Below, piece after piece: positions 1 through 64,000 of a DNA stretch of 64,000 bases (positions are counted from its first letter, which is position 1; each line of letters begins with the position of its first letter). Under the pieces are notes generated by a model. It was not told the DNA's origin. It was given only the letters and a program-made list of their open reading frames with translations, and ran no database searches. A program made the translations under genes and the position numbers. The stretch covers positions 4,892-68,891 of the forward strand of contig CAZJGG010000002.1 in assembly GCA_964545475.1 (NCBI GenBank). Direction: 5' to 3'. The stretch comes from an uncultured Eubacteriales bacterium. Lineage in GTDB: Bacteria; Bacillota; Clostridia; Lachnospirales; JAISER01.

Positions 1-16
1 AGGAGGATAACAAAAG

Positions 17-1393
17 ATGAGTGATTTTGCATTTCCGACGAATATAAAGCAAATTGGTTCAATCGGCGAAGGTTTCAGAGTTTACATTGAAGATTATGCT
101 TGTTCATATTTACAACAATATGCGGAAGCGGGGGGATACGAAGAAAGACTTGCATTTTTGGTAGGGCGTTACATGGTTATAGACGGGCAAACCGTTTTGT
201 TTATTAGTGGGCTTGTTCAAGGGTTACATACATATGCTGAAAAAGATATTTTGACTTTTTCAGACAAATCATGGCAACACGCTTCAAAAGAAATCAATAA
301 ATATTTTAAAGGGTTAGATATTGTAGGGTGGATGCAATCCCAGCCGGGGTATGGCACTCACCTAAATGCAAGTTACGAAAAAATGCACAAAAAGATGTTT
401 CCGAATTTTAACCAGGTTTTGTTTGTTATAGACCCGGTTGAAAAGATAAATGCATTTTACATATTTGACGAAAAGAACGACGAACTTAAAGAATCATTGG
501 GTTATTTCATTTATTATGATAAAAACAAGGGTATGCATGAGTATATGCTTGAAAACAAAATAGTAAAGATGAAAATGCGTCCGCTGCCGGAAATTCCTGA
601 GGCTGCTAAGCCGATTATGGAAGAGCAGGATGATGACGATGATGATGAGAGGGAGTATAAAGGTCCGGTTATCCGCCGGAAAAGGGCATTTAATGATAAA
701 ATTAAAAAATTACCAATTGCTCAAAAAAGAATGGTAAATCTTTTAACAACTTTAAGCGCTTCTTTGTTTATAATATGCTTGCTAACAGTAACAGGGCTTG
801 CAAGAAACAATGGGCGAATAACTTCTTTAGAACAACAGCTTACGGAATTAAACACCGCTTACAGAAATCTTATGGTCGAGGCTAATAAATCTAACACGGC
901 AACGGTTTTTGCCAGCCAGGATTCGGCTCTAAATTCCATAGATATGTCTGCCGAGCCGGAAAGCCCTCAGGTAATTGTTGAAAACGGAAACGACCTTTTA
1001 AATGAAAACGCTCTTTCAGGCAATAACGCAGTTTCAAGCGATAACACCGTTATAAACGAAAATACTCTTGCGGTTTTAGAAAATAACTTAACTCCTGAAA
1101 GGGTTTTGCAAATGATGGCGGAGGAGGCAAGGGCAACGCCTGAACCTGCCACGACTCCGGCTCCAGTTATAACGCCGCCGCCGCCGGAGCCTACACCGGA
1201 ACCGCCAAAAACTACAACAAGGGAAATACCGAAAAAATATACGGTTAAATCCGGAGACAGCCTTATCGGAATAAGCGTTAAGTTTTACGGCGATAAAAGT
1301 ATGGTGGAGGAGATAATGCTTTTGAACAACCTAGAAGATGCCGACAAAATATATTTCGGTAAAGTTTTGTTATTACCTCAGTTAGCGGAATAA
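17..1393 (+). CDS. Single-pass membrane protein: N-terminal degenerate MPN/JAB-like domain, acidic linker, TM helix, Pro-rich linker, C-terminal LysM domain
   Basis: AGGAGG at 1-6 precedes the ATG at 17. The N-terminus has GWMQSQPGYG, resembling the JAMM GWYHSHPGFG with both His replaced by Gln. A poly-D run, hydrophobic segment LLTTLSASLFIICLLTVTGL and PAPVITPPPPEPTPEPP linker follow. The C-terminus YTVKSGDSLIGISVKFYGD...LLLPQ is LysM-like. Confidence 0.8.
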   Translation: MSDFAFPTNIKQIGSIGEGFRVYIEDYACSYLQQYAEAGGYEERLAFLVGRYMVIDGQTVLFISGLVQGLHTYAEKDILTFSDKSWQHASKEINKYFKGLDIVGWMQSQPGYGTHLNASYEKMHKKMFPNFNQVLFVIDPVEKINAFYIFDEKNDELKESLGYFIYYDKNKGMHEYMLENKIVKMKMRPLPEIPEAAKPIMEEQDDDDDDEREYKGPVIRRKRAFNDKIKKLPIAQKRMVNLLTTLSASLFIICLLTVTGLARNNGRITSLEQQLTELNTAYRNLMVEANKSNTATVFASQDSALNSIDMSAEPESPQVIVENGNDLLNENALSGNNAVSSDNTVINENTLAVLENNLTPERVLQMMAEEARATPEPATTPAPVITPPPPEPTPEPPKTTTREIPKKYTVKSGDSLIGISVKFYGDKSMVEEIMLLNNLEDADKIYFGKVLLLPQLAE

Positions 1394-1415
1394 CCACATG
1401 TGGAGATGATAATAT

Positions 1416-2087
1416 ATGACCGATGAAAGACATTATGAAACAATTGAAATGATTGCCGCAACGTTAGCCCATGAAGTTAAAAATCCTTTGTCTTTAATTC
1501 AGGCAAATATAGATTATATTGAACTGTGTGACGTTGAACACAAGTACTCCAACAATTACAGAATAATAAAGCAGGAACTTAAACGCACCAATGAAATGCT
1601 TGGGGGATTTATCGAACTTATAAATTTAGCTTATAATTATGACGAGGAAATGGCAATTTACGATATTGTTATGCAGGTTGCGGAAAATTACAAGCAGATA
1701 ACAAACAAAATAATACTTTTCACTGTTTCATGCCGGAACAAAAACTTGTATATTAGAGGCAACGCTCAGCTTTTTACAATGGCTCTTTCAAATATTATCA
1801 AAAATTCAATTGAAGCTATAGAGGACAGTGGTGAAATAAAAATTAATATTGACACAGATGGTTCGGTTGCAATAATAAAAATTGAGGATACCGGCAGAGG
1901 GCTTTCCCCGGAGGTTATTGAGAAAATTAAAAACTCCCAAAGCTACTCTACGAAAACTTTCGGAAGCGGTATAGGAATAAACATTTGTAAACAAATATTA
2001 ACCCAACATAACGGAACATATTCCATCGAAAACTGCGAAAACGGAGGGTGTGTTGTTACTATAGATGTTCCTCTTGCAAACGGATAG
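1416..2087 (+). CDS. Small cytoplasmic histidine kinase (HisKA + HATPase_c only, no sensor or TM domain)
   Basis: H-box AHEVKNPL, N-box SNIIKNSIEA, G1 EDTGRGL and G2 GSGIGINICKQI are all present. The protein is only 223 aa with no hydrophobic segments. Confidence 0.85.
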   Translation: MTDERHYETIEMIAATLAHEVKNPLSLIQANIDYIELCDVEHKYSNNYRIIKQELKRTNEMLGGFIELINLAYNYDEEMAIYDIVMQVAENYKQITNKIILFTVSCRNKNLYIRGNAQLFTMALSNIIKNSIEAIEDSGEIKINIDTDGSVAIIKIEDTGRGLSPEVIEKIKNSQSYSTKTFGSGIGINICKQILTQHNGTYSIENCENGGCVVTIDVPLANG

Positions 2088-2097
2088 TTTACAAAAT

Positions 2098-2141
2098 AAA
2101 AAACCGAAAAGTGATTTTAAAAGTCGCTTTCCGGTTTTTTT
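2098..2141 (+). terminator. Rho-independent terminator after the histidine kinase gene
   Basis: Stem aaaaccgaaaagtga / tcgctttccggtttt is followed by a T-run ending near 2141. Confidence 0.7.
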
Positions 2142-2172
2142 ATTGTTAATTTTTGTACATATAAAAATTATA

Positions 2173-2201
2173 TTGACAGATTATACATTTATACTTATAA
2201 T
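2173..2201 (+). promoter_or_regulatory. Consensus sigma-A type promoter for the GntR gene
   Basis: TTGACA (2173-2178), an exact 17-nt spacer, then TATAAT (2196-2201). The perfect palindrome ATTACATGTAAT at 2212-2223 lies just downstream. Confidence 0.65.
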
Positions 2202-2251
2202 GTTATATAATATTACATGTAATTTGCACAAAAAGTATGGAGTGGTGTAAT

Positions 2252-2986
2252 ATGATCCAACGTAACTCATCAAACGCCATGTATTTACAGCTTGTAGAGC
2301 TGATAAAACGGGAGATTTTGCAAAGAAAGTACATAGAGGATTCATGTATTGGAAAACATACTGAAATTGCAGAAAGATGGAAGGTTAGCTTAATAACCGT
2401 TAGAAAAGCTCTTAAAATACTGGAAGAAGAAGGCTATATTACAATTAAGCAAGGTAAAGGCACTTTTGTTAAGCCGGGCATATTAAAAAACGAGCTTAAC
2501 AGACTTACCGGCACCACTCAAAACATTCTTAAAACAAACATAAAGCCGGATGTTAAAGTACTTAGTATTGAAAAAATAACAACCCCTGAAAGTTTTTCCC
2601 CGGAAATTAAAAGAGAAATGGGCGAAAAATGTATTTTAGCGGAAAGAATCCACTCTGTGGATGGAACGGTTATAAGCTTTGCACGCCTTTACCTGCCTAT
2701 AGAATATGGAGAGCAATTGAGTAAGGAAGAATTGGAAAATTTTACGGTTTACCAACTGTATCAAAACAAGCTTGGTGTACAGCTAGGCAAAGGACGACAA
2801 AACATTAGAGCCGTACCATCAAATGTTATACTTGCCAATATGTTTGGCGTGGCGCAGGGTACGCCGTTGTTGTTTATTGAAAGAGAGGCGTACAGCAAAC
2901 AAAACCAGCTTATAGAAGTTATGGAGTTATATTACGACCATACCCAGTATACCTTTAGGGTTGAATTGGACTTAAGCGCTGAATAG
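2252..2986 (+). CDS. GntR/HutC-family transcriptional regulator (wHTH + UTRA effector domain)
   Basis: N-terminal wHTH (HTEIAERWKVSLITVRKALKILEEEGYITIKQGKGTFV) with a UTRA-like C-terminal half. GGAGTGG 6-7 nt upstream favours the ATG at 2252 over the ORF-track start at 2237. Confidence 0.85.
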   Translation: MIQRNSSNAMYLQLVELIKREILQRKYIEDSCIGKHTEIAERWKVSLITVRKALKILEEEGYITIKQGKGTFVKPGILKNELNRLTGTTQNILKTNIKPDVKVLSIEKITTPESFSPEIKREMGEKCILAERIHSVDGTVISFARLYLPIEYGEQLSKEELENFTVYQLYQNKLGVQLGKGRQNIRAVPSNVILANMFGVAQGTPLLFIEREAYSKQNQLIEVMELYYDHTQYTFRVELDLSAE

Positions 2987-3049
2987 AAATTAAAAATGGT
3001 AACCCAAGCATACGTGTATTGGATTATCTTTTTTAAAATAAAAAATAGT

Positions 3050-3223
3050 CTGCTATACTCCTTAACCATATAAAATAGTACTGAGTTGCGAGCAAATTTT
3101 GCTTGTGGCAAGGAAGAGACGACGCCGTGTGCTAGCGGCACACAAGAAGTTGATGACGCAGTTCACAAGTAAAATTCGCCGCAAGGCAGTGCTATTTTAT
3201 GTGGTTAGGAGTATATATAGCAG
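3050..3223 (+). repeat. Long palindromic intergenic repeat, family A copy 1 (MITE/REP-like, about 174 nt)
   Basis: Terminal inverted repeats ctgctatactccttaacca...tggttaggagtatatatagcag. The whole element folds as an imperfect hairpin around gtgtgc-tagcg-gcacac. A near-identical inverted copy lies at 42171-42335. Confidence 0.85.
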
Positions 3224-3252
3224 CTAAACCATATTATATGAGGAGTGTGTTT

Positions 3253-4827
3253 ATGAAGAAGTTAGTTAGTTTAGTAATGGCAGGAGCACTTTGCCTTTCC
3301 GTTTTAACAGCATGTGGCTCAAACGGCGAAAAGCCTGCCCAACAGCAACAACAAGAGCAAAGCGGCGAAACCAAAGGAGAGGCAAATGAGGCAGAAAGCA
3401 CAAAAGTTAAAGATACTTTTATTGTTGCTACAAAAAGAGAACCTAAATCTTTAGTGCCTCATGGTTCAAACGATACAGGCACAAGCTTTGTTACAGCTCT
3501 TATTTACGATTCTTTACTTTCATTTGATAAAGACATGAACGTTATACCGTGTCTTGCAACAGATTGGGAGAAAAAAGATGACGTTACTTATGTTTTTAAC
3601 CTTAGAGATGATGTTTATTTCCATAACGGAGAAAAACTTACAGCAGAAGACGTTAAATTTACATTTGAAAAAGCTGCTAAATCCCCGGCTACAATTGCTC
3701 AGCTTGGCATGATTGACCCGGAGAAAACAAACGTTGTAGACGAAAATACAATTGAAATTGTACTTAGCAAGCCTTTTCCTCCAATTCTTAACTCTCTTGC
3801 CCTTGAAATTGCAAGCATTGTTAACAAAAAAGCCTTTGAAGAAGGCAACTTCGAGGAAAGCCCAATCGGCACAGGTCCTTTTACATTTAAACAATGGGTT
3901 TCCGGCGACAGACTTGAACTTAACGGAAACAAAGAATATTGGGGCGAAAAAGCGGCAATTAACACACTTGTTTTACGCCTTATTCCTGAAGCAACAACAA
4001 GAGCTATTGAAATTGAAACTGGTGGCGTAGACATGGCTTTAGGTTTATCCGATAGTGATACAATTAACTTGAGAGAAAATCCTAATGTAAACATGTATAC
4101 AGAAAACATTTTAAATACTTCATACATGTCATTTAACTGCTCTAAAGCACCTTTTGACAACGCTAAAGTGCGTGCGGCTATAACTTACGCTATAGACGCA
4201 AAAGCTGTTGCAGATGCGGCATCCTTTGGCTTGGCTGAACAATCGTTCTCTCCAATTGCGCCGGGAGTGTTCGGTTACTACAATCCGGGTCAAGTTTACG
4301 AATATAACCCAGAAAAAGCAAAAGAACTTTTGGCAGAAGCAGGCTTCCCAGACGGCTTTAAAACTACTTTAACTCAATCCGGCGACGACGCACAAGCAGA
4401 AATGATTCAAAACATGCTTGGTAAAGTTGGTATATCAGTTGAAATTAACTCTGTAGACTTTGCAAATTGGCTTGATGCTTTAGTTAACGGCAAACAAGAA
4501 ATGTATCTTGGCGGCTGGACAGTTTCTACAGCAGATGCTGACGGCGGCTTAAACGAACCATTTAATTCTAAAAACCACGGCGACGGCGGCAACCGTTCTT
4601 TCTATACAAACACTGAACTTGACGAAATTTTAGAAGCTGCCGCAGTTGAGCTTGATACTGAAAAACGTCTTGAACTTTACAAAGAAGCTCAAACAATTAT
4701 TGCTAACGATGCAGTTTATGTTAACCTAATGATTGGCCGTACTAATGTAGCAACTAAAAAAGAGGTTACAAACCTTGAGCTTATGCCAACACAAAACATT
4801 AAGCTTAACCTTATCAGATTTGAATAA
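3253..4827 (+). CDS. ABC transporter substrate-binding lipoprotein, family 5 (peptide/nickel/opine type)
   Basis: AGGAG at 3241 precedes the ATG at 3253. Signal peptide plus lipobox MKKLVSLVMAGALCLSVLTAC-GS. SBP_bac_5-like body (LLSFDKDMNVIPCLATDWE, GTGPFTF). Confidence 0.9.
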   Translation: MKKLVSLVMAGALCLSVLTACGSNGEKPAQQQQQEQSGETKGEANEAESTKVKDTFIVATKREPKSLVPHGSNDTGTSFVTALIYDSLLSFDKDMNVIPCLATDWEKKDDVTYVFNLRDDVYFHNGEKLTAEDVKFTFEKAAKSPATIAQLGMIDPEKTNVVDENTIEIVLSKPFPPILNSLALEIASIVNKKAFEEGNFEESPIGTGPFTFKQWVSGDRLELNGNKEYWGEKAAINTLVLRLIPEATTRAIEIETGGVDMALGLSDSDTINLRENPNVNMYTENILNTSYMSFNCSKAPFDNAKVRAAITYAIDAKAVADAASFGLAEQSFSPIAPGVFGYYNPGQVYEYNPEKAKELLAEAGFPDGFKTTLTQSGDDAQAEMIQNMLGKVGISVEINSVDFANWLDALVNGKQEMYLGGWTVSTADADGGLNEPFNSKNHGDGGNRSFYTNTELDEILEAAAVELDTEKRLELYKEAQTIIANDAVYVNLMIGRTNVATKKEVTNLELMPTQNIKLNLIRFE

Positions 4828-4838
4828 TTTTTAAAACC

Positions 4839-4903
4839 GTAGGGAACGACCCTCGTGTCATTCCGTTTTTCATAAGTGGAGTAGTCGTTCCCTACTTTTT
4901 TTT
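4839..4903 (+). terminator. Intra-operon hairpin and partial terminator between the SBP and permease genes (GTAGGGAACG-stem element, copy E1)
   Basis: Perfect 12-bp stem gtagggaacgac (4839-4850) / gtcgttccctac (4884-4895) with a 33-nt loop, followed by T8. Confidence 0.7.
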
Positions 4904-4954
4904 GAATTAGTTATGAAATGAACATATTTGCAACACTTTGACTAGGGTGATTAG

Positions 4955-5926
4955 ATGATAAAATATATAGCAAAAAGGTTGCTTATGATGATTCCTGTTA
5001 TTATAGGCGTAACCTTTATAGTATTTACTATTTTGCACTTTACCCCGGGGGATCCGGCTCGTACAATTTTAGGTGAGCTTGCCACAAAAGAAGAAGTGGA
5101 CGCCCTTAGGGAGCAGCTTGGACTTAACAAAGGTTTTTTTGAGCAATATTTTAATTACATAAAAAATATAGTAATGCATTTGGATTTCGGCAACTCGTTT
5201 ATAAACGGAAAGGATGTTTCAAAAGAGCTTTTTTCCCGTTTCCCAACTACGTTTTTGTTGGCATCGTTAAGCATGATTTTGGCTGCGGCTATAGGCATAC
5301 CATCCGGAATTATTTCAGCCACAAAACAGTATTCCATTTTTGACAACTTCGTTACAGTGTTTTCCCTTGTAAGCTTAGCTATGCCAAGTTTTTGGCTTGG
5401 TCTTATGCTTATAATAGCTTTTTGTTTAAAACTTCATATTTTTCCGGCTTCCGGTTTTTATGGGCCGCAATATTGGGTTTTGCCTGTTATTACGGTAGGC
5501 ACTGGTTGTGCTGCCGGTATAATGAGAACTACTCGTTCCAGTATGTTGGAAGTTGTTAGGCAGGACTACATACGAACCGCCAGAAGTAAAGGTCAAAAGG
5601 AAAATATAATAGTAAGAAAACACGCTTTAAGAAACGCTATTATTCCTGTTATTACAATTATGGGCTTACAGTTTGGACACCAATTGGCAGGAACGGTTGT
5701 TGTAGAATCTATTTTCGCTATACCGGGCTTAGGTAAGCTTTTGGTAGATTCCATTGCGGCAAAAGATTTGCCGATGATTCAAAGCGGCGTTTTATTTTTA
5801 GCCGTTGTTTTCAGTTTGGTAAACTTATTTGTAGACGTTATGTATGCATTTATTGATCCAAGAATACGTTCTCTTTACGTCAGAATAAAGCCAAAACAGA
5901 TAAAGGCGGGTGAGACAAATGCATAA
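4955..5926 (+). CDS. ABC transporter permease (DppB/OppB-like)
   Basis: Multi-TM protein with an N-terminus typical of BPD_transp_1 Opp/Dpp permeases (MIKYIAKRLLMMIPVIIGVTFIVF) and an EAA-like loop (YIRTARSKG). Confidence 0.9.
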   Translation: MIKYIAKRLLMMIPVIIGVTFIVFTILHFTPGDPARTILGELATKEEVDALREQLGLNKGFFEQYFNYIKNIVMHLDFGNSFINGKDVSKELFSRFPTTFLLASLSMILAAAIGIPSGIISATKQYSIFDNFVTVFSLVSLAMPSFWLGLMLIIAFCLKLHIFPASGFYGPQYWVLPVITVGTGCAAGIMRTTRSSMLEVVRQDYIRTARSKGQKENIIVRKHALRNAIIPVITIMGLQFGHQLAGTVVVESIFAIPGLGKLLVDSIAAKDLPMIQSGVLFLAVVFSLVNLFVDVMYAFIDPRIRSLYVRIKPKQIKAGETNA

Positions 5927-6785
5927 TACAGAAACTTTCAAAAAGAAAAGCCTTTGGGCAGATGCATGGAAAAGACTTAGAAAAAACCGCATGGCTATGA
6001 TTGGTCTTGGCATAATTACAATGTTTATTATTTTGGCTATTTTTGCAGATCAAATCGCCCCATATGGCTACGACGACCAAGACTTAAACAGACGATTTAT
6101 GTTTCCTAATAAAGATTTTTGGTTTGGAACGGATATGTTTGGGCGCTGTATTTTAAGCCGTATTATTTACGGCGCTAGAATATCTTTACAAGTAGGCTTT
6201 GTAGCTGTTACCATATCCGGTTGTATCGGAGGAACTTTAGGCGCAATTGCTGGATACTATGGTAATACTGTAGACAATGTAATAATGCGCTTTTTAGATA
6301 TAATTATGGCAATACCAAGTGTTTTACTTGCGATTATTATTGCAACCTCTCTTGGTTCGGGTCTTGGCAACCTTATGCTTGCTGTTGGTTTGGCTTCCGT
6401 GCCTAGTTATGCTCGTCTTGTACGTGCTTCCATACTTACAATAAAAGAACAGGAATTTGTAGAAGCCGCACGCCTTGTAGGATGTTCAGATGCAAGAATA
6501 ATTTTCAGACATATGATACCAAATGTTATGGCTCCAATAATCGTACAGGTTACATTAAGCATGGCTTTAGCTATATTAAGCGCATCAACATTAAGCTTTA
6601 TAGGGCTTGGCATAAAGCCGCCTACGCCTGAATGGGGCGCAATGCTTTCCGCAGGGCGTGCTTATATAAGGGATTACTGGCATGTTGTAACTTTCCCGGG
6701 GTTGGCAATAGTTACAGTAATTTTGGCGCTTAACCTTTTGGGTGACGGCTTAAGAGATGCGCTTGATCCAAGAATGAAGCGTTAG
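5919..6785 (+). CDS. ABC transporter permease (DppC/OppC-like)
   Basis: OppC-like N-terminus (WKRLRKNRMAMIGLGII) and EAA loop (EFVEAARLVGCSD). The ATG at 5919 follows AAAGGCGGG; the ORF track's GTG at 5910 is an alternative start. Confidence 0.88.
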   Translation: MHNTETFKKKSLWADAWKRLRKNRMAMIGLGIITMFIILAIFADQIAPYGYDDQDLNRRFMFPNKDFWFGTDMFGRCILSRIIYGARISLQVGFVAVTISGCIGGTLGAIAGYYGNTVDNVIMRFLDIIMAIPSVLLAIIIATSLGSGLGNLMLAVGLASVPSYARLVRASILTIKEQEFVEAARLVGCSDARIIFRHMIPNVMAPIIVQVTLSMALAILSASTLSFIGLGIKPPTPEWGAMLSAGRAYIRDYWHVVTFPGLAIVTVILALNLLGDGLRDALDPRMKR

Positions 6786-6799
6786 GCAGGTGTAGATAA

Positions 6800-7789
6800 A
6801 TGGAAAAAGAACAGAACTTTCTCGAAATAACCAATTTAAAGGTAGAATACCATACAGACGATGTGACTGTTAAAGCCGTAAATGGTGTAGATTTAGTATT
6901 AAATAAAGGCGAAACATTAGGTCTTGTTGGAGAAACCGGGGCAGGGAAAACAACAACAGCTTTAAGTATGTTGTCATTACTTCCAGACCCACAGGGTAAA
7001 GTAACCAGCGGAAAAATCATGTTTGAGGGTAATAACGTTTTAGATATGTCTCTGACAGAGCTTAGAAAGCTTCGTGGCAACAAAATGTCTATGATATTCC
7101 AAGACCCAATGACTTCTTTAAACCCTATTATGACGGTAGGCGACCAAATTGCCGAAGTTGTAAAGCTTCACCAAAACGTTTCATTGGCTGAGGCTAACCG
7201 CAGAGCTATGGAAATGTTAGAGACAGTAGGAATTCCGGCAGAGCGTTTTTATGAATATCCTCATCAGTTTTCCGGCGGAATGAAGCAGAGAGTTGTTATA
7301 GCTATTGCTCTTGCTTGTAACCCGGGTTTGCTTATTGCAGACGAGCCTACAACGGCTCTTGACGTAACAATACAAGCCCAGGTTTTAGAGCTTATGAACA
7401 GGCTTAAGCAAGAATTTAATACCGCTCTTTTACTCATAACCCACGACCTTGGCATTGTTGCGGAAATGTGCGATAGAGTAATGATTATGTATTGCGGAGA
7501 AATTGTTGAATCCGGGACGATAAACGATGTATTTGAAAAACCCGGGCATCCATATACTTTAGGGCTTTTTGGTTCAATACCGGATATTGAAACTAATGTA
7601 ACAAGGCTTAAACCTATTATGGGGCAAGTGCCTGATCCATCAAATTTACCCCCTGGATGTAAATTTGCAAACCGTTGCGGCGATTGCACGGATAGATGCA
7701 TAAAAGAAGAGCCGGAAGCTTATGAAGTTTCGCCGGGGCATAAAGTGAAATGCTTTTTGGCGCAAAACGCCGGAGGTGACGTAAAATGA
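6800..7789 (+). CDS. ABC transporter ATP-binding protein (DppD/OppD-like)
   Basis: Walker A GETGAGKT, signature FSGGMKQR, Walker B LLIADEPT and a C-terminal oligopeptide-type Cys motif [14 protein letters not shown]. Confidence 0.92.
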
Positions 7790-8739
7790 GCCAGCTTGAA
7801 GTTAAAAACCTGAAAAAATACTTTAAAACCCCGAGAGGAACTCTCCATGCGGTAGACGGTATAGACTTTAAAATAGAAAAAGGTCAGACACTTGGCATCG
7901 TTGGGGAGTCCGGCTGTGGTAAATCCACCCTTGGGCGTGTTGTTTTACATTTGCTTGAAAAAACCGAAGGTCAAATATACTTTGAGGGCGAAGATATTTC
8001 TAACATTAATAAAAAACAGCTTAAAGACATACGTAAAGATATGCAAATGATTTTTCAAGACCCTTTCTCTAGCTTAAACCCACGTATGACCGTATCTGAA
8101 ATTATTGCAGAGCCTATGATTGTACATAAGACCATGGAAAACGGGCAGGGGGTTTTAAGAAGAGTTGCGGAGCTTATGGATATTGTAGGCTTAGCAAGAC
8201 GCCTTGAAAACACATACCCTCACGAGCTGGACGGCGGAAGGAGACAACGTATCGGAGTAGCAAGAGCATTGGCTTTAAACCCTAAGTTTATTGTTTGCGA
8301 CGAGCCAGTGTCCGCTTTGGACGTATCAATCCAAGCCCAAATACTGAATCTTATGATGGACTTGCAGGACGAACTTGGTCTTACTTATATTTTTATTACC
8401 CACGATTTATCAGTAGTTAAGCATATTTCCAATGAAATTGGCGTTATGTACCTTGGCAAAATGGTTGAAAAAACCACATCTGATAAGTTATTTAAGAAAC
8501 AGTATCACCCTTATACAAAAGCACTTTTATCGGCCATTCCGTCGGTAAAATTAGATGCTAGACGTGAAAGAATAATACTTAAAGGGGAAATTTCATCTCC
8601 AATAAACCCGAAACCGGGTTGCCGCTTTGCTCCTCGCTGTTTATATGCGCAGAACAAATGCTTTAACGATTCCCCAGAATTTAGAATGATTGAAGACGGA
8701 CACCAAGTTGCGTGCCACTTTGCGGAAAAGGTGAACTAA
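7786..8739 (+). CDS. ABC transporter ATP-binding protein (DppF/OppF-like)
   Basis: Walker [10 protein letters not shown], signature-like LDGGRRQR, Walker [13 protein letters not shown] and C-terminal CRFAPRC. There is a 4-nt overlap with the upstream gene. Confidence 0.92.
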
Positions 8740-8745
8740 AGTCTT

Positions 8746-9549
8746 ATGGTATATGATGCTCATGTTCACTTCGGAAACGGAGAAAAAATACGAAATATTA
8801 TAAAAACCAGCGTGTTTTATGATGAATTTCCATGTTATCAAGGTGCGCAGCCAGATAAGATAGATAATTATGACAAGCTATTAAAGCAGAACGGCTTAGC
8901 CGGAGCTACGCTTATGCCTTTTGTTTTTAAAGAAAACGTGCCAAAAGAAGAAAATGCCGAACTTCTCCAATTTTGTGAAAGTAATGAAGGGTTTTACCCG
9001 TTTCTGCTTTTAGACGAAAAAGACGTTAATGCGGCGGAACAGCATAAAAACCAAATATATGGTGTAAAAGAGCACTTCATACAGACAGAAAGTGTTTTAA
9101 CCAATGAAAAAGCCCAAATTTTTGATATTGTAAATAAGTACGGTATAACGTTTGTTATTCACTCAACAGGCGCACAGCGTATTGAGTACGTTTCAAGCAT
9201 TTTAAAGCTGTTTCCCCACATAAAAATACAAATAGCCCACATGGGGCGGGGAAGCATAAACCAGCTGGATTTTATTTTTGAGGTAATGGCGGCTTTTAAG
9301 GGATATGACAATGTTTTTTATGACACTTCTACAATAAGGGATTGCAGAATATTAGAAAAATCCGTTAACTTAATTGGCCCTGAAAGAATTTTGTATGGCT
9401 CTGATTTTCCGTTTTCCATGGAAAACACAGAAGAAGATATAATAGAAAAACAAATAAGCCATGTGCTAAAATCAAAAATATCCGATGACGCAAAAGAACG
9501 TATATTAGGCGGAAATTTTAAAAATTTAATAGCAAAGCGAGATGTTTAA
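8746..9549 (+). CDS. Metal-dependent amidohydrolase-fold (TIM-barrel) hydrolase, amidohydrolase_2-like
   Basis: N-terminal DAHVHF (HxH metal motif), later IAHMGRG and YGSDFPF, as in the amidohydrolase_2 family. Lies in the same operon as the ABC importer. Confidence 0.65.
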   Translation: MVYDAHVHFGNGEKIRNIIKTSVFYDEFPCYQGAQPDKIDNYDKLLKQNGLAGATLMPFVFKENVPKEENAELLQFCESNEGFYPFLLLDEKDVNAAEQHKNQIYGVKEHFIQTESVLTNEKAQIFDIVNKYGITFVIHSTGAQRIEYVSSILKLFPHIKIQIAHMGRGSINQLDFIFEVMAAFKGYDNVFYDTSTIRDCRILEKSVNLIGPERILYGSDFPFSMENTEEDIIEKQISHVLKSKISDDAKERILGGNFKNLIAKRDV

Positions 9550-9551
9550 TT

Positions 9552-10304
9552 TTGAAAGGTATAAAACTTAAAGAAATAACTCACAAGCAATGCAAACCTT
9601 TGCTTAACGAAGATGCTATAGTAGTTTTGCCAATTGGAGGCGGAGTTAAGGAGCACGGCTCACATTTGCCTCTTGGAACAGACTTTTTTGTTACAGATTT
9701 TATAGCAGAAAAAGTTGTGGAGCGCAACGAAGTTTTGCTCTTGCCAACGCTTCCTTACGCATACTTCCCGGCTTTTGTGGATTGGGAAGGCAGCGTTTCC
9801 ATACAAGCAGACAACTTTATTGCTTATGTAAAAGACATAATATTAAGTTTTCAGAAATTCGGCGTAAAAAAGTTTTTAATAATTGACGGCGGTGTATCTA
9901 CTCAACAGCCTCTTATAATACTATCCAGAACTTTGTTTAACGAATATGGCATACATGTAGCGTTAACAAACATTTTAGGATTAGGCAGAGAAGTTGAAAA
10001 AGAAATTTGCCAGCAAAAGCAAGGCGGCCACGGTGACGAAACCGAGACAAGCTGTATGCTTCATATTAATGAAAAATTAGTAAAAATGGAAGAGACCTGC
10101 GAAGAATACACTACACCTGCTCCGGGATGCTCTGTTAACGGTATTTTAAAAGTTTATATGCCCGGTAAAATGGACACGAAAAGCGGAATTAACGGTAACA
10201 GTACCCTTGCCACTAAAGAAAAAGGCGAAAAAGTTTTAAATGCAATGATAGATGATATTTGCAATTTTTTAGACAATTTTCGCAATTTTAGGGGAAATAA
10301 TTAA
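9552..10304 (+). CDS. Creatininase-family amidohydrolase
   Basis: LPIGGGVKEHGSHLPLGTD and GGHGDETETSCML resemble the creatininase-family metal-binding motifs. TTG start 2 nt after the upstream stop. Confidence 0.7.
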   Translation: MKGIKLKEITHKQCKPLLNEDAIVVLPIGGGVKEHGSHLPLGTDFFVTDFIAEKVVERNEVLLLPTLPYAYFPAFVDWEGSVSIQADNFIAYVKDIILSFQKFGVKKFLIIDGGVSTQQPLIILSRTLFNEYGIHVALTNILGLGREVEKEICQQKQGGHGDETETSCMLHINEKLVKMEETCEEYTTPAPGCSVNGILKVYMPGKMDTKSGINGNSTLATKEKGEKVLNAMIDDICNFLDNFRNFRGNN

Positions 10305-11533
10305 TGACTAATAAAAATTACTTGGACTATTATGCTTATAAATCCCAAAATGGGGAGCAAATTAAGTTTGTCAGCGGCGATGGAGCGGCTTTAACAGATG
10401 AAAGAGGCTGTACTTATATAGATTTAGATGAAATTATTAATATTTTAGGGCAAAATAATCAAGAATTTAATAATCGGATTATGAGCGTATTGACCGGGCC
10501 GGATATGGCGAAAGGGGGCGTCCACCCTCAAAAGGAAGCTCTTATTCAAAGCTTATTAGAAATAACAGAAGACAAGTTTAATAAAATGTTTTTTGCTTCC
10601 AGCGCCAGCGAATCTGTGGAATCAGCAATAAAACTGGCGAAGAAAGCTACCGGAAGAACAGAAATATTATGTTTTTGGAACAGCGTTCACGGTCGTACTT
10701 ATGTTAGTTCGTCTGTTTCTGGCAAAAAAAACAGAAAAAACGGTTATGGTCCGTTAGCAGCAGGGGTTGTGTACAGTCCATACCCAAAATGTATATGCTG
10801 TATACATAATCTTTGCTCGGAAAACTGCGGTTTTAAATGTATTGAGCATTTGGACAGAATTGTAGACAATGAATCTGCTGATGATATTGCGGCATTAATT
10901 ATTGAACCCATACAAACATTTGAAGGAAACTGCCCACCGGAGGGTTATTTAAAAAGGTTATTTGAATGGGCTAAGGCAAAAGACATTTTGGTTATCTTTG
11001 ACGAAGTGCAAAGCGGCATAGGCCGCACAGGGAAAATGTTTCGGTATATGCATGAAGAAATTACGCCGGATATTCTTTTGACGGGTAAAGGCCTTGGCAA
11101 CGGCATACATATATCTGCTCTTTTGTTTAACGAAGGGATTGTGCCTGAAAAGGATTTAAGAATACTTGCCGGAGGCAGCGGAGATAACGAAGTTTCGTGC
11201 GCCGCAGCGGCGGCAGTGCTATCTTATGTTAAAAAGCCAGAGACTATTGAGAGAATAGCAAAAATCGGGCAAATGCTTAAGACTGCTGTTAATGGAGTTA
11301 AAGAAAAATACGGCTTTATTGAACAAGTGCGTGGCGACGGTTTGATGATTGCCATTGAATTTACAACAGAAGAAATTTGCAATAAAATACTTCAAGTTTT
11401 AATAGATAATAAATTTATAATTATGGCTGTTAACAAAACACTTATTTTTAAACCACCGTTGGTTTTGACAGAAGTACAGGCGCAAAGTTTTATTAGCACT
11501 TTGTTAAAATCTTTTGATGAAGTTTCTTTGTAA
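10304..11533 (+). CDS. Class-III (PLP-dependent) aminotransferase
   Basis: DEVQSGIGRTGKMF, then PDILLTGKGLGNG carrying the candidate PLP lysine. Start overlaps the upstream stop (TAATG). Confidence 0.85.
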   Translation: MTNKNYLDYYAYKSQNGEQIKFVSGDGAALTDERGCTYIDLDEIINILGQNNQEFNNRIMSVLTGPDMAKGGVHPQKEALIQSLLEITEDKFNKMFFASSASESVESAIKLAKKATGRTEILCFWNSVHGRTYVSSSVSGKKNRKNGYGPLAAGVVYSPYPKCICCIHNLCSENCGFKCIEHLDRIVDNESADDIAALIIEPIQTFEGNCPPEGYLKRLFEWAKAKDILVIFDEVQSGIGRTGKMFRYMHEEITPDILLTGKGLGNGIHISALLFNEGIVPEKDLRILAGGSGDNEVSCAAAAAVLSYVKKPETIERIAKIGQMLKTAVNGVKEKYGFIEQVRGDGLMIAIEFTTEEICNKILQVLIDNKFIIMAVNKTLIFKPPLVLTEVQAQSFISTLLKSFDEVSL

Positions 11534-11550
11534 AGCTATAATACAAAAAT

Positions 11551-11585
11551 AAGGGTGTGTCTTTAAAGACGCACCCTTATTTTTG
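11551..11585 (+). terminator. Rho-independent terminator ending the ABC/amidohydrolase/aminotransferase operon
   Basis: Stem aagggtgtgtcttt / aaagacgcaccctt followed by ATTTTTG. Confidence 0.8.
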
Positions 11586-11597
11586 CCATAATTCTTT

Positions 11598-11740
11598 TGC
11601 ACAATGCCATTTGGAACTCGGAACGTTCCCTACAAATCTATTTTAAAAATGACATAATGGAACATAAGAATGCAATATTGTAGGGAGCGCATTGTATGCG
11701 TTCCGCAGGCTGACAACAGTCCTTGTCGGAAGCCTGAGGC
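11598..11740. repeat. Composite palindromic intergenic element (copy E2; shares a GTAGGGAACG arm with 4839-4895)
   Basis: gaacgttccctacaa (11621-11635) pairs with ttgtagggagcgc (11678-11690). A second hairpin caggctgacaa...ttgtcggaagcctg lies at about 11705-11735. Sits between convergent operons. Confidence 0.5.
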
Positions 11741-11746
11741 CATTTT

Positions 11747-13117
11747 TTATTTAAACATATTCTCGTATAATTCTATTTTTTTATAAACCTGTGATTTTTC
11801 CGGTCCGCCGTCAACGCCTCTTGCGTCAACGCAAGCTTCAATGGAAATTCTGTCGTAAACAGTTTCATCAAAGACTTCAGAAGCGGCTTTAAGCTCTTCT
11901 AAAGTAAGCTGTTCAAGGCTTTTTTTGTTTTCAATGCAGTATAAAACAAGTTTGCCGATAACTTCGTGGGCATCTCTAAATGGGACGCCTTTTTTTACAA
12001 GCCAGTCTGCTGCATCTGTAGCGTTAACAAAGCCGTCGCCGCAAGCTTTGCGCATATTTGGCTTGTTTACGCTCATTGTGTCAAGCATTCCGCAAAATAC
12101 AGGCAAACACATTTTAACAGTGTCTACTGCATCAAAAACCGATTCTTTATCCTCTTGCATGTCTTTGTTATATGCAAGGGGTAACCCCTTCATAACGGTT
12201 AAAAGCCCAAATAACGAGCCGTAAACACGCCCTGTTTTACCACGAATAAGCTCTGCCATATCCGGGTTCTTTTTTTGGGGCATAATGCTTGAGCCTGTAG
12301 AATAAGAGTCGTCAAGGTCAATAAATTTAAATTCGTAGCTGCTCCATAAAATAATTTCTTCACAAAAGCGGCTTAAATGCATCATAAGTATGGACAAAAC
12401 GCTTAAAAGTTCTATGCAAAAATCTCTGTCAGAAACGGCATCCATAGAGTTTCTCGTAATGTTTTCAAAGCCTAAAGCTTCGGCAACAAAATTACGGTCT
12501 ATATTATATGTATTTCCGGCAAGAGCTCCTGCGCCCAAAGGCATATAATCTGTTCTTTTTGCCGCATCAGAAAGCCTTTCAGAGTCTCTTAAAAGCATTT
12601 CAAAATAAGCAAGTAAGTGGTGAGCAAAATTAATAGGCTGAGCCCGTTGCAAATGTGTATACCCGGGTAATACAGTGTCTACATTTTCCTTTGCAATACG
12701 TAATATTACATGCTGCAATTTAGCAATCATTTCCTTTATTTCGGAAATTTCTGCTTTTACAAACATACGCATGTCTAGGGCAACTTGGTCGTTGCGGCTT
12801 CTGCCTGTATGAAGCATTTTGCCGGCCTCACCGATTCTGCTGATTAAGATAGTTTCGATATTCATATGAATATCTTCGGCTTTTTCGTCAAAGGTAAGTT
12901 TGCCGTTTTTATAATCATCTAAAATTTCATTTAAAGTTTTTTCTATAAGCTTTGCGCTTTCAAGGGGAATAATTTCTTGCTTGCCAAGCATTTTTACATG
13001 AGCGATACTGCCTAATATATCATATTCCGCAAGCCTTTTGTCAAATGTAACGGAAGAATGGAAATGATCCGTCAATTCGTCTGTTGCTTTAACAAATCTA
13101 CCGCCCCAAAGCTTCAT
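11747..13117 (-). CDS. argH: Argininosuccinate lyase
   Basis: MKLWGGRF N-terminus, fumarate-lyase signature GSSIMPQKKNPD, 456 aa. Confidence 0.95.
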   Translation of the reverse strand: MKLWGGRFVKATDELTDHFHSSVTFDKRLAEYDILGSIAHVKMLGKQEIIPLESAKLIEKTLNEILDDYKNGKLTFDEKAEDIHMNIETILISRIGEAGKMLHTGRSRNDQVALDMRMFVKAEISEIKEMIAKLQHVILRIAKENVDTVLPGYTHLQRAQPINFAHHLLAYFEMLLRDSERLSDAAKRTDYMPLGAGALAGNTYNIDRNFVAEALGFENITRNSMDAVSDRDFCIELLSVLSILMMHLSRFCEEIILWSSYEFKFIDLDDSYSTGSSIMPQKKNPDMAELIRGKTGRVYGSLFGLLTVMKGLPLAYNKDMQEDKESVFDAVDTVKMCLPVFCGMLDTMSVNKPNMRKACGDGFVNATDAADWLVKKGVPFRDAHEVIGKLVLYCIENKKSLEQLTLEELKAASEVFDETVYDRISIEACVDARGVDGGPEKSQVYKKIELYENMFK

Positions 13118-14349
13118 TATTTTTGCTCCTTTATGCTCATTTCCATAAGAGCTCTGTGTTTAAGAGATAAGCCGAAAAGGTTAATAAAGCCCTCTGCATC
13201 GTAATGGTTAAATAATTCCCCAGTTGTAAAGCTTGCCAATGATTCGTTATATAAAGAATAGATTGAAGAGCTTCCGGCGGAAATTATATTGCCTTTATAA
13301 AGCTTAAGTTTAACAGTACCAGTTACATTTTCTTGTGTTTTGTCAATAAATGCAGACAATGCTTCTCTTAACGGTGTAAACCATTCTCCGGAATAAATAA
13401 GCTCTGCAAGTTTTGTTCCAACAATTTCTTTAAAAGATGTTGTTTGTTTATCTAAACATAAATATTCAAGCTCCCTGTGAGCATAATATAAAATTGAGCC
13501 ACCTGGTGTTTCATAAACACCACGAGATTTCATACCAACAACACGGTTTTCAACTAAATCTGTAATACCAATGCCGTTAGCTCCGCCAACTTCGTTTAAT
13601 TTATCCATTAAATCTACAGGATTTATAACTTCTCCGTTATACTTAACAGGAATGCCTTTTTCAAATGTAAGTTCAATGTATGTAGGTTTGTCCGGTGCTT
13701 TTTCTGGTGTAACAGAAAGCTGTAAAAGTTTTTCAAAGTTTGGTTCTGTGTCCGGCTTTTCAAGCTCAAGCCCTTCATGGCTTAAATGCCATAAGTTTCT
13801 GTCACGGCTGTAGCTATCTTCTTTTTGCATAGGCACTTCAATGCCTCTTTTTTCCAAATATGCAATTTCTTCTTCACGAGAGGAAATATCCCAAGTACGC
13901 CAAGGCGCAATTATTTTAAGCTGGGGCGCAATTGCCTTAATAGCAAGCTCAAAACGGATTTGGTCATTTCCTTTACCCGTTGCTCCGTGGCAAATAGCCG
14001 TTGCGTTTTCTTTAAGTGCAATATCAACCAATACTTTACCAATCAGAGGTCGGGCAATAGCAGTTCCGAGTAAATACTTGTCTTCATAAACAGTACCGCT
14101 TTTTAACATTGGATAAATATAATCCGTAAGTAATTCCTCTCGCACATCTAAAATATAACATTTAGAAGCGCCAGTTTTTTTAGCTTTTTCTTCAAGGCCG
14201 TCTGTTTCAGAACCCTGACCTACGTCTACGCAAACGCATATAATTTCGCAATTTGGATATTGCTCTTTAAGCCAAGGAATGATTACGGTTGTGTCCAAGC
14301 CGCCTGAGTAGGCTAAAACAATTTTCTCATTATCTGTTATTTTTCCCAT
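13117..14349 (-). CDS. argG: Argininosuccinate synthase
   Basis: [11 protein letters not shown]-loop and [13 protein letters not shown]. The stop overlaps the argH start by 1 nt (TAATG). Confidence 0.95.
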
Positions 14350-14618
14350 TTCTTATTCCTCCTGATTTTGGTTGTAGCTAATAATTATACATGATTAGTT
14401 GAAATTAGCAAGTGGTTAAGATAGAAAAAATACAAGTGGCAAATTAGACATTTACGTCAATATTATTTTTAGAATACATATAATGTAAAGATTTTTGTTA
14501 ACATCAACTATTTTGTTGTTTTATGATAATTTTTTTTGTTGAAAGTTAACAATTTACTATGCTGAACTGTATAGATAACACACATGTGCGGAATGTATAA
14601 AATAATGATGAAACCCAC

Positions 14619-14647
14619 TTGCATATTTATAAATAAAAATGTATAAT
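14619..14647 (+). promoter_or_regulatory. Candidate sigma-A promoter for argC, with an A/T-rich ARG-box-like spacer
   Basis: TTGCAT (14619-14624), a 17-nt spacer, then TATAAT (14642-14647), 25 nt upstream of the argC ATG. GGGAGG RBS at 14662. Confidence 0.5.
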
Positions 14648-14672
14648 ATGAAAAAAATTTCGGGAGGTTAGC

Positions 14673-15722
14673 ATGATAAATGTAGGAATAATCGGTGCGA
14701 CAGGCTATGGGGGCGGCGAACTGGTACGAATTTTGTCAGCTCACCCCATGGTTAAAATCAAGCACATAACAAGCCAAAGCTACATAAACAAGCCGTTTTA
14801 CGAGACATTTGGGAACTTTTTAAACGTTAATGACATTGTGTGCGAAGAAGAAAATCTTGAAAAAATGGCGGAAGACTGTGATTGCATTTTTATTGCCTTA
14901 CCACATGGCGTTGCAAGCCGAAAAGTTAACGCTGAAATACTTAACAAAGTTAAAATTATTGATTTTGGGGCGGATTTTCGGCTTAAAGACGTAGATATTT
15001 ACGAAAAGTGGTACGGCGTAGAACATGGCGCAAAAGAGCTTTTGGTCGAGGCTGTTTACGGTCTTAGTGAGCTTAACCGGGATAATATTAAAAATGCCAG
15101 ATTAATCGCCAATCCTGGGTGCTACACAACATGCTCTATTTTATGCCTTCACCCTCTTCTTGCGGAAGGGCTTATAGAGAAAGACGGCATTATTATTGAT
15201 GCAAAGTCCGGGGTTTCCGGTGCTGGGCGAGGTCTTGACTTAGGAGTACATTTTAACGAGGTTAACGAATCCATTAAACCGTATAAAGTTGCCGGGCACA
15301 GACACACGCCGGAAATTGAAGAGCAACTTTCATATGCCTTAAACGACGGAAATAGTATTACACTTAGCTTTACTCCGCATTTAATCCCTATGAACAGAGG
15401 GGTTATGACCACATGTTATGCCAGACCGAAAAAAGGGGTTAATTACGCCCAAATTAAACAAGCCTTTGAAAACTTCTACAAAGATGAACTTTTTATAAGA
15501 ATGACACGACAAGGAACATTTCCGGAAACGAAATGGGTTAAAGCATCAAATTTTTGCGATATTGGCTTTACTCTTGATGAACGTACAAACAACTTAGTAA
15601 TTGTTGGCGCTCTTGACAACCTTGTTAAAGGTGCGGCAGGCCAGGCAGTGCAAAACATGAACATTACATTTTGCTTAAACGAAAAAACAGGTTTAAATTA
15701 TGTTCCTATTTTCCCTTGCTAG
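14673..15722 (+). CDS. argC: N-acetyl-gamma-glutamyl-phosphate reductase
   Basis: GATGYGGGELVRIL NAD-binding N-terminus and active-site ANPGCYTT. Confidence 0.95.
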   Translation: MINVGIIGATGYGGGELVRILSAHPMVKIKHITSQSYINKPFYETFGNFLNVNDIVCEEENLEKMAEDCDCIFIALPHGVASRKVNAEILNKVKIIDFGADFRLKDVDIYEKWYGVEHGAKELLVEAVYGLSELNRDNIKNARLIANPGCYTTCSILCLHPLLAEGLIEKDGIIIDAKSGVSGAGRGLDLGVHFNEVNESIKPYKVAGHRHTPEIEEQLSYALNDGNSITLSFTPHLIPMNRGVMTTCYARPKKGVNYAQIKQAFENFYKDELFIRMTRQGTFPETKWVKASNFCDIGFTLDERTNNLVIVGALDNLVKGAAGQAVQNMNITFCLNEKTGLNYVPIFPC

Positions 15723-15797
15723 AGCTGTTTTTGCAAATAGCTATAATGTCCGTATTTGTAGAGATAACACACGTTATAAAAAAATCGGAGGCTAAAG

Positions 15798-17027
15798 ATG
15801 AACGATATATATAACTATACATTTCCAAAAGGCTTTTATGCTGCTGGCGGCTTTTGCGGTATAAAAAGGCAAAAAAAGGATATTTCACTTATAAAAACAG
15901 AAAAAAAAGCTGTTGCCGCAGGCTGTTTTACAACAAATAAAGTTAAAGCTGCGCCTGTTGTTTATGATATGGAAGTTTTAGACAAAAAAGGCGAAATAGC
16001 AGGAATTGTAATTAACAGCGGCAATGCAAATGCCTGCACAGGCGAGCAGGGGCTTATTGACACTAAAAAAATGGCAGAGCAATACGCAAGCCAATTGGGA
16101 GCAAGGGCTGATGAAGTGCTTATATGCTCAACAGGAGTTATCGGCGTAAATTTGCCTATGGAAAAAATTATGTCAGGCATTACGGACTTTTCAAAAGCAT
16201 TGGACATTACCCCGGAAAGCTTTAAAAACGCCGCAGAAGCTATAATGACTACAGACACTTTTATGAAAACTGTAAATGTTTCTGTTGAAATAGGCGGCAA
16301 GGAAGTAAATATTTTTGGCATGGCAAAAGGCTCGGGGATGATTCACCCTAATATGGCCACAATGCTGTCATTTATATTAACAGATGCCGACATTACAAGA
16401 GAAAACCTGCAAGATGCCTTAACTGAAAGCACTGGAGATAGCTACAACATGATTTCTGTTGACGGCGACACAAGCACAAACGACACGGTTTTAGTATTAG
16501 CTAACGGCATGGCAGGGAACAAACCTATAACAGAAAAAAATGAAGATTATAATAAATTCTTTTCGGCGTTAAATGAAGTTAACGTAACCTTAGCAAAGCT
16601 TATTGCAAGAGACGGCGAAGGCGCAACAAAGCTTATTGAAGCAACGGCAAACGGCGCAATTTCTTCAGAAGACGCAAAGAAAATAGCAAAATCAGTAATT
16701 TCTTCAAGCCTTTTTAAAGCGGCAATGTTTGGAGAGGATGCTAACTGGGGCAGGGCTCTTTGCGCAATGGGCTACAGCGGAGGAGAATTTGATCCTAGCC
16801 TTGTTACGTTGGATTTTTACTCCTTTGATGAAGATAAAAAAGAGGAAATAAGGCTTATTGAAAATGGTGAACCTATAGTTTTCGACGAAGACCTTGCAAA
16901 AAGGATTCTAAAGAGAAAAGACATTTTTGTAGACATAAACTTGAAGCAGGGTGAGTATTGCGCAACAGCATGGGGCTGCGACCTTACCTACGATTATGTA
17001 AAAATCAACGGTGACTACAGGTCATAG
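15798..17027 (+). CDS. argJ: Bifunctional ornithine acetyltransferase / N-acetylglutamate synthase
   Basis: Self-cleavage site PNMATMLSFILTDA and C-terminal YVKINGDYRS, typical of ArgJ. Confidence 0.95.
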   Translation: MNDIYNYTFPKGFYAAGGFCGIKRQKKDISLIKTEKKAVAAGCFTTNKVKAAPVVYDMEVLDKKGEIAGIVINSGNANACTGEQGLIDTKKMAEQYASQLGARADEVLICSTGVIGVNLPMEKIMSGITDFSKALDITPESFKNAAEAIMTTDTFMKTVNVSVEIGGKEVNIFGMAKGSGMIHPNMATMLSFILTDADITRENLQDALTESTGDSYNMISVDGDTSTNDTVLVLANGMAGNKPITEKNEDYNKFFSALNEVNVTLAKLIARDGEGATKLIEATANGAISSEDAKKIAKSVISSSLFKAAMFGEDANWGRALCAMGYSGGEFDPSLVTLDFYSFDEDKKEEIRLIENGEPIVFDEDLAKRILKRKDIFVDINLKQGEYCATAWGCDLTYDYVKINGDYRS

Positions 17028-17037
17028 GAGGAAGCCC

Positions 17038-17898
17038 GTGAAAAAATATATTGAAAAGGCCAACATACTTGTTGAAGCCTTGCCTTACATAAAGGAGTTT
17101 AACGGAATAACCGTTGTAATAAAATACGGCGGAAGCGCATTAGTAAACGAGGAAATTAACAAAACACTAATACAAGATATTGCCCTTATGAAGTATGTAG
17201 GTTTACGTCCGGTTGTTGTTCACGGCGGAGGTCCTGAAATTAATTCTATGCTTTCCCGTCTTGATATAAAAAGCGAATTTGTTGACGGATTAAGGGTTAC
17301 TTCTGATGAAACAATGGAAGTTGTGGAAATGGTTTTAACCGGGAAAGTTAACAAAGAGCTTTCTACAAAAATTTCTCTTCAAGGCATTATGTCCGTAGGA
17401 ATATGCGGAAAAGACGGAAAAATGCTTACAGTTGAAAAGCTTTTGCCAAACGGAAAAGACTTAGGGCGAGTAGGGGAAATTAAGAGCGTTAACACTGATT
17501 TAATAAATACTCTTTTGGAAAATGATTTTGTGCCGGTAATTTCTCCTGTTGCCATTGATGAAAACGGCGTAAGTTATAACGTAAATGCAGATTATGCCGC
17601 TGTTGCAATAGCAGGGGCGTTAAAAGCGGAAAAGCTTGTTTTTATAACTGATGTTTCGGGAATTTTGCTGGACGTTAATGACCCAACAAGCGTTTGTTCT
17701 CATTTGCACGTTGACGAAATAAGAGCCATGATAAAATCAGGGGCGATTAAAGGCGGAATGCTTCCGAAAGTTGAATGCTGCCTTGCTGGTGTTGAAGCCG
17801 GAGTAGAAAACGTCCATGTTTTAGATGGAGGGCTTGAACACTGCCTTATATTAGAAATATTTACAAAAAAAGGAATCGGAACTCTTATTGAAAAATAG
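17038..17898 (+). CDS. argB: Acetylglutamate kinase
   Basis: VIKYGGSA and VVVHGGGPEI motifs. The GTG at 17038 follows AGGAGG at 17026, so the ORF-track start at 17011 is probably too far upstream. Confidence 0.93.
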   Translation: MKKYIEKANILVEALPYIKEFNGITVVIKYGGSALVNEEINKTLIQDIALMKYVGLRPVVVHGGGPEINSMLSRLDIKSEFVDGLRVTSDETMEVVEMVLTGKVNKELSTKISLQGIMSVGICGKDGKMLTVEKLLPNGKDLGRVGEIKSVNTDLINTLLENDFVPVISPVAIDENGVSYNVNADYAAVAIAGALKAEKLVFITDVSGILLDVNDPTSVCSHLHVDEIRAMIKSGAIKGGMLPKVECCLAGVEAGVENVHVLDGGLEHCLILEIFTKKGIGTLIEK

Positions 17899-17905
17899 TC
17901 ATCTA

Positions 17906-18071
17906 AGAGCCTGTTAAGAATCTCCATTTCAGTGTCTTTTCGGCAAATTTTTTGAATCGCTGCGTCAGTGGCAAACGCCCATACTTTTTATAGTATGAAC
18001 GTTCCCCACTTCCTTTCGATTCAAAAAATTTGCTCAAAAATCCACTAAAAGCGAGATTCTGAACTGGCTCT
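17906..18071 (-). repeat. Long palindromic intergenic repeat, family C copy 1 (about 166 nt; core motif on minus strand)
   Basis: Termini agagcctgttaagaatctc / gagattctgaactggctct. About 80 percent similar by eye to the inverted copy at 28770-28920. Lies inside the arg operon between argB and argD. Confidence 0.8.
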
Positions 18072-18085
18072 AAAGGGGGATTTTT

Positions 18086-19237
18086 ATGTCTGACTTTATT
18101 ATGAACACATACGGGCGGTTTCCTATTACTCTTGAAAAAGGTGAGGGCTGTTACGTTTGGGACACAGATGGTAAGAAATATTTGGACTTTGTAGCGGGTA
18201 TTGCTGTAAACAGCCTTGGTCACGCCGACAAAGAGCTTTGCGAAACAATTGCAGAGCAGGTTAAAAAGATTATACATGTTTCAAATTTATATTGGACAGA
18301 ACCCCAAATAAATCTTGGGGAAAAATTAATTAAAAATAGCTGTTTTGACAAAGCATTTTTCTGCAACTCCGGGGCGGAAGCTATTGAAGGGCTTTTAAAG
18401 CTTTCTCGTAAATACGCCACAATGAAAGAAAATGGACGCTATGAAATTATTACAATGAAAAACTCGTTTCACGGCAGGACATACGGCGCAATTACTGCAA
18501 CCGGACAGGAAAAATACCAAAAGGGATTAAACCCTCTTTTGCCGGGTATTATACATACTGAATACAACAACAGCCAAGAGCTTATAAATGCCGTAAACGA
18601 AAAAACATGCGCCATTTTAATAGAGCCACTCCAAGGAGAGGGCGGAATACGCCTTGCAGACAAAGAATTTTTGCAAACGGCAAGAGAGCTTTGTGACAAA
18701 CATGATATTATGCTGATTTATGATGAAATTCAATGCGGTGTGGGGCGTATGGGAAGTCTTTTTGCTTACGAACATTCTGGTGTTGAGCCGGATTGCGTTG
18801 CTCTTGCAAAAGGGCTTGCAGGTGGAGTGCCTATCGGCGCAATTTTAGCTAAAGATAATTTTGCCTCCGCTTTTAAGCCGGGAGACCATGCTTCAACTTT
18901 TGGAGGAAACCCTTTGGCAACTGCCGCAGGTTGTGTTATAATAGACAGGTTAGTTAATAAAGGCCTGATTGAAAACGTGAAAAATTCCGGTCAAATTCTT
19001 AAAAATGCTCTTGAAGGCTTAGCTAAAAAACATTCTTGTATAAAGGAAGTTAGAGGAACTGGGTTAATTCAAGGGATAGAGCTTGACTGCGAAGCCGCTC
19101 CTGTTATAAATAAATGTGTTGAAAACGGGATGCTTCTTGTAAACGCCGGAACAAACGTAATACGCTTTGTACCGCCACTTACTGTTACAGAGGCGGAAAT
19201 CGGTCAAGCAATGCTTATTTTAGAGAAGGCACTGTAA
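18086..19237 (+). CDS. argD: Acetylornithine aminotransferase
   Basis: Class-III aminotransferase (DEIQCGVGRMGSLFA, LAKGLAGGVPIG) in arg-operon context. Confidence 0.92.
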   Translation: MSDFIMNTYGRFPITLEKGEGCYVWDTDGKKYLDFVAGIAVNSLGHADKELCETIAEQVKKIIHVSNLYWTEPQINLGEKLIKNSCFDKAFFCNSGAEAIEGLLKLSRKYATMKENGRYEIITMKNSFHGRTYGAITATGQEKYQKGLNPLLPGIIHTEYNNSQELINAVNEKTCAILIEPLQGEGGIRLADKEFLQTARELCDKHDIMLIYDEIQCGVGRMGSLFAYEHSGVEPDCVALAKGLAGGVPIGAILAKDNFASAFKPGDHASTFGGNPLATAAGCVIIDRLVNKGLIENVKNSGQILKNALEGLAKKHSCIKEVRGTGLIQGIELDCEAAPVINKCVENGMLLVNAGTNVIRFVPPLTVTEAEIGQAMLILEKAL

Positions 19238-19266
19238 TGGCTTTTCTCTAGGTGAATTTTAGTTTA

Positions 19267-19394
19267 TTAAGAGCTTATCCTTATTTATTTGGGGATAAGC
19301 TCTTAACAAAGTCAATTAATTTTCAGCGAGTAAAGTTTGCTGTACTTTTTGCACAAATGCATACATGGTATTGTTTTTTGTGCAAAAAGTACAG
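19267..19394. repeat. Two long perfect palindromes between argD and carA
   Basis: Hairpin 1 has 14-bp arms, ttaagagcttatcc (19267-19280) / ggataagctcttaa (19293-19306). Hairpin 2 has 18-bp arms, ctgtactttttgcacaaa (19340-19357) / tttgtgcaaaaagtacag (19377-19394). Neither has a clear T-tract. Confidence 0.75.
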
Positions 19395-19470
19395 TGAATT
19401 TTACAGCTGGAAGTTCTGCAGGCTTTCAGTAGTAGAAAACGCTACAAGTTAATTTAAATTGGAGGTAGAA

Positions 19471-20445
19471 ATGAAAGGTTTTCTTGTTTTTGAAGACGGA
19501 ACGGTTTTAGAGGGCAAGGCGTTCGGAAGTCGGAACACCGTAGCCGCAGACATTTGTTTTCATACTGAAATGGCAGGGTATGAAAACATCCTTACAGATC
19601 CTGCCAACAGCGGGCTAATTGTTATGATGACATATCCGCTTATTGGAAATTACGGCTTTTCCGCCGAAGATTACACAAAAAAGGCATATCCAGCCGGGCT
19701 TATTGTAAAAGACTTTTCAGAACATCCAAGCCACTATCAATGCGAGTATACAATTTCCCAGTTTTTAAGAAAAAATAATATTTTCGGCCTTTCATATGTT
19801 GACACAAGGCTTACGGCAAGAAAGCTTTTAAATTCTCAAGGGTTAAAGTGCTGTTTAACTGTTGAAGAACCAAGCGTTTCTTTGTTTGAAAAAGTATATA
19901 AAAGCGTTGTTACTGCTGATGGAAGCGTAGAAAAGAAAGAAATAATAGAGAACAAAGAAAATAGCAAAAAAGTTGCTATTATTGATTTAGGCTCTAAAGC
20001 AGGGCTTGTAAACAGATTGAAAGATAAAGCAAGCCTATATATTTACCCTAACAAAATCAGTGCAGATGATATTCTTTCTGAAAAACCAACTTGCGTTTAC
20101 ATCACCCACGGCGGCGGAAAAATTGAGGGAATTGAACATATTAGCCCAATAATTTCAGCAATTATTGATAAAACTGAAATTAATGCGGAAGGCTTTGGTG
20201 CGCTGGCTCTTGCAAAAGCTTTAGGTATGGAAGTTATAAAAATGCCAAACGGATACAGAGGAGCAAACTTCCCTGTAATTAACTTAACCGACGGTAAAGT
20301 TAAAACAACTAGTTTTAATATTGGTTATACAATTGCTGAAAATAAATTGCCAGAGGGCTTAGAAGTTACTGAAAGAAATTTAAACGATAATTCAATAGCA
20401 GCATTCCGTTATAAAAACGCAAATGCTTCGCTTTACACTATCTAA
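19471..20445 (+). CDS. carA: Carbamoyl-phosphate synthase small-subunit homologue lacking the glutaminase catalytic triad
   Basis: The N-terminal CPSase small-chain domain is well conserved (YENILTDPANSGLIVMMTYPLIGNYG). In the GATase half, the GICLGHQ nucleophile motif reads AEGFGALALA (no Cys) and HRGxNHPV reads YRGANFPV. The protein ends before the HPE motif. GGAGG at 19461 favours the ATG at 19471. Confidence 0.8.
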   Translation: MKGFLVFEDGTVLEGKAFGSRNTVAADICFHTEMAGYENILTDPANSGLIVMMTYPLIGNYGFSAEDYTKKAYPAGLIVKDFSEHPSHYQCEYTISQFLRKNNIFGLSYVDTRLTARKLLNSQGLKCCLTVEEPSVSLFEKVYKSVVTADGSVEKKEIIENKENSKKVAIIDLGSKAGLVNRLKDKASLYIYPNKISADDILSEKPTCVYITHGGGKIEGIEHISPIISAIIDKTEINAEGFGALALAKALGMEVIKMPNGYRGANFPVINLTDGKVKTTSFNIGYTIAENKLPEGLEVTERNLNDNSIAAFRYKNANASLYTI

Positions 20446-20461
20446 CAGAGGGGAATAGGAA

Positions 20462-23400
20462 ATGCCGAAATTTGATGATATTAAAAAGGTAATGGTTATT
20501 GGTTCCGGTCCTATTGTTATTGGACAAGCCGCCGAATTTGACTATGCCGGAACTCAATGCTGCAAGGCTTTGCATGAGGAAGGTATAAGTGTTGTTTTGG
20601 TTAATTCTAACCCTGCAACTATTATGACAGATGAAGATATTGCGGACAAGGTTTATATTGAACCATTAACACTAGATGTTGTAACTAAAATTATTGAAAA
20701 AGAAAGACCGGACGGCATATTGGCAGGGCTAGGCGGGCAAACCGGCTTAAACATGGCGGTAGAGTTATCCGATGCCGGAGTTTTAGATAAATATAATGTT
20801 AGGTTATTAGGCACAAAGCTAGATGCTATTAAAAAGGCTGAAGACAGAGAGTTATTTAAAAATTTAATGAATGAAATCGGAGAGCCAATTCCCGAAAGCA
20901 CAATTGTACATTCCGTTGAGGAAGGTGTAGAATTTGCCGAAAGAATAGGTTATCCCGTAATTATTCGCCCGGCGTATACATTAGGCGGAACAGGCGGCGG
21001 TATTGCTCACGATAAGCAAGAGCTTGAAACAATTTTATATAAAGGCTTAATGTTAAGCAGAATTAATCAAGCACTTATTGAGCAAAGCGTTGCCGGTTGG
21101 AAAGAAATAGAATACGAAGTTATGCGTGACGGAAACGACACTTGTATTGTTATTTGTAACATGGAAAATATTGATCCTGTTGGTATTCATACAGGCGATA
21201 GCATTGTTGTTGCTCCTTGTCAAACCCTTAGAGCCGACGAATGCGACATGATGAAAACCGCTGCAATTAAAATAATTCGTGCATTAAAAATCGCAGGGGG
21301 ATGTAATATACAATTCGCCCTTGATACAGTTTCTAAAAAATATGTTGTAATTGAGGTAAACCCCAGAGTAAGCCGTTCTTCCGCCCTTGCAAGCAAGGCG
21401 ACAGGATATCCCATTGCTAAAGTAACAACAAAAATTGCTGTAGGTTTAAATTTACATGAAATTGAAAATTATGCATCACCGGCACTTAAAGCGGTGTTCG
21501 AGCCTACAATTGACTATGTTGTTATCAAAATCCCTAAATTCCCATATGATAAATTCAGTTATGCAGACCGCACACTAGGAACGCAAATGAAAGCTACAGG
21601 CGAAGTAATGAGCATTGACCGAAGCTTTGAAAGTGCGTTTTTAAAAGCAATTTCCTCTTTAGAAGGCAAAAACAACGGCTTACGCCGTGATGATTTAACT
21701 AAATTAAGTATTGAAGAACTGTTAAAAAGGCTTGAAACATGCACTGACGACAGAATTTTTGTTGTGGCCGAAAGCATTAGAAAAGGGGTAGAAGTTTCTG
21801 TTATTAATGAAATGACAAAAATTGACCCATTCTTCCTTAACAGTATTAAAAAAGTTATAAGGCTTGAAAAAGAGCTGCAAACAGCCGAGCTTGATAAAGT
21901 ACTCCTTTTGCAGGCTGAAGAAGCAGGCTTTTTAGACAGCGAAATTGAAGATTTATCTGGGCAGCCTTATTATGTAATTGATTCAATACGCAGAGCACAC
22001 AACATATATTCTGTGTTTAAAAGAGTTGATACATGCGCAGGAGAATATCCGTCTACTGCACCATATTATTATTCAACATTTGGCACAGAAGACGAAAATG
22101 TTATTAGCAACAAACAAAAAGTTGTAGTTATCGGTTCAGGCCCAATAAGAATAGGGCAGGGTATTGAGTTTGACTATTGCTCTGTTCATGCTGCTTGGGC
22201 AATACATGAAGCAGGTTATGAGTCTGTTATAATAAACAACAACCCAGAAACCGTTAGTACGGACTTTGACACCGCTGACAAGCTTTATTTCGAGTCCCTT
22301 TATATAGAGGATGTTTTAAACGTTATTCGTAAAGAAGAACCTAGAGGGGTTATTGTACAGTTCGGTGGGCAAACAGCAATAAACCTTACACCAAAACTGT
22401 TTGAAAGAGGCGTTCAAATTTTAGGAACATCAGTAGATTCAATTGACGTTGCCGAAAACAGAGAAAGATTTGAAATTCTTTTAAAAGAGCTTGAAATACC
22501 AAGACCAAACGGTTTTGCAGTATTTAACGTAAAAGAGGGGCTTAGAGCTGCTGAAAAGGTTGGTTATCCAGTTTTAGTACGTCCTTCATATGTTATCGGC
22601 GGTAGGGCAATGCAGGTTATTGAAAGCAAAGAAAGGCTTCTTGATTATATTACAGAAGCTCTTGCAGAAAACCCACAACACGCAATTTTAATTGATAAAT
22701 ATATAGACGGCATGGAAGTTGAAGTAGATGCAATTTCCGATGGTGTAGACATTTTAATTCCTGGTATTATGGAACACATTGAACATACAGGGGTTCATTC
22801 CGGCGATAGTATAAGCGTTTACCCTGCACAAAGCTTATCCGAAGTTGTTATACAAAAACTTGTAGACTATACAAAGAGAATTGCCCGGGCTATTCAAATA
22901 AAAGGGCTTATGAACATCCAGTTTGTTGTAGACGGCGATATGGTTTATGTTCTTGAAGTTAACCCTAGAGCTTCCCGTACAGTGCCCATATTAAGTAAAG
23001 TTACGAGAACACCAATGGTTGATATAGCTGTAAGAGTAATTTTAGGTGAAAGCCTTAAAAGCCAAGGCTTTACTCAAGAACTTTTGCCAAATAAGGACTT
23101 AGTTGCTGTAAAAGCTCCTGTGTTCTCTTTCCAAAAACTTATAAACGTAGACCCGGCGTTAACTCCAGAAATGAAATCTACCGGGGAAGTTTTAGGGCTT
23201 GCAAAAACTTATGATGAAGCCCTTTACAAAGCGATGAAAGCCGCAGGATTTCTATTTGACAAAGGCACTATACTTCTTTCAATAAGAGAGGAAGAACGCA
23301 AAAAACTTATTCCTGCTCTTAAATCTCTTACTGAAATGGGATTTAAACTTGCAGGAACTTCCGGAACGGCAGAATTTTACAACGAAAACGGCTTTGACGT

Positions 23401-23647
23401 TTACGATGCAGATAGCGACGAATTGCCTGTGCTTGAACAAATCCGTGAGCAGAGATATAATATGGTTATTAATATTCCAACAAAAGGCAGAGATGTTTCT
23501 AAAGACGGGTTTAAGCTGCGTATTGCGGCAATTCAGTACAAACTTATGCTGTTTACATGCATAGATACTGTTGACGCTTATGTTATAGCTTTAAAAGCTT
23601 CTGGGAAGAATGAAATTGAAATTAAAACTGTTGGTGAGTATTTCTAA
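20462..23647 (+). CDS. carB: Carbamoyl-phosphate synthase large subunit
   Basis: 1061 aa with duplicated ATP-grasp halves (VIGSGPIVIGQAAEFDYAGTQ and VIGSGPIRIGQGIEFDYCSV) and a C-terminal MGS-like domain. Confidence 0.96.
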   Translation: MPKFDDIKKVMVIGSGPIVIGQAAEFDYAGTQCCKALHEEGISVVLVNSNPATIMTDEDIADKVYIEPLTLDVVTKIIEKERPDGILAGLGGQTGLNMAVELSDAGVLDKYNVRLLGTKLDAIKKAEDRELFKNLMNEIGEPIPESTIVHSVEEGVEFAERIGYPVIIRPAYTLGGTGGGIAHDKQELETILYKGLMLSRINQALIEQSVAGWKEIEYEVMRDGNDTCIVICNMENIDPVGIHTGDSIVVAPCQTLRADECDMMKTAAIKIIRALKIAGGCNIQFALDTVSKKYVVIEVNPRVSRSSALASKATGYPIAKVTTKIAVGLNLHEIENYASPALKAVFEPTIDYVVIKIPKFPYDKFSYADRTLGTQMKATGEVMSIDRSFESAFLKAISSLEGKNNGLRRDDLTKLSIEELLKRLETCTDDRIFVVAESIRKGVEVSVINEMTKIDPFFLNSIKKVIRLEKELQTAELDKVLLLQAEEAGFLDSEIEDLSGQPYYVIDSIRRAHNIYSVFKRVDTCAGEYPSTAPYYYSTFGTEDENVISNKQKVVVIGSGPIRIGQGIEFDYCSVHAAWAIHEAGYESVIINNNPETVSTDFDTADKLYFESLYIEDVLNVIRKEEPRGVIVQFGGQTAINLTPKLFERGVQILGTSVDSIDVAENRERFEILLKELEIPRPNGFAVFNVKEGLRAAEKVGYPVLVRPSYVIGGRAMQVIESKERLLDYITEALAENPQHAILIDKYIDGMEVEVDAISDGVDILIPGIMEHIEHTGVHSGDSISVYPAQSLSEVVIQKLVDYTKRIARAIQIKGLMNIQFVVDGDMVYVLEVNPRASRTVPILSKVTRTPMVDIAVRVILGESLKSQGFTQELLPNKDLVAVKAPVFSFQKLINVDPALTPEMKSTGEVLGLAKTYDEALYKAMKAAGFLFDKGTILLSIREEERKKLIPALKSLTEMGFKLAGTSGTAEFYNENGFDVYDADSDELPVLEQIREQRYNMVINIPTKGRDVSKDGFKLRIAAIQYKLMLFTCIDTVDAYVIALKASGKNEIEIKTVGEYF

Positions 23648-23678
23648 TAAAATATTCAAAAAACATTTATAAGCTCTT

Positions 23679-23717
23679 AAACGGCGGTTTTGATAAAGCA
23701 AACCGCCGTTTTTTTAT
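23679..23717 (+). terminator. Rho-independent terminator after carB
   Basis: Stem aaacggcggttt / aaaccgccgttt followed by a T-run. Confidence 0.8.
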
Positions 23718-23720
23718 TTT

Positions 23721-23784
23721 AACGTGAGTTCGACGAAGTCGAAAAGCCGCTTTAGCGTCTTAGTTGCGGAGCAATTCTCATGTT
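23721..23784 (+). repeat. 64-nt intergenic repeat, family D copy 1
   Basis: aacgtgagttcgacgaagtcgaaaagccgctttagcgtcttagttgcggagcaattctcatgtt. Termini aacgtgag/ctca(c/t)gtt are inverted, with internal mini-hairpins ttcgac-gaa-gtcgaa and ccgc-ttta-gcg. Further copies at 26986 and 42126. Confidence 0.85.
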
Positions 23785-23887
23785 ATTTATAAAAAAATAT
23801 GGCAAAAATAATTATATAACGTTATACTGTTATTAGAGCGATTTGATAAAATTAAATCAGAAACAGTATTGGTAAAGGGTGTTTTTT

Positions 23888-25510
23888 ATGAGTTTAACGA
23901 TAGATAAAATTTTGCAGTTCGGAGGGCTTGTAGGGGCTAATTTTGTAGCTGGGCAAAAAGGCAAGGATAATGTTGTTGTAAGTATATCTGTTCTAGAAAT
24001 TGCCGAACCTCAAATTTCCAGGTGGGTAATGGAAAACGAGCTTTATATAACGTCTTTTTATGCTATCCGAGATAATGTTGAAATGCAAAAAATTGTTATT
24101 GAAACCCTTTATAATTACGGCTGTTGTGGGCTTGTTATTTGCCATACAGGTATTTGCTTAGAAAAAGTTGACGAAGAGGTTATAAAGCTTTGCGACAGGC
24201 TGGGATTCCCTCTTATATTAGCAAAATCTGATGTTTCGTATATTGAAATTATTAACCCAATAATTTCTAGGTTTATTATAGATAATGAAAACGCCGAGGA
24301 AATCACTTGCATTAAAAGAGAATACCTAGACATAATAGTTAACGAAAACGACACAGCTGAAGCGCTTAAAAAATTAACATTTGCAATAAAAAAAGAAGCC
24401 TCTTATTACGACATAGATTTTAATTGCCTCTATTCAAATAAAAACGACATGGTAAATCAGTCTGAAAAAAGTATGCTTAAAGAGAAGTTTAACATAAAGG
24501 GCATAAATGACAAACAAGACTATGAATTTGTTAGTGATAAACCAGATGGAAATAAGTTAGTAAAATTAGTTAAGTCAAATAGCAATTTTTTTGGATTTAT
24601 TGTATTTTCTATATCTAATGGGGATTTGGAGGAAATTAATAAAATTGCTGACGAAATAACTGTTGCCTGCGCTTTATTAATAAGCAGAAAAAATAAAATC
24701 TCAAACCTTTTAGCAACGGCTAAACAGGAATATATAAGCGACTTGCTAATATGGAACTTCCGCTCAGACGATGTTGCAGTTAGCCGTGGAGAAGAATTAG
24801 GTTTTAATATTTTAGATAAAAACACAATTATTGTTGTTAATATAAATGTGTACCAGCTTAAGCTTAATAAAGATTTAGATAAAAATAATTCTGTAACGGC
24901 TTATATAAAACAATGGATTTTGCCTAATATAGCAAATATTACCAAAATTTTAAACCCATCAAATTTTGTGGTTTTTAGAAGTGATACCATAATTTTATTT
25001 TTAGAAAATAAAAACAAAAATTTAAATATAAGGTCTTTATGCGAAAAAATAATTAAGGTCTTTTTAGCCACGGATAAAAGCACCGTTTCTATTGGTGTGA
25101 GCAGGCGTTTTACCGAATATAAGAAAATTGCGGAAGCATATATGGAAGCCTTTACAACGGCTATATTAGGCCGGGAATATTTAGGAGATAACCTTGCGGT
25201 TACTTATGAAGATGTTTTATTTTTTAGGTATATAAAGACTATAAAAAACGAAGCCGGAATGCAGGAAACAGCAAAACGGATTTTAGCCCCACTTATTGAA
25301 TATGACAAAGAACGAGGAAGCTGCCTTGTTGAAACGTTAAAACAATTAATTTTTAATAACGGAGACGTGCTAAAAGTTGCCGATAAAATGTTTATCCATA
25401 GAAATACTCTTCTTTACAGAAAAAACAAAATAACAGAGCTTTTGGGGAGCGACCCTTTTACAATGCCGGATATTTTAAACTTTATTTGTGCTCTTTACAC
25501 TATAGAATAA
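23888..25510 (+). CDS. PucR-family transcriptional regulator
   Basis: C-terminal PucR-type HTH (MFIHRNTLLYRKNKITELLG) with a large N-terminal putative ligand-binding region. The ATG at 23888 follows GGTAAAGGG. Confidence 0.8.
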   Translation: MSLTIDKILQFGGLVGANFVAGQKGKDNVVVSISVLEIAEPQISRWVMENELYITSFYAIRDNVEMQKIVIETLYNYGCCGLVICHTGICLEKVDEEVIKLCDRLGFPLILAKSDVSYIEIINPIISRFIIDNENAEEITCIKREYLDIIVNENDTAEALKKLTFAIKKEASYYDIDFNCLYSNKNDMVNQSEKSMLKEKFNIKGINDKQDYEFVSDKPDGNKLVKLVKSNSNFFGFIVFSISNGDLEEINKIADEITVACALLISRKNKISNLLATAKQEYISDLLIWNFRSDDVAVSRGEELGFNILDKNTIIVVNINVYQLKLNKDLDKNNSVTAYIKQWILPNIANITKILNPSNFVVFRSDTIILFLENKNKNLNIRSLCEKIIKVFLATDKSTVSIGVSRRFTEYKKIAEAYMEAFTTAILGREYLGDNLAVTYEDVLFFRYIKTIKNEAGMQETAKRILAPLIEYDKERGSCLVETLKQLIFNNGDVLKVADKMFIHRNTLLYRKNKITELLGSDPFTMPDILNFICALYTIE

Positions 25511-25700
25511 TTTTGGAATAATAAATATGCCATGTTTAAATTTTGTTTTTCTGTACAAAATATAGTGGCATAATACCCGTTTATTAAGGACATTTGTGCA
25601 TTTGCCTTAATAGATGGGTCTTTTTTTGTCTCTTAAAACATAGTAAGTGTAAAAAAATTATTGTAATATTAACTCGAATTTCGTAAAGGGAGATGAGGAA

Positions 25701-26987
25701 ATGGAGAAAAACAATTTAGCACCTACAAATGACAATGCTACTAACAGAGTACCGGAAAACGAGAAAAAGAGTACTTTTGATGTTGCGATTGTAGCGGCAG
25801 GTTTTTGTATTTGTATGTCGGGCTTGTTTACAGGCGCGTCCATGGCAATGGGGTTTAATTTAACCCAAGCAATTATTGCCGGAGTTATTGGTAACACAAT
25901 TTTACTTATTTACGGCGGCGCAATCGGTATGGCAGGCGCAAAAGAAGGTGTTGCTACAGCAATGCTTGCAAGGCACAGCTTCGGGCGTCAAGGTTCTAAA
26001 ATAATCGGGCTTGTACTGGCTTTAACAATGTTAGGCTGGTTCTCAGTTCAAGTAGGCTTTTTCGGCGACACAATCCATGCAATGTTTCCTAATGGGGGAT
26101 TTATAACTACACCATCAGTAGCAGCGTTTTGGGGCGGTATTTTAATGCTTCTTACAGCTTACTTCGGTTACAAAGGGTTAAGCCTTCTTTCAAAAATTGC
26201 AATACCACTTATTACAATTACTTCAATTATCGGTATTGCTGCAGCAGTTAACAAAGCAGGGGGATGGCCGGCGTTAATCGCAATGCAACCTCCACAACCA
26301 TTGTCAATATCTGCTGGTGTTGTTATGGTTGTTGGTTCTTTCGCAGGTGGTGCTTCTGCTCAAGCAGATATATCACGCTATGCAAAAAGCCCTAAAGCTT
26401 CTTGGATTGCAACAATTGTAGGTTACCTTATAGCAAACCTTTTTATAATAACAGCAGGGTTTATTACAAATATGGCAACAGGCGCAGGGGATTTACCAGC
26501 GGCAATGCTTGCTCTTGGCTTAGGCTTCCCAGCGTTAATAGTTCTTATCGGTGCACAGTGGACAACAAACGACAACAACCTTTATACTGCGGCACTTGGC
26601 TTAAGTAATATTATTAAAGTTAAAAAGTCTTACATTACAATTACAACAGGTATATTAGCAACGATTGTTGGTGCGGCAGGGCTTTCTAACTATTTTGTTG
26701 ATTGGCTTGTAATTTTAGGTATAGGCGTTCCTCCAATGGCAGGCATCATCTTAGCAGACTATTTCTTTATAAAAGGTCAGAAATATCAATACGGTCCGGG
26801 AACAAAATATGTATCATGGAACGGACTTGCATTCATTAGCTGGATAATAGCATGTATCGTAGGTTTCGTAGTTAAATGGGGAATCGGTTCAATAAACTCA
26901 TTGGTTGTAGGCCTTGTTGTATATATTGTGCTTATGAAAACAGTGGGACAAAACAACACAGGTATGATTGGCGAAGATATAGAATAA
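25701..26987 (+). CDS. NCS1-family nucleobase permease (cytosine/purine permease CodB-like)
   Basis: About 12 predicted TM segments. The N-terminal region and overall composition look like CodB-type purine-cytosine permeases. 428 aa. Confidence 0.75.
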   Translation: MEKNNLAPTNDNATNRVPENEKKSTFDVAIVAAGFCICMSGLFTGASMAMGFNLTQAIIAGVIGNTILLIYGGAIGMAGAKEGVATAMLARHSFGRQGSKIIGLVLALTMLGWFSVQVGFFGDTIHAMFPNGGFITTPSVAAFWGGILMLLTAYFGYKGLSLLSKIAIPLITITSIIGIAAAVNKAGGWPALIAMQPPQPLSISAGVVMVVGSFAGGASAQADISRYAKSPKASWIATIVGYLIANLFIITAGFITNMATGAGDLPAAMLALGLGFPALIVLIGAQWTTNDNNLYTAALGLSNIIKVKKSYITITTGILATIVGAAGLSNYFVDWLVILGIGVPPMAGIILADYFFIKGQKYQYGPGTKYVSWNGLAFISWIIACIVGFVVKWGIGSINSLVVGLVVYIVLMKTVGQNNTGMIGEDIE

Positions 26988-27050
26988 CGTGACTTCGACG
27001 AAGTCGAAAAGCCGCTTTAGCGGATTAATTGCGGAGCGATTCTCACGTTA
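26986..27050 (+). repeat. 64-nt intergenic repeat, family D copy 2 (same orientation as copy 1)
   Basis: aacgtgacttcgacgaagtcgaaaagccgctttagcggattaattgcggagcgattctcacgtt. It begins inside the permease stop codon and lies 28 nt upstream of the next gene. Confidence 0.85.
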
Positions 27051-27077
27051 GAATAATTAATTCAGGAGGTATAAATT

Positions 27078-28127
27078 ATGTCAAAGGCTATGGATTTTGA
27101 ACTTGCTCAAGCGGCTTATAAGCTTTTACACGACCAAGTAAAAATTAAAAAAGGTGAAAGCGTTTTAATTACTATTGATTCTGTTTGCGATACTCAAGTT
27201 GCAGACGAATTTGCAAAAATGGCGGAAGCTCTTGGGGCAAAAGTTATGCTTGTGCGCCATTCAACTCCAAAGGGTTACGGTGCGCTTACAATGCCTTATT
27301 TACCAGACCCTCTTAAAGCTTGTGCTTTTGAAACAGACGTATGGATTGAACTTAACGACCAATGGCTTCTTTACTCACCAATTTGGGACAAAGCTGTTAC
27401 AAACGGCAGAACAAGACAAATTATGCTTGGTGGACTTGGCGTTGAACGTATTGTTCGTTGCATAGGTAAAGTGGATATTGATATTCAAAAAGAATTTCAA
27501 GACGAGCTTACAAGGCTTACTAAAAACGCAAAAGAAGTTAGAATTACAAGCACAGTAGGTACAGATGTTAAGTTTTCAAGCAAACCAGGACGAAATATTA
27601 ACAACGAAATTATGTACGATACTCCTGGGGCTCATTTCCTTCTTGGCCAAATTGGCTGGGCACCGGATGAAGAAACAATTAACGGCGTTATTACTTTCGA
27701 CGGTTCAGTTTGCGGCGGCGCAGGCGCAGAGTTTATGGATTTAAGCAAAAACCCGATTTCATATGTTGTTGAAAAAGGCAGAATTGTTGAATTTAGAGGC
27801 GGAGAAGAAGCTAAAATTCTTGAAGCATATTTCGCAAGCCTTAACGACCCTAATATGTATATTGCGGCTCACGTTTGTTACGGCGTTAACCCTAACGCAA
27901 TTTTAGCAGGTTGCACAACAGAAGACGAACGTATTTGGGGTAGCACTCAATGGGGTTTTGGTCACCAAGGATCTAATTATTCCGGCGGCGAACCAAGAGT
28001 GGCAAAAAGCCATATCGACGGTATTTGCAAAGTTTGTACAGTATACCTTGACGGCGTGAAAATATTAGACGAAGGTAAATACATTGAACCAAAACTTGCA
28101 GAATTAGCGGCTAAACTTGGTAAATAG
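27078..28127 (+). CDS. M29 aminopeptidase-fold / NicX-like metalloenzyme
   Basis: 349 aa. The N-terminus KKGESVLITID...AEALGAKV resembles the aminopeptidase T (M29)/NicX fold family. Candidate metal ligands are H265 (AAHVCYG) and H312-x-D314 (KSHIDG). Confidence 0.55.
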   Translation: MSKAMDFELAQAAYKLLHDQVKIKKGESVLITIDSVCDTQVADEFAKMAEALGAKVMLVRHSTPKGYGALTMPYLPDPLKACAFETDVWIELNDQWLLYSPIWDKAVTNGRTRQIMLGGLGVERIVRCIGKVDIDIQKEFQDELTRLTKNAKEVRITSTVGTDVKFSSKPGRNINNEIMYDTPGAHFLLGQIGWAPDEETINGVITFDGSVCGGAGAEFMDLSKNPISYVVEKGRIVEFRGGEEAKILEAYFASLNDPNMYIAAHVCYGVNPNAILAGCTTEDERIWGSTQWGFGHQGSNYSGGEPRVAKSHIDGICKVCTVYLDGVKILDEGKYIEPKLAELAAKLGK

Positions 28128-28148
28128 TGAAGCGAGGTGCTTTGTGTA

Positions 28149-28760
28149 ATGTCTAAAAAAATAAAGGGTGGGGCAGACCCGTTCCCTCCATATCAATATT
28201 TTGATGAAAACGGCGATGTAGTGGGTAGTGATTTTAAGCTTGTTACAGATGCTCTTATAAAAGCAGATTATGAGCCAGAGGTTGTTATTGACGAATGGAG
28301 TATTATTGAAGGAATGCTTTCACGCAAAGAGCTTGACTTCGGCTTTCAAGTTCAAAAGACTCCAGAAAGAGAAAAGAAATATTTCTTTTCAAAACTCCTT
28401 AGAAATGCAGAAACTCAGCTTGTAACATGGGATAAAGACCTTAGGCTTGAAAACTATGGAGAAATTGCGGATAAAAAGCTTAAAATTGGTGTTATGTCCG
28501 GCTATTTATATGGAGATGCCATTGACAATTTACCTTCTGATCTTAAAGTTTGTTATGATTCAGGGGAAGAGCTTCTTAAAGACATAGACAGTAAAAAAAT
28601 AGATTTAGGCGTATTTGATAAAGGCGTTAAAGAATATGTTATGAAAAAATATTCATTGCAAAACATATATAGCGTTGATAATTTAACATTTATTCGCCCG
28701 CTGTATGTTGTGTTTGCAAACCAACAGGTTTGTAACGATTTTAATGAAAACTATGAATAA
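28149..28760 (+). CDS. SBP_bac_3-like solute-binding domain protein without signal peptide (predicted cytoplasmic)
   Basis: PFPPYQYFDENGDVVGSDFKLV and TPEREKKYFFS match the family-3 amino-acid SBP pattern. The N-terminus MSKKIKGGADP has no hydrophobic leader or lipobox. Confidence 0.6.
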   Translation: MSKKIKGGADPFPPYQYFDENGDVVGSDFKLVTDALIKADYEPEVVIDEWSIIEGMLSRKELDFGFQVQKTPEREKKYFFSKLLRNAETQLVTWDKDLRLENYGEIADKKLKIGVMSGYLYGDAIDNLPSDLKVCYDSGEELLKDIDSKKIDLGVFDKGVKEYVMKKYSLQNIYSVDNLTFIRPLYVVFANQQVCNDFNENYE

Positions 28761-28769
28761 ATAGAATCT

Positions 28770-28920
28770 TAGAGTCTGTTCAGAATCAAGCTTTTGGTGG
28801 ATTTTTGAGTAAATTTTTTGAGGCAACCGTTAAAGTGGTATCTTTGTGCAAGGAGCCGCTGACGTAGCAATTCGGAAAATTTGACAAAAAGACGCCAAAA
28901 TGGAGATTCTGAACAGGCTC
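28770..28920 (+). repeat. Long palindromic intergenic repeat, family C copy 2 (about 151 nt; core motif on plus strand)
   Basis: Termini agagtctgttcagaatc / gagattctgaacaggctct, inverted relative to the copy at 17906-18071. Confidence 0.8.
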
Positions 28921-28932
28921 TATAGGCAAAAT

Positions 28933-28972
28933 TAAAGACACTTCTAATTTAGAAGTGTCTTTAATACTTTTT
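28933..28972. terminator. Hairpin terminator between convergent transcription units
   Basis: Stem aaagacacttc / gaagtgtcttt with a 7-nt loop, followed by aatactttttt. Confidence 0.65.
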
Positions 28973-29240
28973 TAAAATATTGAGAAAAGTATACATACAA
29001 TTCCCTTTAATCATGAAAGCTATCTTAATATAGCCTCCTTTTAAAAAACACAAGGGTTAAATTCAACCTCTTTATATTATTATACTATCACATACATCTA
29101 TACGTTTTAACAATTTCTAATGAATTAAATTACAAAAATTTTTCATTCCAATAATCCCCCTGACAAATTACTATGTTAGTATAGCACTTTTTACATAACC
29201 CAACAAGTATTTTGCCGAAGAATTTATGTTTTAGAATTTA

Positions 29241-30632
29241 TTAAAACTCTGCACTACCAACAGTTCTTGGGAACGGAATAACGTCTCTAATGTTTTGAAC
29301 CCCTGTAACATACATTAAGAAGCGTTCAAAACCTAAGCCGTAGCCGACGTGTCTAACTCCGCCGTGGCGGCGCAAGTCTAAATACCACCAGTAATCCTCT
29401 TTGTTAAGCCCTAATTCGTCCATACGGCGTGTTAAAACGTCTAAGCGTTCCTCACGCTCGCTACCGCCGATAATTTCGCCAACGCCGGGTGCAAGCAAGT
29501 CCATAGCTCCTACAGTTTTATTATCGTCATTTAAGCGCATATAAAAGGATTTAAGCTCCTTTGGATAGTCTGTCACGAAAACAGGGCGTTTAAAGTGTTT
29601 TTCTGCAAGAAAACGCTCATGTTCGGATTGTAAATCGCATCCCCAAAAAACAGGGAATTCAAACTTGGATTTTGCATTTTGCTCTTCTAAGATAGCAATT
29701 GCCTCTGTATAAGTAACATGGGCAAATTCGGAATCTACAACGCTTTGAAGCCTTTCAATAAGACCATTGTCAACAAACTGGTTAAAAAACTCCATTTCTT
29801 CAGGGCATCTATCCAAAATATATTTTACAATAAATTTAAGCATATCCCTGGCAACTTCCATGTTTACATTCAAATCCGCAAAAGCAATTTCAGGTTCAAT
29901 CATCCAAAATTCTGAGGCGTGACGTGAAGTGTTGGAGTTTTCCGCTCTAAACGTAGGACCGAAAGTATACACTTTACCAAAGCTAAGGGCAAAACATTCC
30001 ACGTTTAACTGGCCAGAAACAGTAAGGCTTGTTTTCTTTTTATAATAATCTTGGGAATAATCTATTTCACCGTCTTTCATTGGGGGATTTTTTTCGTCAA
30101 GGGTAGTAACCCTAAACATTTCTCCTGCGCCCTCACAGTCACTTCCTGTAATAATTGGAGTGTGAACATAGGCATAGCCTCTGTCGTGGAAAAATGTGTG
30201 AATAGCATAAGCCGCCTCGGAACGCACACGAAAAACTGCGTCGAATAAATTTGTTCTAGGGCGTAAATGGGCGATTGTGCGCAAAAATTCCGGTGAATGG
30301 CGTTTTTTCTGTAGAGGGAATTCCGGAGTGGATTCTCCTTCTATTACAAAGCTTTCCGCCTTAAGCTCAAAAGGTTGTTTCGCCCCCGGTGTTTCCACAA
30401 TTTTGCCTGTTACTCTTATTGCAGCTCCAACGTTTTGGCGCATAAGCCCTTTATAGTCCGCAAGGTCGTCTGCACTGCAAACAATTTGCAAGCTTTTAAA
30501 AAAGCTGCCGTCTTTAATTTCAATAAACCCGATTGCTTTTGAATCTCTTAAAGTTTTAACCCAACCGCAAACTGTTATTGTTTCGTTTAAATATTTTTTA
30601 GTGTCACGGTATAATTCTTTTATGCTAACCAT
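29241..30632 (-). CDS. asnS: Asparagine--tRNA ligase
   Basis: 463 aa class-IIb synthetase with an N-terminal OB fold, [21 protein letters not shown] (motif 2 region) and C-terminal GLGFERF...PFPR. Confidence 0.93.
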
Positions 30633-30645
30633 TTACATATCTCCT

Positions 30646-31449
30646 TTATCTGGTTTTCAATCTTACTACTAAAATAATTCTGTCTTTTTTAGTGCTTCCT
30701 GCAATCTCTTTTATAACAACTCGCCCAAAACCCCGTATAGTTACGGTTTCGTTTTCCTTAAGTGTTTTAGAAGGCTGTTCACAAAGCTCCCAATTAACAA
30801 AAGCTTTGCCAGCTTTAATTATATCGCTGGCTTTGGAGCGAGACATATTAAAGGCAGAGCCTATGACACTATCCAACCTTATGGACGAAACGGTGATTCT
30901 TTTCTCAATGTAATTTTCGGAAAAGTCGTCAATTTCATTTACAATTTCTGCCGTTACGTTAGCGTTTCCAACCTTTTCAAGGTTTGAACATATAAAGCCG
31001 GCAAGGCTGTCTTTTACAAAAACATAAGCTCCGTTTTCATTAGTAATAATATCTCCTAAAAATGCCCTGTTTATTTGAAGCCCCATAATAGAGCCTAAAT
31101 AATCACTGTGTTTTAACGTCTTTGAATACTTTTGGTTATAAACAATTTTCAGTATGGAAATTGGAAAGTCCTGGTCAGTTAACTCATGATAGTCCGGGAA
31201 GATTCCAATAATTTTCCTTTCACTGCTTTCATAACCGCCATAGGTTTTTATATCTATTGGTAAGCCTTTAACAGAAAAAACACTATGAGTAAACGCCGCA
31301 AGCCTCACAGGGTCGTAAAAGCTTGAAAACATAGGCTCATGGTGTTTTAAACAATGTGCGGCTAAATCGATTATTTTAGAAAATTCTTTTTTTGTTTCGC
31401 TGTCGTTAAAATTATTTTTAAGTAACTGCTTTAACTCTTCTTTGTCCAT
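30646..31449 (-). CDS. ylmH: YlmH-like RNA-binding (S4 domain) cell-division-associated protein
   Basis: C-terminal S4-like segment (RLDSVIGSAFNMSRSKASDIIKAGKAFVNW). Its position after yggT/sepF/yggS matches the ylm cluster order. Confidence 0.8.
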   Translation of the reverse strand: MDKEELKQLLKNNFNDSETKKEFSKIIDLAAHCLKHHEPMFSSFYDPVRLAAFTHSVFSVKGLPIDIKTYGGYESSERKIIGIFPDYHELTDQDFPISILKIVYNQKYSKTLKHSDYLGSIMGLQINRAFLGDIITNENGAYVFVKDSLAGFICSNLEKVGNANVTAEIVNEIDDFSENYIEKRITVSSIRLDSVIGSAFNMSRSKASDIIKAGKAFVNWELCEQPSKTLKENETVTIRGFGRVVIKEIAGSTKKDRIILVVRLKTR

Positions 31450-31450
31450 A

Positions 31451-31747
31451 TTAAAAGCTTGTCCCTATTTGAAGTATTAATACAATCAGTACACTTTTAA
31501 TTATTTCGATTAAAGCATATGCAATTATAGGTGAAAAATCCATTCTCATCCCAGGGCCTCCAAGAGGAGATTTTCTAAGAGCATTACGAACAGGGCCTAA
31601 AATTGGTTCTGTAAGTACGTATAAAATGCGGATAACGTTTCCATCTCTCCCTATGGGTAACCAGGACACAATTACTCTAATAAAGATTGCAAACTCTAAA
31701 AAAATAGCGAAATATTCTATGCCTTGTCTTATAACATATAAACTCAT
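31451..31747 (-). CDS. yggT: YggT-family membrane protein
   Basis: Small two-TM protein with VSWLP...ILGPVR, typical of YggT. GGAGG precedes the ATG at 31747; the ORF-track start at 31771 runs into the upstream hairpin. Confidence 0.85.
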   Translation of the reverse strand: MSLYVIRQGIEYFAIFLEFAIFIRVIVSWLPIGRDGNVIRILYVLTEPILGPVRNALRKSPLGGPGMRMDFSPIIAYALIEIIKSVLIVLILQIGTSF

Positions 31748-31775
31748 GTCAAGCCTCCAAAAATAAAACAAATTA

Positions 31776-31800
31776 GCCGCCCGGGAAAAACGGGCGGCTT
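31776..31800 (-). terminator. GC-rich hairpin between sepF and yggT (candidate attenuator or processing site)
   Basis: agccgcccg-ggaaaaa-cgggcggct. On the minus strand it is followed by a T-rich run. Confidence 0.55.
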
Positions 31801-31804
31801 AATA

Positions 31805-32344
31805 TTACTTAAATGCAGCAATCCAAGGAAGAATTAAATTAGAATCTTTAATTTTATCCTTCATTTGTGATGTGATAGAAATATTAGCCGGAGCTATTAA
31901 AAATATGTCGTTTGAAATCCTTTGAATTTCACCGGAAACCGCATAACACGCACCGCCTAAAAAGTCTGCTATTCTTTGGGCATTTGCCCTTTCAACGCCC
32001 TCTAGGTTTACGACACATAAAATACTGTTCTTCAAATGGTCGCAAATGCTTGTGGCATCGTCCACAACTTCCGGACGACAAATAATAATTTTTGTTTTAA
32101 GATCTGTGTTATACGTTGGAAGAGTTAACACTTTTGAATCCGTGTTATTTTTCTTCACACGGGTTGTTGCGTAATCCACGCTTGCTGCTCTTTCACGCTC
32201 TGCTTCTCTTTCTTTGACGGTTTTTTTGTAACTAGGCTCTTCATATTCGTCGTCGTATTCTTCTTCGTAGTAATCTTCCTCGTAAAAATCGTCTTCGTAA
32301 TCTGTTCCGAGCATGTAGTCTTTAATTTTCGTGAATAAACCCAT
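31805..32344 (-). CDS. sepF: Cell division protein SepF
   Basis: Acidic/Tyr-rich linker followed by a conserved C-terminal SepF domain (IIICRPEVVDDATSICDHLKNSILCVVNLEG...RIADFLGGACYAVSGEIQRISNDIFLIAP). Confidence 0.9.
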   Translation of the reverse strand: MGLFTKIKDYMLGTDYEDDFYEEDYYEEEYDDEYEEPSYKKTVKEREAERERAASVDYATTRVKKNNTDSKVLTLPTYNTDLKTKIIICRPEVVDDATSICDHLKNSILCVVNLEGVERANAQRIADFLGGACYAVSGEIQRISNDIFLIAPANISITSQMKDKIKDSNLILPWIAAFK

Positions 32345-32363
32345 TTGCTTATTTCCTCCCTTG

Positions 32364-33053
32364 TTAAATTCTGGAACCGAATATTCCCGTTCCGATTCGA
32401 ACCAGATTGGCCCCCTCTTCTATTGCAACCTGATAATCGTTTGTCATACCCATAGATAAAAAATCCATATTATTATTATGGTCAAGTTTGTCCTTAATGT
32501 CAATAAATAATTTTCGCATTTTATAAAATATTCCCCTATTTTCTTCCGGGTTTGCGACAAAAGGCGCTACGGTCATTAAACCCTTCAAGTTTACGTTTTT
32601 TAAAAACGTGATACTTTCAGCAAATTTTAAAGCATCATTTTCAGAAACTCCAAATTTCGATTCTTCGTTGGCGATGTTAACCTCAATTAACAATTGTGTT
32701 ACAGAATTATGTTGACGTGATTTTTCATCAATTTCCTGCGCAAGCTTCAAACTATCGACAGAATGTATAAGTGCAACCTTATCCACAATATATTTAACCT
32801 TGTTTGTCTGTAAATGACCTATTAAATGCCAAACTGGTTTGCCAGTTATATTATCATATTTTTGCAAAAGCTCCTGCACTCTGTTTTCCCCAAGGTTTTT
32901 AACACCTAAATCAACAAGCCGCTGTATTCTTTCCTCTTCTATAGTTTTTGTTACTCCAATAAGCGTTACCTCATTGGGGTTTCTTCCTGCTTTTTTTGCC
33001 GCCGATTCAATATGTTCTTTAATAAGCTGTAGGTTTTCACTAATATAGTCCAT
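32364..33053 (-). CDS. yggS: YggS-family pyridoxal-phosphate homeostasis protein
   Basis: VTLIGVTKT (PLP lysine), GENRVQE and WHLIGHLQTNKVKY. AGGAG precedes the ATG at 33053. Confidence 0.92.
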   Translation of the reverse strand: MDYISENLQLIKEHIESAAKKAGRNPNEVTLIGVTKTIEEERIQRLVDLGVKNLGENRVQELLQKYDNITGKPVWHLIGHLQTNKVKYIVDKVALIHSVDSLKLAQEIDEKSRQHNSVTQLLIEVNIANEESKFGVSENDALKFAESITFLKNVNLKGLMTVAPFVANPEENRGIFYKMRKLFIDIKDKLDHNNNMDFLSMGMTNDYQVAIEEGANLVRIGTGIFGSRI

Positions 33054-33063
33054 AAAAAAACTC

Positions 33064-34746
33064 CTATTCAATAACACTACTTAACTTTTGTCCGTCCACA
33101 AGTGTTTTCGTATCATAAATTATTTTGTCGTTAAGCCTTATATTTTTATTAAGTTCTGCGTTTAAAATTACATAGCCATCTTTTTCAGGCAAGTCTTCAG
33201 TTATTATAATCGGTTCAAAGTCGGCATAGCCATTATTTAAAACAAAAACGCCTTTAACATTTTCAACAGAGGACAAAACTATTTCTTTTTCCTTGTTTAT
33301 AGGGTTTGCTAATGTATCACCTAACATAATCCCTTTGTTTAAGTCTTGATAAATATAAACAAAATCGTCATCGGTGCTCTTTATATTAAGGCTAATTGTT
33401 TCATACTGAAACGTATCGTTTTTCATAAGCTTCCTAATAACTGTGGAGTCTTCCTCGTTTACATAATCTACAGGAATTTTTAAAAACGTTCTGTCTACAA
33501 TTGCGGCAACGGGAATTTTAAAACCGTTAAATCCGCTGTTTGTAAGCTTAATTTTTATACCTCGCATATCAATATAGTCAAGCATGTTGTTGTTTGTAGA
33601 AAATAAAATAAAGTTTTCTTTTTCATTTTCGATAATTTTATAAACAGTCATGGATAAAGGTTCAAACGCCCCATCGTTTTCAATATAAATAGTTTTTTGC
33701 TCTTTTTCTTTATAATCATAAACAAGCTCCTTTGGAGCATAAAGGGCAATATACCACGTATTTGACTCAATAATTTTAAATATTGGGTCTGTTTCGTTAA
33801 CAGCGGTTTTTCGTTTTATAACGGCATAATCAACTGTCATACGGGTTTGTTCAGGAGATATGCTTTCAAGGTTTTCTACAGAAAGAAGCTTTTCCGTTCC
33901 GTCAACGCTGTAGCATAAAATGCCTGTTTCGTTTGTGGTTATATTCTTTACTCCGTCTTTAAGCTTTTGCTGAAAAGTATTTTTGTTCTCCACAAGGTTT
34001 TGAACACTTCCTCTGTTTTCAGATAAAAGCATGTTATTTCTAATGGCAATGTTTCTTTCAACGTTTTCTTTAAGCAAATATATGGCTTCCATATTATCAG
34101 ACAAAAAACGCCGTCTTGCATTGTCTATGTTTTCTTGAATTTGCTTATTTGTCCGTTTAACATCTTGGCTAAAGCCGGATATGTCTTCCCGCTTTTTTTG
34201 CATATCGAAAATTTCCGCTGAAACATTTTGTAAATTTGTGTTTAGTTCCTGAACAAATTCTTCGTTTTGAACGGAACAAATAACAACACCTTTTTTAACC
34301 CTTTCCAAATCACCGTAATTAAAATAAACGCTTCCTGTTGCAGGGCTTTCATAAACATTTTCGTCTCGCACTATAATTCCGTTTAATATTGTGGGCAAAT
34401 CAATTGTGCCGTATTCAACGGCAATAGTTGCTACGCTTTTGTCTTCTAACACTCCAAAAGCACCTCGGACTATATAAACTAAAACTCCGATAGTTACAAG
34501 CACAAGAACAACAACGCTTGTAATGCTTGCATATTTTTTGCTTTTAAGCCTGCGCTTTTTCTTGTATTCTTCCAAATCCGCAGTTTTGCTTTTAACACCC
34601 TTTTTTGGTGGAATTGGCTTGCTTTTTTTTGTTTTATTTACTTGTTTATTTGCAGCAGTAGGCTTCCTTACCGTTTTTTTCTTTCTGGCAGGAGCTTCCT
34701 TTTTTTTGTTTGGTTGAGGCTTTTGTGGTGGTCTTTTTTTAACCAT
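33064..34746 (-). CDS. Membrane-anchored coiled-coil protein, HlyD/membrane-fusion-like
   Basis: Lys-rich N-terminus, one TM (ITSVVVLVLVTIGVLVYIV), and a central coiled-coil region flanked by beta-rich segments, as in HlyD-type adaptors. The call rests on architecture only. Confidence 0.45.
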   Translation of the reverse strand: MVKKRPPQKPQPNKKKEAPARKKKTVRKPTAANKQVNKTKKSKPIPPKKGVKSKTADLEEYKKKRRLKSKKYASITSVVVLVLVTIGVLVYIVRGAFGVLEDKSVATIAVEYGTIDLPTILNGIIVRDENVYESPATGSVYFNYGDLERVKKGVVICSVQNEEFVQELNTNLQNVSAEIFDMQKKREDISGFSQDVKRTNKQIQENIDNARRRFLSDNMEAIYLLKENVERNIAIRNNMLLSENRGSVQNLVENKNTFQQKLKDGVKNITTNETGILCYSVDGTEKLLSVENLESISPEQTRMTVDYAVIKRKTAVNETDPIFKIIESNTWYIALYAPKELVYDYKEKEQKTIYIENDGAFEPLSMTVYKIIENEKENFILFSTNNNMLDYIDMRGIKIKLTNSGFNGFKIPVAAIVDRTFLKIPVDYVNEEDSTVIRKLMKNDTFQYETISLNIKSTDDDFVYIYQDLNKGIMLGDTLANPINKEKEIVLSSVENVKGVFVLNNGYADFEPIIITEDLPEKDGYVILNAELNKNIRLNDKIIYDTKTLVDGQKLSSVIE

Positions 34747-34851
34747 TTTACCCTCCCGCCTTTGATTATTAAGATGAGTCAGGCGCTATAAAACAGCCCA
34801 ACAAAGTGAAAAAGTGATAAAAATAAAAGAATGTTTTATATACCGTTTTAA

Positions 34852-35017
34852 TATACTCCTTAAGGCACAAATTTGCAAAGTAAAAACGGCTAAAATCTTA
34901 AACTGCTGCGTCAGCTCCTCCTAGCTTGCCCCTTGGCAAGCGTCGTCGTCGCTTCCTTGCATTTTATGATTTTATCTCGTTTTTCCTTTTGCAAATTCAC
35001 ACCTTAATGAGTATATA
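34852..35017 (-). repeat. Long palindromic intergenic repeat, family B (about 166 nt; core motif on minus strand)
   Basis: Termini tatactccttaaggcacaaatttgcaaag / cttttgcaaattcacaccttaatgagtata. Shares the TATACTCCTTAA ends and the central core with family A. Confidence 0.8.
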
Positions 35018-35036
35018 ATTTTTAGAGGTGTTTCCA

Positions 35037-36233
35037 GTGAAAAAAAAAGAACCCAAACAGCTTAAGGGGCTTATTATTCCTTTATTAGTTGCGTTTTTTA
35101 ATGTTCTGATAATATTATTTCCTCAAGACATTTTAGCGGCATCAAGAGATGGGCTTTCTTTGTGGTTTAATAATGTCCTGCCTTCTTTAACTCCGTTTAT
35201 AATCGGAACAAACATTTTAACAGGTCTTGGGTTTGTAAATTTTTTAGGTACTCTTTTAGAGCCTTTAATGTATCCGCTTTTCGGAGTGCCCGGCTGTGGG
35301 GGGTATGCCCTTGTAACAGGCATGATGTCTGGATACCCTGTAGGAGCAAAAACAGTCGCTTCTTTATCCCAAACAGGCCAGCTTGAAAAACATGAAGCCC
35401 AAAGGCTCATTGCATTTTGTAACAATTCCGGTCCGCTTTTTATGCTTGGTGCTGTTGGAAACGGCATGTTTTCAAGCACAAGCGTGGGTTATTTTTTAAT
35501 GATAAGCCACTATATTTCAGCCATTTTAACTGGCTTTATTTTCAAATTTTATAAATATAACAATAAAAGAAAAAGCTTAAATACACGTAACTTGTTTATG
35601 CAGGCGGTAAAAAATATGTCTGTCGCAAGGCATAAAACAAATAAGGGGTTCGGCGAAATTCTGGCAATCAGCGTAAAAAACGCAATGGAAACGGTTACTG
35701 CCATAGGTGGGTTTATTATACTTTTTTGTGTTTTAGTAAAAATAATCGAAGTAACGGAGCTTATGTACTGGGTTTTGTTCGCTGTAAGACCCATAATACA
35801 ATTTTTTAATATTGATGCCGAACTTTTTAAAGGTTTTTTCTCAGGGCTTATAGAGGTTACAAACGGCTGCCGCCAAATTTCTTTATTAAGCTTTTCAAAG
35901 ACTCAGCTTTTGTTAACAGTTTTTATAATTTCCTTTGGCGGATTTTCAATATTCGCCCAGTCTGTAAGCTTTATTGCTGGAACAGAGATTAATGTTTTTA
36001 TCTATTTTATATCAAAGATTATTCAAGCCGCTATATCAGCAGGAGTAGCGTTTATAATTTTTCCGCTTTTTAAGTTTAGTAGTGAAACAGTTACAGCATA
36101 TTTTCCACAGGAAAGCGGTGTTTTAAGCCGATATGCAACGTCTTCAATATTATTTTTAGGGTGTTTATTATTTTTATTGGTATTAACTATAGTAATAAGC
36201 CTTTTTAAACGTTCCGGCGTAAAAAGGCGTTAA
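35037..36233 (+). CDS. ylbJ: Sporulation integral membrane protein YlbJ (nucleoside-recognition domain)
   Basis: Polytopic membrane protein with SLWFNNVLPSLTPF and CNNSGPLF motifs. It sits next to coaD-rsmD, as ylbJ does in Bacillus. Start is uncertain: GTG 35028 or GTG 35037. Confidence 0.8.
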   Translation: MKKKEPKQLKGLIIPLLVAFFNVLIILFPQDILAASRDGLSLWFNNVLPSLTPFIIGTNILTGLGFVNFLGTLLEPLMYPLFGVPGCGGYALVTGMMSGYPVGAKTVASLSQTGQLEKHEAQRLIAFCNNSGPLFMLGAVGNGMFSSTSVGYFLMISHYISAILTGFIFKFYKYNNKRKSLNTRNLFMQAVKNMSVARHKTNKGFGEILAISVKNAMETVTAIGGFIILFCVLVKIIEVTELMYWVLFAVRPIIQFFNIDAELFKGFFSGLIEVTNGCRQISLLSFSKTQLLLTVFIISFGGFSIFAQSVSFIAGTEINVFIYFISKIIQAAISAGVAFIIFPLFKFSSETVTAYFPQESGVLSRYATSSILFLGCLLFLLVLTIVISLFKRSGVKRR

Positions 36234-36736
36234 CCTTTGTTTCCCCTAAGCTCTTGCCTGTTTGAATAAAGAACTTCAACTGTTTCCATAAAGCTGTCTT
36301 CAATTGTTCTGTACTGGGCGTTAAGGCTGTTTAAAGATTCCCTTATAGCGTTTTCTGTTTTTGATAAAATTTCATCGGCATAATCTATAGCGGAAAGGCG
36401 CATATCTCTTGCGCTTTTTTTCGTTTCCTCCATTAAAAGCCTTGCCTGTTCAACGGCTTGTCTGTAAACTTCGTGCTCGTCCGTTAATTCCTGGGCTCTT
36501 ATCTCTCCCTCTTTTGCAATGGATTCTGCACGCATTTTAGCGTCTTGAACAATTTTATCATGGTCTTCAATAATACGCTGGGCTTGTCTCATTTCTACAG
36601 GCAAATTCATTCTTATCTCGCCTAAAATATCGAAAATTTGCTCTTTGTCAATGGATACTTTGTTGGAAAACGGCGAAGATTTGCTGCTATCAATTAAATC
36701 TTCCAATCTATCTAAATAGTCTAAAATTGATTCCAT
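36230..36736 (-). CDS. Coiled-coil hypothetical protein
   Basis: 168 aa, highly charged with heptad-like composition and no recognisable catalytic motif. Cotranscribed downstream of coaD. Confidence 0.5.
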   Translation of the reverse strand: MESILDYLDRLEDLIDSSKSSPFSNKVSIDKEQIFDILGEIRMNLPVEMRQAQRIIEDHDKIVQDAKMRAESIAKEGEIRAQELTDEHEVYRQAVEQARLLMEETKKSARDMRLSAIDYADEILSKTENAIRESLNSLNAQYRTIEDSFMETVEVLYSNRQELRGNKG

Positions 36737-36737
36737 T

Positions 36738-37223
36738 TTAGTCCTCCTTTTCCAATGATTTTTTATTTAAAGCCTCTATTACAAAATCCGGAACCATGCC
36801 ATCAAGGCAGCCTCCGAATGCATGAATTTCTTTTATTAAACTGGAGCTAATATAAACATACTCCGGGCTTGTCATTAAAAAAATTGTTTCGGCGCTTTTA
36901 TTCATATGCCTGTTACCGGATGTCATTATAAATTCCAGATTAAAATCGCTTTCAGAGCGCAAACCTCTAACAATAGCTGTTGCGCCTAATTTATTAAAGC
37001 AGTCTACTTGAAGCCCGTTAAAGAGAATAACTTCAACATTTTTCAAAGACTCAACGGATTTTTTCATAAGCACAAGCCGTTCTTCTGTATTAAAAAGCCT
37101 TCTTTTAGATGTATTATCCATAACCCCGACATAAAGTTTTTCGCAAAGAGCGGATGCCCTTTTAATTATATCCAAATGCCCGTATGTAACAGGGTCGAAC
37201 GTTCCGGGGTAAAGCCCAATCAT
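36738..37223 (-). CDS. coaD: Phosphopantetheine adenylyltransferase
   Basis: YPGTFDPVTYGHLDII nucleotidyltransferase motif, 161 aa. Confidence 0.95.
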   Translation of the reverse strand: MIGLYPGTFDPVTYGHLDIIKRASALCEKLYVGVMDNTSKRRLFNTEERLVLMKKSVESLKNVEVILFNGLQVDCFNKLGATAIVRGLRSESDFNLEFIMTSGNRHMNKSAETIFLMTSPEYVYISSSLIKEIHAFGGCLDGMVPDFVIEALNKKSLEKED

Positions 37224-37777
37224 TTTGAAACCTCCATGAAAACAAAGGCTGTTTTAGTATATTTTTTTATTTTTGTAACTATAAGCCCTTTAACTTCCGG
37301 GAATTGTTCGTCAGATTGCTGTTCAAAAATTAAAATTCCGCTTTCTGCCAAAATTTCATTTTTAACAATACTTTCTGCAATTTTTTGGGGAAATCCCTTT
37401 TCATAGGGTGGGTCGCAAAAAATTATATCAAACTGCCTGCCGCATTTATTAAAATTGGCAATGGCTTCTAAACAGTCCATACAGTGGATTTCAGCAGAGC
37501 CGCCTAATTTTGTATGGGTTAAGTTTTTATTAATAACATCGGCGCAAGCTTTGTTACTGTCCACAAAGGCTACGCTTTCTGCGCCACGGCTTAAAGCTTC
37601 TATGCCCATTGCGCCAGAACCTGAAAATAAGTCGCAAAAGCGAGAATCCATAATTTGAAACTGGATAATATTAAATAAAGCTTCTTTCATTCTGGAAGCT
37701 GTGGGGCGGGTTGTTAACCCATCTATTGAAATAAGTTTTGCGCCCCGTTTTGAGCCGGAAATAACTTGCACTTGCAT
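37220..37777 (-). CDS. rsmD: 16S rRNA (guanine966-N2)-methyltransferase
   Basis: DLFSGSGAMGIEALSRGA SAM motif and the DPPY motif. Overlaps coaD by 4 nt. Confidence 0.92.
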   Translation of the reverse strand: MQVQVISGSKRGAKLISIDGLTTRPTASRMKEALFNIIQFQIMDSRFCDLFSGSGAMGIEALSRGAESVAFVDSNKACADVINKNLTHTKLGGSAEIHCMDCLEAIANFNKCGRQFDIIFCDPPYEKGFPQKIAESIVKNEILAESGILIFEQQSDEQFPEVKGLIVTKIKKYTKTAFVFMEVSK

Positions 37778-37881
37778 CTTTCCTTTGTATTTAACAGCTT
37801 ACCTTATTATAACAAAAAAATAAGCGGTGTAAACTGTTTTTTTATTTATATTTGTGTTACAAACTAAATACTATAACAATG

Positions 37882-39921
37882 CTAAAGTGTAATAGTATTA
37901 AGGGATTTCTCGATAAAACCCTCTATTTCCTTTTCAAGTAAACTGTACTGAGAGATGTTTTCATATAGTTCATATGCAACTTTTTGTACAGTTTCTAAAA
38001 TTTTAATGTCTTTATAAAAGTTAGCTATTTTCATTTCGGGTAGCCCGTGTTGCATTGTGCCGAAAAAATCTCCGGGGCCACGCAATTCAAGGTCCAGCCG
38101 GGAAAGCTCGAAGCCGTCGTTTGTTTTCGTCATAGCTTTAAGCCTTTCCTTTGAAACTTCCGAAACAGAATCGGAAACCATTACGCAATAAGATTTTAGG
38201 GCACTTCTGCCAACTCTTCCTCGCAGCTGGTGAAGTTGGGAAAGCCCGAAACGATCGGCGTTTTCAATAACCATAACAGTAGCGTTGGCAACATCTATTC
38301 CAACTTCAATAACCGTTGTGGAAACTATAACACTAATTTGCCCTTTTGAAAACCTTTCCATAATATCGCTTTTTACAGCAGGTTTCATTTTGCCGTGAAG
38401 AGCTTCTATTTTTAGGTTTGGGAGTTGTTTTTTCAAGCTTTCAGTATATGTTAAAACCGATTGAAGCGTTTTATTTTCGCTTTCTTCAATAGCAGGGCAA
38501 ATAATATATGCTTGCCTGCCTTCGTTAACCTGTTTTTCTAAAAAGGCGTATAACCGCTGTCTATAAGAGGAGTTTACGGCAAAGGTATCAATTTTTGTGC
38601 GCCCCGGTGGAAGTTCGTCTATAACTGAAATATCCATATCTCCATAAAGGATTAGGGCAAGGGTTCTGGGGATTGGGGTTGCAGACATTATAAGGACATG
38701 AGGGGTTTTACCTTTTTCCGAAAGAGTCGCCCTTTGCCGAACGCCAAAGCGGTGCTGTTCGTCTGTAATAACAAGGCGCAAGTCATTAAATATGACTTTC
38801 TCCTGTATTAAAGCGTGAGTGCCTATAATAAGCCTGCTATCTCCGGTTTTAATTTTTTCATGTATTTTTCTTTTTTCAGCAGGGGTTAAAGAACCTGCAA
38901 GAAATGTAACGTCAATGTTTAGCTTGTCAAAATATCTCTTTAACGAGTTATAATGCTGAAACGCCAAAACTTCCGTAGGCGCCATAAAGGCGACTTGCGC
39001 TGTTTTTGCCGAATTAAGGGCGATAAAAGCGGAAACCATGGCCACAGCAGTTTTCCCAGAGCCAACGTCTCCTTGTATAAGCCTGTTCATGACAAACCCA
39101 GACGAAAAATCCGCTTTAATTTGTTCTAAAACTTTATTTTGAGCGTTTGTCATATTAAATGGCAAAAGTTCTGTTATTGGTGAAGTTTCAGTGTTTTCAA
39201 CAAGAAATACTGATTTTTCCTTTAAAATGCCTTTAATTTTAAAAAGAGAAAGCTGCATTAACAAAATTTCCTCGAAAACAAGCCTATGCCTTGCAGCATA
39301 GAAACTCTCGCTATTTTCCGGGAAATGAATGTTTTTTATAGCGGCTTGTCTGTCGCATAAATTGTATTTATTTAAAATAAGCTGCGGCAAAATTTCGTAA
39401 AATTCCGCCGCGGCTTCAAATAAAACAGTTTCAATTAAACTTCTTAAAACCTTTTGGGATAAATTTTTTGTTAAATAATATTTTGGAATTATGCGCCCGA
39501 AAGAAACAGAGGGGGTGTCCTTTATTTTTTCAAAATCCGGGCAAGACATAACGAATTTACTGTTTTTCTCAATAACTTCCCCTGCAAAAACGTATTTTTC
39601 ATTTAATTTAAACTGATTTTTAATATATGGCTGGTTAAACCAAACAACTTCTATTATTGCATTTCCGTCTTGCAAAAACAGTTTTGTTACAGTTTTACTT
39701 TGAAAGCCAGCATTTTCGGCAGTTTTTTTAATAACAGCGCTTACAGTGTAAAAACCCTCGGTTTTTATTTGAGACGGTGACACAATAATGCTTCTGTCTT
39801 CATAATCTCTGGGATAATAGGTAATTAAATCCTTTATTGTAAAAACGTGGAGTTTGTTTAAAAGTTCCAGCCTTTTTTCTCCCACATTTTTTATTTTAGA
39901 AACACTTTCGTTTAAAATCAA
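37882..39921 (-). CDS. recG: ATP-dependent DNA helicase RecG
   Basis: Wedge/OB N-terminus, Walker A GDVGSGKT, DEQHRFG and the helicase C motif QLHQLRGRVGR. Confidence 0.96.
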   Translation of the reverse strand: MILNESVSKIKNVGEKRLELLNKLHVFTIKDLITYYPRDYEDRSIIVSPSQIKTEGFYTVSAVIKKTAENAGFQSKTVTKLFLQDGNAIIEVVWFNQPYIKNQFKLNEKYVFAGEVIEKNSKFVMSCPDFEKIKDTPSVSFGRIIPKYYLTKNLSQKVLRSLIETVLFEAAAEFYEILPQLILNKYNLCDRQAAIKNIHFPENSESFYAARHRLVFEEILLMQLSLFKIKGILKEKSVFLVENTETSPITELLPFNMTNAQNKVLEQIKADFSSGFVMNRLIQGDVGSGKTAVAMVSAFIALNSAKTAQVAFMAPTEVLAFQHYNSLKRYFDKLNIDVTFLAGSLTPAEKRKIHEKIKTGDSRLIIGTHALIQEKVIFNDLRLVITDEQHRFGVRQRATLSEKGKTPHVLIMSATPIPRTLALILYGDMDISVIDELPPGRTKIDTFAVNSSYRQRLYAFLEKQVNEGRQAYIICPAIEESENKTLQSVLTYTESLKKQLPNLKIEALHGKMKPAVKSDIMERFSKGQISVIVSTTVIEVGIDVANATVMVIENADRFGLSQLHQLRGRVGRSALKSYCVMVSDSVSEVSKERLKAMTKTNDGFELSRLDLELRGPGDFFGTMQHGLPEMKIANFYKDIKILETVQKVAYELYENISQYSLLEKEIEGFIEKSLNTITL

Positions 39922-39934
39922 GGTTTATCCCTCA

Positions 39935-41566
39935 TTACTCAACAGAAATTATATAATAGAACACAGGCTGTCCGCCGTCTCTAAGCTCTATCTCAAAGTC
40001 TTTATGGCTGTTTTCGGCATAATCCACCATTTTTTCCGCTTCTTCTTTAGTTATTGAGCTTCCGTAATATATACTTAAAATGTCTCCGCCGTCTGCCGTC
40101 ATTATGTCTATAAGCTTTTTAGCTCCGCTTTCAATATTTGAATCGCAAACGACAATTTTATTATCAAGCATACATAAAATATCGCCCTCTTTTATGTTAA
40201 AACCGTCTATGGCGGTATCTCTTACGGCGTAAGTAACAAGCCCTGTTTTAACAAGGGGAATTGCCTCCTCCATGCTTTTTAAGTTCTCTTCTATATTGCT
40301 TATGGGCAAATAAGCAACCATTGCAGAAATGCCTTGGGGAATTGTTTTAGTCGGAAGCACATGAAGATTTTTATTAATTTCCGCCGCCTGCTTTGCGGCT
40401 AAAATAATATTTGAGTTGTTTGGCAAAACAATTATTTCTTTTGCGTTAACATTTTCTGCGGCATTTAAAATGTCATCAATGCTGGGGTTCATGGTTTGCC
40501 CCCCTGATATTACATAATTAACCCCAAGCTTTTCAAAATAATCTTTTATTCCGTCTCCGGCGGCAACGGCTATAAAACCAATGTCGTCTATTTGCCCGTT
40601 ATCGGTATTTGCTTCTGTAATTAAGTTGGTATGTTGAACACGCATGTTTTCAATTTTAATGCTATTTAAAGAACCAATTTTCATTGCTTGCTCTAAAATA
40701 AGCCCTGGATGTTCCGTGTGTACATGGACTTTTATTATATTATCGTCGGAAACAACCACGATTGAATCTCCGTTTTTAGTTAAAAACTCTTTAAGGCTAT
40801 TTTCGGTTTCTTCTGTATTATTGATAGTTTCAATGAAAAATTCTGTACAATAGCCGAATTCTATTGCTTCTGTTGAGAAGCTTGCCTGAGCAGGAAGCTC
40901 TTGGGGATTCTCGTTAATTTTTTTATATATTTTTTCGTTGGAGAAGTCGTCATTTATAAGAGCAGTATACATGCCCTCTAAAATGCACATAAGCCCCTTT
41001 CCTCCGGCGTCTACTACATTTGCTTGCTTTAAAACCGGCAGCATCTCCGGGGTTTTTGCCAAAACTTCATTACCATGCTTAACAATACCGCTAAATAATT
41101 CCGAAATATCGCTTGTATATTCCATAATTTCTAAAGCTTTTTCGGATATGGAGGATATAATTGTAAGAATTGTGCCCTCTTTCGGTTTCATAACGGCTTT
41201 ATAAGCTGTTTCGCTTGCTTTTTCAAAGGCGAAAGCAATGTCTGCGGCGCTTGCGACTTGTTTGTTTTCAAAGCCTTTTGCAAACCCACGGAAAATTTGA
41301 GATAAAATTACGCCGGAATTGCCTCTTGCACCTCGTAAAGAGCCGCCAGAGACAACTTTGGCTATATCGCTTACTTTTTTACTATCCGCTTTTAAAAGCT
41401 CCTTTGCCGCAACTTCCATAGTTAAAGACATATTAGTTCCTGTGTCGCCGTCGGGAACGGGAAAAACGTTTAAGGCGTCAAGCTTTGATTTGTTTTTTGT
41501 CAGTTCCTCAGAGCCGGAAATGAACATGCCCTTAAGCTTCATTCCGTCTATTGTAAGTGTTTCCAC
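39935..41566 (-). CDS. yloV: DAK2-domain fusion protein YloV
   Basis: DhaL-type VFPVPDGDTGTNM motif plus a C-terminal DegV-like/YloV region. The GTG at 41566 follows GAGGGGGA and avoids overlap with asp23; the ORF-track TTG at 41611 is an alternative. Confidence 0.9.
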   Translation of the reverse strand: METLTIDGMKLKGMFISGSEELTKNKSKLDALNVFPVPDGDTGTNMSLTMEVAAKELLKADSKKVSDIAKVVSGGSLRGARGNSGVILSQIFRGFAKGFENKQVASAADIAFAFEKASETAYKAVMKPKEGTILTIISSISEKALEIMEYTSDISELFSGIVKHGNEVLAKTPEMLPVLKQANVVDAGGKGLMCILEGMYTALINDDFSNEKIYKKINENPQELPAQASFSTEAIEFGYCTEFFIETINNTEETENSLKEFLTKNGDSIVVVSDDNIIKVHVHTEHPGLILEQAMKIGSLNSIKIENMRVQHTNLITEANTDNGQIDDIGFIAVAAGDGIKDYFEKLGVNYVISGGQTMNPSIDDILNAAENVNAKEIIVLPNNSNIILAAKQAAEINKNLHVLPTKTIPQGISAMVAYLPISNIEENLKSMEEAIPLVKTGLVTYAVRDTAIDGFNIKEGDILCMLDNKIVVCDSNIESGAKKLIDIMTADGGDILSIYYGSSITKEEAEKMVDYAENSHKDFEIELRDGGQPVFYYIISVE

Positions 41567-41582
41567 CGATTCATCCCCCTCG

Positions 41583-41939
41583 CTAGTTGTTGACACGTAC
41601 ACCCTCAACAAATATATTTATTTTTTCCACGTTTATACCGGTATACTCCTCAACTTTGTATTTTACAGTTGAAATTAACGTATCGGCAATTGCGGAAATA
41701 TTTGTTCCGTATTCAACAATAATGTGCAAGTCAATAATAACAGCGTCTTCGTTATAGCTGAATGTAATTCCTTTTGTAAGGCTTTCTCTCTTTAATAGCT
41801 GTACAAGACCGTCTTTTACGTTTTTTGCCGCCATGCCGACAATGCCGTAGCAGTCCATAGCTGCAAGCCCTGCGATCCTTACTATAACTTCATTATCTAT
41901 AGTAATTGTTCCATATTCGTTCTTAATTTTAGATGGCAT
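41583..41939 (-). CDS. Asp23/Gls24-family envelope stress protein
   Basis: GTITIDNEVIVRIAGLAAMDCYGIVGM is typical of the Asp23 family. Lies upstream of yloV, as in Bacillus yloU-yloV. Confidence 0.9.
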   Translation of the reverse strand: MPSKIKNEYGTITIDNEVIVRIAGLAAMDCYGIVGMAAKNVKDGLVQLLKRESLTKGITFSYNEDAVIIDLHIIVEYGTNISAIADTLISTVKYKVEEYTGINVEKINIFVEGVRVNN

Positions 41940-42125
41940 AATAACCCTCCTTTTTATATTATGTACAGTCGTTATAGCTGAATAGAAGCTAAAACGACCG
42001 TTGCCGTTCGTATATTTGAAAAAAGACTTTGGATGTTATGCTCCAGTCTGTTTTCAAAGTTACTCACTATATTATACACATAAACGGAAATTCAAGCAAT
42101 AAAAAATTGATTATAGTGATTATTT

Positions 42126-42152
42126 TAACGTGAGTTCGACGAAGTCGAAAAG
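42126..42152 (+). repeat. Truncated copy of family D repeat (left half only)
   Basis: aacgtgagttcgacgaagtcgaaaagc matches D1/D2 over 27 nt and then diverges, about 18 nt before family A copy 2. Confidence 0.75.
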
Positions 42153-42170
42153 CTGTTTATGTTTTTGCAA

Positions 42171-42335
42171 ATACACTCCTTAACCACATAAAATAGCACT
42201 GCCTTGCGGCGAATTTTACTTGTGGACTACGTCATCAACTTCTTGTGTGCCGCTAGCACACGGCGTCGTCTCTTCCTTGCCACAAGCAAAATTTGCTCGC
42301 AACTCAGTACCATTTTATATGATTAAGGAGTATAG
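42171..42335 (-). repeat. Long palindromic intergenic repeat, family A copy 2 (inverted relative to copy 1)
   Basis: The reverse complement of 3050-3223 matches with about six differences over about 165 nt by my count. Confidence 0.85.
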
Positions 42336-42460
42336 CTATCTATTCATTGTGAGCTGGGCAAAGCAAAAAGCCGCTTAAGCGGCTTTAATTAAGGGGCGTG
42401 TTTACATCTTTTTGAAATTTTTTTATCAATATTCAACACGCCCTTATTAAATTGTTCTCT

Positions 42461-43909
42461 TTATTTATTATCTTTTAATTTTAAATATAATTCCAAATAC
42501 TTTTTAGCAGATGCTTTCCAAGAAAAATCGCATTCCATGCTGTTTTTTATAACCTGCTCCCAGTCTTCCGGGTAATTATAAAAACAGTTTAATGCTTCTT
42601 TAACTGCCCACATTAACCCACTTGCAAGATAATCTTCAAAAATGAAACCGTTACCTTTTTTTGTAGTATAATTATATTGGGTAACCGTATCTGTAAGTCC
42701 TCCTGTTTTCCTTACTATAGGAACTGTACCGTATCTCATAGCAAATAACTGGCCAAGACCGCAGGGCTCGAATAGAGAAGGCATTAAAAACATATCAGAA
42801 CCGGCATAAATTTTTTGCGCTAAGTCTCCGCTGAAAAAAGTATTTGCGCTTATTCTGTCAGGGTAAAGCCATTGTGTGTGCTTAAATAGATGCTCATAAC
42901 GGCCGTCTCCCGTTCCCAAAACTACAATCTGAACGTCCATGTTCATTAACTCTTCTAGGCATACCGCAACAATATCAAGCCCCTTTTGATCCACCAGCCT
43001 TGAAATAATGCTGATTAACGGCTTATCACAAACAGGCAGCCCCAAATGTTTCTGTAAAGCATATTTATTTTTCTTCTTATTTTCTAAGCTATCTTTATCG
43101 TAATTTGCAAAAAGCCTTGTATCGGTTTTGGGGTCATTTTGTTCAACGTCTATTCCGTTTAATATACCTGTAAGCTTATGGTTGCACTGGCGCAAAAGAC
43201 CGTCCATGCCAAAGCCGTATTCCTCTGTTTGAATTTCTTTTGCGTAAGTTTCGGAAACTGTTGTAACCGCATCGGCATAAACTAAGCCGCCTTTCATAAA
43301 GCTTACTCTGCCGTAAAATTCAAGCTTATCCGGCGTGAAATAACCGTTGTTTAAGTCCACATGGTCTAAATATCCTTTTGTAAAGTTGCCCTGATACTGT
43401 AAATTGTGTATTGTAAAAACAGATTTCATATCATGGTAAAAAATAAAGCCTCCGTAATTATCACGTAAGTAAACTGGCCCAAGACCTGTTTGCCAATCGT
43501 TAAAATGGATAATATCCGGTTTAAACTCTATAACATTTAAAAGCTCTATAGAAGCTTTTGTAAAAAAAGCAAACCTTTCATCATCGTCCCAAAAGCCGTA
43601 AAAACCTTCTCTGCCGAAATAAAAATCGTTTTCAATTAAATATGTTGGGGTTTCATCATCAATTGTATAAATAGAACAGGACTGGTTACGCCAGCTTAAT
43701 CTTATTACAAAAGAATCAACATATTCTAATCCTTTTAATAACTTTTCATCAATAAGGCTGTATTTTGGGAAAACAATGCGGACGTCTGCGCCTAACCTTT
43801 TTAGTTCTTTAGGAAGAGAGCCTATAACGTCCCCAAGCCCTCCGCTTTTTGCATATGGGGTAATTTCCGTAGCAACAAATAAAACCTTTAAATCAGATAT
43901 ATCAGACAT
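42461..43909 (-). CDS. glgA: Glycogen synthase (ADP-glucose type)
   Basis: N-terminal EITPYAKSGGLGDV and the C-terminal GT5 region MPSLFEPCGLGQL. Confidence 0.95.
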   Translation of the reverse strand: MSDISDLKVLFVATEITPYAKSGGLGDVIGSLPKELKRLGADVRIVFPKYSLIDEKLLKGLEYVDSFVIRLSWRNQSCSIYTIDDETPTYLIENDFYFGREGFYGFWDDDERFAFFTKASIELLNVIEFKPDIIHFNDWQTGLGPVYLRDNYGGFIFYHDMKSVFTIHNLQYQGNFTKGYLDHVDLNNGYFTPDKLEFYGRVSFMKGGLVYADAVTTVSETYAKEIQTEEYGFGMDGLLRQCNHKLTGILNGIDVEQNDPKTDTRLFANYDKDSLENKKKNKYALQKHLGLPVCDKPLISIISRLVDQKGLDIVAVCLEELMNMDVQIVVLGTGDGRYEHLFKHTQWLYPDRISANTFFSGDLAQKIYAGSDMFLMPSLFEPCGLGQLFAMRYGTVPIVRKTGGLTDTVTQYNYTTKKGNGFIFEDYLASGLMWAVKEALNCFYNYPEDWEQVIKNSMECDFSWKASAKKYLELYLKLKDNK

Positions 43910-44075
43910 TTAAGCACCCTCTTTTAAAAGACTCGCAAGCGGTATCAATTTATGCTTTTGTTTGCAAAATTTTATGATTTTTAGTACATAATCTTATAAT
44001 ACTATTTTCGGACATGGAAAGCAATAATCAAATATCATTTGTTGGAAAATTGTTAATTTTAATATATTTTTAATA

Positions 44076-44106
44076 TTGACTATTTTATCCAATTATATGA
44101 TATAAT
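44076..44106 (+). promoter_or_regulatory. Candidate extended -10 promoter for pepF
   Basis: TTGACT (44076-44081), then TGaTATAAT (44098-44106). The 19-nt spacer is long, so the extended -10 is the main support. Confidence 0.4.
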
Positions 44107-44156
44107 AATTTACTAGAAGTGTGTTTACAATATCAATACTAACGGAGGTTATAAAT

Positions 44157-45938
44157 ATGAGCTTACGCGACGAAACAGACCCGATGTATAAATGGAAAAT
44201 AGAAGATTTATTTGAAACAGATGAAAAATGGAAGAAAGCATATGAAGAGGTAAACGGCTCTGCAAATAAAATTGAATCTTTTAAAGGAAAGCTTGAAAAC
44301 CCGGATGACTTACTTAACTGTCTGCAAAACCGAGACGAAATTTCCCAAAAATGTGAAAAGGTTTATGTTTACGCCACAATGAAAATGCACGAAGATACAT
44401 CCGACGGCAAATATCAAGCAATGGCAGAACAGGCGGAAACTCTTTTAGTAAAACTTACAGCGGCAATGGCTTTTATTGAGCCGGAAATTTTGCTTCTTAA
44501 TAAGTCTTTTGTTGAAAAATCACTTAAAGAAAATAAAGGTTTAGAGCTTTACGAACATTATTTAAATGATATTTTCAGAATAAAAGAGCACACGCTTTCG
44601 CCGGAAATGGAAGAGCTTTTGGCAAAAGCAGAAGACATTGCATCTGCTTCCGAAAGCATATTTTCTATGATGAACGATGCCGACATGGAATTTGGCACTG
44701 TTAAAGACGAAAACGGCAACGAAGTGGAAATTACTCACGGACGTTATGCAAGCCTTATGGAATCTAAAAACCGGGAAGTTAGACAAAACTCATTTAATAA
44801 GCTTTACGACGCTTATTTAAAGCAAAAAAATACCCTTGCTGCAACGTTTAACGCAAATGTTAAAAAAGATTTATTTTTTGCAAAGGCGAAAAAATATGAT
44901 TCTTCATTAGATTTAGCTCTGGACACATATAACATTCCAAAAGAAGTATACACAAACCTTATAAACACCGTAAGCGACAATTTGCATTTAATGTACCGTT
45001 ATATAGAATTGCGCAAGAAATTTTTAAAACTTCCGGAGCTTCATATGTACGACCTTGCAACACCACTTATTAAGGAAGCGAACACGGACATAAACTATGA
45101 TGACGCTAAGCAAACGGTTTTAGAAGCTTTATCCGTTTTAGGAGACGAATATAAGGGTATAGTTAAGGAATGCTTGGAAAAAGGCTGGATAGACGTTTAT
45201 GAAAATAAGGGCAAGCGGAGTGGGGCTTATTCCTGGGGGGCATACGGCACTCACCCTTACATTTTGCTTAACTATGACAATAAAATAAGCGATATGTTTA
45301 CGCTGGCTCACGAAATCGGTCACAGCATACACAGCCATTATTCATGGGAAACACAGCCTTATGTTTACGGAAGTTACTCAATATTTGTGGCAGAGGTTGC
45401 TTCCACTGTAAACGAGTGCCTTTTAATGGAATATCTTATAAAAAATACTAAGGACGAAGCGTTAAAGAAATATTTAATTAATTACTCATTGGAACAGTTT
45501 AGAGGAACAGTTTTCAGACAGACTATGTTTGCGGAATTTGAAATGATAACCCACGAACTTTTGCAAAAAGGCGAAGCATTAACCCACGAAGTTCTATCTG
45601 AAATATATTACGGGCTAAACAAAAAATATTACGGAGAAAATATGGTTATTGATGATAAAATCCGTATAGAATGGGCAAGAATACCCCATTTTTACTCTGC
45701 ATTTTACGTTTATCAATACTCAACAGGTTATTCTGCTGCAGTTGCACTTTCCGAGGGAATTATGAATAAAGGAGGGCAAGCTGTTTCAAACTATATCGGA
45801 TTTTTAAAGGGTGGCTGTTCGGATTATTCAATTAATTTGTTAAAAGGAGCAGGGGTTGACATGAGCAGCCCTAAGCCGGTGTTAGAAGCGCTTAATAAGT
45901 TTGAAAAGCTACTTGATGAAATGGAAAGTTTTTTGTAA
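44157..45938 (+). CDS. pepF: Oligoendopeptidase F (M3B)
   Basis: HEIGH zinc motif in M3B context (FTLAHEIGHSIHS). GGAGG at 44144 favours the ATG at 44157. Confidence 0.93.
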   Translation: MSLRDETDPMYKWKIEDLFETDEKWKKAYEEVNGSANKIESFKGKLENPDDLLNCLQNRDEISQKCEKVYVYATMKMHEDTSDGKYQAMAEQAETLLVKLTAAMAFIEPEILLLNKSFVEKSLKENKGLELYEHYLNDIFRIKEHTLSPEMEELLAKAEDIASASESIFSMMNDADMEFGTVKDENGNEVEITHGRYASLMESKNREVRQNSFNKLYDAYLKQKNTLAATFNANVKKDLFFAKAKKYDSSLDLALDTYNIPKEVYTNLINTVSDNLHLMYRYIELRKKFLKLPELHMYDLATPLIKEANTDINYDDAKQTVLEALSVLGDEYKGIVKECLEKGWIDVYENKGKRSGAYSWGAYGTHPYILLNYDNKISDMFTLAHEIGHSIHSHYSWETQPYVYGSYSIFVAEVASTVNECLLMEYLIKNTKDEALKKYLINYSLEQFRGTVFRQTMFAEFEMITHELLQKGEALTHEVLSEIYYGLNKKYYGENMVIDDKIRIEWARIPHFYSAFYVYQYSTGYSAAVALSEGIMNKGGQAVSNYIGFLKGGCSDYSINLLKGAGVDMSSPKPVLEALNKFEKLLDEMESFL

Positions 45939-45973
45939 GCATAAGCTAATAGAAGTTAACGCCCATACAAAAA

Positions 45974-45993
45974 CCGCCCGCTTTAGCGGGCGG
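45974..45993. terminator. Bidirectional GC hairpin terminator
   Basis: ccgcccgc-ttta-gcgggcgg, flanked by an A-run upstream (a T-run on the minus strand) between convergent genes. Confidence 0.75.
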
Positions 45994-46009
45994 CATTTAT
46001 TATACTAAA

Positions 46010-46339
46010 CTAATCAATAACTTCCATAACTCTTCCGCAGCAAACAGGAACTGCATCTCCTTGTTTCAAATCAACTAGTTTGTTGCAAATGGAGCAATAG
46101 CATTTGCATTCGCTTTCAACGTGAACCTCCACATTAGCGGTTTCTTCGTTTTTAAGCCCTTCGATATGGAAAGAAGCACCTTTATCATTTTTTTGCGAAA
46201 CATATTCTCCAACGGGAACAAGCTTTTTTGCCTCTTTGTTGCAATCAATGAGTATCTTCCAAAGAGTTTCTAATTTAATTTTTTCCCCCATACTTTCCGG
46301 AAGTAGTTCAACCATGTTTTTTTCAATGCTTATTTTCAT
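46010..46339 (-). CDS. Small Cys-rich hypothetical protein (possible zinc-ribbon C-terminus)
   Basis: 109 aa with C-terminal CKCYCSICNKLVDLKQGDAVPVCCG. No family recognised. Confidence 0.55.
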   Translation of the reverse strand: MKISIEKNMVELLPESMGEKIKLETLWKILIDCNKEAKKLVPVGEYVSQKNDKGASFHIEGLKNEETANVEVHVESECKCYCSICNKLVDLKQGDAVPVCCGRVMEVID

Positions 46340-46550
46340 AATAACACCCCTTAAAAATGATTTATATTTATCATATAATTATTATATCATAATAATTATT
46401 AATTGCAATAGATAATTATTATTTATAGAATATTTTTCAAAATTCACAAGATATTGCATTATACCAGCACTTATAAAACTATTATTAAATGATTGACATT
46501 AATTTACATGTAATATATAATAACTGAATAATTAATTGAGGGTGAAATAT

Positions 46551-47024
46551 ATGTCTGAAAAGAAAACAGTCCTTACTTATGAAGGCTTAAAAAAATTAGA
46601 AGAAGAATTACAGCATTTAAAAACGGTACGCCGTAAAGAAGTTGCTGAAAAAATAAAAGAAGCAAGAGGCCAAGGGGACTTGTCCGAAAACGCCGAATAT
46701 GACTTTGCCAAAGAAGAACAGGCGGAGATTGAAGCAAGAATTGTTGTTTTGGAAAAAATGCTTAGAAACGCCGAGGTTATCGACGAGGAAGATTTAGACA
46801 AGGGCGTTGTAAACGTTGGCAACACTGTTAAAATGTTTGACCATGAATATCAAGAAGAAGTTGTATATACAATAGTAGGTTCTGCCGAAGCAGACCCAGT
46901 AAAAGGTAAAATTTCTAACGAATCACCTTTGGGTATTGCTCTTATTGGGCACAGCGCCGGGGAAACTATAAAGGTTGAAGCACCCGACGGGATTTTATCA
47001 TACGATATTTTAGAAATTAAATAA
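46551..47024 (+). CDS. greA: Transcription elongation factor GreA
   Basis: [13 protein letters not shown]...[10 protein letters not shown] coiled-coil tip and a C-terminal FKBP-like domain. The ATG at 46551 follows GAGGGTG. Confidence 0.95.
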
Positions 47025-47064
47025 ACTACCGGTATCAAAGCCGGGATCAAAAGAGGAGATTAAT

Positions 47065-48561
47065 ATGCCGGATAATTTTATTGAATCAGTCCACGATGAT
47101 AGCGATTTGAACGAACTTTTAAAAGTTAGACGTGAAAAGCTTGCAAAGCTTCAAAGCGAAGGGAAAGACCCTTTTGTTCGCGTCAAGTACAGCGTTACAA
47201 ATCATTCATGCGACATTCACAACGACTTTGATAAGCTTGAGGGGCAGGAAGTTTCTGTTGCCGGGAGAATGATGACAAAGCGTATTATGGGCAAAGCCTC
47301 TTTTTGTGACGTACAAGACAGAGAGGGTCGCATACAAATTTATGTGCGCAGGGAAGACTTGGGCGAAGAATATTACGCAGATTTCAAGCATTATGATATC
47401 GGCGACATTGTCGGCGTAAAAGGCGTTGTATTTAGAACTCAAAAAGGCGAAATTTCTGTTAAAGCTTCGGAAGTTGTGCTTTTATGCAAAAGCCTTCAAG
47501 TGCTTCCGGAAAAATTCCATGGTCTTAAGGATACGGAAATGCGCTATAGAATGAGATATTTAGATTTAATTGTTAACCCCGAAGTTAAAGAAGTATTTAT
47601 TAAACGCTCTAAAATTATAAAAGCAATTAGAAGATTTATGGACGACAGAGGGTATATAGAGGTTGAAAACCCTATTTTGCAAACAAACCCCGGCGGCGCT
47701 AACGCACGCCCATTTGCAACCCACCATAACGCTCTTGATTTGCCTATGTATATGAGAATTGCCTTGGAGCTTCACTTGAAAAGGCTTATTGTGGGTGGGC
47801 TTGAAAGAGTTTACGAACTTGGCAGAGTTTTCCGCAACGAAGGCATAAGCATTAAACACAACCCGGAATTTACTATGATAGAGCTTTACGAAGCGTATAC
47901 AGACTATTACGGCATGATGGAGCTTATTGAAAGTATGATGAAAGCCGTAGTTAGCGAAGTTTGCGACAGCCCAATTGTAAAATACGGCGTTCACGAAATT
48001 GACTTTTCAAAACCATTTACAGTGCTTACAATGGTTGATGCTGTTAAAAAATATGCAGACGTAGACTTTGACGAAATTGAAACAACAGAAGATGCTAGAG
48101 CTGTTGCACGCAAACACGGCGTTCACTTTGAGCATTATCACAAAAAAGGCGAAATCCTTTGCTCTTTCTTTGAGCAGTTTGCAGAAGACAAGCTTATTCA
48201 GCCGACATTTTTAATTGACCACCCGGTTGAAGTTTCTCCGCTTACAAAAAGAAAGCCGGATAAACCGGATTATACTGAAAGGTTTGAGCTTTTTATAGTG
48301 GGCAGGGAATTTGCAAACGCTTATTCCGAACTTAACGACCCTATTGACCAACGTACTCGTTTTGAATATCAGGAATCTTTACGTGAAGCCGGCGACGAAG
48401 AAGCCAACAGAATTGACGAAGACTTCCTTTTAGCTCTCGAATACGGTATGCCCCCAACGGGCGGTCTCGGTTTAGGTATAGATCGTTTTGTTATGCTTTT
48501 AACAAACTCTTATTCAATAAGAGACGTATTATTGTTCCCAACTATGCGCCCGACATTATAA
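47065..48561 (+). CDS. lysS: Lysine--tRNA ligase (class II)
   Basis: OB-fold N-terminus, [20 protein letters not shown] (motif 2) and [11 protein letters not shown] (motif 3). Confidence 0.96.
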
Positions 48562-48570
48562 AATACTATG

Positions 48571-48602
48571 GAGCTGTCCGCTTTTTCGGGCAGCTTTTTT
48601 AA
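48571..48602 (+). terminator. Rho-independent terminator after lysS
   Basis: Stem agctgtccg / cgggcagct followed by T6. Confidence 0.7.
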
Positions 48603-48625
48603 AACAATTATACAGGAGGATTATA

Positions 48626-49054
48626 ATGGATTATCAAAAGCTTGCGAAATTAGCGGTTGATGCTAAAAAAATGTCTTATTCCCCATATTCACATTTTCAG
48701 GTTGGTGCGGCGCTTTTATGCAAAAGCGGAAAAGTGTATACAGGGGCAAACATTGAAAATGCGGCGTATACACCAACAAACTGCGCAGAAAGAACAGCAG
48801 TTTTTAAAGCCGTTTCCGAGGGTGAGAGAGAATTTTTGGCAATAAGTGTTTCCGGTTCTTATGCCGGAGAAAACGGAGATTATTGTTACCCCTGCGGCGT
48901 TTGCAGACAGGTTCTTATTGAATTTGTTAATGCAAATACCTTTGAGGTTATTGTTGCAAAAAGTGAAGACGATTATAAAGTCCATAAATTTAGTGAAATT
49001 TTACCTTACGGCTTTTCGCCTAAAGATTTGGGGGACTTAAATGAGAATAGTTGA
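48626..49054 (+). CDS. cdd: Cytidine deaminase
   Basis: CAERTAVF zinc motif and PCGVCRQ. Confidence 0.95.
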   Translation: MDYQKLAKLAVDAKKMSYSPYSHFQVGAALLCKSGKVYTGANIENAAYTPTNCAERTAVFKAVSEGEREFLAISVSGSYAGENGDYCYPCGVCRQVLIEFVNANTFEVIVAKSEDDYKVHKFSEILPYGFSPKDLGDLNENS

Positions 49055-50360
49055 TATAATTAATAAAAAGAAAAACGGTTTTGCCTTAGCAAAAAATGAA
49101 ATTGAATTTGTTGTTGATGGCTTTACTAAAGGTGAAATTCCAGATTATCAAATGTCTGCGCTTTTAATGGCTATTTATTTCAAAGGCATGGACGAAAAAG
49201 AAACAAATTGTTTAACAATGGCTATGGCAAACTCCGGCGATGTAGTTGATTTAAGCGAAATCCCCGGTATAAAAGTAGACAAACATTCAACGGGAGGGGT
49301 AGGGGACAAAACTTCTCTTATTCTTGCCCCAATTGTTGCCAGCTACGGCGTTTATGTTGCAAAAATGAGCGGAAGAGGTCTTGGGCATACAGGAGGGACA
49401 ATTGACAAACTTGAAGCCATACCTGGGCTTAAAACAAGCTTTTCCCAAAAAGAATTTATTAACATTGTTAAAGAAAATGGGCTGTGCATTGGGGGCAGCG
49501 GAGATTTAGCCCCTGCGGACAAAAAAATTTACGCTCTCAGAGACGTTACCGCAACCGTTGATAACATTTCCCTCATTGCTTCCAGCATAATGAGCAAAAA
49601 AATTGCGGCTGGCTCAGACTGTATTTTACTGGACGTTAAAACCGGCAGCGGTGCATTTATGAAATCTTACGAGGACTCCGTTGCTCTTGCTAAGGAAATG
49701 GTTAAAATCGGGGATGGCTGCGGTAGAAAAACCGTTGCAATTATTTCTGATATGGGAACGCCACTAGGTAACGCAATTGGCAATACTCTTGAAATATGTG
49801 AAGTTATTGATGTGCTTCACGGAAACGGACCTAAAGATTTAACAGATATTTGCGTTGAACTTGCGGCGAATATGCTTAATTTAGCTGGAAAAGGCGAACT
49901 TAATACGTGCAGAGAAATGGCTCAAAACGCCTTAAAAGACGGAAGTGCATTTGAAAAATTTAAACAAATGATTAAAGGGCAATACGGCCACACATCATAC
50001 ATTGATAACCCTGAAACTTTTGAAAAAGCATCTATACTTTACGAAGTTGAATCCCCCGGAACGGGATATATAAGCGCAATGAACGCCGAAGAACTTGGCG
50101 TTGCCGCAATGATTTTAGGCGCAGGGAGAGAAACAAGCGGGCAAAGCATAGATTTTACAGCAGGTATTATTCTAAAAGCCAAAACAGGGGATTTTGTTGA
50201 AAAAGGTCAAACAATCGCCGTTCTACATTGTAATGACATGGAAAAAGCCAAATCCGCCAGCGAAAAAATAATTCAAAATATAACCTTTTCAGATTTTAAA
50301 CCAGAAATGACTAAGCTTTTCTATTCAAGAGTTGATGTAAAACAAATAACAGAATATTAG
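49041..50360 (+). CDS. pdp: Pyrimidine-nucleoside (thymidine) phosphorylase
   Basis: DKHSTGGVGDKTSL and SGRGLGHTGGTIDKLE motifs. Overlaps cdd by 14 nt. Confidence 0.95.
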   Translation: MRIVDIINKKKNGFALAKNEIEFVVDGFTKGEIPDYQMSALLMAIYFKGMDEKETNCLTMAMANSGDVVDLSEIPGIKVDKHSTGGVGDKTSLILAPIVASYGVYVAKMSGRGLGHTGGTIDKLEAIPGLKTSFSQKEFINIVKENGLCIGGSGDLAPADKKIYALRDVTATVDNISLIASSIMSKKIAAGSDCILLDVKTGSGAFMKSYEDSVALAKEMVKIGDGCGRKTVAIISDMGTPLGNAIGNTLEICEVIDVLHGNGPKDLTDICVELAANMLNLAGKGELNTCREMAQNALKDGSAFEKFKQMIKGQYGHTSYIDNPETFEKASILYEVESPGTGYISAMNAEELGVAAMILGAGRETSGQSIDFTAGIILKAKTGDFVEKGQTIAVLHCNDMEKAKSASEKIIQNITFSDFKPEMTKLFYSRVDVKQITEY

Positions 50361-50382
50361 GCAGGCTCTTATAGGTGATTAA

Positions 50383-51090
50383 ATGAAGCTAAAGGAATTT
50401 TTAATTGGAAATATCCCTGCAATTTTGTGGGGAGATAAAAGCACTAAATTGGTTATTGCAGTACACGGCAATATGTCATCGAAATCTGATGTGCCTATTG
50501 CCGTTTTAGCAGAAGAAGCCGTGCCTCTTGGCTATCAAGTATTAAGCTTTGATTTACCAGAGCATGGCGAAAGAAAAACTGAGCCAACTCTATGTAAAGT
50601 GCAGACATGTGTTGCGGAACTGGAAGAAGTAATAAAATTCGCAAAACAGCAAGTTAGTTCTATTTCTCTAATTGCTAACAGTATGGGTGCATACTTTAGT
50701 TTGCTTGCATATAAAGACGAAGATATAAAACAAAACTTATTTCTTTCACCTGTTGTGGATATGGAACGCATAATTAATAATATAATGGGCTGGTTTAACA
50801 TTTCAGAAGAACAGCTTTATAAAGAAAAAGTAGTTCCTACACCTATCGGGCAAACCCTATATTGGGACTATTATCAATATGTGAAAAATAACCCCATTGA
50901 AAAATGTAATGCTCCTACAGCCATTTTGTATGGCAAAAAAGATGAAATATGCGAATATGATTATGTTTCCTCTTTTACTAAAAAGTATAATTGCAAATTG
51001 GATATATCGGAAATCTCTGGACATTATTTTCATACGAAAGAGGATATTAAGATTTATCGTGATTGGATTAGAATGAACATTGCAAAATAG
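50383..51090 (+). CDS. Alpha/beta-fold hydrolase
   Basis: VIAVHGN, nucleophile elbow ANSMGA and a C-terminal GHYFH. 235 aa. Confidence 0.7.
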   Translation: MKLKEFLIGNIPAILWGDKSTKLVIAVHGNMSSKSDVPIAVLAEEAVPLGYQVLSFDLPEHGERKTEPTLCKVQTCVAELEEVIKFAKQQVSSISLIANSMGAYFSLLAYKDEDIKQNLFLSPVVDMERIINNIMGWFNISEEQLYKEKVVPTPIGQTLYWDYYQYVKNNPIEKCNAPTAILYGKKDEICEYDYVSSFTKKYNCKLDISEISGHYFHTKEDIKIYRDWIRMNIAK

Positions 51091-51130
51091 ATGTTTTTGC
51101 GATATGCATTATTCAAATAAGGGGTAAGTT

Positions 51131-52018
51131 ATGGATTTAGATTTACTAAAGAAAATTAAAAAAAACAGCATAAGAGTTGCATTAAATAAAATGAATAAAA
51201 ACAGCATTAGAGTTACATATGATTCTGATACAAAAGCGGAATTTCCTATTGGATGTTCCAAAATTGGTGGAAAACCTGATTTACCAAAAGATTTTAAATG
51301 GTTTTATTTTAATGGAATAGCATACGATGAAATTGAAAAAAACCGTCCATTAAGTTTCCTTGCTCAAATTAATTGCAAAGATGCAAAAAAATACGATATT
51401 GAAAGTTTATTACCAGCGCAAGGTATACTGTACTTTTTTTATGAAATTGAAACATTGACAGGCGGCTTTGACTCGAAAGATAAAGGAAGTGCAAAAGTAT
51501 ACTACTATGCTGGAAGTGAATCTGAACTTAGACGAACTGATTTCCCGACAGATTTACTTGATGAATACAAATTACCTGAAATGACAATTAATTTTGAATC
51601 AGAAGATGATTTTCCTTGTTTTGAGGAGTTTATTCAATGGCATCCACAGTTTGACTATAAACAATCGAACACTTATGAGGATTTAAAAGGCAAATTAGTT
51701 CCATTGCATGAGGAAGGGGAAAATATCAATAAGCTTCTTGGATATGCTAACCTAATTCAAGATGGAATGTTGTTAGACTGTGAACTGGTTGCAAATGGCA
51801 TTTGTACAGGAACATCTATAGAAATTCAGAAATCTGACTTAAAACAGTATAAAAAAGATTGCATAAAGTGGCAGTTGTTGTTTCAGCTGGATTCTATTCA
51901 AACTAAGGGGTACGAAATGGTTTGGGGAGACGTTGGCAGAATTTACTTCTATATACGAAGAGATGATTTAAAAGAATTAAATTTTGATAATTGCTGGCTG
52001 ATTCTTCAATGCTATTAA
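51131..52018 (+). CDS. DUF1963 (YwqG-like) domain protein
   Basis: GCSKIGGKPDLP, LLGYANLIQDGM and WGDVGRIYFYIRRDDL resemble the YwqG/DUF1963 pattern. Confidence 0.65.
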   Translation: MDLDLLKKIKKNSIRVALNKMNKNSIRVTYDSDTKAEFPIGCSKIGGKPDLPKDFKWFYFNGIAYDEIEKNRPLSFLAQINCKDAKKYDIESLLPAQGILYFFYEIETLTGGFDSKDKGSAKVYYYAGSESELRRTDFPTDLLDEYKLPEMTINFESEDDFPCFEEFIQWHPQFDYKQSNTYEDLKGKLVPLHEEGENINKLLGYANLIQDGMLLDCELVANGICTGTSIEIQKSDLKQYKKDCIKWQLLFQLDSIQTKGYEMVWGDVGRIYFYIRRDDLKELNFDNCWLILQCY

Positions 52019-52072
52019 AGAGCAGAATGTAATTCTATGTACGCACCGGCTTTACAAAACCAGTGCAAAAGC

Positions 52073-53332
52073 TTAATCAACAAATTTTATGCTTGCGCCC
52101 ATTTGCTGTAAAGCCCTTTCTATACTATCGTATCCACGCTCTATGTGTTCAGAATTAGTTACAATAGTATTTCCCTCTGCGGTCAGTCCTGCTAATATTA
52201 GCGCTGCGCCGCCACGTAAATCTTTGGAGCTTACTGTTGCGCCCTTAAGCTTTTTAACTCCTCTTATTATAAATGTTTTTCCGTCTGTCGAAACAAGTAT
52301 GTTTGCGCCCATTCTCGTTAGTTCGCTTATATGCTTGTTTCGGGATTCAAAAAGCGTTTCTTCAATTACGCTTGTGCCATTCGCTATGCTTAAAAGCGCC
52401 ATTAGCTGGGGCTGCATATCCGTTGGAAATCCGGGGTGGGGCAGCGTTACAAGCCTATTAACGCTTTTTAATTTCCCGGGGGCTTGAAGCGTAATAATAT
52501 TTTTCTCTTCCTTAACAATACATCCGGTTTCAAGAAGCTTTGAGGTTATAGGGTATAAATGCGCAGGGTTAACGTTTGTAAGAGTGACTGAGCCTTTTGT
52601 TATTGCGGCGGCAACTAAATAAGTTCCGGCAACAATTCTGTCCGGCATAACGATGTGTTCAACCCCATGAAGCTTTTTAACCCCTTCTATAACAATTGTA
52701 TCGGTTCCTGCGCCTTTTACTTTAGCGCCGCAACCGTTCAAGAACACTTGTAAATCACATATTTCAGGTTCCTTTGCGGCGCAGTTTATAATTGTTTCGC
52801 CTTCGGCAAAAACAGCCGCAAGCATAATGTTTTCCGTTGCGCCCACGCTGGGGAAATCCAAATTTATTTTTGCTCCAATGAGCCTATCCGTTTCACAATT
52901 TATAAATCCGTGTTCTTCCGTTATATTTACGTTCATTTGGCGAAGCGCTTTTAAATGAAGGTCTACCGGGCGAGAGCCTAACTCACATCCTCCGGGGTAA
53001 GAAATTCTGACCTTTTTAAACCTGCCTAAAACCCCGCCTAAAAATATAAATGAGGAACGCATTTTCTTAACTAAATTGGCCGGAACTTCGGTTTCTAACA
53101 TCGGCTTAGAGTTAACAATAAGCGTATCTTTCTCCACTTTCGTCTTACATCCTAAGGCTTCTAAAATCTCTATTGAAATAGTAGTATCTAAAATCTTAGG
53201 AAAATTGGTTATAACAGACGTGTCTCCGTTGAGTATGGTCGCCGCAAGAATCGGCAAAATTGCGTTTTTGCCGCCGCCAATACTTAATTCGCCCGACAGC
53301 TTTTTTTGGCCGCAGACATGATATTCGCCCAT
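52073..53332 (-). CDS. murA: UDP-N-acetylglucosamine 1-carboxyvinyltransferase
   Basis: GGKNAILPILAA and active-site YPGGCELGSRPVDLH. GGGGGTG precedes the ATG at 53332. Confidence 0.95.
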   Translation of the reverse strand: MGEYHVCGQKKLSGELSIGGGKNAILPILAATILNGDTSVITNFPKILDTTISIEILEALGCKTKVEKDTLIVNSKPMLETEVPANLVKKMRSSFIFLGGVLGRFKKVRISYPGGCELGSRPVDLHLKALRQMNVNITEEHGFINCETDRLIGAKINLDFPSVGATENIMLAAVFAEGETIINCAAKEPEICDLQVFLNGCGAKVKGAGTDTIVIEGVKKLHGVEHIVMPDRIVAGTYLVAAAITKGSVTLTNVNPAHLYPITSKLLETGCIVKEEKNIITLQAPGKLKSVNRLVTLPHPGFPTDMQPQLMALLSIANGTSVIEETLFESRNKHISELTRMGANILVSTDGKTFIIRGVKKLKGATVSSKDLRGGAALILAGLTAEGNTIVTNSEHIERGYDSIERALQQMGASIKFVD

Positions 53333-53494
53333 CAAAATACACCCCCATAATTGCGTATAATCCAGTTTATGCACTATTTTGGAAAGTTGTTACAAGTTGC
53401 AAGCTGTGATGGGATGTTCAATTTTTTGCAAGAAACATACATTAGTAAATTATAAAAAGCCCAAGGGTTTATACCGCAAGGACTTTTTTAAATT

Positions 53495-55789
53495 TTATCT
53501 TACTTTAAACACATTAATCATATCCATCAAAATCTGCGCTTGGGAATTAAGCTCTTCTGAAGCAGCGGCGGATTGCTCTGTAGCCGCTAAATTATTTTTA
53601 ACAACATCTGAAATCTTCTTTATTCCATCGCTAACACTTGAAATTGAGTTGGCCTGTTCTTCAGAAGCCCCGGTAATTTGGTCAATAAGCCCGGAAACTT
53701 CATTGGCGTTTTCAACGATAATGTTAAGTTCTGCCGCTGTTTCTTCCGCAATTTTCATGCCGTTATTAACTCTGGTTATGGAATTTTCAATTAATTCCGA
53801 CGTTTCTTTTGCGGCGGTTAAGCTTCTCCCGGCAAGGTTTCTTACTTCTTCCGCAACTACAGAGAAGCCTTTGCCGTGTGCGCCGGCTCTTGCAGCCTCT
53901 ACTGCGGCGTTAAGAGCAAGTAAATTTGTTTGGAAAGCAATATCGTCAATAACTTTTATTATTTTAGAAATGTTTCCGGACGAATCTTTTATGCCTTCCA
54001 TTGATTCCAGCATATTTTGCATTGCCTCATTGCCTTTTCTTGCGTTTGCAATTGATTTTTCAGAAAGCGCATTAGCATTTAAGGCGTTTTGCGCATTATT
54101 CCTTGTTTTAGTGCTTATGTCGTTTACTGAATCAGTCAGTTCTCTAAGGGAGATGTCTTGCTCGTTAGCTCCCTGTGCAAGCTCGCTTGCGCTGCTTGCA
54201 GTCAATTTAGAACCTTCTAGCACCTGCTCTGAAGAAGCTAAAATAGTAGCCATAGTGTCACTTAATGAATCGTTTATTGTGTTTATGGAGTCTTTAATTG
54301 TAGTAAAATCTCCTAAATACTCTCTTTGTATGCTTTGAGACAAATCTCCGCCAGCCATTTTGGAAAGAATATCGTTAATTTCCTTTATATAAGAAGATAT
54401 TTCTGCAACAGTTGTATTAAGAGAATCTTTTACAATTGCAAAGCTTCCTTCGTAGTCTCCTTTTACACTTATGGATAAATCCCCTTTAGACATTTGCAAA
54501 AGTGCTTCGGAAGCTTCGGTTATTGGAGTGGAAACAGCTTCTAAAAGATTGTTAAGCCCCTCCATAATCTCGATCCAGTCTCCGCTGTAATTAGAGGTAT
54601 CTATTCTGTTTGTAAGGTTGCCTTTAATAGCACTATCTGCAAGGTTTTTAACAGATTCAGAAATTGCCTTAATAGCGCTCCTTACACCTTCTATAACATC
54701 ATTAATAAAAACTTTTTTTCCAGGTAATTTTTCCATAGGCGCATTAAAGTCGCCAGCTACGATTTCGCCTAATGTTGACATAGCGGTTTTATTTGTTTCA
54801 ATATACCCGGAAACCATTTCATTAACAAGGCTTGCCGCCTCTTTGTAAGACCCATAATATCTATCAACGTCAATAAATAAATCGATATTTCCGTTAACAT
54901 TATGTTCTTTAGACATATATGCTAAATCGTTAACAAGACTTTTTATAACATCGGCAACCTCAAAAAAGCTGTTTGCAAGAAGGCCTGTTTCATCGTCTGT
55001 TGTTTTGTATTTATTAAAGTTAAAATCGCCCTTTGCAACACTATCAGTAATTGATAGCAACCTTTTCATTGGTTTTGTAATCCTTGAAGCAGTTAAATAG
55101 GCAATAATTATTGACAAAACCATTAAACCGATGCCTAAAAAGAAAATTGCGGACTGAACATTATATGTTGATAAATTAATATTATCTGAAAGCTGTTCTG
55201 TGATAGAATGAATATCCTCTAAATAATTACCAGTACCAACAACCCAGTCAAAGGGAGCATAATATTTGGCGTATCCACGTTTCTCCTTTGCTGCTGTTTC
55301 TCCGGCTTTTGGGAAAAAATAATTTGTATATCCTCCGTCCGGCTGCTTAGCGCTGTTAATAATATCTTTAATATATTCGTTGCCTTTTTCATCCTTGGCA
55401 TTAAATCTGTTTGTGCCCTCAGTTTCCTTTCCTAATAAAACAACATTTACGCCCTCAGAGGTGTCTACCCAGAAATAATTTGTTTTTTCATACCGTAACT
55501 CTCTTATTACGTCCGCAGCTTGCTTTTTTGCTTCGCTTAGAGTCAACTCGCCATTTTGGCTTTTTTTGTAATAATAATCACAAATACTTAACGCATTTTC
55601 AACTTGAAGATATACTATTCTGTCGAAATTTTGGTTCATTAACTCTTCTTGTTCAGTGAGCCTTGACCTTCCAACTTCTCTTACGTTACGAATACCGAAA
55701 AGACCAATAACTGTTATCATTATAATGCTTAAAAATATTGAACTTGAAATAAGCTGCTGTTTTATTGTTCTTCTCATTTTGGGTTTCAT
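53495..55789 (-). CDS. Methyl-accepting chemotaxis protein (Cache-type sensor, repeated HAMP-like linkers)
   Basis: N-terminal TM, periplasmic Cache-like region (YFWVDT...YAPFDWVVGTG), second TM, long HAMP-like repeats, and the highly conserved signalling hairpin IDDIAFQTNLLALNAAVEAARAGAHGKGFSVVAEEVRNLA. Confidence 0.93.
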   Translation of the reverse strand: MKPKMRRTIKQQLISSSIFLSIIMITVIGLFGIRNVREVGRSRLTEQEELMNQNFDRIVYLQVENALSICDYYYKKSQNGELTLSEAKKQAADVIRELRYEKTNYFWVDTSEGVNVVLLGKETEGTNRFNAKDEKGNEYIKDIINSAKQPDGGYTNYFFPKAGETAAKEKRGYAKYYAPFDWVVGTGNYLEDIHSITEQLSDNINLSTYNVQSAIFFLGIGLMVLSIIIAYLTASRITKPMKRLLSITDSVAKGDFNFNKYKTTDDETGLLANSFFEVADVIKSLVNDLAYMSKEHNVNGNIDLFIDVDRYYGSYKEAASLVNEMVSGYIETNKTAMSTLGEIVAGDFNAPMEKLPGKKVFINDVIEGVRSAIKAISESVKNLADSAIKGNLTNRIDTSNYSGDWIEIMEGLNNLLEAVSTPITEASEALLQMSKGDLSISVKGDYEGSFAIVKDSLNTTVAEISSYIKEINDILSKMAGGDLSQSIQREYLGDFTTIKDSINTINDSLSDTMATILASSEQVLEGSKLTASSASELAQGANEQDISLRELTDSVNDISTKTRNNAQNALNANALSEKSIANARKGNEAMQNMLESMEGIKDSSGNISKIIKVIDDIAFQTNLLALNAAVEAARAGAHGKGFSVVAEEVRNLAGRSLTAAKETSELIENSITRVNNGMKIAEETAAELNIIVENANEVSGLIDQITGASEEQANSISSVSDGIKKISDVVKNNLAATEQSAAASEELNSQAQILMDMINVFKVR

Positions 55790-55803
55790 TTATTTCCTCC
55801 TTT

Positions 55804-58029
55804 TTATCGTTCAATAAGTTCTATGGCAATTTTAGCGTCTCTGTTGGAATATGCCTTAAGCTGCTCCGATTGAATATTTATTTCACTTTTAACATCAGCA
55901 GTATTGTTCATTATTTGCTCTGCAATATCTATTACTTCCTTTTTGTCTAAATTAAAGCAGTTGACATATGTTTCCTGTTTTATATAATTCATAAAAGATT
56001 TAATTTTAGGGTCGTAAACTATGCCAATAATAGGAACGTTCATGCTAACGGCATAAATAAGGGTATGAAGCCTCATAGCAATAACAAGCTGTGTAATACC
56101 AATAAGCGCCATTATTTCCTGTGCATTATATTCTTGGGACAAAACAATCGATTTTACGGATAACCTTTCACTTACTTCTTTAGATATAATTGCATCGTAT
56201 GGCTGCTGCATAGGAATAAACAAAGGTATCAAATCGTATTTTAAGCAAATTTCATTAATAATATCAGCCATTTTCTGAACAAAATTAATATCGTTATATT
56301 TCCACTGCCTTATTGAAACGGATAAATATTTGCCGTTTTTATCTATTTTTTCTTTTTTAAATATATCTTCAAGAGCGTCCGTTTCAATGGGTTTTAAGGA
56401 AAACGTTGGGTCAGAAGTAAATAGAACCTCTTTGTTTGTAACGCCTAGCTTTTTAAGCTCATTTATGGACTCTGTTTCTCTAAGGGTAATAAAATCGCAA
56501 ATTTGCAATGCACTTTTCGCAATGCCTATATTATGTTTTTTTATTATCGGACCTATGCCGTTTGCGTAAAGCATTACTTTTAAACCCAGTTTTTTTGCAA
56601 AATGCATAAGCGTTGTATAATAAAATAAAGATTGGGTGCTAGTAATGTCTTGAATAAGGCTGCCCCCACCGTTTAAAAAAAGCCTGCTCATTTTCAAATG
56701 CTTACGGATTGCAAGCAGGTTTGAGCGGTTTATTGCATAAACATTGTGCCTTTGGCTTGTTTCCTTAGGGTTTTTAGACAAAACTGCTATTGAAATATCC
56801 GGCTTTTCTTGCCGCAGGCTTTCTATAATTGCTTTTAAAAGGGCATCATCTCCGCTGTTTTTAAAGCCGTAATACCCGGATAACATTACATCGAAACATT
56901 TATTTGCTTCTTTCGTACGTTTAATTATATCGGTATAAATCTCCAAATGCCTTAGCTTCATACTTTCTTTTGAAAAGTTTGAACGAGCAAAAATATTAAG
57001 ATTATCTCCTAATTTTTTGGCAAAAATTTTATTTTCAAGCAGTACTTCTATTTTCTCTGCCATTTGTTCAAAGTTTGCAGGCTCAACTAAAAGCCCTGTT
57101 TCTCCGTCTTTTATTAAGTCGGGTATGCCACCAACAGCAGTTGAAACCGTGGGTTTGCTCATTTTTGCCCCTTCAAGCAAAACATAAGGAAAAGACTCAC
57201 TGTAAGAGGATAAAACATTTATGTCTATACAGTTTACAAAACTGAAAATATCGTTAATAAAACCTAAAAATACAAAATGTTCAGAAACTTTTGCGGCTTT
57301 GATCATGTTTTGAAGATTATTCTGCTCCGGTCCTTCCCCTGCGAGAAGAAAAATTACATCTTTTCGCTTTTTTATAATATTTATAGCTGCCTTTATAAAT
57401 ATTTCATGACCTTTCACTTTGTCAAAACGGCCGATAATTCCTATTATGGTTTTGCCTTCATGGTTTACGCCGTGAAGCTGTAAAAATTGTTCCTTAGGCG
57501 TAAATTCTATTTCCATTTCAAAATCAATAGAGTTATAAACGGTATAAATACGATCCTTATCAAAATCTCGTTCGCTAAGCATGTCTTTAAACTGGTTAGA
57601 AACAGCAATGTAATAATCCAGAAACCGTAATGCCCAAGAGTTTAATTCGGTAAACACCATTTTTTTGTATAAACTGTCAGTAAAGTCCATTCTATAGTCG
57701 CTGTGAACGGTGGTGATCATAGGTATTTTAATAAACGGACGAAGGAGTACCGCAATAAAATTTGCCCTTGCCCCATGGGCATGGATTAAATGGTATCTTT
57801 CCTGTCTAATGTGGGTTATAAGCTTTTCAATAATTGTCAAATCGTTTCTGTAACGCTGCTTTATAAGCATAGAGGGTATATCTGTATCTTTTATTTCCTG
57901 ATAAAAAACTCCCTCCATAAAGCAAATAACTCTTATAAATATATCTTCCTGTAAAGCGGATAAAAGAGTAAAAACATGAGTTTTCGCCCCACCTTTGTCT
58001 CCGCCGGATATTAAATGTAGAACTTTCAA
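55804..58029 (-). CDS. csaB: Fusion protein: GT4 glycosyltransferase (N) + polysaccharide pyruvyl transferase CsaB (C)
   Basis: N-terminal half has MKVLHLISGGDKGGA...ESFPYVLLEGAKMSKPTVSTAVGGIPDLIKDGETGLLV (GT4). C-terminal half has SGYYGFKNSGDDALLKAII...GGGSLIQDITSTQSLFYY...YANGIGP (CsaB-type). Confidence 0.85.
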   Translation of the reverse strand: MKVLHLISGGDKGGAKTHVFTLLSALQEDIFIRVICFMEGVFYQEIKDTDIPSMLIKQRYRNDLTIIEKLITHIRQERYHLIHAHGARANFIAVLLRPFIKIPMITTVHSDYRMDFTDSLYKKMVFTELNSWALRFLDYYIAVSNQFKDMLSERDFDKDRIYTVYNSIDFEMEIEFTPKEQFLQLHGVNHEGKTIIGIIGRFDKVKGHEIFIKAAINIIKKRKDVIFLLAGEGPEQNNLQNMIKAAKVSEHFVFLGFINDIFSFVNCIDINVLSSYSESFPYVLLEGAKMSKPTVSTAVGGIPDLIKDGETGLLVEPANFEQMAEKIEVLLENKIFAKKLGDNLNIFARSNFSKESMKLRHLEIYTDIIKRTKEANKCFDVMLSGYYGFKNSGDDALLKAIIESLRQEKPDISIAVLSKNPKETSQRHNVYAINRSNLLAIRKHLKMSRLFLNGGGSLIQDITSTQSLFYYTTLMHFAKKLGLKVMLYANGIGPIIKKHNIGIAKSALQICDFITLRETESINELKKLGVTNKEVLFTSDPTFSLKPIETDALEDIFKKEKIDKNGKYLSVSIRQWKYNDINFVQKMADIINEICLKYDLIPLFIPMQQPYDAIISKEVSERLSVKSIVLSQEYNAQEIMALIGITQLVIAMRLHTLIYAVSMNVPIIGIVYDPKIKSFMNYIKQETYVNCFNLDKKEVIDIAEQIMNNTADVKSEINIQSEQLKAYSNRDAKIAIELIER

Positions 58030-58065
58030 AAAAACACCTCTTAAGCTGTTCCGAAATTTAAGTAA

Positions 58066-58803
58066 TCAGTTACTACTTAAAAAAACTTCGCATAGCAGCT
58101 GTTTCTCTTCTGTAATATTAAATATTTTAACTAAGTATTCAAGTTTCCCTACGGAAAATGTTTGTACCAGAACATTTTGACCCCGAGTACATTCTTTTTT
58201 ATAGGCACACTTCATGCTTGTAATAACAGATTTATCGTAAACATCGTCAGGGATTCCGTTAATTGCCCATTCTAAATATGTTATGTTATTAACGTGCAGA
58301 TTTTTATCCATATCCCGTCTCGTTGTAATAAACGTATATTCATCTAAAAGAGTTTCAAACTCAAAGCTACTTATTTTATAATCTTTTTCAAGCCTTGACG
58401 GGCGCAGTTCTCCATATTCTTTAAAAAACCTGTCTTCAAGTTTAATTGGCCTGCGGCGCACAAGGTCTGAATAAACCCAGGCGGAATTAACTAAAGCTAA
58501 TAATTCGCCTTGATTATTTATTACCTCAAAGCTTCTTTCTGCTAAAATTCCTTTAAAAAAAGTCGGCCATGTGTTTATTGTAAATTCCTCGTTCCAAAGA
58601 GGATATTTTAATATTTTAACTTGCCAGTTTGTAAGCAAAAAGCCTACCATATTATCCGAAAACCATTTCATTGGGCGAGATGTTGTTTCTGTATGCATTA
58701 AAGAAGCTTCTAATATGCATTCTACAAGGCTTGGCATAGTAGCCTGCATATCAAGCCTTGCCCCTCTGAAAGGAATTTTGTTTTTACAAGAAAAATAGTC
58801 CAT
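58066..58803 (-). CDS. Acyl-ACP thioesterase
   Basis: Double hot-dog architecture about 245 aa long, with NLHVNNITYLEWA, typical of FatA/B-like bacterial acyl-ACP thioesterases. The ATG at 58803 follows GAGGTGG. Confidence 0.75.
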   Translation of the reverse strand: MDYFSCKNKIPFRGARLDMQATMPSLVECILEASLMHTETTSRPMKWFSDNMVGFLLTNWQVKILKYPLWNEEFTINTWPTFFKGILAERSFEVINNQGELLALVNSAWVYSDLVRRRPIKLEDRFFKEYGELRPSRLEKDYKISSFEFETLLDEYTFITTRRDMDKNLHVNNITYLEWAINGIPDDVYDKSVITSMKCAYKKECTRGQNVLVQTFSVGKLEYLVKIFNITEEKQLLCEVFLSSN

Positions 58804-59237
58804 TTTACCCACCTCTATTTAAAATTAAGGTAAATTAATACAAAAATAATATATCAGAATTTTATATCTAAAACAAGTAAATTTATGCAAACACATTGTT
58901 TTTTTCAAACATTGACTAGTTGATTTTGGTGGAATGGGGCTGTATAATGTTATTAAGTTAGAATGATTTATATATGGAATTAGATTTATGGCTTGTCGCC
59001 AACCAGCTAAGCGTTCATTGTGTTCTTTTGGCGTAATAATTGAAAATTCTTATTAGGAATACATCTCTTTTGCTTCTTTTATTGCCTTAACGCAGCTTTT
59101 GAGAAATGAAAGCTCTAATCGATGACGGCGTAACGGTTATTATGGGAAGTTTATGGGGATTAAGGTAGGTTCTGATAAGGCTGTGGATTTGTTGACGAAG
59201 ATATAGGGTATAATATTATAAAAAGGAGTGCGGTAAT

Positions 59238-60476
59238 ATGAATCAAAATTTCATTACTAATTTGAAAATTGAAAAGGTTAGACATCTGGAAAACATCAAT
59301 ATTGCCTTGTCGTCTAACGAAAGAAAGCACTTAATTTTAACAGGGAAAAATGGCAGTGGTAAAACAAGCCTATTACAATCAATTCAAAATTATTTATCAA
59401 TGTATCCGGAAGGCAAAACTTTGGCAGGGTTAATTAAAGAAGTAGAATATTGGGAAAAAGCAATTGATGGCCTTGTCATTAAGAACGAAGATGATAAATT
59501 AAAACAAATTCAAAATAAAGAAGGCTATGATTATCGTAAAAGTCAATATTGTAAGTACACAAGTGGAATTATACTTGATATTATTTCAGAAGCAGATATT
59601 ATAGAAAGCTATAATAAAGGTGAATTTATTATTGCCTATTACCGTGCGGATAGAAATTATAAAGCTTTAGAGGCAAAACATATTGAAAAAATCAGTTTCC
59701 AAGACAAATATGCTATAAACGAAGAACCAGGAAAACTACTTATAAAATATCTTTTGGATTTAAAAACAAGCCAAGCGCTAAATGAAAAAGCAAATAAAAA
59801 AGAAAAATCAAATGAAATTGAAATGTGGTTTAATAAATTTGAAAATTTATTAAAAGAATTATTTGAAGATGAAAAGCTGACAATTGACTTTGATATTGAA
59901 TCTTTTGAATTTTCTATTATTGCAAGCAACAGAGAACCTTTTGGGTTTAATACAATGTCAAGTGGTTATTCTGCTGTTCTTGACATTATTGTGGATTTAA
60001 TGATGAGAATGGAGAAAAATGCAAGAGGTTTCTATAACATACAAGGGGTTGTTTTAATTGATGAAATTGAAACTCATTTACATCTTGAATTGCAGAAAAA
60101 GATATTGCCATTTTTAATAAGCTTTTTTCCAAACATTCAATTTATTGTTACAACTCATTCGCCATTTATTTTAAATAGTGCAGATAATGTAATTATTTTT
60201 GATTTGGAGAATAAAATTTCCGTGCAAAACGGGCTTAAGCATTTGCCTTACGCTGGTGTTGTTGAGGGATATTTTGAAGTAGATACTTTGTCAGATGAGT
60301 TGAAAGAAAAATTTAACAGATACAAGGAACTATCAAAAAAAGCTTTGCTTGAAGAAAGCGATTATGACGAATTAGCTGATTTAGAAAGATATTTGGATGA
60401 AATACCGGACTATCTTGCACTTGATATTTCAACTGAATATTCAAAATTAAAATTAGAGTTTGAAAATAGGGGGTAG
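59238..60476 (+). CDS. ABC-like AAA ATPase (AAA_21/AAA_15 type), PtuA-like
   Basis: Walker A GKNGSGKTSLLQ, signature-like MSSGYSAVL, Walker B/D-loop VVLIDEIETHLH and H-loop VTTHSPFIL. AAGGAG RBS at 59223. Visibly more AT-rich than the flanking core genes. Confidence 0.8.
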   Translation: MNQNFITNLKIEKVRHLENINIALSSNERKHLILTGKNGSGKTSLLQSIQNYLSMYPEGKTLAGLIKEVEYWEKAIDGLVIKNEDDKLKQIQNKEGYDYRKSQYCKYTSGIILDIISEADIIESYNKGEFIIAYYRADRNYKALEAKHIEKISFQDKYAINEEPGKLLIKYLLDLKTSQALNEKANKKEKSNEIEMWFNKFENLLKELFEDEKLTIDFDIESFEFSIIASNREPFGFNTMSSGYSAVLDIIVDLMMRMEKNARGFYNIQGVVLIDEIETHLHLELQKKILPFLISFFPNIQFIVTTHSPFILNSADNVIIFDLENKISVQNGLKHLPYAGVVEGYFEVDTLSDELKEKFNRYKELSKKALLEESDYDELADLERYLDEIPDYLALDISTEYSKLKLEFENRG

Positions 60477-60482
60477 TTTATC

Positions 60483-61130
60483 GTGATTTTTATTAAAAGA
60501 ACTAAAACGGCTCCTGAAATTTTAGATATAGAAAAACGAAAAGCAAACGGGTCATACAACAAGGGGGATGTTAAATCATTGTTGTATAAAGATTTTTATG
60601 AAAAATGTTATATTTGTGGCGTTAAACCTCTTCAAGATGGTGGTGAAATAGAACATTTGGTAGCACATAAAGGGGATTTAGATAAAAAGTTTGATTGGGA
60701 AAATTTATTTTTGTCTTGTGGACATTGTAATGGTATTAAAAATAAAAAAGAATACAGCGAAAATGTCATTAACTGTACAAAAATCAACCCAAATACCCAA
60801 ATTAAACAAGTATTATCAGACAATAGTGTTTGTGTTGAATTAATCGACGCCAATATACAGTCAGAAACAACAGCAAAGTTGATTGAAGAATGCTTTAATG
60901 CCGAAAGTACCATCACAAGAAAAAAAGCATCAACTTATAGATTGGATGTGCTTAAAAGTGAAATGGGCAAATTTTATAGTGTAATATTAAAGTATAAAAA
61001 AAGTCAAAAATCTTATTATAAAAAACAAATTGAAGCAATGTTGCAAGACAATACAAAGTTTACAGCATTTAAAAGGGATTATATAATACATAATAAAGAT
61101 TTTTCACAAGAGTTTGCAAATTGTTTTTAG
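60483..61130 (+). CDS. HNH endonuclease, PtuB/TIGR02646-like
   Basis: CYICG...EIEHLVAHKGD...WENLFLSCGHCNGIKNKK has the Cys/His spacing of an HNH motif. The GTG start lies 6 nt after the ATPase stop and follows AGGGGG. Confidence 0.8.
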   Translation: MIFIKRTKTAPEILDIEKRKANGSYNKGDVKSLLYKDFYEKCYICGVKPLQDGGEIEHLVAHKGDLDKKFDWENLFLSCGHCNGIKNKKEYSENVINCTKINPNTQIKQVLSDNSVCVELIDANIQSETTAKLIEECFNAESTITRKKASTYRLDVLKSEMGKFYSVILKYKKSQKSYYKKQIEAMLQDNTKFTAFKRDYIIHNKDFSQEFANCF

Positions 61131-61229
61131 GTGGTAAGCTTATGCGCACTTTTTACAAGCCTTCCGGTAAGGTTAAAAACAGGGCGGGACAGGAAGCCGA
61201 CTTAAATTCATAACTGAATAGGATTAGTC

Positions 61230-61276
61230 AAGGCGAAAACAGACATATTGTGTTTAAGTATGTCTGTTTTTGCCTT
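61230..61276. terminator. Bidirectional hairpin terminator
   Basis: 18-bp arms aaggcgaaaacagacata / tatgtctgtttttgcctt with one mismatch and an internal T-run. Lies between convergent genes. Confidence 0.75.
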
Positions 61277-61295
61277 GGAATTTGCAAACATGTAT

Positions 61296-62570
61296 TTAGT
61301 CTTTGTGCAGCTTGATTTTAAATTTGAATTTAATGTTAGGTTTTTTTAGCGGAAGCTTAAAAGACGGATGCTTAAATTTTATGGAAAACGTCCTTTTTAT
61401 TTCTGACTTTTCTTGTTTGTTATCTTCAATCAAGTTTATATAAAGTTCTTCAATGTTTTTTGCAAACTGTTCGGCAGACAAATGTTGAATTGAGTTATAT
61501 CCATTTTGAGCAATTTCCGCCGTATCTTTTTCATTGGTTAAAACTTGATATAAAACTTCAGACAGCTCTTCATCTTTTTCAAATATATAACCTGTCTCGC
61601 CATTTTTTATTATACCTTCTATGCTTTGGTCTTTTTTAGCAACAACAGGAAGATGGGTCGCCATTGCTTCCAAATAAGTAAGTCCTTGTGTTTCTGAAGT
61701 TGAAGCGGTTGTAAAAACGTCTCCAATTTGATAATATTTGCCGATTTCGGAGTAAGGTTTACCTCCCGTAAAAATAACGCTTTGGGATATATTAAGTTCT
61801 TTAGTCATTTCTTTGTATCCGTTAATTAATGGACCGTTACCAACAAGAACAAGCTTAACATCAGGTATTTTTTTTAATAAATCCGGCATAGCGTTGATTA
61901 CAACATCAAGGCTTTTTTCCTGGGCAATTCTGCCAACATAAACAATAACTTTTGAAGCATCAGCTAATCCTATTTCTTTTTTCAAATCCTGAATTTCTTG
62001 TTGTTCAAAATTTTCACGTCTAAGATTAGAAAAATTAAGCCCGGTGGGTATAACCACAATTTGTCGCTTTACGCCGTATTCTATAAGGGCTTGTTTTGTT
62101 TTTTCCACGGGTACAACAACAATTCTTGCTCTGTTACAAAAAATTCGGCTAAAAGCTTTTGCCATGTTTGGGGTCATTAAATGCCCTTTGGCAACGTAAT
62201 GGACGTAATCCTCGTACATTGTGTGATATGTGTGTACAAGAGGTATTTTATATATTTCCGAAAGAACTTTGCCAAAAAGCCCTATGGCAAATTCTGTTTG
62301 GGTGTGTACAACGTCTAGCTTTAGTTTTTTAAAATTAAGTATAAGCTTAGGTGAATACATATATGTCATACGGTGGGTTGGTAAAAATACAAATGGCATA
62401 CTTGGAAGCCTAAAAACCGTTGGTTGCTTTTCTTTGCAGCTTGGGTCGTTTGCCGTAATAATGTATACCTTATGCCCAAGCTTTTCAAGCTCCGTCTTTA
62501 ATGTCATGGAAGATGTGGCAACACCGTTAATTTGAGGGAAGTAAGTGTCTGTAAAAATTCCAATATTCAT
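61296..62570 (-). CDS. GT4 glycosyltransferase (diacylglycerol glucosyltransferase-like) with basic C-terminal tail
   Basis: MNIGIFTDTYFPQINGVATS N-terminus and ETQGLTYLEAMATHLPVVA...GETGYIF (the E-x7-E region of GT4). The Lys-rich C-terminus suggests membrane association. Confidence 0.85.
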   Translation of the reverse strand: MNIGIFTDTYFPQINGVATSSMTLKTELEKLGHKVYIITANDPSCKEKQPTVFRLPSMPFVFLPTHRMTYMYSPKLILNFKKLKLDVVHTQTEFAIGLFGKVLSEIYKIPLVHTYHTMYEDYVHYVAKGHLMTPNMAKAFSRIFCNRARIVVVPVEKTKQALIEYGVKRQIVVIPTGLNFSNLRRENFEQQEIQDLKKEIGLADASKVIVYVGRIAQEKSLDVVINAMPDLLKKIPDVKLVLVGNGPLINGYKEMTKELNISQSVIFTGGKPYSEIGKYYQIGDVFTTASTSETQGLTYLEAMATHLPVVAKKDQSIEGIIKNGETGYIFEKDEELSEVLYQVLTNEKDTAEIAQNGYNSIQHLSAEQFAKNIEELYINLIEDNKQEKSEIKRTFSIKFKHPSFKLPLKKPNIKFKFKIKLHKD

Positions 62571-62586
62571 TTAATTTCCTCCATCT

Positions 62587-63105
62587 TCAATTTGAAAACT
62601 CGCTAAGAATATCATAACTTTTTTTATACTCAGGGTAAATTTTTACAGCATATTCTAATAAAACTTTTGCTTCATCATATCGTTTGTCCCTTTTGTATGT
62701 TTCCGCTAAACTTATTATGGACTGTACAAAGCTATGATAATTTTCTTCATATTCCGTAACAATTTTTAAATTGTCATATCCGAAATTTAGCTTAATATCC
62801 TTGTTTGTCATTTCATTATTAAATTTAAGCATTTTTTTCCTTCCCAGCTCTTTTGCAAGCTTGTGCCGGTTTACAAGCCGTTCATTTTTTTCCGACTCGT
62901 AATCCAGTGCAGGAATAACCCTTAAATCCGGTTTAAAGAAAAGGCTTTCGGGTATTTCTTGGTTTAATGTTTTATTGGCTTCCATCTCTTCCTCTATAAA
63001 AGCATTTAGCTTTTCATATCTGCTTTTTTCTCCTCGCTTAATAAAGTAAGAAATAACGGAAATTAAAATAAGTAAAATGGATAAGGTTATAAACGTAAAT
63101 TGCAT
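62587..63105 (-). CDS. Membrane-anchored hypothetical protein (possible TPR-like C-terminus)
   Basis: N-terminal TM (FTFITLSILLILISVISYF). The C-terminal AETYKRDKRYDEAKVLLEYAVKIYPEY is TPR-like. Confidence 0.5.
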   Translation of the reverse strand: MQFTFITLSILLILISVISYFIKRGEKSRYEKLNAFIEEEMEANKTLNQEIPESLFFKPDLRVIPALDYESEKNERLVNRHKLAKELGRKKMLKFNNEMTNKDIKLNFGYDNLKIVTEYEENYHSFVQSIISLAETYKRDKRYDEAKVLLEYAVKIYPEYKKSYDILSEFSN

Positions 63106-63338
63106 TTTATTGTTCCTTTCGACCGTTGCAACCTTTATAGCTTTTATTCGTTTTATTTATATACGATATTCCAACATATACGGCTGAATTCATCTTTTAT
63201 AAATTAAACTTAATTATTTAACGGTCAAATATGTATAGTTCTATTATAACCTAAATATTTAAAATTGAACAGCTATTTGCTTTTAATTTTATTATATATA
63301 TGATATACTCAAAATATCAATAGAAAAGGAGTTTAACA

Positions 63339-64000
63339 ATGAAAAGAAGAAAAAACGGAAACAACAAAAAAAGATTCTTTGCCGCCTTGATAGCGGGGAT
63401 CATAATTTTTGTTATGATTTTCGGAACGTTTCTGCCAATGATTTTGAACGCCCAAGAGCTGACGGAAGAAAGTGCCCAAATTACAATTGACGGAAAAGTT
63501 GGGTTTGACGGCAGATATAAGCTTATTAATTCAACTCCGTTTATGATTAACCTTTCAAACAACGGCGATAATTTCGCCGGAAAAGTCCAAGTAAAAATTG
63601 ATGTGGCAGACCCTTATAACACTAATGCGACAAGCCGTTATCAGCTTTTTTCAGAGAAAATAGAACTTCCGGCAGGCGCAACAAAACAAGTTAACATGAG
63701 CATACCAATAACTCAGCTTAAAAACTTTTTTACGGTGGAATTAATAGACGATTCCGGCAAAATGGTATCTTCTAAAAATATTCAAGCTAAAGGAGTGCCA
63801 TCAGAAAGCATTTTCGTTGGGGTTTTAACGGATAATAAGCAAGGGCTTAACTATTTAAAAAACCTTGAAATAAATAACTATTATGCGCAAAAAGAGGAAG
63901 AAACCATTAAATCTATAGAGCAGTCATTATTTTTTCTTGATAATACCACTCTTCCCACAGAAATGGGCGTTTTAGATTGCTTTAATATAATTATAGTAAA
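63339..64000 (+). CDS. Secreted or membrane-anchored hypothetical protein (partial, runs off the window)
   Basis: ATG at 63339 after AAAGGAG. MKRRKNGNNKKRFFAALIAGIIIFVMIFGTF signal/anchor. The frame stays open to the window end, and the frame is absent from the supplied ORF track, presumably because it has no stop within the window. Confidence 0.7.
   Translation, partial: MKRRKNGNNKKRFFAALIAGIIIFVMIFGTFLPMILNAQELTEESAQITIDGKVGFDGRYKLINSTPFMINLSNNGDNFAGKVQVKIDVADPYNTNATSRYQLFSEKIELPAGATKQVNMSIPITQLKNFFTVELIDDSGKMVSSKNIQAKGVPSESIFVGVLTDNKQGLNYLKNLEINNYYAQKEEETIKSIEQSLFFLDNTTLPTEMGVLDCFNIIIV

Follow-up and report, generated by a model that had tools for sequence, protein, structure and literature searches.

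Ectoine degradation in Halomonas elongata proceeds through ring opening, deacylation and a class-III transaminase, encoded by doeA, doeB and doeD, together with a regulator of the GntR superfamily. In mycofactocin synthesis the peptidase MftE, a homologue of creatininase, cuts a modified peptide and thereby releases a primary amine; MftD (AHDP deaminase) next deaminates the product, an alpha-amino lactam, by oxidation and so turns the amine into a keto group (PMC10885120; PMC9679996). The window (the whole stretch of 64,000 nucleotides that was analysed) contains nine genes on the same strand (+), which encode a regulator, a substrate-binding protein (SBP), two permeases, two ATPases and three enzymes, denoted AH2, Crn and AT3. 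The nine genes form a real operon that is also present in other anaerobes, and the operon is an ordinary kind of system. We give about even chances to the reading that it serves the substrate-specific uptake and breakdown of a small, chemically modified peptide or peptide-like amide.

Organization of the operon

The locus consists of the following features.

2173..2201, + strand: promoter-like site TTGACA-17-TATAAT upstream of gntR, putatively of sigma-70 type, 12/12 consensus positions, the best of the region
2252..2986 (alternative start 2237), + strand: HutC-subfamily GntR regulator; PF00392 wHTH 47 bits, PF07702 UTRA 83 bits
3050..3223, no strand assigned: palindromic repeat element in the gntR-SBP spacer, inverted arms 3063-3099 / 3171-3207
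3253..4827, + strand: family-5 substrate-binding lipoprotein (SBP), DppA/GsiB/HbpA branch; PF00496 324 bits, lipobox LTAC
4839..4903, + strand: hairpin followed by T8 in the SBP-permease spacer; 12-bp outer stem, dG -24.4 kcal/mol, z -4.7
4955..5926, + strand: ABC permease, DppB/OppB type; PF00528 and PF19300
5910..6785, + strand: ABC permease, DppC/OppC type; PF00528 and PF12911 OppC_N
6800..7789, + strand: ABC ATPase, DppD/OppD type; PF00005 and PF08352 oligo_HPY
7786..8739, + strand: ABC ATPase, DppF/OppF type; PF00005 and PF08352, 4-nt overlap with the preceding gene
8746..9549, + strand: AH2, TIM-barrel metal hydrolase, Pfam Amidohydro_2; PF04909 69.5 bits, cut-off 26.4
9552..10304, + strand: Crn, creatininase-family hydrolase of a clade without the His120 ligand, TTG start; PF02633 151.3 bits, cut-off 31.3
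10304..11533, + strand: AT3, class-III (fold type I) PLP enzyme; PF00202 238 bits, cut-off 30.5
11544..11585, no strand assigned: terminator common to the operon and the convergent argH; 21-nt arms, 95% complementary, T-run after, 19-bp stem, dG -28.3 kcal/mol, z -9.9

An earlier sequence-only reading had described these genes, and all of them were found at the positions and on the strand it gave, including a complete family-5 ABC importer (SBP, two permeases, two ATPases) downstream of a HutC-type regulator. Its title spoke of ten genes; its own list and the sequence hold nine, and a search of the two spacers for an ORF of at least 25 aa with a plausible role added none. As claimed, the enzyme genes are tightly joined, with gaps of 6 nt and 2 nt and an overlap of 1 nt. 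Across the nine genes the junctions overlap or span 2-14 nt, except for the two spacers, each of which contains a structured element. We read the locus as a single unit because its closely spaced same-strand genes are bounded by one promoter-like site on one side and one strong terminator on the other. The hairpin at 4839-4903 is a candidate partial terminator or mRNA stabiliser. The palindromic repeat at 3050-3223 is probably an insertion in the gntR-SBP spacer, which is 70 and 61 nt long in the relatives L020 and L016, respectively.

Importer and regulator

The importer possesses all five components of a Dpp/Opp-type (peptide/opine/nickel) system with the expected domains. The components are generic, and none reaches a specific equivalog cut-off. 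The best PDB matches of the SBP are 5u4o (296 bits), followed by HbpA, GsiB (YliB) and DppA, and its nearest solved relatives are dipeptide or glutathione binders. Assignment as a GsiB or DppA equivalog was rejected (243.8 against a cut-off of 594 for GsiB, 206.4 against 1005 for DppA). At the position of DppA Asp408, which we take to be the residue that binds the amino terminus of the dipeptide, the SBP has Ser, as does GsiB.

The regulator combines an N-terminal GntR wHTH with a C-terminal UTRA domain, the architecture of the HutC subfamily, and reached none of the NCBIfam equivalogs. Its start at 2252 is likelier than that at 2237, because GGAG precedes the ATG at 2252 by 5 nt. AT-rich palindromes are located 3' of the -10 box and a AGTATATA-type site at 3210, and comparable sites are present in L016 and L020; the counts do not clearly exceed chance, and a search for a GntR operator yielded none that could be demonstrated. 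The earlier description of the locus as GntR-controlled was drawn from gene position, and this position varies: among the relatives, gntR either precedes the SBP gene by 61-70 nt or closes the cluster at its 3' end.

The three enzymes

AH2 exceeds the gathering cut-off of PF04909 and has the fold of a TIM-barrel metal hydrolase (Foldseek matches to PF04909 structures with TM about 0.7 at about 15% identity). Across 27 sequences, residues H6, H8, K108, H110, H139, H165 and D220 do not vary; according to the structural model (pLDDT 94.7), they are predicted to lie in or right after strands 1, 4, 5, 6 and 8. The modelled placement, with an HxH on strand 1 (H6, H8), a Lys on strand 4 (K108), His on strands 5 and 6 (H139, H165) and an Asp on strand 8 (D220), makes AH2 a candidate for the binuclear carboxy-lysine amidohydrolase pattern (dihydroorotase, hydantoinase, isoaspartyl dipeptidase type). 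The characterised PF04909 fold matches are decarboxylases, hydratases and lactonases, not amidases.

Crn belongs to the PF02633 superfamily by score and by its creatininase fold (Foldseek match to 1q3k with E 1e-14, TM 0.76 and 22% identity). We take the binuclear ligands of creatininase, from the P. putida structures, to be Glu34, His36, Asp45, His120 and Glu183. E34, H35, D44 and E165 of Crn align with creatininase ligands, whereas His120 of the NGH motif is replaced by Gly114 of an invariant DGG, leaving Crn without one of the five. In about 70 clade members the NGH position reads DGG or NTG, DGG in Crn and NTG in the wider clade. Lacking one metal ligand, Crn could catalyze a chemistry different from amide hydrolysis. 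Three specific assignments were rejected, namely creatinine amidohydrolase proper (TIGR04448; 77.7 bits, cut-off 235), MftE (TIGR03964; 68.2 bits, cut-off 172, with the ABC importer, AH2 and AT3 rather than mftABCD as neighbours) and IolN (NF041098; a partial match of 56.1 bits, cut-off 245). Crn also scores far below the cut-off of the ArfB model.

AT3 has the class-III aminotransferase fold with invariant Lys262 (the PLP lysine) and invariant Asp233 and Gln236 of the DEVQ motif, and a conserved Cys motif at residues 163-179. It is most similar to acetylornithine, GABA and ornithine-type omega-transaminases and to class-III racemases. The Arg that precedes the PPL motif of acetylornithine and GABA 2-oxoglutarate transaminases binds the alpha-carboxylate of glutamate or 2-oxoglutarate. 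In an alignment to 2ord, all 11 clade members compared have a non-basic residue (I, V, H, F, Y or L) at the Arg position of T-I-R-F-L-P-P-L, and a K or R stands immediately before PP. Identity as acetylornithine (TIGR00707; 234 against 410 bits) or GABA transaminase (TIGR00700; 179 against 507 bits) was rejected, the Arg being missing as well. The earlier label "aminotransferase" refers to the fold; without the canonical carboxylate-binding Arg, AT3 may be a racemase or carry out another PLP reaction.

None of the three enzymes reaches an NCBIfam cut-off, and their nearest solved structures are about 15-30% identical. With scores this far below the cut-offs, remote PDB relatives and generic names in the source records, none of the three has a close orthologue with an assigned pathway. 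A literature search for this gene combination found no paper, in agreement with the earlier reading, which knew of no characterised pathway with these parts.

Conservation in other genomes

In 15 of the 16 assessable loci of other genomes, those with at least 1.5 kb on both sides of Crn, the Crn orthologue (47-65% identity) has Dpp/Opp-type ABC genes as neighbours; tblastn adds two further spirochaete loci with the same adjacency. All nine gene types recur in four metagenome or MAG loci, in the order of the window in L015 and L020 and with gntR last in L003 and L023, and L017 holds the AH2-Crn-AT3 part. These recurrences show the cluster to be a conserved unit. Three Crn orthologues are found without the cluster (L006, G307, G359). 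In a sample of 400 genomes of the phylum, two encode a Crn orthologue, and both lack the cluster.

Crn and a PLP enzyme make up the stable core of the cluster. The gene right after Crn encodes AT3 in 13 clostridial-type loci and a threonine-aldolase/GntG-like PLP enzyme in 6 spirochaete-type loci. A 627-aa protein consists of a creatininase domain of the same clade fused to Beta_elim_lyase (the threonine-aldolase-like family), and in another protein the creatininase domain is fused to an MBL-fold hydrolase, the family encoded by the gene after AT3 in L016.

AH2, by contrast with this core, is an optional module, which roughly half of the sister loci lack. Of the loci without it, 5 contain an M18 aminopeptidase and 3, of clostridial type, an S9-like hydrolase; a PepC-like peptidase and an MBL-fold hydrolase also occur. 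Such accessory genes point to a peptide-like substrate. The S9-like hydrolase also occurs in all 6 spirochaete-type loci, where AH2 is retained. We note that the SBPs of many loci with the Crn-AT3 pair are just 23-26% identical to that of the window, and the imported compound may therefore differ by locus.

Proposed function and alternatives

For the uptake and breakdown of a modified peptide we propose the following steps. The HutC-type regulator would repress the unit until an effector, either the substrate or an intermediate, occupies its UTRA domain. The lipoprotein SBP and the DppBCDF-type permeases and ATPases would import the compound. AH2 would open or remove a group that shields it from ordinary peptidases, and Crn, the signature enzyme, would cut an amide bond to release an amino-acid-like product, whose amino group AT3, with its non-canonical carboxylate-binding site, would take off or transfer. 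The sequence-only reading had named a cyclic amide, a lactam or a modified peptide as substrate: the last is backed by the M18, PepC-like and S9-like genes of the sister loci. The peptidase MftE, whose product is deaminated in the next step, offers a precedent for the proposed chemistry.

An unlikely alternative is a ring-opening route for a small compound that is a cyclic amide, ureide or amidine (creatinine-, hydantoin-, dihydropyrimidine-, ectoine- or amino-lactam-like), in which one of the hydrolases would open the ring, the other would take off the N-acyl or N-carbamoyl group that results and AT3 would transaminate the freed (di)amino acid, as a non-homologous counterpart of ectoine degradation by DoeA, DoeB and DoeD. 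Three enzyme steps fit this logic of ring opening, deacylation and transamination; creatininase, whose fold Crn shares, opens a five-membered cyclic amide; the candidate ligand pattern of AH2 is one we take to be that of dihydroorotase and hydantoinase-type enzymes; and an AT3 without the usual Arg is expected for a substrate without alpha-carboxylate. However, the operon encodes a peptide-type importer and a DppA/GsiB-like SBP, whereas small cyclic ureides are usually imported by NCS1 or amino-acid-type systems. Sister loci contain genuine peptidases, Crn lacks His120 and remains at 77.7 against the creatininase cut-off of 235, and DoeA/DoeB-type families are absent from the operon.

We consider it improbable that the operon recycles murein peptides or peptides with D-, gamma- or beta-linked residues or diamino acids. 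Here AH2 and Crn would cut the non-alpha or D-linked bonds, while AT3 would either racemise a D-residue or have as its target the side-chain amino group of ornithine, lysine or diaminopimelate. The transaminase and racemase relatives of AT3 fit this reading, as does the Dpp-type importer. AH2 alternates with the M18 (aspartyl/glutamyl-type) aminopeptidase between cluster variants, which would fit the removal of an iso-linked or alpha-linked N-terminal acidic residue. Yet none of the known murein-peptide enzyme families (LD-carboxypeptidase, L-Ala-D/L-Glu epimerase, NlpC/P60, MpaA) turned up among the annotated neighbouring genes, the spirochaete partner is threonine-aldolase-like rather than a diamino-acid enzyme, and a housekeeping route would be commoner than a cluster missing even from the two genomes of the phylum sample that encode Crn.

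We consider very unlikely a non-peptide route, in which the Opp-type importer would take a sugar-derived lactone, cyclitol or amino-cyclitol, with AH2 as lactonase or hydratase, Crn as IolN-like C-C hydrolase and AT3 aminating or deaminating a keto intermediate. Opp-family binding proteins of Thermotoga do bind sugars, the PF04909 fold neighbours include lactonases, hydratases and decarboxylases, and the creatininase family includes IolN (3-dehydro-scyllo-inosose hydrolase); the match of Crn to IolN is weak, at 56 bits against a cut-off of 245. Genes for a sugar or cyclitol dehydrogenase, kinase, isomerase or aldolase are absent from the operon and the examined sister loci, where the recurrent accessory genes are peptidases, and peptide and glutathione binders are the nearest relatives of the SBP. 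That a general di/tripeptide importer merely lies beside three unrelated housekeeping enzymes, as its generic components, below every specific equivalog cut-off, and the three clusterless Crn orthologues might suggest, we regard as highly improbable, given the translational coupling of the enzyme genes to the last ATPase gene, the recurrence of the gene set in four other loci and, in rearranged form, across phyla, and the fusion of Crn to families of its neighbours.

The uptake and breakdown of a modified peptide admits a bolder extension, which we offer as a speculation with low odds of being correct. The His120-less clade (KEHGxHLP, [DN][GT]G[VI]ST, GxH[AG]DExETS) might be an undescribed class of intracellular amidases that, with a sometimes-fused PLP enzyme, serves across phyla to salvage one particular class of natural modified peptides. 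Example substrates would be peptides ending in an amino-lactam or amino-amide, or containing a non-proteinogenic residue, for instance a beta-hydroxy one. In that case the substrate of AT3 would have no alpha-carboxylate, and the route would mirror, in catabolism, the MftE-MftD steps of mycofactocin synthesis.

Comparison with known systems

The importer shares the five-component architecture and domain set of DppABCDF and GsiABCD of E. coli, and its SBP can be aligned end to end with DppA, GsiB (YliB) and HbpA; the differences are that the SBP is a lipoprotein and that the importer is encoded in one operon with enzymes and a regulator. With the creatinine amidohydrolase of P. putida (1q3k, 1j2t; TIGR04448) Crn has in common the fold and the equivalents of Glu34, His36, Asp45, His178 and Glu183, but it is only 20-22% identical, has DGG in place of the NGH with the ligand His120, and has no creatinase or sarcosine genes nearby. 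IolN (NF041098; Thermotoga-type inositol pathway) is likewise a non-creatinine member of the creatininase family in a catabolic cluster linked to an ABC importer; here, however, inositol dehydrogenase and epimerase genes are absent, and the accessory genes of the sister loci encode peptidases. The doe genes of ectoine degradation follow a logic that the operon would share, two hydrolytic steps and then a class-III transaminase, with a GntR-superfamily regulator, but their hydrolases are of M24 and AstE/AspA type rather than PF04909 and PF02633, the importer is of another type, and the operon lacks an aldehyde dehydrogenase gene. In MftE-MftD, as in this operon, a creatininase-family protein is paired with an amine-handling enzyme, and Crn directly precedes, or is fused to, its PLP-dependent partner. 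The operon differs from that system in lacking genes for a precursor peptide, a radical SAM enzyme and a flavoenzyme, in the PLP dependence of its amine handler as opposed to the oxidative MftD, and in a context of import and catabolism instead of cofactor synthesis.

Organization of the operon

The operon consists of nine genes on the plus strand, at window positions 2173-11585. The sequence-only reading had counted ten; its own list and the sequence both give nine, and all of these are present as listed.

Features of the operon (window coordinates)
2173-2201: promoter-like sequence, TTGACA-17-TATAAT (12/12 match)
2252-2986, plus: GntR-family regulator with UTRA effector domain (HutC subfamily)
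3050-3223: palindromic repeat element (about 174 nt) taking up the greater part of the gntR-SBP spacer; its arms are 3063-3099 and 3171-3207
3253-4827, plus: family-5 substrate-binding protein (SBP), lipoprotein signal ending LTAC
4955-5926, plus: permease 1
5910-6785, plus: permease 2
6800-7789, plus: ATPase 1, oligopeptide-type C-terminal region
7786-8739, plus: ATPase 2, oligopeptide-type C-terminal region
8746-9549, plus: AH2, a PF04909 TIM-barrel hydrolase
9552-10304, plus: Crn, a creatininase-family protein, TTG start
10304-11533, plus: AT3, a class-III PLP enzyme
11544-11585: terminator hairpin, perfect stem and T-run (dG -28.3 kcal/mol, z -9.9)

From permease 1 onward the genes are joined by a 17-nt overlap, 14 nt, a 4-nt overlap, 6 nt, 2 nt and a 1-nt overlap, and no extra credible ORF was found in the operon spacers. 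The 127-nt spacer between the SBP and permease genes carries a hairpin with a 12-bp stem followed by T8 (dG -24.4, z -4.7); a hairpin after the SBP gene is a common means of keeping the mRNA of the binding protein above that of the remainder. The gntR-SBP spacer (266 nt) is occupied by the palindromic repeat element. In relatives this spacer is short (70 nt in locus L020, 61 nt in L016), and gntR is therefore the first gene of the operon in the ancestral layout. The arrangement of genes, promoter and terminator suggests that the operon is co-transcribed and repressed by the GntR protein. An Rfam search of positions 1-16000 found no riboswitch or leader, every match lying far under the gathering score, and an operator search found no clear enrichment of CTTATATAAG-type or GT-N-TA-N-AC-type sites.

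The terminator sits between the operon and a convergent argH. The adjoining arginine genes (11747-17027; argH and argG convergent, argC and argJ farther out) belong to a separate unit on its far side. An argH homologue is also found in locus L019 (L019:16844-18247), about 6 kb from the Crn gene, and the proximity in both places is probably a coincidence. The stretch from the terminator to argH contains an inverted repeat, CGTTCCCTACAA / TTGTAGGGAGCG (11624-11689). It has a GTAGGGAACG core in common with the stem of the hairpin behind the SBP gene (4839-4895); repeats sharing this core may form a small family.

Conservation and layouts in other genomes

The proteins of the window were mapped onto loci from genomes (10) and metagenomes (80). 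Counts refer to the 16 loci with a Crn of at least 47% identity and at least 1.5 kb on each side. Dpp/Opp-type ABC genes are found beside Crn in 15 of these, and AH2, AT3 and GntR genes occur in nine each. Two more spirochaete loci with ABC, AH2 and Crn genes, skipped by the crude ORF caller and recovered by tblastn, fall outside the 16. All nine gene types are present in L015 and L020 (in window order) as well as in L003 and L023 (with gntR last); L017 has the order AH2-Crn-AT3. Another clostridial layout retains Crn-AT3-GntR, with a different SBP (23-24% identity) and without AH2. It includes an M18 aminopeptidase (L018, L019, L022 and L073) and, ahead of the SBP gene, an S9-like alpha/beta hydrolase (L018, L019 and L073). 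In L016 an MBL-fold hydrolase lies 3' of AT3, and L025 has the order M18 - Crn - PepC-like peptidase - SBP. In the six spirochaete-type loci, a threonine-aldolase/GntG-like PLP enzyme comes after SBP-permeases-AH2-Crn, and an S9-like hydrolase is encoded convergently; L008 and L029 are ordered GntR-Crn-AH2-SBP. The recorded carriers include Eubacteriales, Defluviitaleaceae, Desulfatiglandales, Treponemataceae and Candidatus Fervidifonticultor. The module has therefore been transferred between phyla. For AH2, an orthologue is also on record from a genome of Roseburia hominis (XCP84736.1).

Across loci, a peptide-type importer, Crn and a PLP enzyme of fold type I are constant, and additional hydrolases, mostly recognisable peptidases, vary. 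The proposal of an import and breakdown route is supported in part: the cluster is real, conserved and uncharacterised; AH2 is optional, control by GntR is putative and the reaction of AT3 is uncertain.

More than 120 proteins about 60% identical to Crn come from gut, fermenter, termite and sediment data, and the close clade of Crn comprises 46 representative clusters (E <=1e-30), the wider family 1315 (<=1e-10). The clade is rare among species representatives: of 400 genomes sampled from the phylum, two have a Crn orthologue, and the cluster is missing from both. In genome G359 the Crn orthologue (L014 / L098:9846-10592; 58% identity) contains one in-frame TAG and stands alone, with MarR, ABC exporter, lyxose isomerase and PfkB genes as neighbours; it is possibly a decaying copy. 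The genome of the operon itself (G000) harbors a second creatininase-family gene (contig C52:19408-20316; L099:7408-8316, minus strand), whose product is 27-29% identical to Crn. It lies directly 3' of a URO-D-like gene, with a gene for a Spo0A-type regulator about 1 kb away; this context has no relation to the operon. Three loci with a Crn of 34-35% identity (L053, L063 and L065) share another conserved order of genes: Dpp-type ATPase, alpha/beta hydrolase, Crn and lastly an FAD_binding_2 oxidoreductase; this layout is another uncharacterised module, of a more distant Crn branch.

Gene fusions among Crn relatives

Fusions were sought among the longer relatives of Crn and found in P0301, P0295, P0306, P0284 and P0292. 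A creatininase domain of the same clade is joined to Beta_elim_lyase in one 627-aa protein, to an MBL-fold hydrolase in a second and to an acetamidase/formamidase domain in a third; two proteins carry tandem creatininase domains. P0301 is the fusion of Crn with a PLP enzyme. The Beta_elim_lyase and MBL-fold fusions match the partners of Crn in gene neighbourhoods and are independent evidence that Crn acts with the adjacent PLP enzyme and a second hydrolase.

Enzyme identities and active sites

None of the nine operon proteins reaches an NCBIfam equivalog cut-off. Crn scores 77.7 as creatininase (cut-off 235), 68 as MftE, the creatininase-family peptidase of mycofactocin biosynthesis (172), 56 as IolN (245) and 26 as ArfB (180); AT3 scores 241 and 234 on acetylornithine-type models (552 and 410, respectively). 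The sole match of AH2 is a marginal one, to a lactonase model. The scores exclude creatininase, MftE, IolN, ArfB, ArgD, GabT, GsiB and DppA, two of which are also excluded by active-site residues. PDB searches by sequence and by fold returned only remote relatives. The AlphaFold models (pLDDT 94.7 for AH2, 86.7 for Crn) confirm folds and no more: the matches of AH2 are decarboxylases, lactonases and hydratases of PF04909 (about 15% identity), and that of Crn is creatininase (about 22%). An ESM Atlas search gave only generic 'creatininase family' clusters, and the names of the enzymes' homologues in public sources are likewise generic. Full-text literature searches (creatininase family, PF02633, gene combinations, 5U4O) turned up no publication describing this combination of genes. 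The refuting condition set by the sequence-only reading, that the three enzymes have close orthologues in a known pathway, was thus not borne out in NCBIfam, the PDB, homologue names or the literature.

Crn keeps the residues aligned with creatininase Glu34, His36, Asp45, His178 and Glu183, and the NGH motif, source of the metal ligand His120, is replaced by an invariant DGG. When a wider set of about 75 homologues is aligned, members of the close group read D-G-G-[VI]-S-T and those of the distant group N-T-G-[VI]-S-T; only two sequences retain the canonical NGH. Judged by these motifs, the group is a distinct clade devoid of His120.

In AH2, residues H6, H8, K108, H110, H139, H165 and D220 are invariant among 27 sequences, including spirochaete ones of 26-27% identity, and lie in or just after predicted strands 1, 4, 5, 6 and 8 of the AlphaFold model. 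From sequence and strand positions, we take this pattern to be that of the binuclear carboxy-lysine amidohydrolases (dihydroorotase, hydantoinase, isoaspartyl dipeptidase).

Both K262, the PLP lysine, and the D233/Q236 pair are retained in AT3. The T-I-R-F-L-P-P-L motif of acetylornithine and GABA transaminases includes an Arg to which the alpha-carboxylate of glutamate or 2-oxoglutarate binds; this position is non-basic (hydrophobic or His) in 11 of 11 members of the AT3 clade, which have a K/R immediately ahead of PP. In a profile search from AT3, transaminases and class-III racemases score alike; 'aminotransferase' is therefore a fold name and the reaction only putative. A Cys motif is conserved in the clade as well, C163-x2-C166 ... 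C175-x3-C179 (window 10790-10840, residues 163-179), which could be a structural metal site; we know of no counterpart in bacterial class-III transaminases.

Proposed function and comparison with known systems

The compound acted on by the cluster is most likely peptide-like. In the simplest model, to which we give an even chance, the operon imports a small compound, either a modified peptide or a peptide-like amide, for breakdown by an accessory hydrolase, Crn and the PLP enzyme. The importer would take in the compound, the accessory hydrolase (AH2 in the window) would trim or unblock it, Crn would cut an amide to release an unusual amino-acid-like product, and the PLP enzyme would transform this product. 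A route for a small cyclic amide or ureide is unlikely, and the recycling of murein or of D- or iso-linked peptides is less likely still. We consider a sugar or cyclitol route improbable, and that the genes serve no dedicated pathway highly improbable.

The operon offers enzyme discovery a well-defined target. It flags a populated, uncharacterised branch of the creatininase family with an altered metal site, almost always tied to peptide-type importers and a PLP enzyme in anaerobes of gut, termite, fermenter and sediment. Identification of the substrate would give functions to three enzyme subfamilies together, and the substrate might prove to be a nutrient usable by a minority of anaerobes, perhaps a peptide derivative that resists peptidases.

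Operons of a regulator, an importer and enzymes that lack an assigned substrate are common. The operon is of this familiar type; the enzyme combination itself is undescribed. To our knowledge, MftE is the sole creatininase-family peptidase. It cuts a modified peptide to give an alpha-amino lactam, which is then deaminated (PMC10885120; PMC9679996). The step modelled for Crn would parallel this sequence: cleavage of an amide, followed by conversion of the released product.

Follow-up and report, generated by a model that had tools for sequence, protein, structure and literature searches.

Small palindromic repeats in bacterial genomes

In Neisseria, the Correia elements (CREE) fall into size classes of 153-157, 104-108 and 69-73 bp (PMC2649163); RNase III cleaves the hairpins in their RNA, and they have no known transposase (PMC2649163; PMC10969869). 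Regarding ERIC/IRU and related repeats, namely RU-1 of 127 bp and RU-2 of 168 bp, no transposase is known either (PMC10969869; PMC2759123). MITE families from Clostridia and other Firmicutes, Staphylococcus aureus excepted, are absent from a 2024 review of prokaryotic MITEs (PMC10969869).

The window, i.e. the whole stretch of 64,000 nucleotides analysed here, belongs to a gut-community Clostridia bacterium related to the Defluviitaleaceae, with CarB identities of 67-68% to Defluviitalea, 64% to Vallitalea and 70-74% to MAGs. It carries two copies of a palindromic element, family A, which is regarded with good confidence as a ~162-bp non-coding, non-autonomous MITE recently multiplied in this genome. 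As MITEs do, the element combines small size, absence of coding sequence, terminal inverted repeats and many dispersed near-identical copies.

Like CREE, family A and the related elements presented below are small non-coding hairpins that occur in tens to hundreds of copies beside genes, gene starts included, and have ends able to create promoter boxes. Their full-length and internally deleted sizes (here 160-164 and 63 nt) and their directional core amount to a resemblance only. The ends themselves read TATAG[CT]GGATTAAC in CREE and TATACTCCTTAAC here, with TATA....TTAAC common to both; a search with the CREE terminus pattern TATAG[CT]GGATTAA(CAAAAA/ATTTAAA), allowing up to 3 mismatches, returned 0 matches, only TATA and TTAAC being held in common. 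Arms and core are unrelated, the hosts are Neisseria in one case and Clostridia in the other, and the CREE termini carry promoter elements whereas the termini here, family C3 excepted, carry a Shine-Dalgarno (SD) sequence. In addition, the strong G.U strand polarity of the present elements is not among the CREE features in PMC2649163 and PMC10969869. The Correia elements are the nearest analogue, although the present family does not belong to them. The likeness to ERIC/IRU concerns imperfect palindromes of 100-170 bp, transcribed intergenic DNA and orientation-dependent mRNA stability (PMC10969869; PMC2759123). Sequence and hosts are unrelated to those of the present elements, by description rather than by alignment.

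Elsewhere, MITEs derived from IS630/Tc1-mariner elements, such as RUP of Streptococcus pneumoniae and Nezha of cyanobacteria, are non-coding, bear terminal inverted repeats (TIRs) and insert at TA with duplication; these families have a known parent IS with matching ends, and their interiors are free of conserved loop or length constraint. In the present case no parent IS was found, BLASTN of the element against plasmid and phage collections giving no match. REPIN/RAYT and attC share with the present elements the organisation in hairpin repeats of which one DNA strand is active when folded, with a conserved base and compensating stems. The R''/R' boxes of attC have the consensus RYYYAAC / GTTRRRY; the inner ends CCTTAAC...GTTAAGG found here resemble them, but the outer consensus positions misfit, and the copies lie scattered among housekeeping operons in mixed orientation, with no cassette array or integrase around them. 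With respect to REP/REPIN, neither a GTAG head nor a REP unit of 20-40 nt is seen, the element being one continuous hairpin of ~160 nt with TATACTCC ends, and its TA flanks and perfect TIRs are unlike both REPIN/RAYT and attC. PATEs derived from IS200/IS605, which have differing subterminal hairpins and neither TIRs nor duplication, were ruled out on account of the perfect TIRs and single hairpin.

The two copies of family A

The features of family A in the window are listed below in forward-strand coordinates, with scores from the covariance model R1 introduced further on.

3054-3215, forward strand: family A copy 1, 162 nt; R1 114.8 bits
42172-42334, reverse strand: family A copy 2, 163 nt; R1 117.6 bits
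3054-3066, forward strand: left terminus of copy 1, TATACTCCTTAAC
3107-3113, forward strand: conserved 5' half of the inner asymmetric loop of copy 1, GGCAAGG; AGG invariant across families
3127-3143, forward strand: GC-rich apex hairpin of copy 1, GTGTGCTAGCGGCACAC; purine-rich unpaired strands on either side
3155-3161, forward strand: conserved 3' half of the inner loop of copy 1, GACGCAG; ACG invariant across families
3203-3215, forward strand: right terminus of copy 1, GGTTAGGAGTATA; outward-facing SD sequence

The original prediction of a match between the second locus and the reverse complement of the first, with about six differences, is borne out, and the similarity survived proper alignment, a check named beforehand: over 163 aligned columns, 3054-3215 and 42172-42334 show 6 differences, namely 5 transitions and 1 single-base indel. 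The latter is a deletion at the right end of copy 1, where the terminus has one A fewer than the consensus GGTTAAGGAGTATA. A repeat finder returned the pair as 164 nt with 96% complementarity, and a 25-nt terminal probe hit 3 sites in the window for 0.00 expected from shuffles. As to the bounds, placed at 3050-3223 at the outset, the core stands but the outermost bases do not, positions 3050-3053 and 3216-3223 (CTGC...TATAGCAG) being flanking DNA specific to copy 1 that lengthens the palindrome by chance. With one TA restored, these flanks form the palindrome CTGCTA(TA)TAGCAG, which is likely the target; the first TA of the left terminus is possibly the target duplication, and the CTCCTT in the same terminus is an anti-SD-like sequence.

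As RNA, each copy folds into one long hairpin of -85.3 kcal/mol, with z -11.1 and 0 of 200 shuffles as good for copy 1. The folding check thereby agrees with the long imperfect hairpin announced, but not with terminal inverted repeats of ~30 nt, since the arms pair over ~55 bp each. The absence of coding capacity was correctly foreseen: the element has only ORFs of 20-69 aa, and the peptides of all its open frames found no match among the called proteins of a database of 5.8 billion clusters. Searching Rfam 15 at gathering and permissive thresholds over the whole window and the loci L013 and L016 gave 0 matches at the gathering threshold, the best sub-threshold score being NrrF with 18 bits against a threshold of 60. 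In a terminator scan, neither family A copy was called, and no U-tract follows either of them.

Gene contexts of the two copies

Pfam domains bear out the unrelated gene contexts, i.e. gntR and an ABC transporter SBP gene on the one hand and asp23 and glgA on the other. Two neighbouring signals matter for the reading of these loci.

3240-3255, forward strand: SD and start of the SBP gene, with GAGGAG at 3240-3245 and ATG at 3253
42367-42386, reverse strand: intrinsic terminator of glgA (terminator scan), reached by transcription before copy 2

Copy 1 sits between a GntR/UTRA regulator gene (2237-2986) and an SBP_bac_5 gene (524 aa) followed by Opp-type permeases, together an Opp-type ABC operon. 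The distance of ~29 nt to the SBP start given at first is right from 3223 but not from the true end of the element at 3215, from which the SD is 24 nt and the ATG 37 nt away. The sole promoter-like site near copy 1, by consensus, is TTTAAA-16-TGcTATACT at 3032-3059, the -10 box of which, TATACT, is made of the first six bases of copy 1, with the TG present. No outward promoter was found by consensus in the family A arms, and there is no room for a promoter between copy 1 and the SBP SD because the gap is 24 nt. Judging from these signals, transcription of the SBP operon probably crosses copy 1 or starts inside it, and copy 1 would most likely be part of the leader of this Opp-type operon or the supplier of the -10 box of its promoter. 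More speculatively, a transcript issued from the 3032-3059 site would lack the 5' terminal 12 nt of the element and begin with the hairpin, leaving the 3' end unpaired.

Copy 2 lies between glgA (42461-43909, reverse strand) and asp23-fakA (asp23 at 41583-41939, reverse strand). Transcription from glgA meets its terminator before reaching the copy, so that most of copy 2 falls outside that transcript, and the asp23 promoter region comes only after the copy. Copy 2 would probably be inert or silent.

Copy number and syntenic sites in relatives

For read depth, the Logan contigs of four public gut-metagenome runs, all from one study, were mapped to both loci. The copy count suggested along with the original prediction points to far more than two loci. 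In the four runs, the unique flanks of the family A loci have a depth of 28-64 and a contig of 88-99 nt identical to the core of copy 2 a depth of 556-1208; the 88-nt core thus stands at 19-23 times the flank depth in each run, with an abundance of the organism varying two-fold, and the family A arms at ~100 times, even at >=90% likeness. This corresponds to about 20 copies with an identical 88-nt core and about 100 with the arms, these numbers being k-mer depths in a community where a relative is present as well, so that related organisms may contribute. The relative in question (L019) is present in the four runs, and its 16.5-kb locus L018 is without the element.

Many contigs with differing flanks start exactly at 3053/3054 or continue past ...GGAGTATA, and the short-read glgA contigs end ~30 nt inside copy 2, as de Bruijn assemblers do on meeting a repeat. 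Among the contigs of the four runs, none skips either copy as an empty allele would. By read depth, the related family B has more copies and more diversity than family A in this genome, and family C3 has ~2-4 copies.

In the syntenic arginine operon of a relative MAG (L018), the argB-argD spacer is 52 nt long and without element; at the syntenic gntR-SBP locus of a distant relative (L020), the spacer is an AT-rich stretch of 200 nt with no model match, and no superfamily member was found over the relatives' loci L017-L020 (~38 kb). Family A is thus neither confined to the two loci nor conserved there in synteny, the gntR-SBP spacer of the relative being devoid of it. Copy number, non-coding sequence and this element-free syntenic spacer together support the recent non-autonomous, MITE-like mobility put forward originally, the mobility itself being what we infer from them.

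A wider superfamily

Patterns taken from the arm sequence gave 0 matches in 185,579 GTDB representative genomes and the JGI metagenomes, and the family A arms are lineage-specific. A terminus-gap-terminus pattern, with 12-nt termini spaced by 120-150 nt, found 8 loci in the genome collection, i.e. 6 in an Oscillospiraceae MAG (WRHO01), 1 in a Defluviitaleaceae MAG (WRAA01) and 1 chance match, as well as elements on 2 contigs of IMG/VR. The chance match, in a roe-deer rumen bacterium (L008), was rejected, two divergent RBSs giving 8.7 bits there. The true elements of the two MAGs (n=7) measure 161-164 nt, and altogether the hairpins found by pattern are 160-164 nt long with identical 13-nt ends, TATACTCCTTAAC...GTTAAGGAGTATA, and unrelated arms. 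From these elements the covariance model R1 was built and used to search for more; it recovers the known elements together with three further members in the window, a variant and one internally deleted form.

17906-18071, reverse strand: family B member (B1), 166 nt; R1 30.9 bits
28770-28922, forward strand: family B member (B2), 153 nt; R1 37.7 bits
34852-35015, reverse strand: family C3 member, 164 nt; R1 91.7 bits
L014:5802-5950: variant W3, with the centre of the WRHO family and other ends
L009:4702-4764: internally deleted copy, 63 nt

B1 has the termini TAGAGCC.GTTCAGAATC and TA flanks and lies at the argB-argD junction, antisense to the operon, and B2 separates the terminator of an SBP_bac_3 gene from its stop codon. 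The C3 member, in the divergent spacer between HlyD and Gate-domain genes, has termini as in family A (TATACTCCTTAAG / TATACTCATTAAG) but different arms; this family alone has good -35 boxes, in the form of outward -35-like TTGCAA boxes at a spacing of 17 nt to the terminal TATA. A further match in the window, at 19341-19393 with 21.6 bits, appears to be an ordinary palindrome. By position, the five members in the window are oriented +, -, +, -, - and spaced by 6-15 kb among housekeeping operons. Lengths across the superfamily are mostly 160-164 nt and range from 149 to 166 nt apart from the deleted copy of 63 nt. The superfamily spans several Clostridia lineages, in a small sample of 16 elements from ~8 lineages. 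The best-supported reading of its history is that of an older and diversified superfamily within which the spread of family A, with its ~20 identical cores, is recent.

Shared fold and strand polarity

While the 13-nt termini are conserved in five families and differ in family B, all families have an invariant AGG in (G/A)CAAGG ~55 nt from the 5' end and an invariant ACG in GACGCAG ~55 nt from the 3' end, and in every predicted fold the two motifs are opposed as a 2x3 internal loop, C-AA-G / C-GCA-G. Beyond this loop, the apex domain is GC-rich or A/U-rich depending on the family. Compensatory change maintains the pairing of the arms: paired cells make up 94.3% and changes occur on both sides in 21 of 41 pairs, compared with 8.7 +/- 1.8 double-changed pairs in shuffles, 0 of 500 of which reach the observed value, and shifted registers give only 42-49% pairing.

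In 7 of 8 lineages, the strand reading CAAGG...GACGCAG folds better than its complement, as RNA, by 13-28 kcal/mol, because the arm mismatches are G.U on this strand and A.C on the other. The count of G.U against A.C is 56:20 overall (p = 4e-5) and 39:14 among the six less related families (p = 8e-4). For copy 2, the strand asymmetry goes from 25 kcal/mol with RNA parameters down to 4.7 with DNA parameters. Stability decided the orientation initially given to the seed alignment; that orientation is supported by the conserved asymmetric motifs and by the independent recovery of family B and W3, both of which were found by the model without reference to stability and show the same polarity. Among the new substitutions of six near-identical WRHO copies, a G.U bias is absent (3 G.U vs 4 A.C), and the polarity constraint therefore acts on the multiplying lineages and not on the resident copies. 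A DDE cut-and-paste MITE alone leaves the strand polarity and the conserved inner loop unexplained.

Insertion sites and Shine-Dalgarno ends

TA...TA bounds each of the 13 elements with TATACTCC-type termini, with no further direct repeat, and both family B copies are likewise flanked by TA, which may reflect insertion with duplication of TA, an arrangement that reads the same as TATA belonging to the element. According to Pfam, the copies occupy short intergenic spacers, often at exact gene boundaries: B1 is 8 nt past the argB stop and 15 nt ahead of the argD start, the L014 element 1 nt past the rplT stop and the L009 element in the gap that separates the stop of an EF-G-like gene from the following ORF.

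The terminal ends are outward-facing SD sequences that read AAGGAG outward. At the ruvA-ruvB junction (L013), the ruvA stop overlaps the native SD (TAGGAG), followed by TG and then by the element, the outward AAGGAG of which is 7 nt before the ruvB ATG (AAGGAG-TATATAC-ATG); removing the element together with one TA yields AGGAG-TGTATAC-ATG, a sensible empty site. In the arsR leader (L011), the element is directly preceded by a promoter with perfect TTGACA-17-TATAAT boxes, an ArsR-type operator palindrome and the native SD GAGG, and the arsR ATG is 4 nt downstream of it, TA duplication giving here again a sensible empty site. At both loci, the element has inserted in the spacer between SD and ATG and its terminal AAGGAG now stands at the SD position, where it is presumably used as ribosome-binding site. 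A metagenome contig has a family A copy in a like arrangement (GGAGTATAGTTTGATGAAAATT). Relative to the neighbouring gene, 9 copies are co-directional, 4 antisense and 2 ambiguous; the bias is not significant (9:4, p = 0.27) and an RNA function of the resident copies was therefore downgraded.

Mode of spread and alternative explanations

In the mechanism proposed for these MITEs, a trans-acting enzyme would recognise the conserved termini and insert the element at TA with TA duplication. Only those lineages in which termini, inner loop and forward-strand fold are all retained would keep multiplying, with the resident copies drifting neutrally. Insertion between SD and ATG would be tolerated because the termini read AAGGAG outward, the element bringing along a new SD at the same spacing, as for ruvB and arsR. 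Once co-transcribed, the RNA would form a hairpin with a folding energy of -60 to -95 kcal/mol; a double-strand RNase, for example RNase III, would probably process it, unless it acts as a 5'/3' stabiliser; some processing step seems needed because the sole SD of ruvB and arsR pairs within a hairpin of -74 to -96 kcal/mol.

Alternatively, the elements could move or be selected as a folded single strand, with an enzyme of the HUH/RAYT or recombinase type reading the inner loop and the termini, or, in a variant of the same idea, through an RNA intermediate, with no double-stranded DDE transposition and with parallels in REPINs, IS200/IS605 ends and integron attC. A strand polarity conserved in 7 of 8 lineages (G.U vs A.C 56:20), a non-palindromic inner loop present in all families, even in family B with its differing termini, and the compensatory evolution of the arms all speak for it, as do the lack of bias in resident copies, which places the constraint on multiplying lineages, and an asymmetry that reaches 25 kcal/mol under RNA parameters but only 4.7 under DNA parameters. 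Such a route is nonetheless unlikely, since perfect TIRs and an invariant TA...TA are the signature of a DDE enzyme (IS630/mariner-like or Correia-like), HUH elements have neither TIRs nor duplications, no GTAG-type REP head and no candidate enzyme were seen, and orientations are mixed within 40 kb, which is to say free of replication-strand bias. Highly improbable, in turn, is the view of the elements as regulatory RNA modules of the host, selected locus by locus for translation or mRNA decay, any mobility being secondary or ancient. The pairing of the SD AAGGAG with the anti-SD-like CTCCTT in the termini, the position of copies at exact operon gene boundaries (ruvA-ruvB, argB-argD, 1 nt past the rplT stop, arsR leader), the fact that 9 of the 13 copies with a definable orientation run in the direction of the neighbouring gene and the favoured folding of the forward strand as RNA would fit this view; yet the orientation bias lacks significance, B1 and the L009 element stand antisense within operons, a terminator precedes copy 2, the ~20 near-identical cores reflect recent spread rather than conservation per locus, the syntenic sites of relatives are empty and the variation within families looks neutral. 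That the similarity might be an assembly or chance artefact, or that of an ordinary terminator pair, can practically be set aside: both copies are indeed intergenic and hairpins are common at gene ends, but the number of matches expected by chance is 0, the element recurs in four runs with independent Logan assemblies, neither U-tract nor scan call supports a terminator, and homologous elements exist in other genomes.

Besides the MITE reading retained for family A, a broader and more tentative proposal, possible rather than probable, is that the whole set forms an undescribed 'polar hairpin' superfamily of Clostridia, selected, and perhaps moved, as a folded single strand read at its C-AA-G/C-GCA-G inner loop by an enzyme and serving at the same time as portable SD/anti-SD modules for translation initiation and RNA processing. 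If this were true, the SD/anti-SD termini would let an element lodge downstream of a gene's native SD and ahead of the start codon, as for ruvB and arsR, with the gene surviving.

Significance for genomes of gut Clostridia

A search of paper texts with the terminus string matched only unrelated primers and shRNAs. Repeats of this kind break short-read assemblies and consequently bias the MAGs of gut Clostridia, and annotation can take the elements for sRNAs, terminators or short ORFs. Leaders of real genes are altered by them too, here that of an Opp-type peptide transporter, and the SD-bearing ends of the elements suggest a harmless colonisation of the tight gene junctions of compact operons. 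The 13-nt ends conserved across Clostridia families, the fixed length and the polar strand offer handles toward the mobilising enzyme, which is likewise missing for Correia and ERIC elements. With five superfamily members and at least 2 other repeat families over 64 kb, small palindromic repeats occur in this genome at a density of ~1 per 7 kb.

Further element families in the window

Besides family A, the MITE-like hairpin element of about 162 nt, two other families of related hairpin elements are found in the window.

17906-18071, minus strand: family B copy, between argB and argD, antisense
28770-28922, plus strand: second family B copy
34852-35015, minus strand: element of C3, a third, low-copy family

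Family B belongs to the hairpin superfamily; its inner loop and its polarity (one strand folding better as RNA) are the same as in the other members. Its termini are TAGAGCC.GTTCAGAATC, with TA on both flanks, and read depth indicates that it is repeated about 100-fold and is far more diverse than family A. The C3 element carries the termini of family A, and a -35-like TTGCAA box is spaced 17 nt from the terminal TATA on either side; each end together with its flank thus constitutes an outward promoter-like site, one of which faces the Gate-domain gene (start ~35028/35037).

Modular organization and genomic contexts of the superfamily

Families A, C3, W (from an Oscillospiraceae MAG, WRHO01), D and V have termini in common but not centres, while variant W3 (L014:5802-5950) shares its centre with the WRHO family and differs in its termini. 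The ends and the centre behave as separate modules. A 63-nt copy (L009:4702-4764) is internally deleted with both termini kept, analogous to the short size classes of the Correia elements of Neisseria. At L011:2808-3042, a 163-nt element is immediately preceded by a textbook promoter (TTGACA-17-TATAAT), an inverted-repeat operator of the ArsR type and a native Shine-Dalgarno (SD) sequence, and the arsR ATG is 4 nt 3' of the element. Nature thus provides here a clean case in which to test translation from the putative terminal SD of the element. Two elements were found in IMG/VR 'viral' contigs.

L016:2423-2582: element in a 'viral' contig
L015:9183-9343: element in a 'viral' contig

These adjoin genes of the host (adhE; FMN reductase/glyoxalase), with a phage terminase or serine-recombinase gene close by, and thus lie at or near prophage borders.

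A related species sharing the metagenome with the window's organism (L019, SRR10912416; L018, GCA_964474135.1), whose CarB is 72% identical, harbours no element in its syntenic arginine operon.

Other repeats and insertion sites

Across the whole window (1-64000), no Rfam family, be it tRNA, rRNA, riboswitch or leader, reaches its gathering score. The window also contains other repeats.

23720-23785; 26985-27050; partial 42126-42153: D1 repeat, 66 nt
42388-42445: high-copy hairpin repeat, about 56 nt, directly 3' of the glgA stop codon
19341-19393: perfect palindrome, 53 nt, between argD and carA

D1 (TAACGTGAG...CTCACGTTA) is an unrelated repeat with two small hairpins; its half copy adjoins family A copy 2 and has a metagenomic read depth about 120 times that of the flanks. 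The hairpin repeat 3' of glgA (AAGGGGCGTGTT...AACACGCCCTT) has a depth about 130 times that of the flanks, and the spacer between glgA and asp23 thus comprises three stacked repeat families and a terminator. The argD-carA palindrome (GTACTTTTTGCACAAA...TTTGTGCAAAAAGTAC) scores weakly against the superfamily model (21.6 bits) and is probably unrelated to it.

Once the element is removed, the flanks of family A copy 1 (3050-3057 / 3216-3223) form the perfect palindrome CTGCTA(TA)TAGCAG, possibly an operator of the adjoining GntR-type regulator, split by the insertion.

What the first reader, a model, noticed from the sequence alone, without database searches (positions are those of the whole stretch)
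23888..28760. PucR regulator + NCS1 permease + M29/NicX-fold enzyme + cytoplasmic SBP-like protein: candidate N-heterocycle utilisation module
PucR-family regulators typically control purine or N-heterocycle catabolism, and NCS1 permeases carry cytosine, purines, hydantoins and related compounds. No deaminase, hydantoinase or other known partner follows. Instead the locus encodes a 349-aa M29/NicX-fold protein and a signal-less family-3 solute-binding domain. I cannot map this combination to a described pathway.
Basis: inference. Interest (0 to 1): 0.55.

Follow-up and report, generated by a model that had tools for sequence, protein, structure and literature searches.

The report
Candidate cyclic-dipeptide uptake and ring-opening cassette
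Four neighbouring genes, kept together in dozens of mostly anaerobic microbes, probably import small ring-shaped dipeptides (common in cooked food and microbial secretions, and resistant to ordinary proteases) and cut them open, which would supply a candidate gene for an enzyme activity known since the 1980s whose gene I could not find reported.

Summary
The four genes are real and intact. They travel as a unit: 24 of the 40 closest loci keep all four, and most share a palindromic operator.

The 349-aa enzyme has the NicX fold (Z 33) but is neither a NicX dioxygenase nor an M29 aminopeptidase. The Ser302 iron ligand is Gly, the host lacks oxidases, and three of the six M29 metal ligands are changed. 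It keeps one His-His-Asp site, a glutamate NicX lacks, and NicX's lactam-binding Glu/His pair.

Its family sits beside cyclodipeptide-oxidase (AlbAB) homologues (9 of 12 such genomes among 400 sampled), hydantoin-racemase-fold enzymes and five different di/aminopeptidase families. No carbamoylase was found. The permease has Mhp1-type amide-binding residues, not CodB's cytosine residue.

Best reading (about 50%): uptake and hydrolytic opening of cyclic dipeptides. The substrate is inferred, not shown.

The signal-less binding protein follows one enzyme clade regardless of transporter and keeps the amino-acid-binding Arg/Asp pair; its role is open.

This scan noted related cyclic-amide clusters on other DNA before.

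The parts
23888..25510 (+). PucR/CdaR-family transcriptional activator, 540 aa (PucR N-domain, GGDEF-like, HTH_30)
   Evidence: 32-46% identical to PucR genes of most same-type loci versus only short weak matches to other PucR-like genes of this genome
25542..25559 (.). Putative PucR operator half of a tandem pair (degenerate TTGTGCA-N2-TGCACAA palindrome)
   Evidence: score 11.2 bits with a matrix trained on 30 other loci; weak alone, as 208 sites in the genome score 10 or more
25593..25610 (.). Second putative PucR operator, about 90-108 nt upstream of the permease start
   Evidence: score 11.4 bits; in related loci the motif usually lies 100-140 nt upstream, information content 15.7 versus about 8 in shuffles
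25701..26987 (+). NCS1 permease, 428 aa, CodB-like scaffold with W113/F214 aromatic clamp and Mhp1-type Q117/N293; CodB Q105 and F33 replaced (M110, C38)
26985..27050 (.). Copy of a ~65-bp palindromic interspersed repeat (about 58 copies in the genome); not part of the conserved module
27078..28127 (+). NicX/M29-fold metalloenzyme, 349 aa; H265/H312/D314 metal site, E284, R285, E177/H186; candidate cyclic-dipeptide hydrolase
28149..28760 (+). Signal-less family-3 solute-binding-fold protein, 203 aa; invariant D10, F12, W50, R74, D157 plus family-specific Q16, Q67, R85, T89, R183
28772..28920 (.). Long imperfect inverted repeat, a second interspersed element (about 34 copies in the genome); not part of the module
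28931..28965 (+). Terminator-like hairpin between the cassette and the convergent asnS gene
   Evidence: pattern match only
23721..23784 (.). Another copy of the ~65-bp repeat, between carB and pucR

Best explanation
A self-contained scavenging cassette for cyclic dipeptides (2,5-diketopiperazines, DKPs). (1) PucR senses the substrate or a product and activates the operon through the palindrome upstream of the permease (palindrome shown, binding inferred). (2) The NCS1 permease imports the uncharged ring, stacking it between W113 and F214 and reading its cis-amide with Q117/N293, as Mhp1 does for hydantoins (residues shown, substrate inferred). (3) The NicX-fold enzyme holds one ring amide with E177/H186, as NicX holds the lactam of the similarly shaped 2,5-dihydroxypyridine. 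It presents the opposite amide to a single divalent metal (H265/H312/D314), and E284 activates water to give the linear dipeptide (residue pattern shown, chemistry inferred). (4) A dipeptidase releases the amino acids; it is encoded next door in many genomes and elsewhere in this one (PepD, M19 and M29 genes). (5) The cytoplasmic SBP binds the zwitterionic product through R74/D157 and acts as a sensor, sink or accessory factor for this enzyme clade (least certain step).
For: Cyclodipeptide oxidase homologues (AlbA E 3e-23, AlbB E 1e-4 and 9e-7) occur in 19 of 80 family loci. In 400 sampled genomes of the phylum, 12 carry CDO-B and 16 carry the enzyme family; 9 carry both (about 0.5 expected), 8 of them in one cluster. 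Five peptidase families are recruited directly beside the module: PepV-like/Sapep, M19, PepT-like, PepD and dinuclear M29. They occur in 27 of 80 loci, 26 co-oriented and mostly within 250 nt of a module gene. More distant paralogues with the same active-site pattern also abut PepV/M20 genes. Neighbouring racemases are hydantoin-racemase-like and match OpaE, and an Asp/Glu-racemase homologue is a proven DKP isomerase (PMC10156859). Published DKP breakdown is two-step, a ring hydrolase of unknown identity plus a dipeptidase, and ordinary peptidases do not cleave DKPs (PMC3852281). No carbamoylase was found in this genome or by motif in the 80 loci. The active-site pattern is near-invariant across about 95 family members.
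Against: There is no experiment on any member. The window's cassette has neither a CDO nor a dipeptidase beside it. CDO genes are mostly linked to the sister clade (50-57% identity): 17 of 40 loci versus 2 of 40 in the closer group, so the substrate may have shifted. CDO homologues outside Actinomycetota are themselves untested and were read as hydantoin/purine-related by Andreas & Giessen. DUF917 neighbours belong to a family named for an S-methyl-thiohydantoin desulfurase. Residue equivalences rest on sequence and profile alignment, not on superposed coordinates. Related genomes are not independent, so the enrichment p-value (4e-12) overstates.
Confidence: 0.5

Rival explanations
1. The cassette imports and opens another small cyclic amide derived from amino acids (hydantoin, thiohydantoin, pyroglutamate/succinimide-type or amino-lactam ring), working like a hyu operon with a new hydrolase family.
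For: Mhp1-type Q117/N293; hydantoin-racemase-like, DUF917 (S-Me-THD) and hydantoinase/oxoprolinase-A neighbours in 14, 21 and 7 of 80 loci; NicX lactam-binding pair kept.
Against: A hydantoin route needs a carbamoylase; none was found in G000 (95% complete) or by motif in the loci. The recruited M20 enzymes score as dipeptidases/PepT-like, not as hydantase family. It does not explain the link to cyclodipeptide oxidases.
Confidence: 0.22
2. The enzyme is an unusual peptidase for linear but protease-resistant dipeptides (D-residue, dehydro, N-blocked or isopeptide), imported by the permease.
For: Descent from the M29 peptidase fold, with E284, H312 and D314 kept; Opp-type peptide transporters in 14 sister-clade loci and racemases nearby.
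Against: NCS1 permeases with an aromatic clamp carry small flat rings rather than zwitterionic peptides (established knowledge of CodB and Mhp1). Separate dipeptidases are added next door, which suggests the enzyme acts upstream of them. Half of the dinuclear site is altered.
Confidence: 0.14
3. One reading: an N-heteroaromatic (pyrazinone, pyridone, pyrimidine or purine derivative) is imported, hydroxylated by a Mo enzyme, reduced and ring-opened hydrolytically.
For: Xanthine-dehydrogenase-type Mo enzymes flank 6 of 80 loci; three also carry an FMN-reductase-fold gene and two an NCS2 permease. G000 has a Mo-hydroxylase cluster elsewhere. A 2,5-dihydroxypyrazine would reduce to a DKP, so this could be an upstream extension of the best explanation.
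Against: Absent from 74 of 80 loci and from this cassette; one of the Mo-enzyme loci also carries PepV; the CodB cytosine determinant is lost.
Confidence: 0.09
4. The enzyme is a true NicX-type Fe(II)/O2 ring-cleaving dioxygenase.
For: Same fold (Z 33.3, 324 residues aligned); H265, H318, D320, R293, E177 and H189 equivalents are kept.
Against: Ser302, essential for iron binding in NicX, is Gly293 in the whole family, and a Glu replaces Ala292. Identity is 21%. The host has no haem-copper or bd oxidase and five [FeFe]-hydrogenase-like genes. No nicC, nicD or nicE homologue was found in the 80 loci.
Confidence: 0.03

Closest known systems
NicX, 2,5-dihydroxypyridine dioxygenase of Pseudomonas putida (PDB 7cn3; PMC7910607; Pfam PF26233)
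   Same: Fold, length, mononuclear His-His-Asp site, Arg293 equivalent, lactam-binding Glu177/His189
   Different: 21% identity; Ser302 is Gly, Ala292 is Glu, His105 is Tyr; anaerobic hosts; no nicC/D/E partners
M29 aminopeptidases AmpT, AmpS, PepS (2ayi, 1zjc, 4ics) and the crocagin proteins CgnB/CgnE (PMC10070186)
   Same: Fold (Z 23-25; Cgn 14); the E340, H376 and D378 equivalents
   Different: Dinuclear site altered: E250 is Q191, E316 is H265, H345 is Q/E291; true dinuclear paralogues sit beside it in 7 loci as separate genes
Non-CDPS cyclodipeptide-oxidase gene clusters (Andreas & Giessen, bioRxiv 10.1101/2023.09.25.559410, PMC11055893)
   Same: Sister-clade enzymes lie in these clusters, with DUF917, racemases, Opp transporters and peptidases; same permease subfamily and operator palindrome in some
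   Different: The section read names no NicX/M29-fold gene and proposes purine metabolism or biosynthesis; the window's cassette has no CDO, DUF917 or racemase but has the cytoplasmic SBP
Hydantoin utilisation operons (Mhp1 permease, hydantoinase, carbamoylase, racemase)
   Same: Logic of NCS1 import plus ring-opening hydrolase; Q121/N318-type permease residues
   Different: No amidohydrolase-superfamily hydantoinase and no carbamoylase; dipeptidases instead
[quoted passage not shown] No. 106; cyclo(Gly-Leu) hydrolase plus dipeptidase; reviewed in PMC3852281)
   Same: Predicted reaction and two-step pathway; inducible and substrate-specific
   Different: No sequence is given for those enzymes in the paper read, so identity with this family cannot be tested
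Family-3 amino-acid-binding proteins (ArgBP, ArtJ, AncCDT-1) and the SBP-derived enzyme cyclohexadienyl dehydratase
   Same: Fold (TM 0.73-0.79); aromatic clamp and the Arg/Asp pair that binds alpha-amino acids
   Different: No signal or lipoprotein peptide, no cognate ABC permease, about 20% identity, extra invariant polar residues

Membership tests
NicX dioxygenase | NicX/M29 two-domain fold | tested here: met
   AlphaFold model pLDDT 94; Foldseek TM 0.76, VIA Z 33.3 to 7cn3
NicX dioxygenase | Fe ligands His265, His318, Asp320 | tested here: met
   H265, H312, D314
NicX dioxygenase | Fourth Fe ligand Ser302 (S302A is inactive and iron-free) | tested here: not met
   Gly293 throughout the close family
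NicX dioxygenase | Maleamate-pathway partners nicC/nicD/nicE nearby and an aerobic host | tested here: not met
   No BLAST match of nicC/D/E in 80 loci; nicF-like genes in 3 loci, none directly beside the enzyme gene; no terminal oxidases found in G000, 95% complete
NicX dioxygenase | O2-dependent ring cleavage | not testable with these tools
   needs an assay
M29 aminopeptidase | Dinuclear ligand set E250, E316, E340, H345, H376, D378 (AmpT numbering) | tested here: not met
   Q191, H265, E284, Q291, H312, D314: three of six changed
M29 aminopeptidase | Pfam PF02073 gathering score | tested here: not met
   14.7 bits against a cut-off of 27
CodB cytosine permease | NCS1 fold with Trp108/Phe204 clamp | tested here: met
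   W113 in 34/34, F214 in 33/34
CodB cytosine permease | Gln105 (needed for cytosine transport) and NCBIfam equivalog score | tested here: not met
   M110, and none of 34 orthologues has Gln; 289 bits against 326
Mhp1-like hydantoin permease | Gln121 and Asn318 amide-binding residues | tested here: met
   Q117 in 32/34, N293 in 33/34, by sequence alignment with a one-residue gap near N318; overall similarity to Mhp1 is low (E 8e-4)
Hydantoin utilisation (hyu) operon | Hydantoinase and N-carbamoylase genes | tested here: not met
   None in the cassette; TIGR01879 not found in G000; no carbamoylase motif in the loci
ABC-transporter solute-binding protein, family 3 | Fold and amino-acid-binding Arg/Asp | tested here: met
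   R74 and D157 invariant in 69 sequences
ABC-transporter solute-binding protein, family 3 | Export signal and cognate polar-amino-acid ABC permease | tested here: not met
   No room for a signal peptide; none evident in homologues; no such permease among the conserved neighbours
Non-CDPS cyclodipeptide-oxidase cluster | CDOA and CDOB genes in the cluster | tested here: not met
   None at this locus; PF19585 not found in G000; present in 19 of 80 related loci
Diketopiperazine hydrolase (activity class) | Hydrolysis of a DKP to the linear dipeptide | not testable with these tools
   inferred from gene context and active site only

The most novel reading that the evidence does not exclude
The Q/H/E/R subfamily of the NicX/M29 fold is a long-sought cyclic-dipeptide hydrolase, widespread in anaerobic bacteria and archaea including gut Lachnospiraceae and Oscillospiraceae. 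The cassette is its minimal form, and the cytoplasmic solute-binding protein is a new kind of product-binding partner or an SBP-derived enzyme. NicX dioxygenase would then be an oxidative offshoot of a lactam-binding hydrolase scaffold.
Probability: 0.4. Interest if true: 0.8.

Novelty: new variant of a known kind. Interest (0 to 1): 0.62.

Why it matters
Cyclic dipeptides are abundant in food, microbial secretions and drug breakdown products, and they resist peptidases. Bacteria are known to open them, but a 2013 study states that the enzymes are unidentified, and my searches of the open literature found no later identification (subscription papers were not searched).

This cassette gives a small, cultured-strain-accessible candidate (Neobacillus vireti, Tissierella, Miniphocaeibacter, Kushneria, Marinobacterium) and a one-afternoon assay. 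It would also give a catabolic purpose to the 88% of cyclodipeptide-oxidase clusters that lack a synthase. It would correct hundreds of proteins now labelled 'leucyl aminopeptidase' or '2,5-dihydroxypyridine dioxygenase' in anaerobes. Whatever the substrate, a signal-less solute-binding protein that tracks one enzyme clade is an unexplained part worth testing.

Tried and rejected
- **Enzyme-SBP co-folding:** no answer; used neither for nor against binding.
- **Fusions of the SBP family to longer proteins:** only generic sensor-kinase and ABC SBP domains at 21-31% identity; no informative fusion (weak negative).
- **NCBIfam for the enzyme (52 sequences) and Rfam for the region:** no match.
- **Genome-wide operator scan:** 208 hits of 10 bits or more, too unspecific to define a regulon.
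- **Promoter scan:** at chance level, 22 found versus 19.6 expected.
- **Synteny around asnS in two same-family genomes:** uninformative, the loci were too short. The enzyme was not found at close identity in either genome.
- **Recent transfer:** GC3 of the cassette (0.26-0.30) is like that of the neighbouring carA/carB, so there is no clear sign.
- **Racemases as NicE maleate isomerase:** rejected; they match hydantoin/allantoin racemases and OpaE.
- **The two intergenic palindromic repeats:** rejected as module parts; they are genome-wide interspersed elements.
- **Literature searches** for an assigned orthologue or a cloned DKP hydrolase: none found.
Full report
OBSERVATION. The window comes from a 3.05-Mb, 95%-complete, low-GC genome. 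It has no haem-copper or bd oxidase and five [FeFe]-hydrogenase-like genes, so it is almost certainly an anaerobe. Between carB and the convergent asnS lie four intact co-oriented genes: a PucR-family regulator (23888-25510), an NCS1 permease (25701-26987), a 349-aa protein (27078-28127) and a 203-aa SBP_bac_3 protein (28149-28760; the ATG behind a ribosome-binding site is preferred over the GTG at 28137).

CONSERVATION. The enzyme has 772 homologues at E 1e-10 or better, the best 120 at 62-93% identity. The SBP has its own family of about 200-aa proteins at 40-66%. I fetched 80 genomic loci and annotated them with profile HMMs built from recurring neighbours. In the 40 closest loci (about 60% identity or more), PucR occurs in 28, NCS1 in 33, the SBP in 35 and all four in 24; several others are cut by contig ends. 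Gene order shuffles and the flanks differ each time, so the cassette moves as a unit. A palindrome TTGTGCA-N2-TGCACAA lies about 100-140 nt upstream of the first gene after pucR in most of 31 loci (information 15.7 bits versus about 8 in shuffles; 25 of 30 training sites score 12 or more). The window has two weaker copies at 25542 and 25593. Co-regulation is therefore supported; PucR binding is inferred.

THE ENZYME. The model (pLDDT 94) matches NicX best (Z 33.3, rmsd 3.3, 324 residues, 21% identity), then AmpS and AmpT (Z 25 and 23) and CgnE/CgnB (Z 14). NicX binds Fe through His265, Ser302, His318 and Asp320, positions Asp320 with Arg293, and holds the substrate lactam with Glu177 and His189 (PMC7910607). 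By alignment the window protein has H265, H312, D314, R285, E177 and H186, but Gly293 for Ser302 and Glu284 for Ala292. Against the dinuclear M29 site (AmpT E250, E316, E340, H345, H376, D378; numbering partly and partly from my knowledge; dinuclear site per PMC10070186) it reads Q191, H265, E284, Q291, H312, D314. This Q/H/E/R pattern is near-invariant in about 95 close members and extends to about 35% identity, while true dinuclear M29 proteins form separate clades. It is thus a third type on this fold: one metal, a retained glutamate suited to activate water, a lactam-reading pair and an altered second metal site. I infer a hydrolase for a substrate with a ring amide and no free alpha-amine. 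2,5-Dihydroxypyridine and a 2,5-diketopiperazine are similarly shaped six-membered rings with carbonyl or hydroxyl groups at positions 2 and 5; that analogy is mine and was not docked.

THE PERMEASE. It is closest to CodB (E 7e-54) and keeps the Trp/Phe clamp. It lacks Gln105, whose mutation sharply reduces cytosine transport, and Phe33. It has Gln and Asn at the positions of Mhp1 Gln121 and Asn318, the main hydantoin-binding residues (PMC9379551; Q117 in 32/34, N293 in 33/34). The same permease subfamily (55-62% identity) also serves loci with CDO, racemase or DUF917 (L040, L065, L067, L071), which links the minimal cassette to the larger clusters.

WHAT THE NEIGHBOURS SAY. (a) Nitroreductase plus DUF6092 pairs, or fusions, occur in 19 of 80 loci, 17 of them in the 50-57% group. 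They match the cyclodipeptide oxidase subunits AlbA and AlbB in the PDB. As an independent check, in 400 genomes drawn across the phylum, 12 carry CDO-B, 16 carry the enzyme family and 9 carry both, 8 within about 10 kb (Fisher p 4e-12, overstated because kin are not independent). In G442 a CDO-racemase-NCS1-DUF917-PepD module lies back to back with the four-gene cassette itself. (b) Peptidases of five families are directly attached: PepV-like (4 loci), M19 (7), PepT-like (6), PepD (3) and dinuclear M29 (7). G000 has about four such genes in all, so chance adjacency is well under 1% per locus (rough estimate). The M19 loci form one clade, so the number of independent events is about five or six. 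(c) The racemases are hydantoin-racemase-like and hit OpaE; a member of this family isomerises DKPs (PMC10156859). (d) No carbamoylase was found, and no nicC/D/E homologue. (e) Mo-hydroxylases flank 6 loci, which I cannot fully explain. Published work describes DKP breakdown as ring hydrolase plus dipeptidase with the hydrolase unidentified (PMC3852281). It also notes that 88% of CDO clusters lack a cyclodipeptide synthase and carry racemases, DUF917, peptide transporters and peptidases.

THE CYTOPLASMIC SBP. It folds as a complete two-lobed family-3 binding protein (pLDDT 96, TM up to 0.79) and has no export signal. The Arg and Asp that bind the carboxylate and amine of amino acids in this family (established knowledge; alignment) are invariant, as are five further polar residues. 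On the enzyme tree it is confined to one clade (SH-aLRT 100, 51 rows; 42 of 49 locus rows have it, and two of the seven without end at a contig edge). It is present whether the transporter is NCS1, NCS2 or a Liv-type ABC system. Sister-clade rows show it only where a clade member shares the locus. It never co-occurs with Opp transporters (0 of 14) and rarely with CDO (2 of 20). In the 400-genome sample it appears only in the two genomes with this enzyme clade. It therefore belongs with the enzyme, not with the transporter. Since a DKP has no free amine or carboxylate, it more likely binds the opened product. An enzymatic role, as in SBP-derived cyclohexadienyl dehydratase, is equally open.

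VERDICT. Shown: a conserved, apparently co-regulated four-gene cassette; an enzyme that fails membership of both NicX and M29 while sharing their fold; a permease that is not a CodB orthologue; an SBP tied to the enzyme clade; and strong contextual ties to cyclodipeptide-acting and dipeptide-cleaving enzymes. Inferred: cyclic-dipeptide import and hydrolysis (0.5); other cyclic amide (0.22); odd linear dipeptides (0.14); heteroaromatic route (0.09); dioxygenase (0.03). Earlier notes of this scan reached similar cyclic-amide readings for related clusters on other DNA. I had the CDO lead before seeing them, and they are not independent evidence. I found no published function for any orthologue in the library searched.

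Noticed in passing
window 19459-20445: The carA-like gene (328 aa) in the arginine operon appears to lack the catalytic Cys motif and the C-terminal His-Pro-Glu of the glutaminase triad, judged by eye from the translation; possibly a catalytically dead small subunit of an ammonia-using carbamoyl-phosphate synthase.
   Followed up: no
window 23721-23784 and 26985-27050: A ~65-bp multi-hairpin palindromic element with about 58 copies in the genome, some in tandem clusters and several at contig ends; REP- or MITE-like, no Rfam match.
   Followed up: partly
window 28772-28920: A ~150-bp long inverted-repeat element (fold z -6.1) with about 34 copies in the genome; MITE-like.
   Followed up: partly
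window 2237-11533: A second orphan-looking catabolic operon: GntR/UTRA regulator, family-5 SBP with further ABC-type genes, Amidohydro_2, creatininase-family protein and class-III aminotransferase.
   Followed up: no
L016:9902-13056, L025:4074-12903, L038:9302-20496, L062:7623-11907, L069:7633-9993: Mo-hydroxylase (xanthine-dehydrogenase type) genes joined to the cassette, in three cases with an FMN-reductase-fold gene and in two with an NCS2 permease; L025 also has PepV. Could be a pyrazinone-to-DKP entry route.
   Followed up: partly
L110 and L118 (G442:C7:24900-43000; same genome as L012): Two paralogous modules back to back: PucR-PepD-CDOB-CDOA-racemase-NCS1-DUF917 and PucR-NCS1-enzyme-SBP. 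DUF917 may be an alternative ring-opening enzyme.
   Followed up: partly
L057, L075:7699-8526, L079, L082: Fused CDOA-CDOB genes in Thermotogota, Spirochaetota and Bathyarchaeia beside the enzyme family.
   Followed up: partly
L049:2391-3602, L055:12276-13490 and L050, L051, L053, L090: An uncharacterised ~404-aa nitroreductase-like protein follows the enzyme or SBP in one subclade; no NCBIfam match.
   Followed up: no
L112 and L113 (G135, G438): CDO clusters in which the NicX/M29-fold gene is present only as short fragments, possibly decayed.
   Followed up: no
L040:1613-2824; L054:8660-10825: A transposase-like 403-aa ORF sits between enzyme and SBP in L040; the permease and enzyme genes are split in Tissierella sp. 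P1 (frameshifts or assembly errors).
   Followed up: no
L046: The enzyme-SBP pair (63% identity) occurs in a Desulfurococcales archaeon and nests among Bacillota sequences on the tree, on a long branch; possible transfer or binning error.
   Followed up: no

Follow-up and report, generated by a model that had tools for sequence, protein, structure and literature searches.

A probable stand-alone Septu (PtuA–PtuB) cassette among cell-envelope genes of an uncultured Eubacteriales bacterium

Layout and control signals of the ptuA-ptuB cassette

The stretch of DNA analyzed here, 64,000 nucleotides of an uncultured Eubacteriales genome (GenBank assembly GCA_964545475.1, contig CAZJGG010000002.1) and hereafter called the window, carries two closely spaced genes, both on the + strand and separated by 6 nt. 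The first, ptuA (59238–60476, + strand), opens with an ATG codon and encodes a 412-aa ABC-type ATPase (AAA_15/AAA_21, SMC_N-like) that we assign below to stand-alone Septu, and the second, ptuB (60483–61130, + strand), opens with a GTG codon and encodes a 215-aa HNH (beta-beta-alpha-Me) nuclease. An earlier note on this DNA had described precisely this arrangement, a 412-aa ATPase reading frame followed 6 nt later by one of 215 aa, and the starts chosen for both genes are consistent with those of their homologues and with the starts of the corresponding PADLOC profiles. As read from the sequence, ptuA is preceded by a ribosome-binding site, AAAGGAG, ~8 nt 5′ of its ATG, and a Shine-Dalgarno-like AGGGGG (60467–60472, + strand), likewise read directly, lies within the last ptuA codons at a distance of 10 nt from the ptuB GTG. 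This placement of the ptuB site within the end of ptuA suggests translational coupling of the two genes.

Upstream of the cassette, consensus scanning yielded two candidate ptuAB promoters on the + strand: TTGATT-17-TATAAT at 58920–58948, from which transcription could leave a 5′ leader of ~290 nt, and TTGACG-16-TATTAT at 59192–59219, directly 5′ of the ptuA ribosome-binding site. Promoter-like sites are no commoner in this DNA than in shuffled sequence (24 observed vs. 18.5 ± 5.3 expected), and since the scans for promoters and for terminators gave nothing above background, no regulatory claim made here is based on them. The 288-nt ptuA leader folds no better than shuffled sequence (z = 0.45) and contains no + strand ORF of at least 30 aa. 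Four independent public assemblies break within 59174–59208, an interval that overlaps the −35-like hexamer of the candidate promoter at 59192–59219; the 25-mer at the break point occurs once in the window, and JGI metagenome contigs do not contain it. Such a recurrent assembly break at the putative ptuA promoter might mark a strain-variable or rearranging control region.

Downstream, ptuB and the GT4 gene converge on a strong hairpin at 61229–61277 (region z = −4.16), whose 19-nt arms, 95% complementary and separated by 11 nt, contain A- and T-tracts. The ptuB stop is 98 nt away and the GT4 stop (61296) 18 nt away; the consensus terminator scan gave no call at this position. Given that it lies nearer to the convergent GT4 stop than to that of ptuB, the hairpin is probably a bidirectional terminator common to both genes. 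The proposal that the pair has its own terminator is thus borne out as to the presence of a strong hairpin, but not as to its exclusive use by ptuAB.

Motifs, folds and family relationships of PtuA and PtuB

Residues 3–410 of PtuA align with positions 2–405 of the 411-position PADLOC profile PtuA1 (PDLC00268; E = 5.3e-122, 406 bits), covering 98% of it, and the Pfam families AAA_21 (72 bits), AAA_15 and SMC_N all score over their cut-offs. The Walker A, signature-like, Walker B and H-loop motifs that had been read in the protein at the outset are all intact: Walker A is GKNGSGKT (residues 36–43), the signature is MSSGY (240–244), Walker B is VVLIDE (271–276) followed by THLH, and the H-loop is TTHSP (305–309). 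Their core residues, G36, N38–T43, S241, G243, Y244, D275, E276, H280, H282 and H307–P309, are invariant in 45 homologues. When the AlphaFold model of PtuA (pLDDT 79) is used as a query in a fold search, the best 50 PDB matches are all PtuA chains, including those of 8eea, 8ee4 and 8sux, and PDB sequence and profile searches also match PtuA.

The partner is equally well placed, with residues 1–213 of PtuB aligning with positions 1–220 of 223 in the PADLOC profile PtuB1 (PDLC00321; E = 5.7e-59) and the Pfam HNH family scoring 24.1 bits (cut-off 21.4). The CxxC...EH...W-NL--CxxCN motif previously recognized in the protein is present as C42-x2-C45 ... E57-H58 ... W72-x-N74-L75 ... C79-x2-C82-N83, and every one of its residues is invariant in 48 homologues. 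It comprises a four-Cys zinc knuckle (C42, C45, C79 and C82) and the catalytic His and Asn, both retained and with the same spacing of 16 as H75 and N91 in the Septu system EcB88 (PMC13096335). A search of the PDB with the single PtuB sequence returned zero matches, and a family profile and a fold search were needed to match PtuB: the AlphaFold model (pLDDT 95.4), which features a helical C-terminal domain at ~125–214, retrieves eight significant PDB matches over 208–249 columns, all of them PtuB chains and among them E. coli Septu 8eea_G, with generic HNH domains at E ≥ 0.7 (next match E = 0.7).

The best NCBIfam matches are PtuA, PtuB and TIGR02646, in keeping with the TIGR02646/PtuB pattern that the HNH protein had been said to follow, and all three fall below their curated cut-offs (PtuA 115.5 vs. 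500, PtuB 27.7 vs. 150, TIGR02646 also far below). Such scores are to be expected, because NCBIfam's PtuA and PtuB are equivalog models of the retron Ec78 proteins. Furthermore, the ptuA-ptuB pairing is kept in 11 of the 13 loci that carry a near-full-length PtuA relative, in otherwise unrelated contexts, and no conserved third gene was found across those 13 loci. PADLOC, Pfam, NCBIfam, fold search and conserved pairing therefore all agree with the Septu-like PtuA/PtuB candidacy put forward in the earlier note.

Like the window pair, both E. coli Septu (8EE4, 8EE7, 8EEA and 8SUX) and EcB88 consist of a two-gene ptuA-ptuB operon, and the likeness to stand-alone Septu extends to a PtuA that has a conserved C-terminal extension but none at the N-terminus and its Walker A Lys at ~42–43, a PtuB that joins an HNH module to a helical C-terminal domain, and folds that match the 8eea chains. 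At the level of individual residues K42, D275, H58 and N74 correspond, as matched by position alone, to K43 and D316 of PtuA and H75 and N91 of PtuB, which are essential in EcB88 (PMC13096335), and E276 aligns with E396 of Ec78 PtuA, which is likewise essential (PMC12819146). The differences from E. coli Septu are nonetheless considerable: identity in structural alignments is 14–16%, and the window PtuA is ~50 residues shorter (412 vs. 465 aa), with most of the length difference falling between Walker A and Walker B (233 residues vs. 273 in EcB88). The HNH His of PtuB is 17 residues nearer the N-terminus (H58 vs. H75 in EcB88), and the PtuA signature ends in Tyr (MSSGY), unlike that of E. coli Septu. 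At the signature-motif position of this invariant residue, Y244, Ec78 PtuA has Gln361 and the PtuA of E. coli Septu, which is ATPase-inactive, has Leu (PMC12819146). The low identity to the solved E. coli Septu mirrors how broad this family is known to be.

Compactness and a short, acidic, helical C-terminus had been taken earlier as signs that the ATPase might belong to a divergent subtype rather than to classical Septu. The tail itself is as described, with 14 D/E against 6 K/R over residues 366–412 and helices modeled by AlphaFold at 373–387 and 391–410, but both features prove to be family-wide. Among the matches listed, 118 of 120 PtuA homologues measure 407–436 aa (the exceptions being 372 and 366 aa); homologues of ~407–436 aa number in the thousands, many from gut Lachnospiraceae, and share the compact size and the acidic helical C-terminus; and residues E383, Y385, L386, E388, P390, D391, Y392 and L393 of the tail are invariant in the family. 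The acidic C-terminus is thus a conserved family trait and no mark of divergence, and the notion of a divergent subtype finds no support in a protein that covers 98% of an existing PADLOC profile at 406 bits. In published PtuAB assemblies PtuA's C-terminal extension clamps the helical C-terminal domain of PtuB (PMC12819146), and by analogy the acidic tail at ~366–412 is probably the counterpart of this PtuB-binding element.

Genomic setting and competing explanations

The cassette is flanked on both sides by genes of the opposite strand: on one side lie genes for a MurA-like protein, an MCP, a fusion of GT4 and pyruvyl-transferase and an acyl-ACP thioesterase, on the other the GT4 gene and a gene for a 172-aa protein. 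The cassette has a GC content of 28.6%, ~3.2 SD under the window mean (36.7%) and below that of every other 1.9-kb sliding window, and ptuA and ptuB have the lowest GC and GC3 among 50 genes, so that the pair is not only more AT-rich, as had been noticed, but strongly so. Neither PtuAB nor the thioesterase adjoins GT4 in any of 80 related GT4 loci. Together, the low GC, the orientation opposite to all neighbors and the absence from related GT4 loci suggest that the cassette was acquired horizontally into a housekeeping and envelope-gene region. The statement that the pair interrupts a run of cell-envelope genes accordingly fits as a description, but an insertion event lacks the support of an empty site: a scan with the GT4 protein of 185,579 species-representative genomes found none, its relatives reaching ≤58% identity, and exact-protein look-ups with the thioesterase and GT4 returned contigs of the same organism alone, all consistent with the window.

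Searches for a vehicle in the cassette's surroundings found neither integrase nor defense island, no tRNA genes usable as integration sites, and, by way of target-site duplications or terminal inverted repeats, only short AT-rich chance matches; the upstream gap gave zero plasmid matches. PtuA relatives were absent from 50,697 phage genomes and numbered only two, both distant, among plasmids. IMG/VR viral contigs hold seven substantial PtuA relatives (31–45% identity) and three short fragments, and PtuB is adjacent in five, so that the family appears to be sometimes prophage-borne; no prophage genes were found near the window copy.

A pair that is solitary, lies outside any defense island with mobile-element genes absent nearby, and has neither a promoter nor a dedicated terminator demonstrable above chance could in principle be a Septu-family pair that no longer defends its host, whether because it is a remnant in decay, because it acts as a selfish addiction module or because it has been co-opted for housekeeping transactions of nucleic acids. 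Against this, neither ORF is broken or shortened relative to its profile, all catalytic and family-invariant residues are kept, ptuA and ptuB each have a good ribosome-binding site, and several public assemblies carry identical copies, which together make loss of the defensive role very improbable.

Even less probable is that the two genes are a type I-A retron effector (Septu type II; Ec78/Eco7 and Ec83/Eco4) that has been orphaned, its reverse transcriptase (RT) and ncRNA having been lost or lying elsewhere. Type I-A effectors have a homologous ATPase core and an HNH protein, with equivalent Walker B Glu and HNH His residues, and the kinship is visible in several searches: the best solved structures by sequence are the PtuA of retrons Ec83 and Ec78 and a retron PtuB, the top NCBIfam matches are the retron Ec78 PtuA and PtuB models, and the PADLOC profiles ATPase_I-A and HNH_I-A match too. 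However, type I-A retrons have an RT, an ncRNA, msDNA and an N-terminal extension, and the window cassette is without all four. No RT domain occurs among the genes neighboring the cassette, and the RT gene is absent at homologous loci as well; Rfam gave zero matches at E ≤ 1 over 50000–64000 and at gathering score over the whole window, and the 434-nt gap upstream of the cassette shows neither an Rfam match nor a significant fold. The Walker A Lys stands at position 42 here vs. 99 in Ec78 (alignment; PMC12819146), and this pairing of K42 with K99 means that the RT/ncRNA-binding N-terminal extension of the retron type, ~57–60 residues long, is missing. At 412 aa vs. 542–552 aa for retron PtuAs the window protein is ~130–140 residues shorter; its NCBIfam score and that of its partner remain far under the equivalog cut-offs (115 vs. 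500 and 28 vs. 150), and the stand-alone PADLOC profile PtuA1 reaches 406 bits vs. 125 for ATPase_I-A.

A different ABC-ATPase system that merely resembles Septu, such as PARIS (AriA/AriB), a Gabija/OLD-family system, an AbiE-type toxin-antitoxin ATPase or a type IV restriction accessory, can be dismissed with similar assurance: PARIS and Gabija/OLD share the broad ABC/OLD-type ATPase superfamily and the ATPase-plus-nuclease logic, the Pfam name AAA_21 refers to the AbiEii toxin, AriA chains appear as weak PDB matches (E ~1e-6, with the likeness confined to the stretch around Walker B and the H-loop) and the HNH protein has a weak mREase_IV match (E = 1e-5), but PARIS, Gabija and OLD systems use a TOPRIM (or DUF4435) nuclease domain, either fused to the ATPase or supplied by the companion gene, whereas the ATPase here is paired with an HNH nuclease that carries the helical domain specific to PtuB and is neither a TOPRIM/DUF4435 AriB nor a helicase, TOPRIM/DUF4435 gave zero matches in PtuA or PtuB with no TOPRIM fused to the ATPase, and the PtuA and PtuB profile scores beat every alternative by tens of orders of magnitude.

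In light of these comparisons, and because there is no nearby RT or ncRNA and no N-terminal extension of the retron type, we conclude that ptuA-ptuB is very probably an anti-phage system of the stand-alone (type I) Septu kind. The PtuA/PtuB Septu system was reportedly described by Doron et al. in 2018.

Proposed mechanism and place within the family

For the window pair, defense and toxicity, the oligomeric state, control by ATP, and the trigger and substrate are predicted by analogy with relatives whose identity to it in structural alignments is only 14–19%. Following the published E. coli Septu and retron PtuAB, PtuA would dimerize and oligomerize, and its assembly with PtuB can be modeled on the 6:2 PtuA:PtuB horseshoe complex of E. 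coli Septu, as outlined in PMC12640716 and PMC12819146. The acidic helical C-terminal extensions of one PtuA dimer would then clamp a single PtuB by its helical domain, and the ATP-bound state would hold the PtuB nuclease silent until a phage cue frees or activates it. For stand-alone Septu a tail-fiber protein has been reported as such a cue, and the substrates described range from DNA, which is nicked by E. coli Septu, through tRNA-Tyr (EcB88 and Eco7) to ssDNA (Eco4). Once active, the window PtuB may accordingly nick DNA or cut tRNA-Tyr in its variable loop, and cleavage would halt growth of the infected cell and so block phage production.

Septu is predicted in ~4% of prokaryotic genomes and ranks among the commoner defense systems (PMC11811056). 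The cassette is in this respect a routine annotation of a well-known and common type of immunity, one that standard tools would call as Septu automatically. It documents a solitary, probably horizontally acquired Septu unit in a poorly sampled lineage of Clostridia, for which the nearest representative genomes, MAGs of Eubacteriales and Defluviitaleaceae, have a GT4 protein at ≤58% identity to the one next to the cassette.

The pair belongs to a clade of compact PtuA/PtuB proteins (~415 and ~220 aa) in which the signature motif invariably ends in Tyr. Its members abound in Lachnospiraceae and in further Firmicutes of the gut, and share under 20% identity with any characterized Septu. That the clade is a Septu subclass with a function of its own, differing from those described in trigger, ATP-control logic or substrate, seems to us unlikely. 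The very large Firmicutes clade of compact PtuAB proteins may offer a small model in which to compare substrate choice and ATP control.

Septu identity of the gene pair

The cassette consists of two plus-strand open reading frames at the positions proposed in the earlier note, ptuA (59238-60476, ATG start, 412 aa) and ptuB (60483-61130, GTG start, 215 aa), separated by 6 nt. Both starts are backed by homologues, whose first residue falls at the same place, and by PADLOC profiles aligning from position 1-2. A Shine-Dalgarno-like AAAGGAG lies ~8 nt 5' of the ptuA ATG, and an AGGGGG is found 10 nt 5' of the ptuB GTG within the final codons of ptuA, a placement that suggests translational coupling of the two genes. 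The ATPase motifs are complete in PtuA: GKNGSGKT (36-43), MSSGY (240-244), VVLIDE (271-276) followed by THLH, and TTHSP (305-309), with core residues that do not vary across 45 homologues. The HNH-type motif of the PtuB nuclease (C42-x2-C45, E57-H58, W72-x-N74-L75, C79-x2-C82-N83) is likewise present, and invariant in 48 homologues.

The proposed assignment to Septu is borne out by full-length PADLOC profile matches and by structure-model matches. PtuA1 (PDLC00268, E = 5.3e-122) and PtuB1 (PDLC00321, E = 5.7e-59) cover the respective proteins over their full length, with dozens more PtuA and PtuB subfamily profiles ranking below them; Pfam further recognizes AAA_21, AAA_15 and SMC_N in PtuA and HNH in PtuB. 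The top NCBIfam matches are PtuA, PtuB and TIGR02646, each far under its cut-off; low scores are expected from equivalog models that, in the case of PtuA and PtuB, represent the retron Ec78 proteins. Against solved structures, the PtuA sequence retrieves the PtuAs of retrons Ec83 and Ec78 and of E. coli Septu (8EE4), and AriA weakly, while solved PtuBs are reached from PtuB with a family profile, which was needed here. AlphaFold models built on family alignments are confident for both proteins (pLDDT 95.4 for PtuB and 79 for PtuA): the PtuB model has eight significant matches in the PDB, every one a PtuB chain with a full-length alignment (E. coli Septu 8eea_G among them), before a bare HNH domain follows at E = 0.7, and the PtuA model retrieves nothing but PtuA chains in its top 50 PDB matches, those of 8eea, 8ee4 and 8sux included. 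The original observation is confirmed and its interpretation as Septu is supported.

Stand-alone architecture and family placement

Published work describes an N-terminal extension, a helical flap and DNA-binding loops in retron type I-A PtuAs, whereas stand-alone PtuAs are without these. The Walker A lysine K42 of the window PtuA aligns with K99 of Ec78 PtuA, so that an N-terminal extension of ~57 residues is missing, and the protein has 412 aa versus 542-552 aa in retron PtuAs. The window contains no match to any Rfam family, the 434-nt gap upstream of ptuA folds no better than shuffled sequence, and an RT domain is absent from all cassette neighbours. Together, these features identify the cassette as a stand-alone, type I Septu. 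E276 aligns with E396 of Ec78 PtuA, an essential residue (PMC12819146), and K42, D275, H58 and N74 correspond, by position rather than by alignment, to four residues with a demonstrated essential role in Septu EcB88, K43, D316, H75 and N91 (PMC13096335). The signature motif shows one small difference: a position occupied by Gln361 in Ec78 and by Leu in the E. coli Septu PtuA, which is deficient in hydrolysis (PMC12819146), is an invariant Tyr in the clade of the window PtuA.

The suggestion of a divergent subtype, raised from the compact length and acidic C-terminus of the ATPase, is not supported, as both are typical of homologues and not peculiar to this protein. Homologues of PtuA at E <= 1e-10 number >7,600; the best 120 all share at least 51% identity and span 407-436 aa except for two (372 and 366 aa), with Blautia and Lachnospiraceae annotations as the named sources, and PtuB homologues follow a like pattern. 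The acidic tail (14 D/E within the final 47 residues) forms two helices in the AlphaFold model and has invariant residues clustered at E383-L393. Such a tail is a conserved trait of the family, and comparison with published structures makes it probable that it is the extension that binds PtuB. The closest relative is just 64% identical in PtuA and 61% in PtuB, making the pair a new sequence within a known clade.

The pairing itself is conserved across unrelated contexts: ptuB lies immediately 3' of ptuA in 11 of the 13 loci with a near-full-length PtuA relative, across which no third gene is conserved, and the pair adjoins a HipA-like gene in one genome, follows rplM-rpsI in another species present in several metagenomes, and is kept in five IMG/VR viral contigs. 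At L004 (8335-9476; PtuA 60% identical), among the closest homologous loci with usable context, the next genes after PtuAB encode an 83-aa protein and a HipA_C kinase, a toxin-antitoxin-like pair, and upstream are a DUF6718 gene and, ~5 kb away, a Mor-family regulator gene; these neighbours place the L004 copy in a mobile or defence-rich region, unlike that of the window.

Genomic setting and probable horizontal acquisition

The AT-richness noticed earlier is pronounced: the cassette has 28.6% GC versus a window mean of 36.7% (sd 2.5%, same-size windows), the minimum among all 1.9-kb sliding windows, and ptuA and ptuB rank last among the window's 50 genes in both GC and GC3. All neighbours lie on the minus strand, namely a MurA-like enzyme, a chemoreceptor, a GT4 + pyruvyl-transferase fusion and an acyl-ACP thioesterase on one side, and a GT4 glycosyltransferase and a 172-aa protein on the other; more distant genes are ordinary housekeeping ones (GreA, LysRS, cytidine deaminase, nucleoside phosphorylase, oligopeptidase F). 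The genes around the cassette include no integrase, transposase, reverse transcriptase or second defence gene, which places it outside any defence island. As to the terminator ascribed to the pair alone, the strong hairpin is real (61229-61277), but it lies 98 nt past the ptuB stop and 18 nt past that of the convergent GT4 gene; a bidirectional terminator shared by the two genes is the best reading. Promoter-like hexamers occur at 58920-58948 and 59192-59219, and such sites are no more frequent in the window than in shuffled sequence.

The low GC, the opposite orientation and the absence of the PtuAB pair from all 80 related GT4 loci suggest horizontal acquisition; a search around the cassette and its locus found no empty site, flanking repeats or alternative junction. 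Four independent public assemblies with this exact locus (Logan, runs SRR10912415-18) all break within 59174-59208, just 5' of ptuA at a TTGACG -35-like hexamer, with contig ends that overlap by 25-30 nt and the right-hand side of the cassette unbroken. The overlap points to a branch in the assembly graph, with a second genomic copy of the 25-30-mer or a strain variant as the candidate causes; the break-site 25-mer occurs once in the window and is not found in JGI metagenome contigs. The ~100 nt that separate the shared hairpin from the ptuB stop (61131-61228) appear by eye GC-richer than the AT-rich cassette and hold a small CCTTCC...GGAAG stem, with no ORF or Rfam match, and could be a remnant of the cassette's delivery vehicle or intergenic DNA native to the host.

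The host lineage is poorly represented: among 185,579 species-representative genomes, the neighbouring GT4 protein finds its best match at 58% identity in an Eubacteriales MAG, with several Defluviitaleaceae MAGs among the next-best. The only synteny kept in those relatives (L010-L016) is between the 172-aa gene and GT4. Elsewhere in the window, a 164-nt intergenic element occurs in two copies of opposite orientation, 96% identical and 39 kb apart (3044-3207, plus strand; 42181-42344, minus strand), one adjoining the start of an SBP_bac_5 gene and the other between a glycogen-synthase gene and a FakA-like gene. Each has terminal inverted repeats of ~29 nt (TATACTCCTTAACCATATAAAATAGTACTG ... 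CAGTGCTATTTTATGTGGTTAGGAGTATA) and a GC-rich internal hairpin; the element has no Rfam match and could be MITE-like or an undescribed structured RNA. A 66-nt repeat family with inverted ends (TAACGTGAG...CTCAYGTTA) has two near-full copies, 91% identical, either side of a PucR-regulator and permease pair (23720-23785 and 26985-27050), and a partial third (42126-42191) that runs ~10 nt into the end of the 164-nt copy at 42181-42344.

Proposed mode of action

E. coli Septu is described, in work cited by PMC12640716 and PMC12819146, as a 6:2 assembly with an ATP-inhibited nuclease. By analogy with the literature, PtuA oligomers would hold PtuB by contacts of their C-terminal extensions with its C-terminal domain, and a phage cue would switch on the HNH nuclease, whose action varies by homologue between DNA nicking, ssDNA cleavage and a cut in the tRNA-Tyr variable loop (PMC12640716, PMC13096335). 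The outcome would be growth arrest and loss of phage yield. The cassette itself is a new example of an already well-known type of system.
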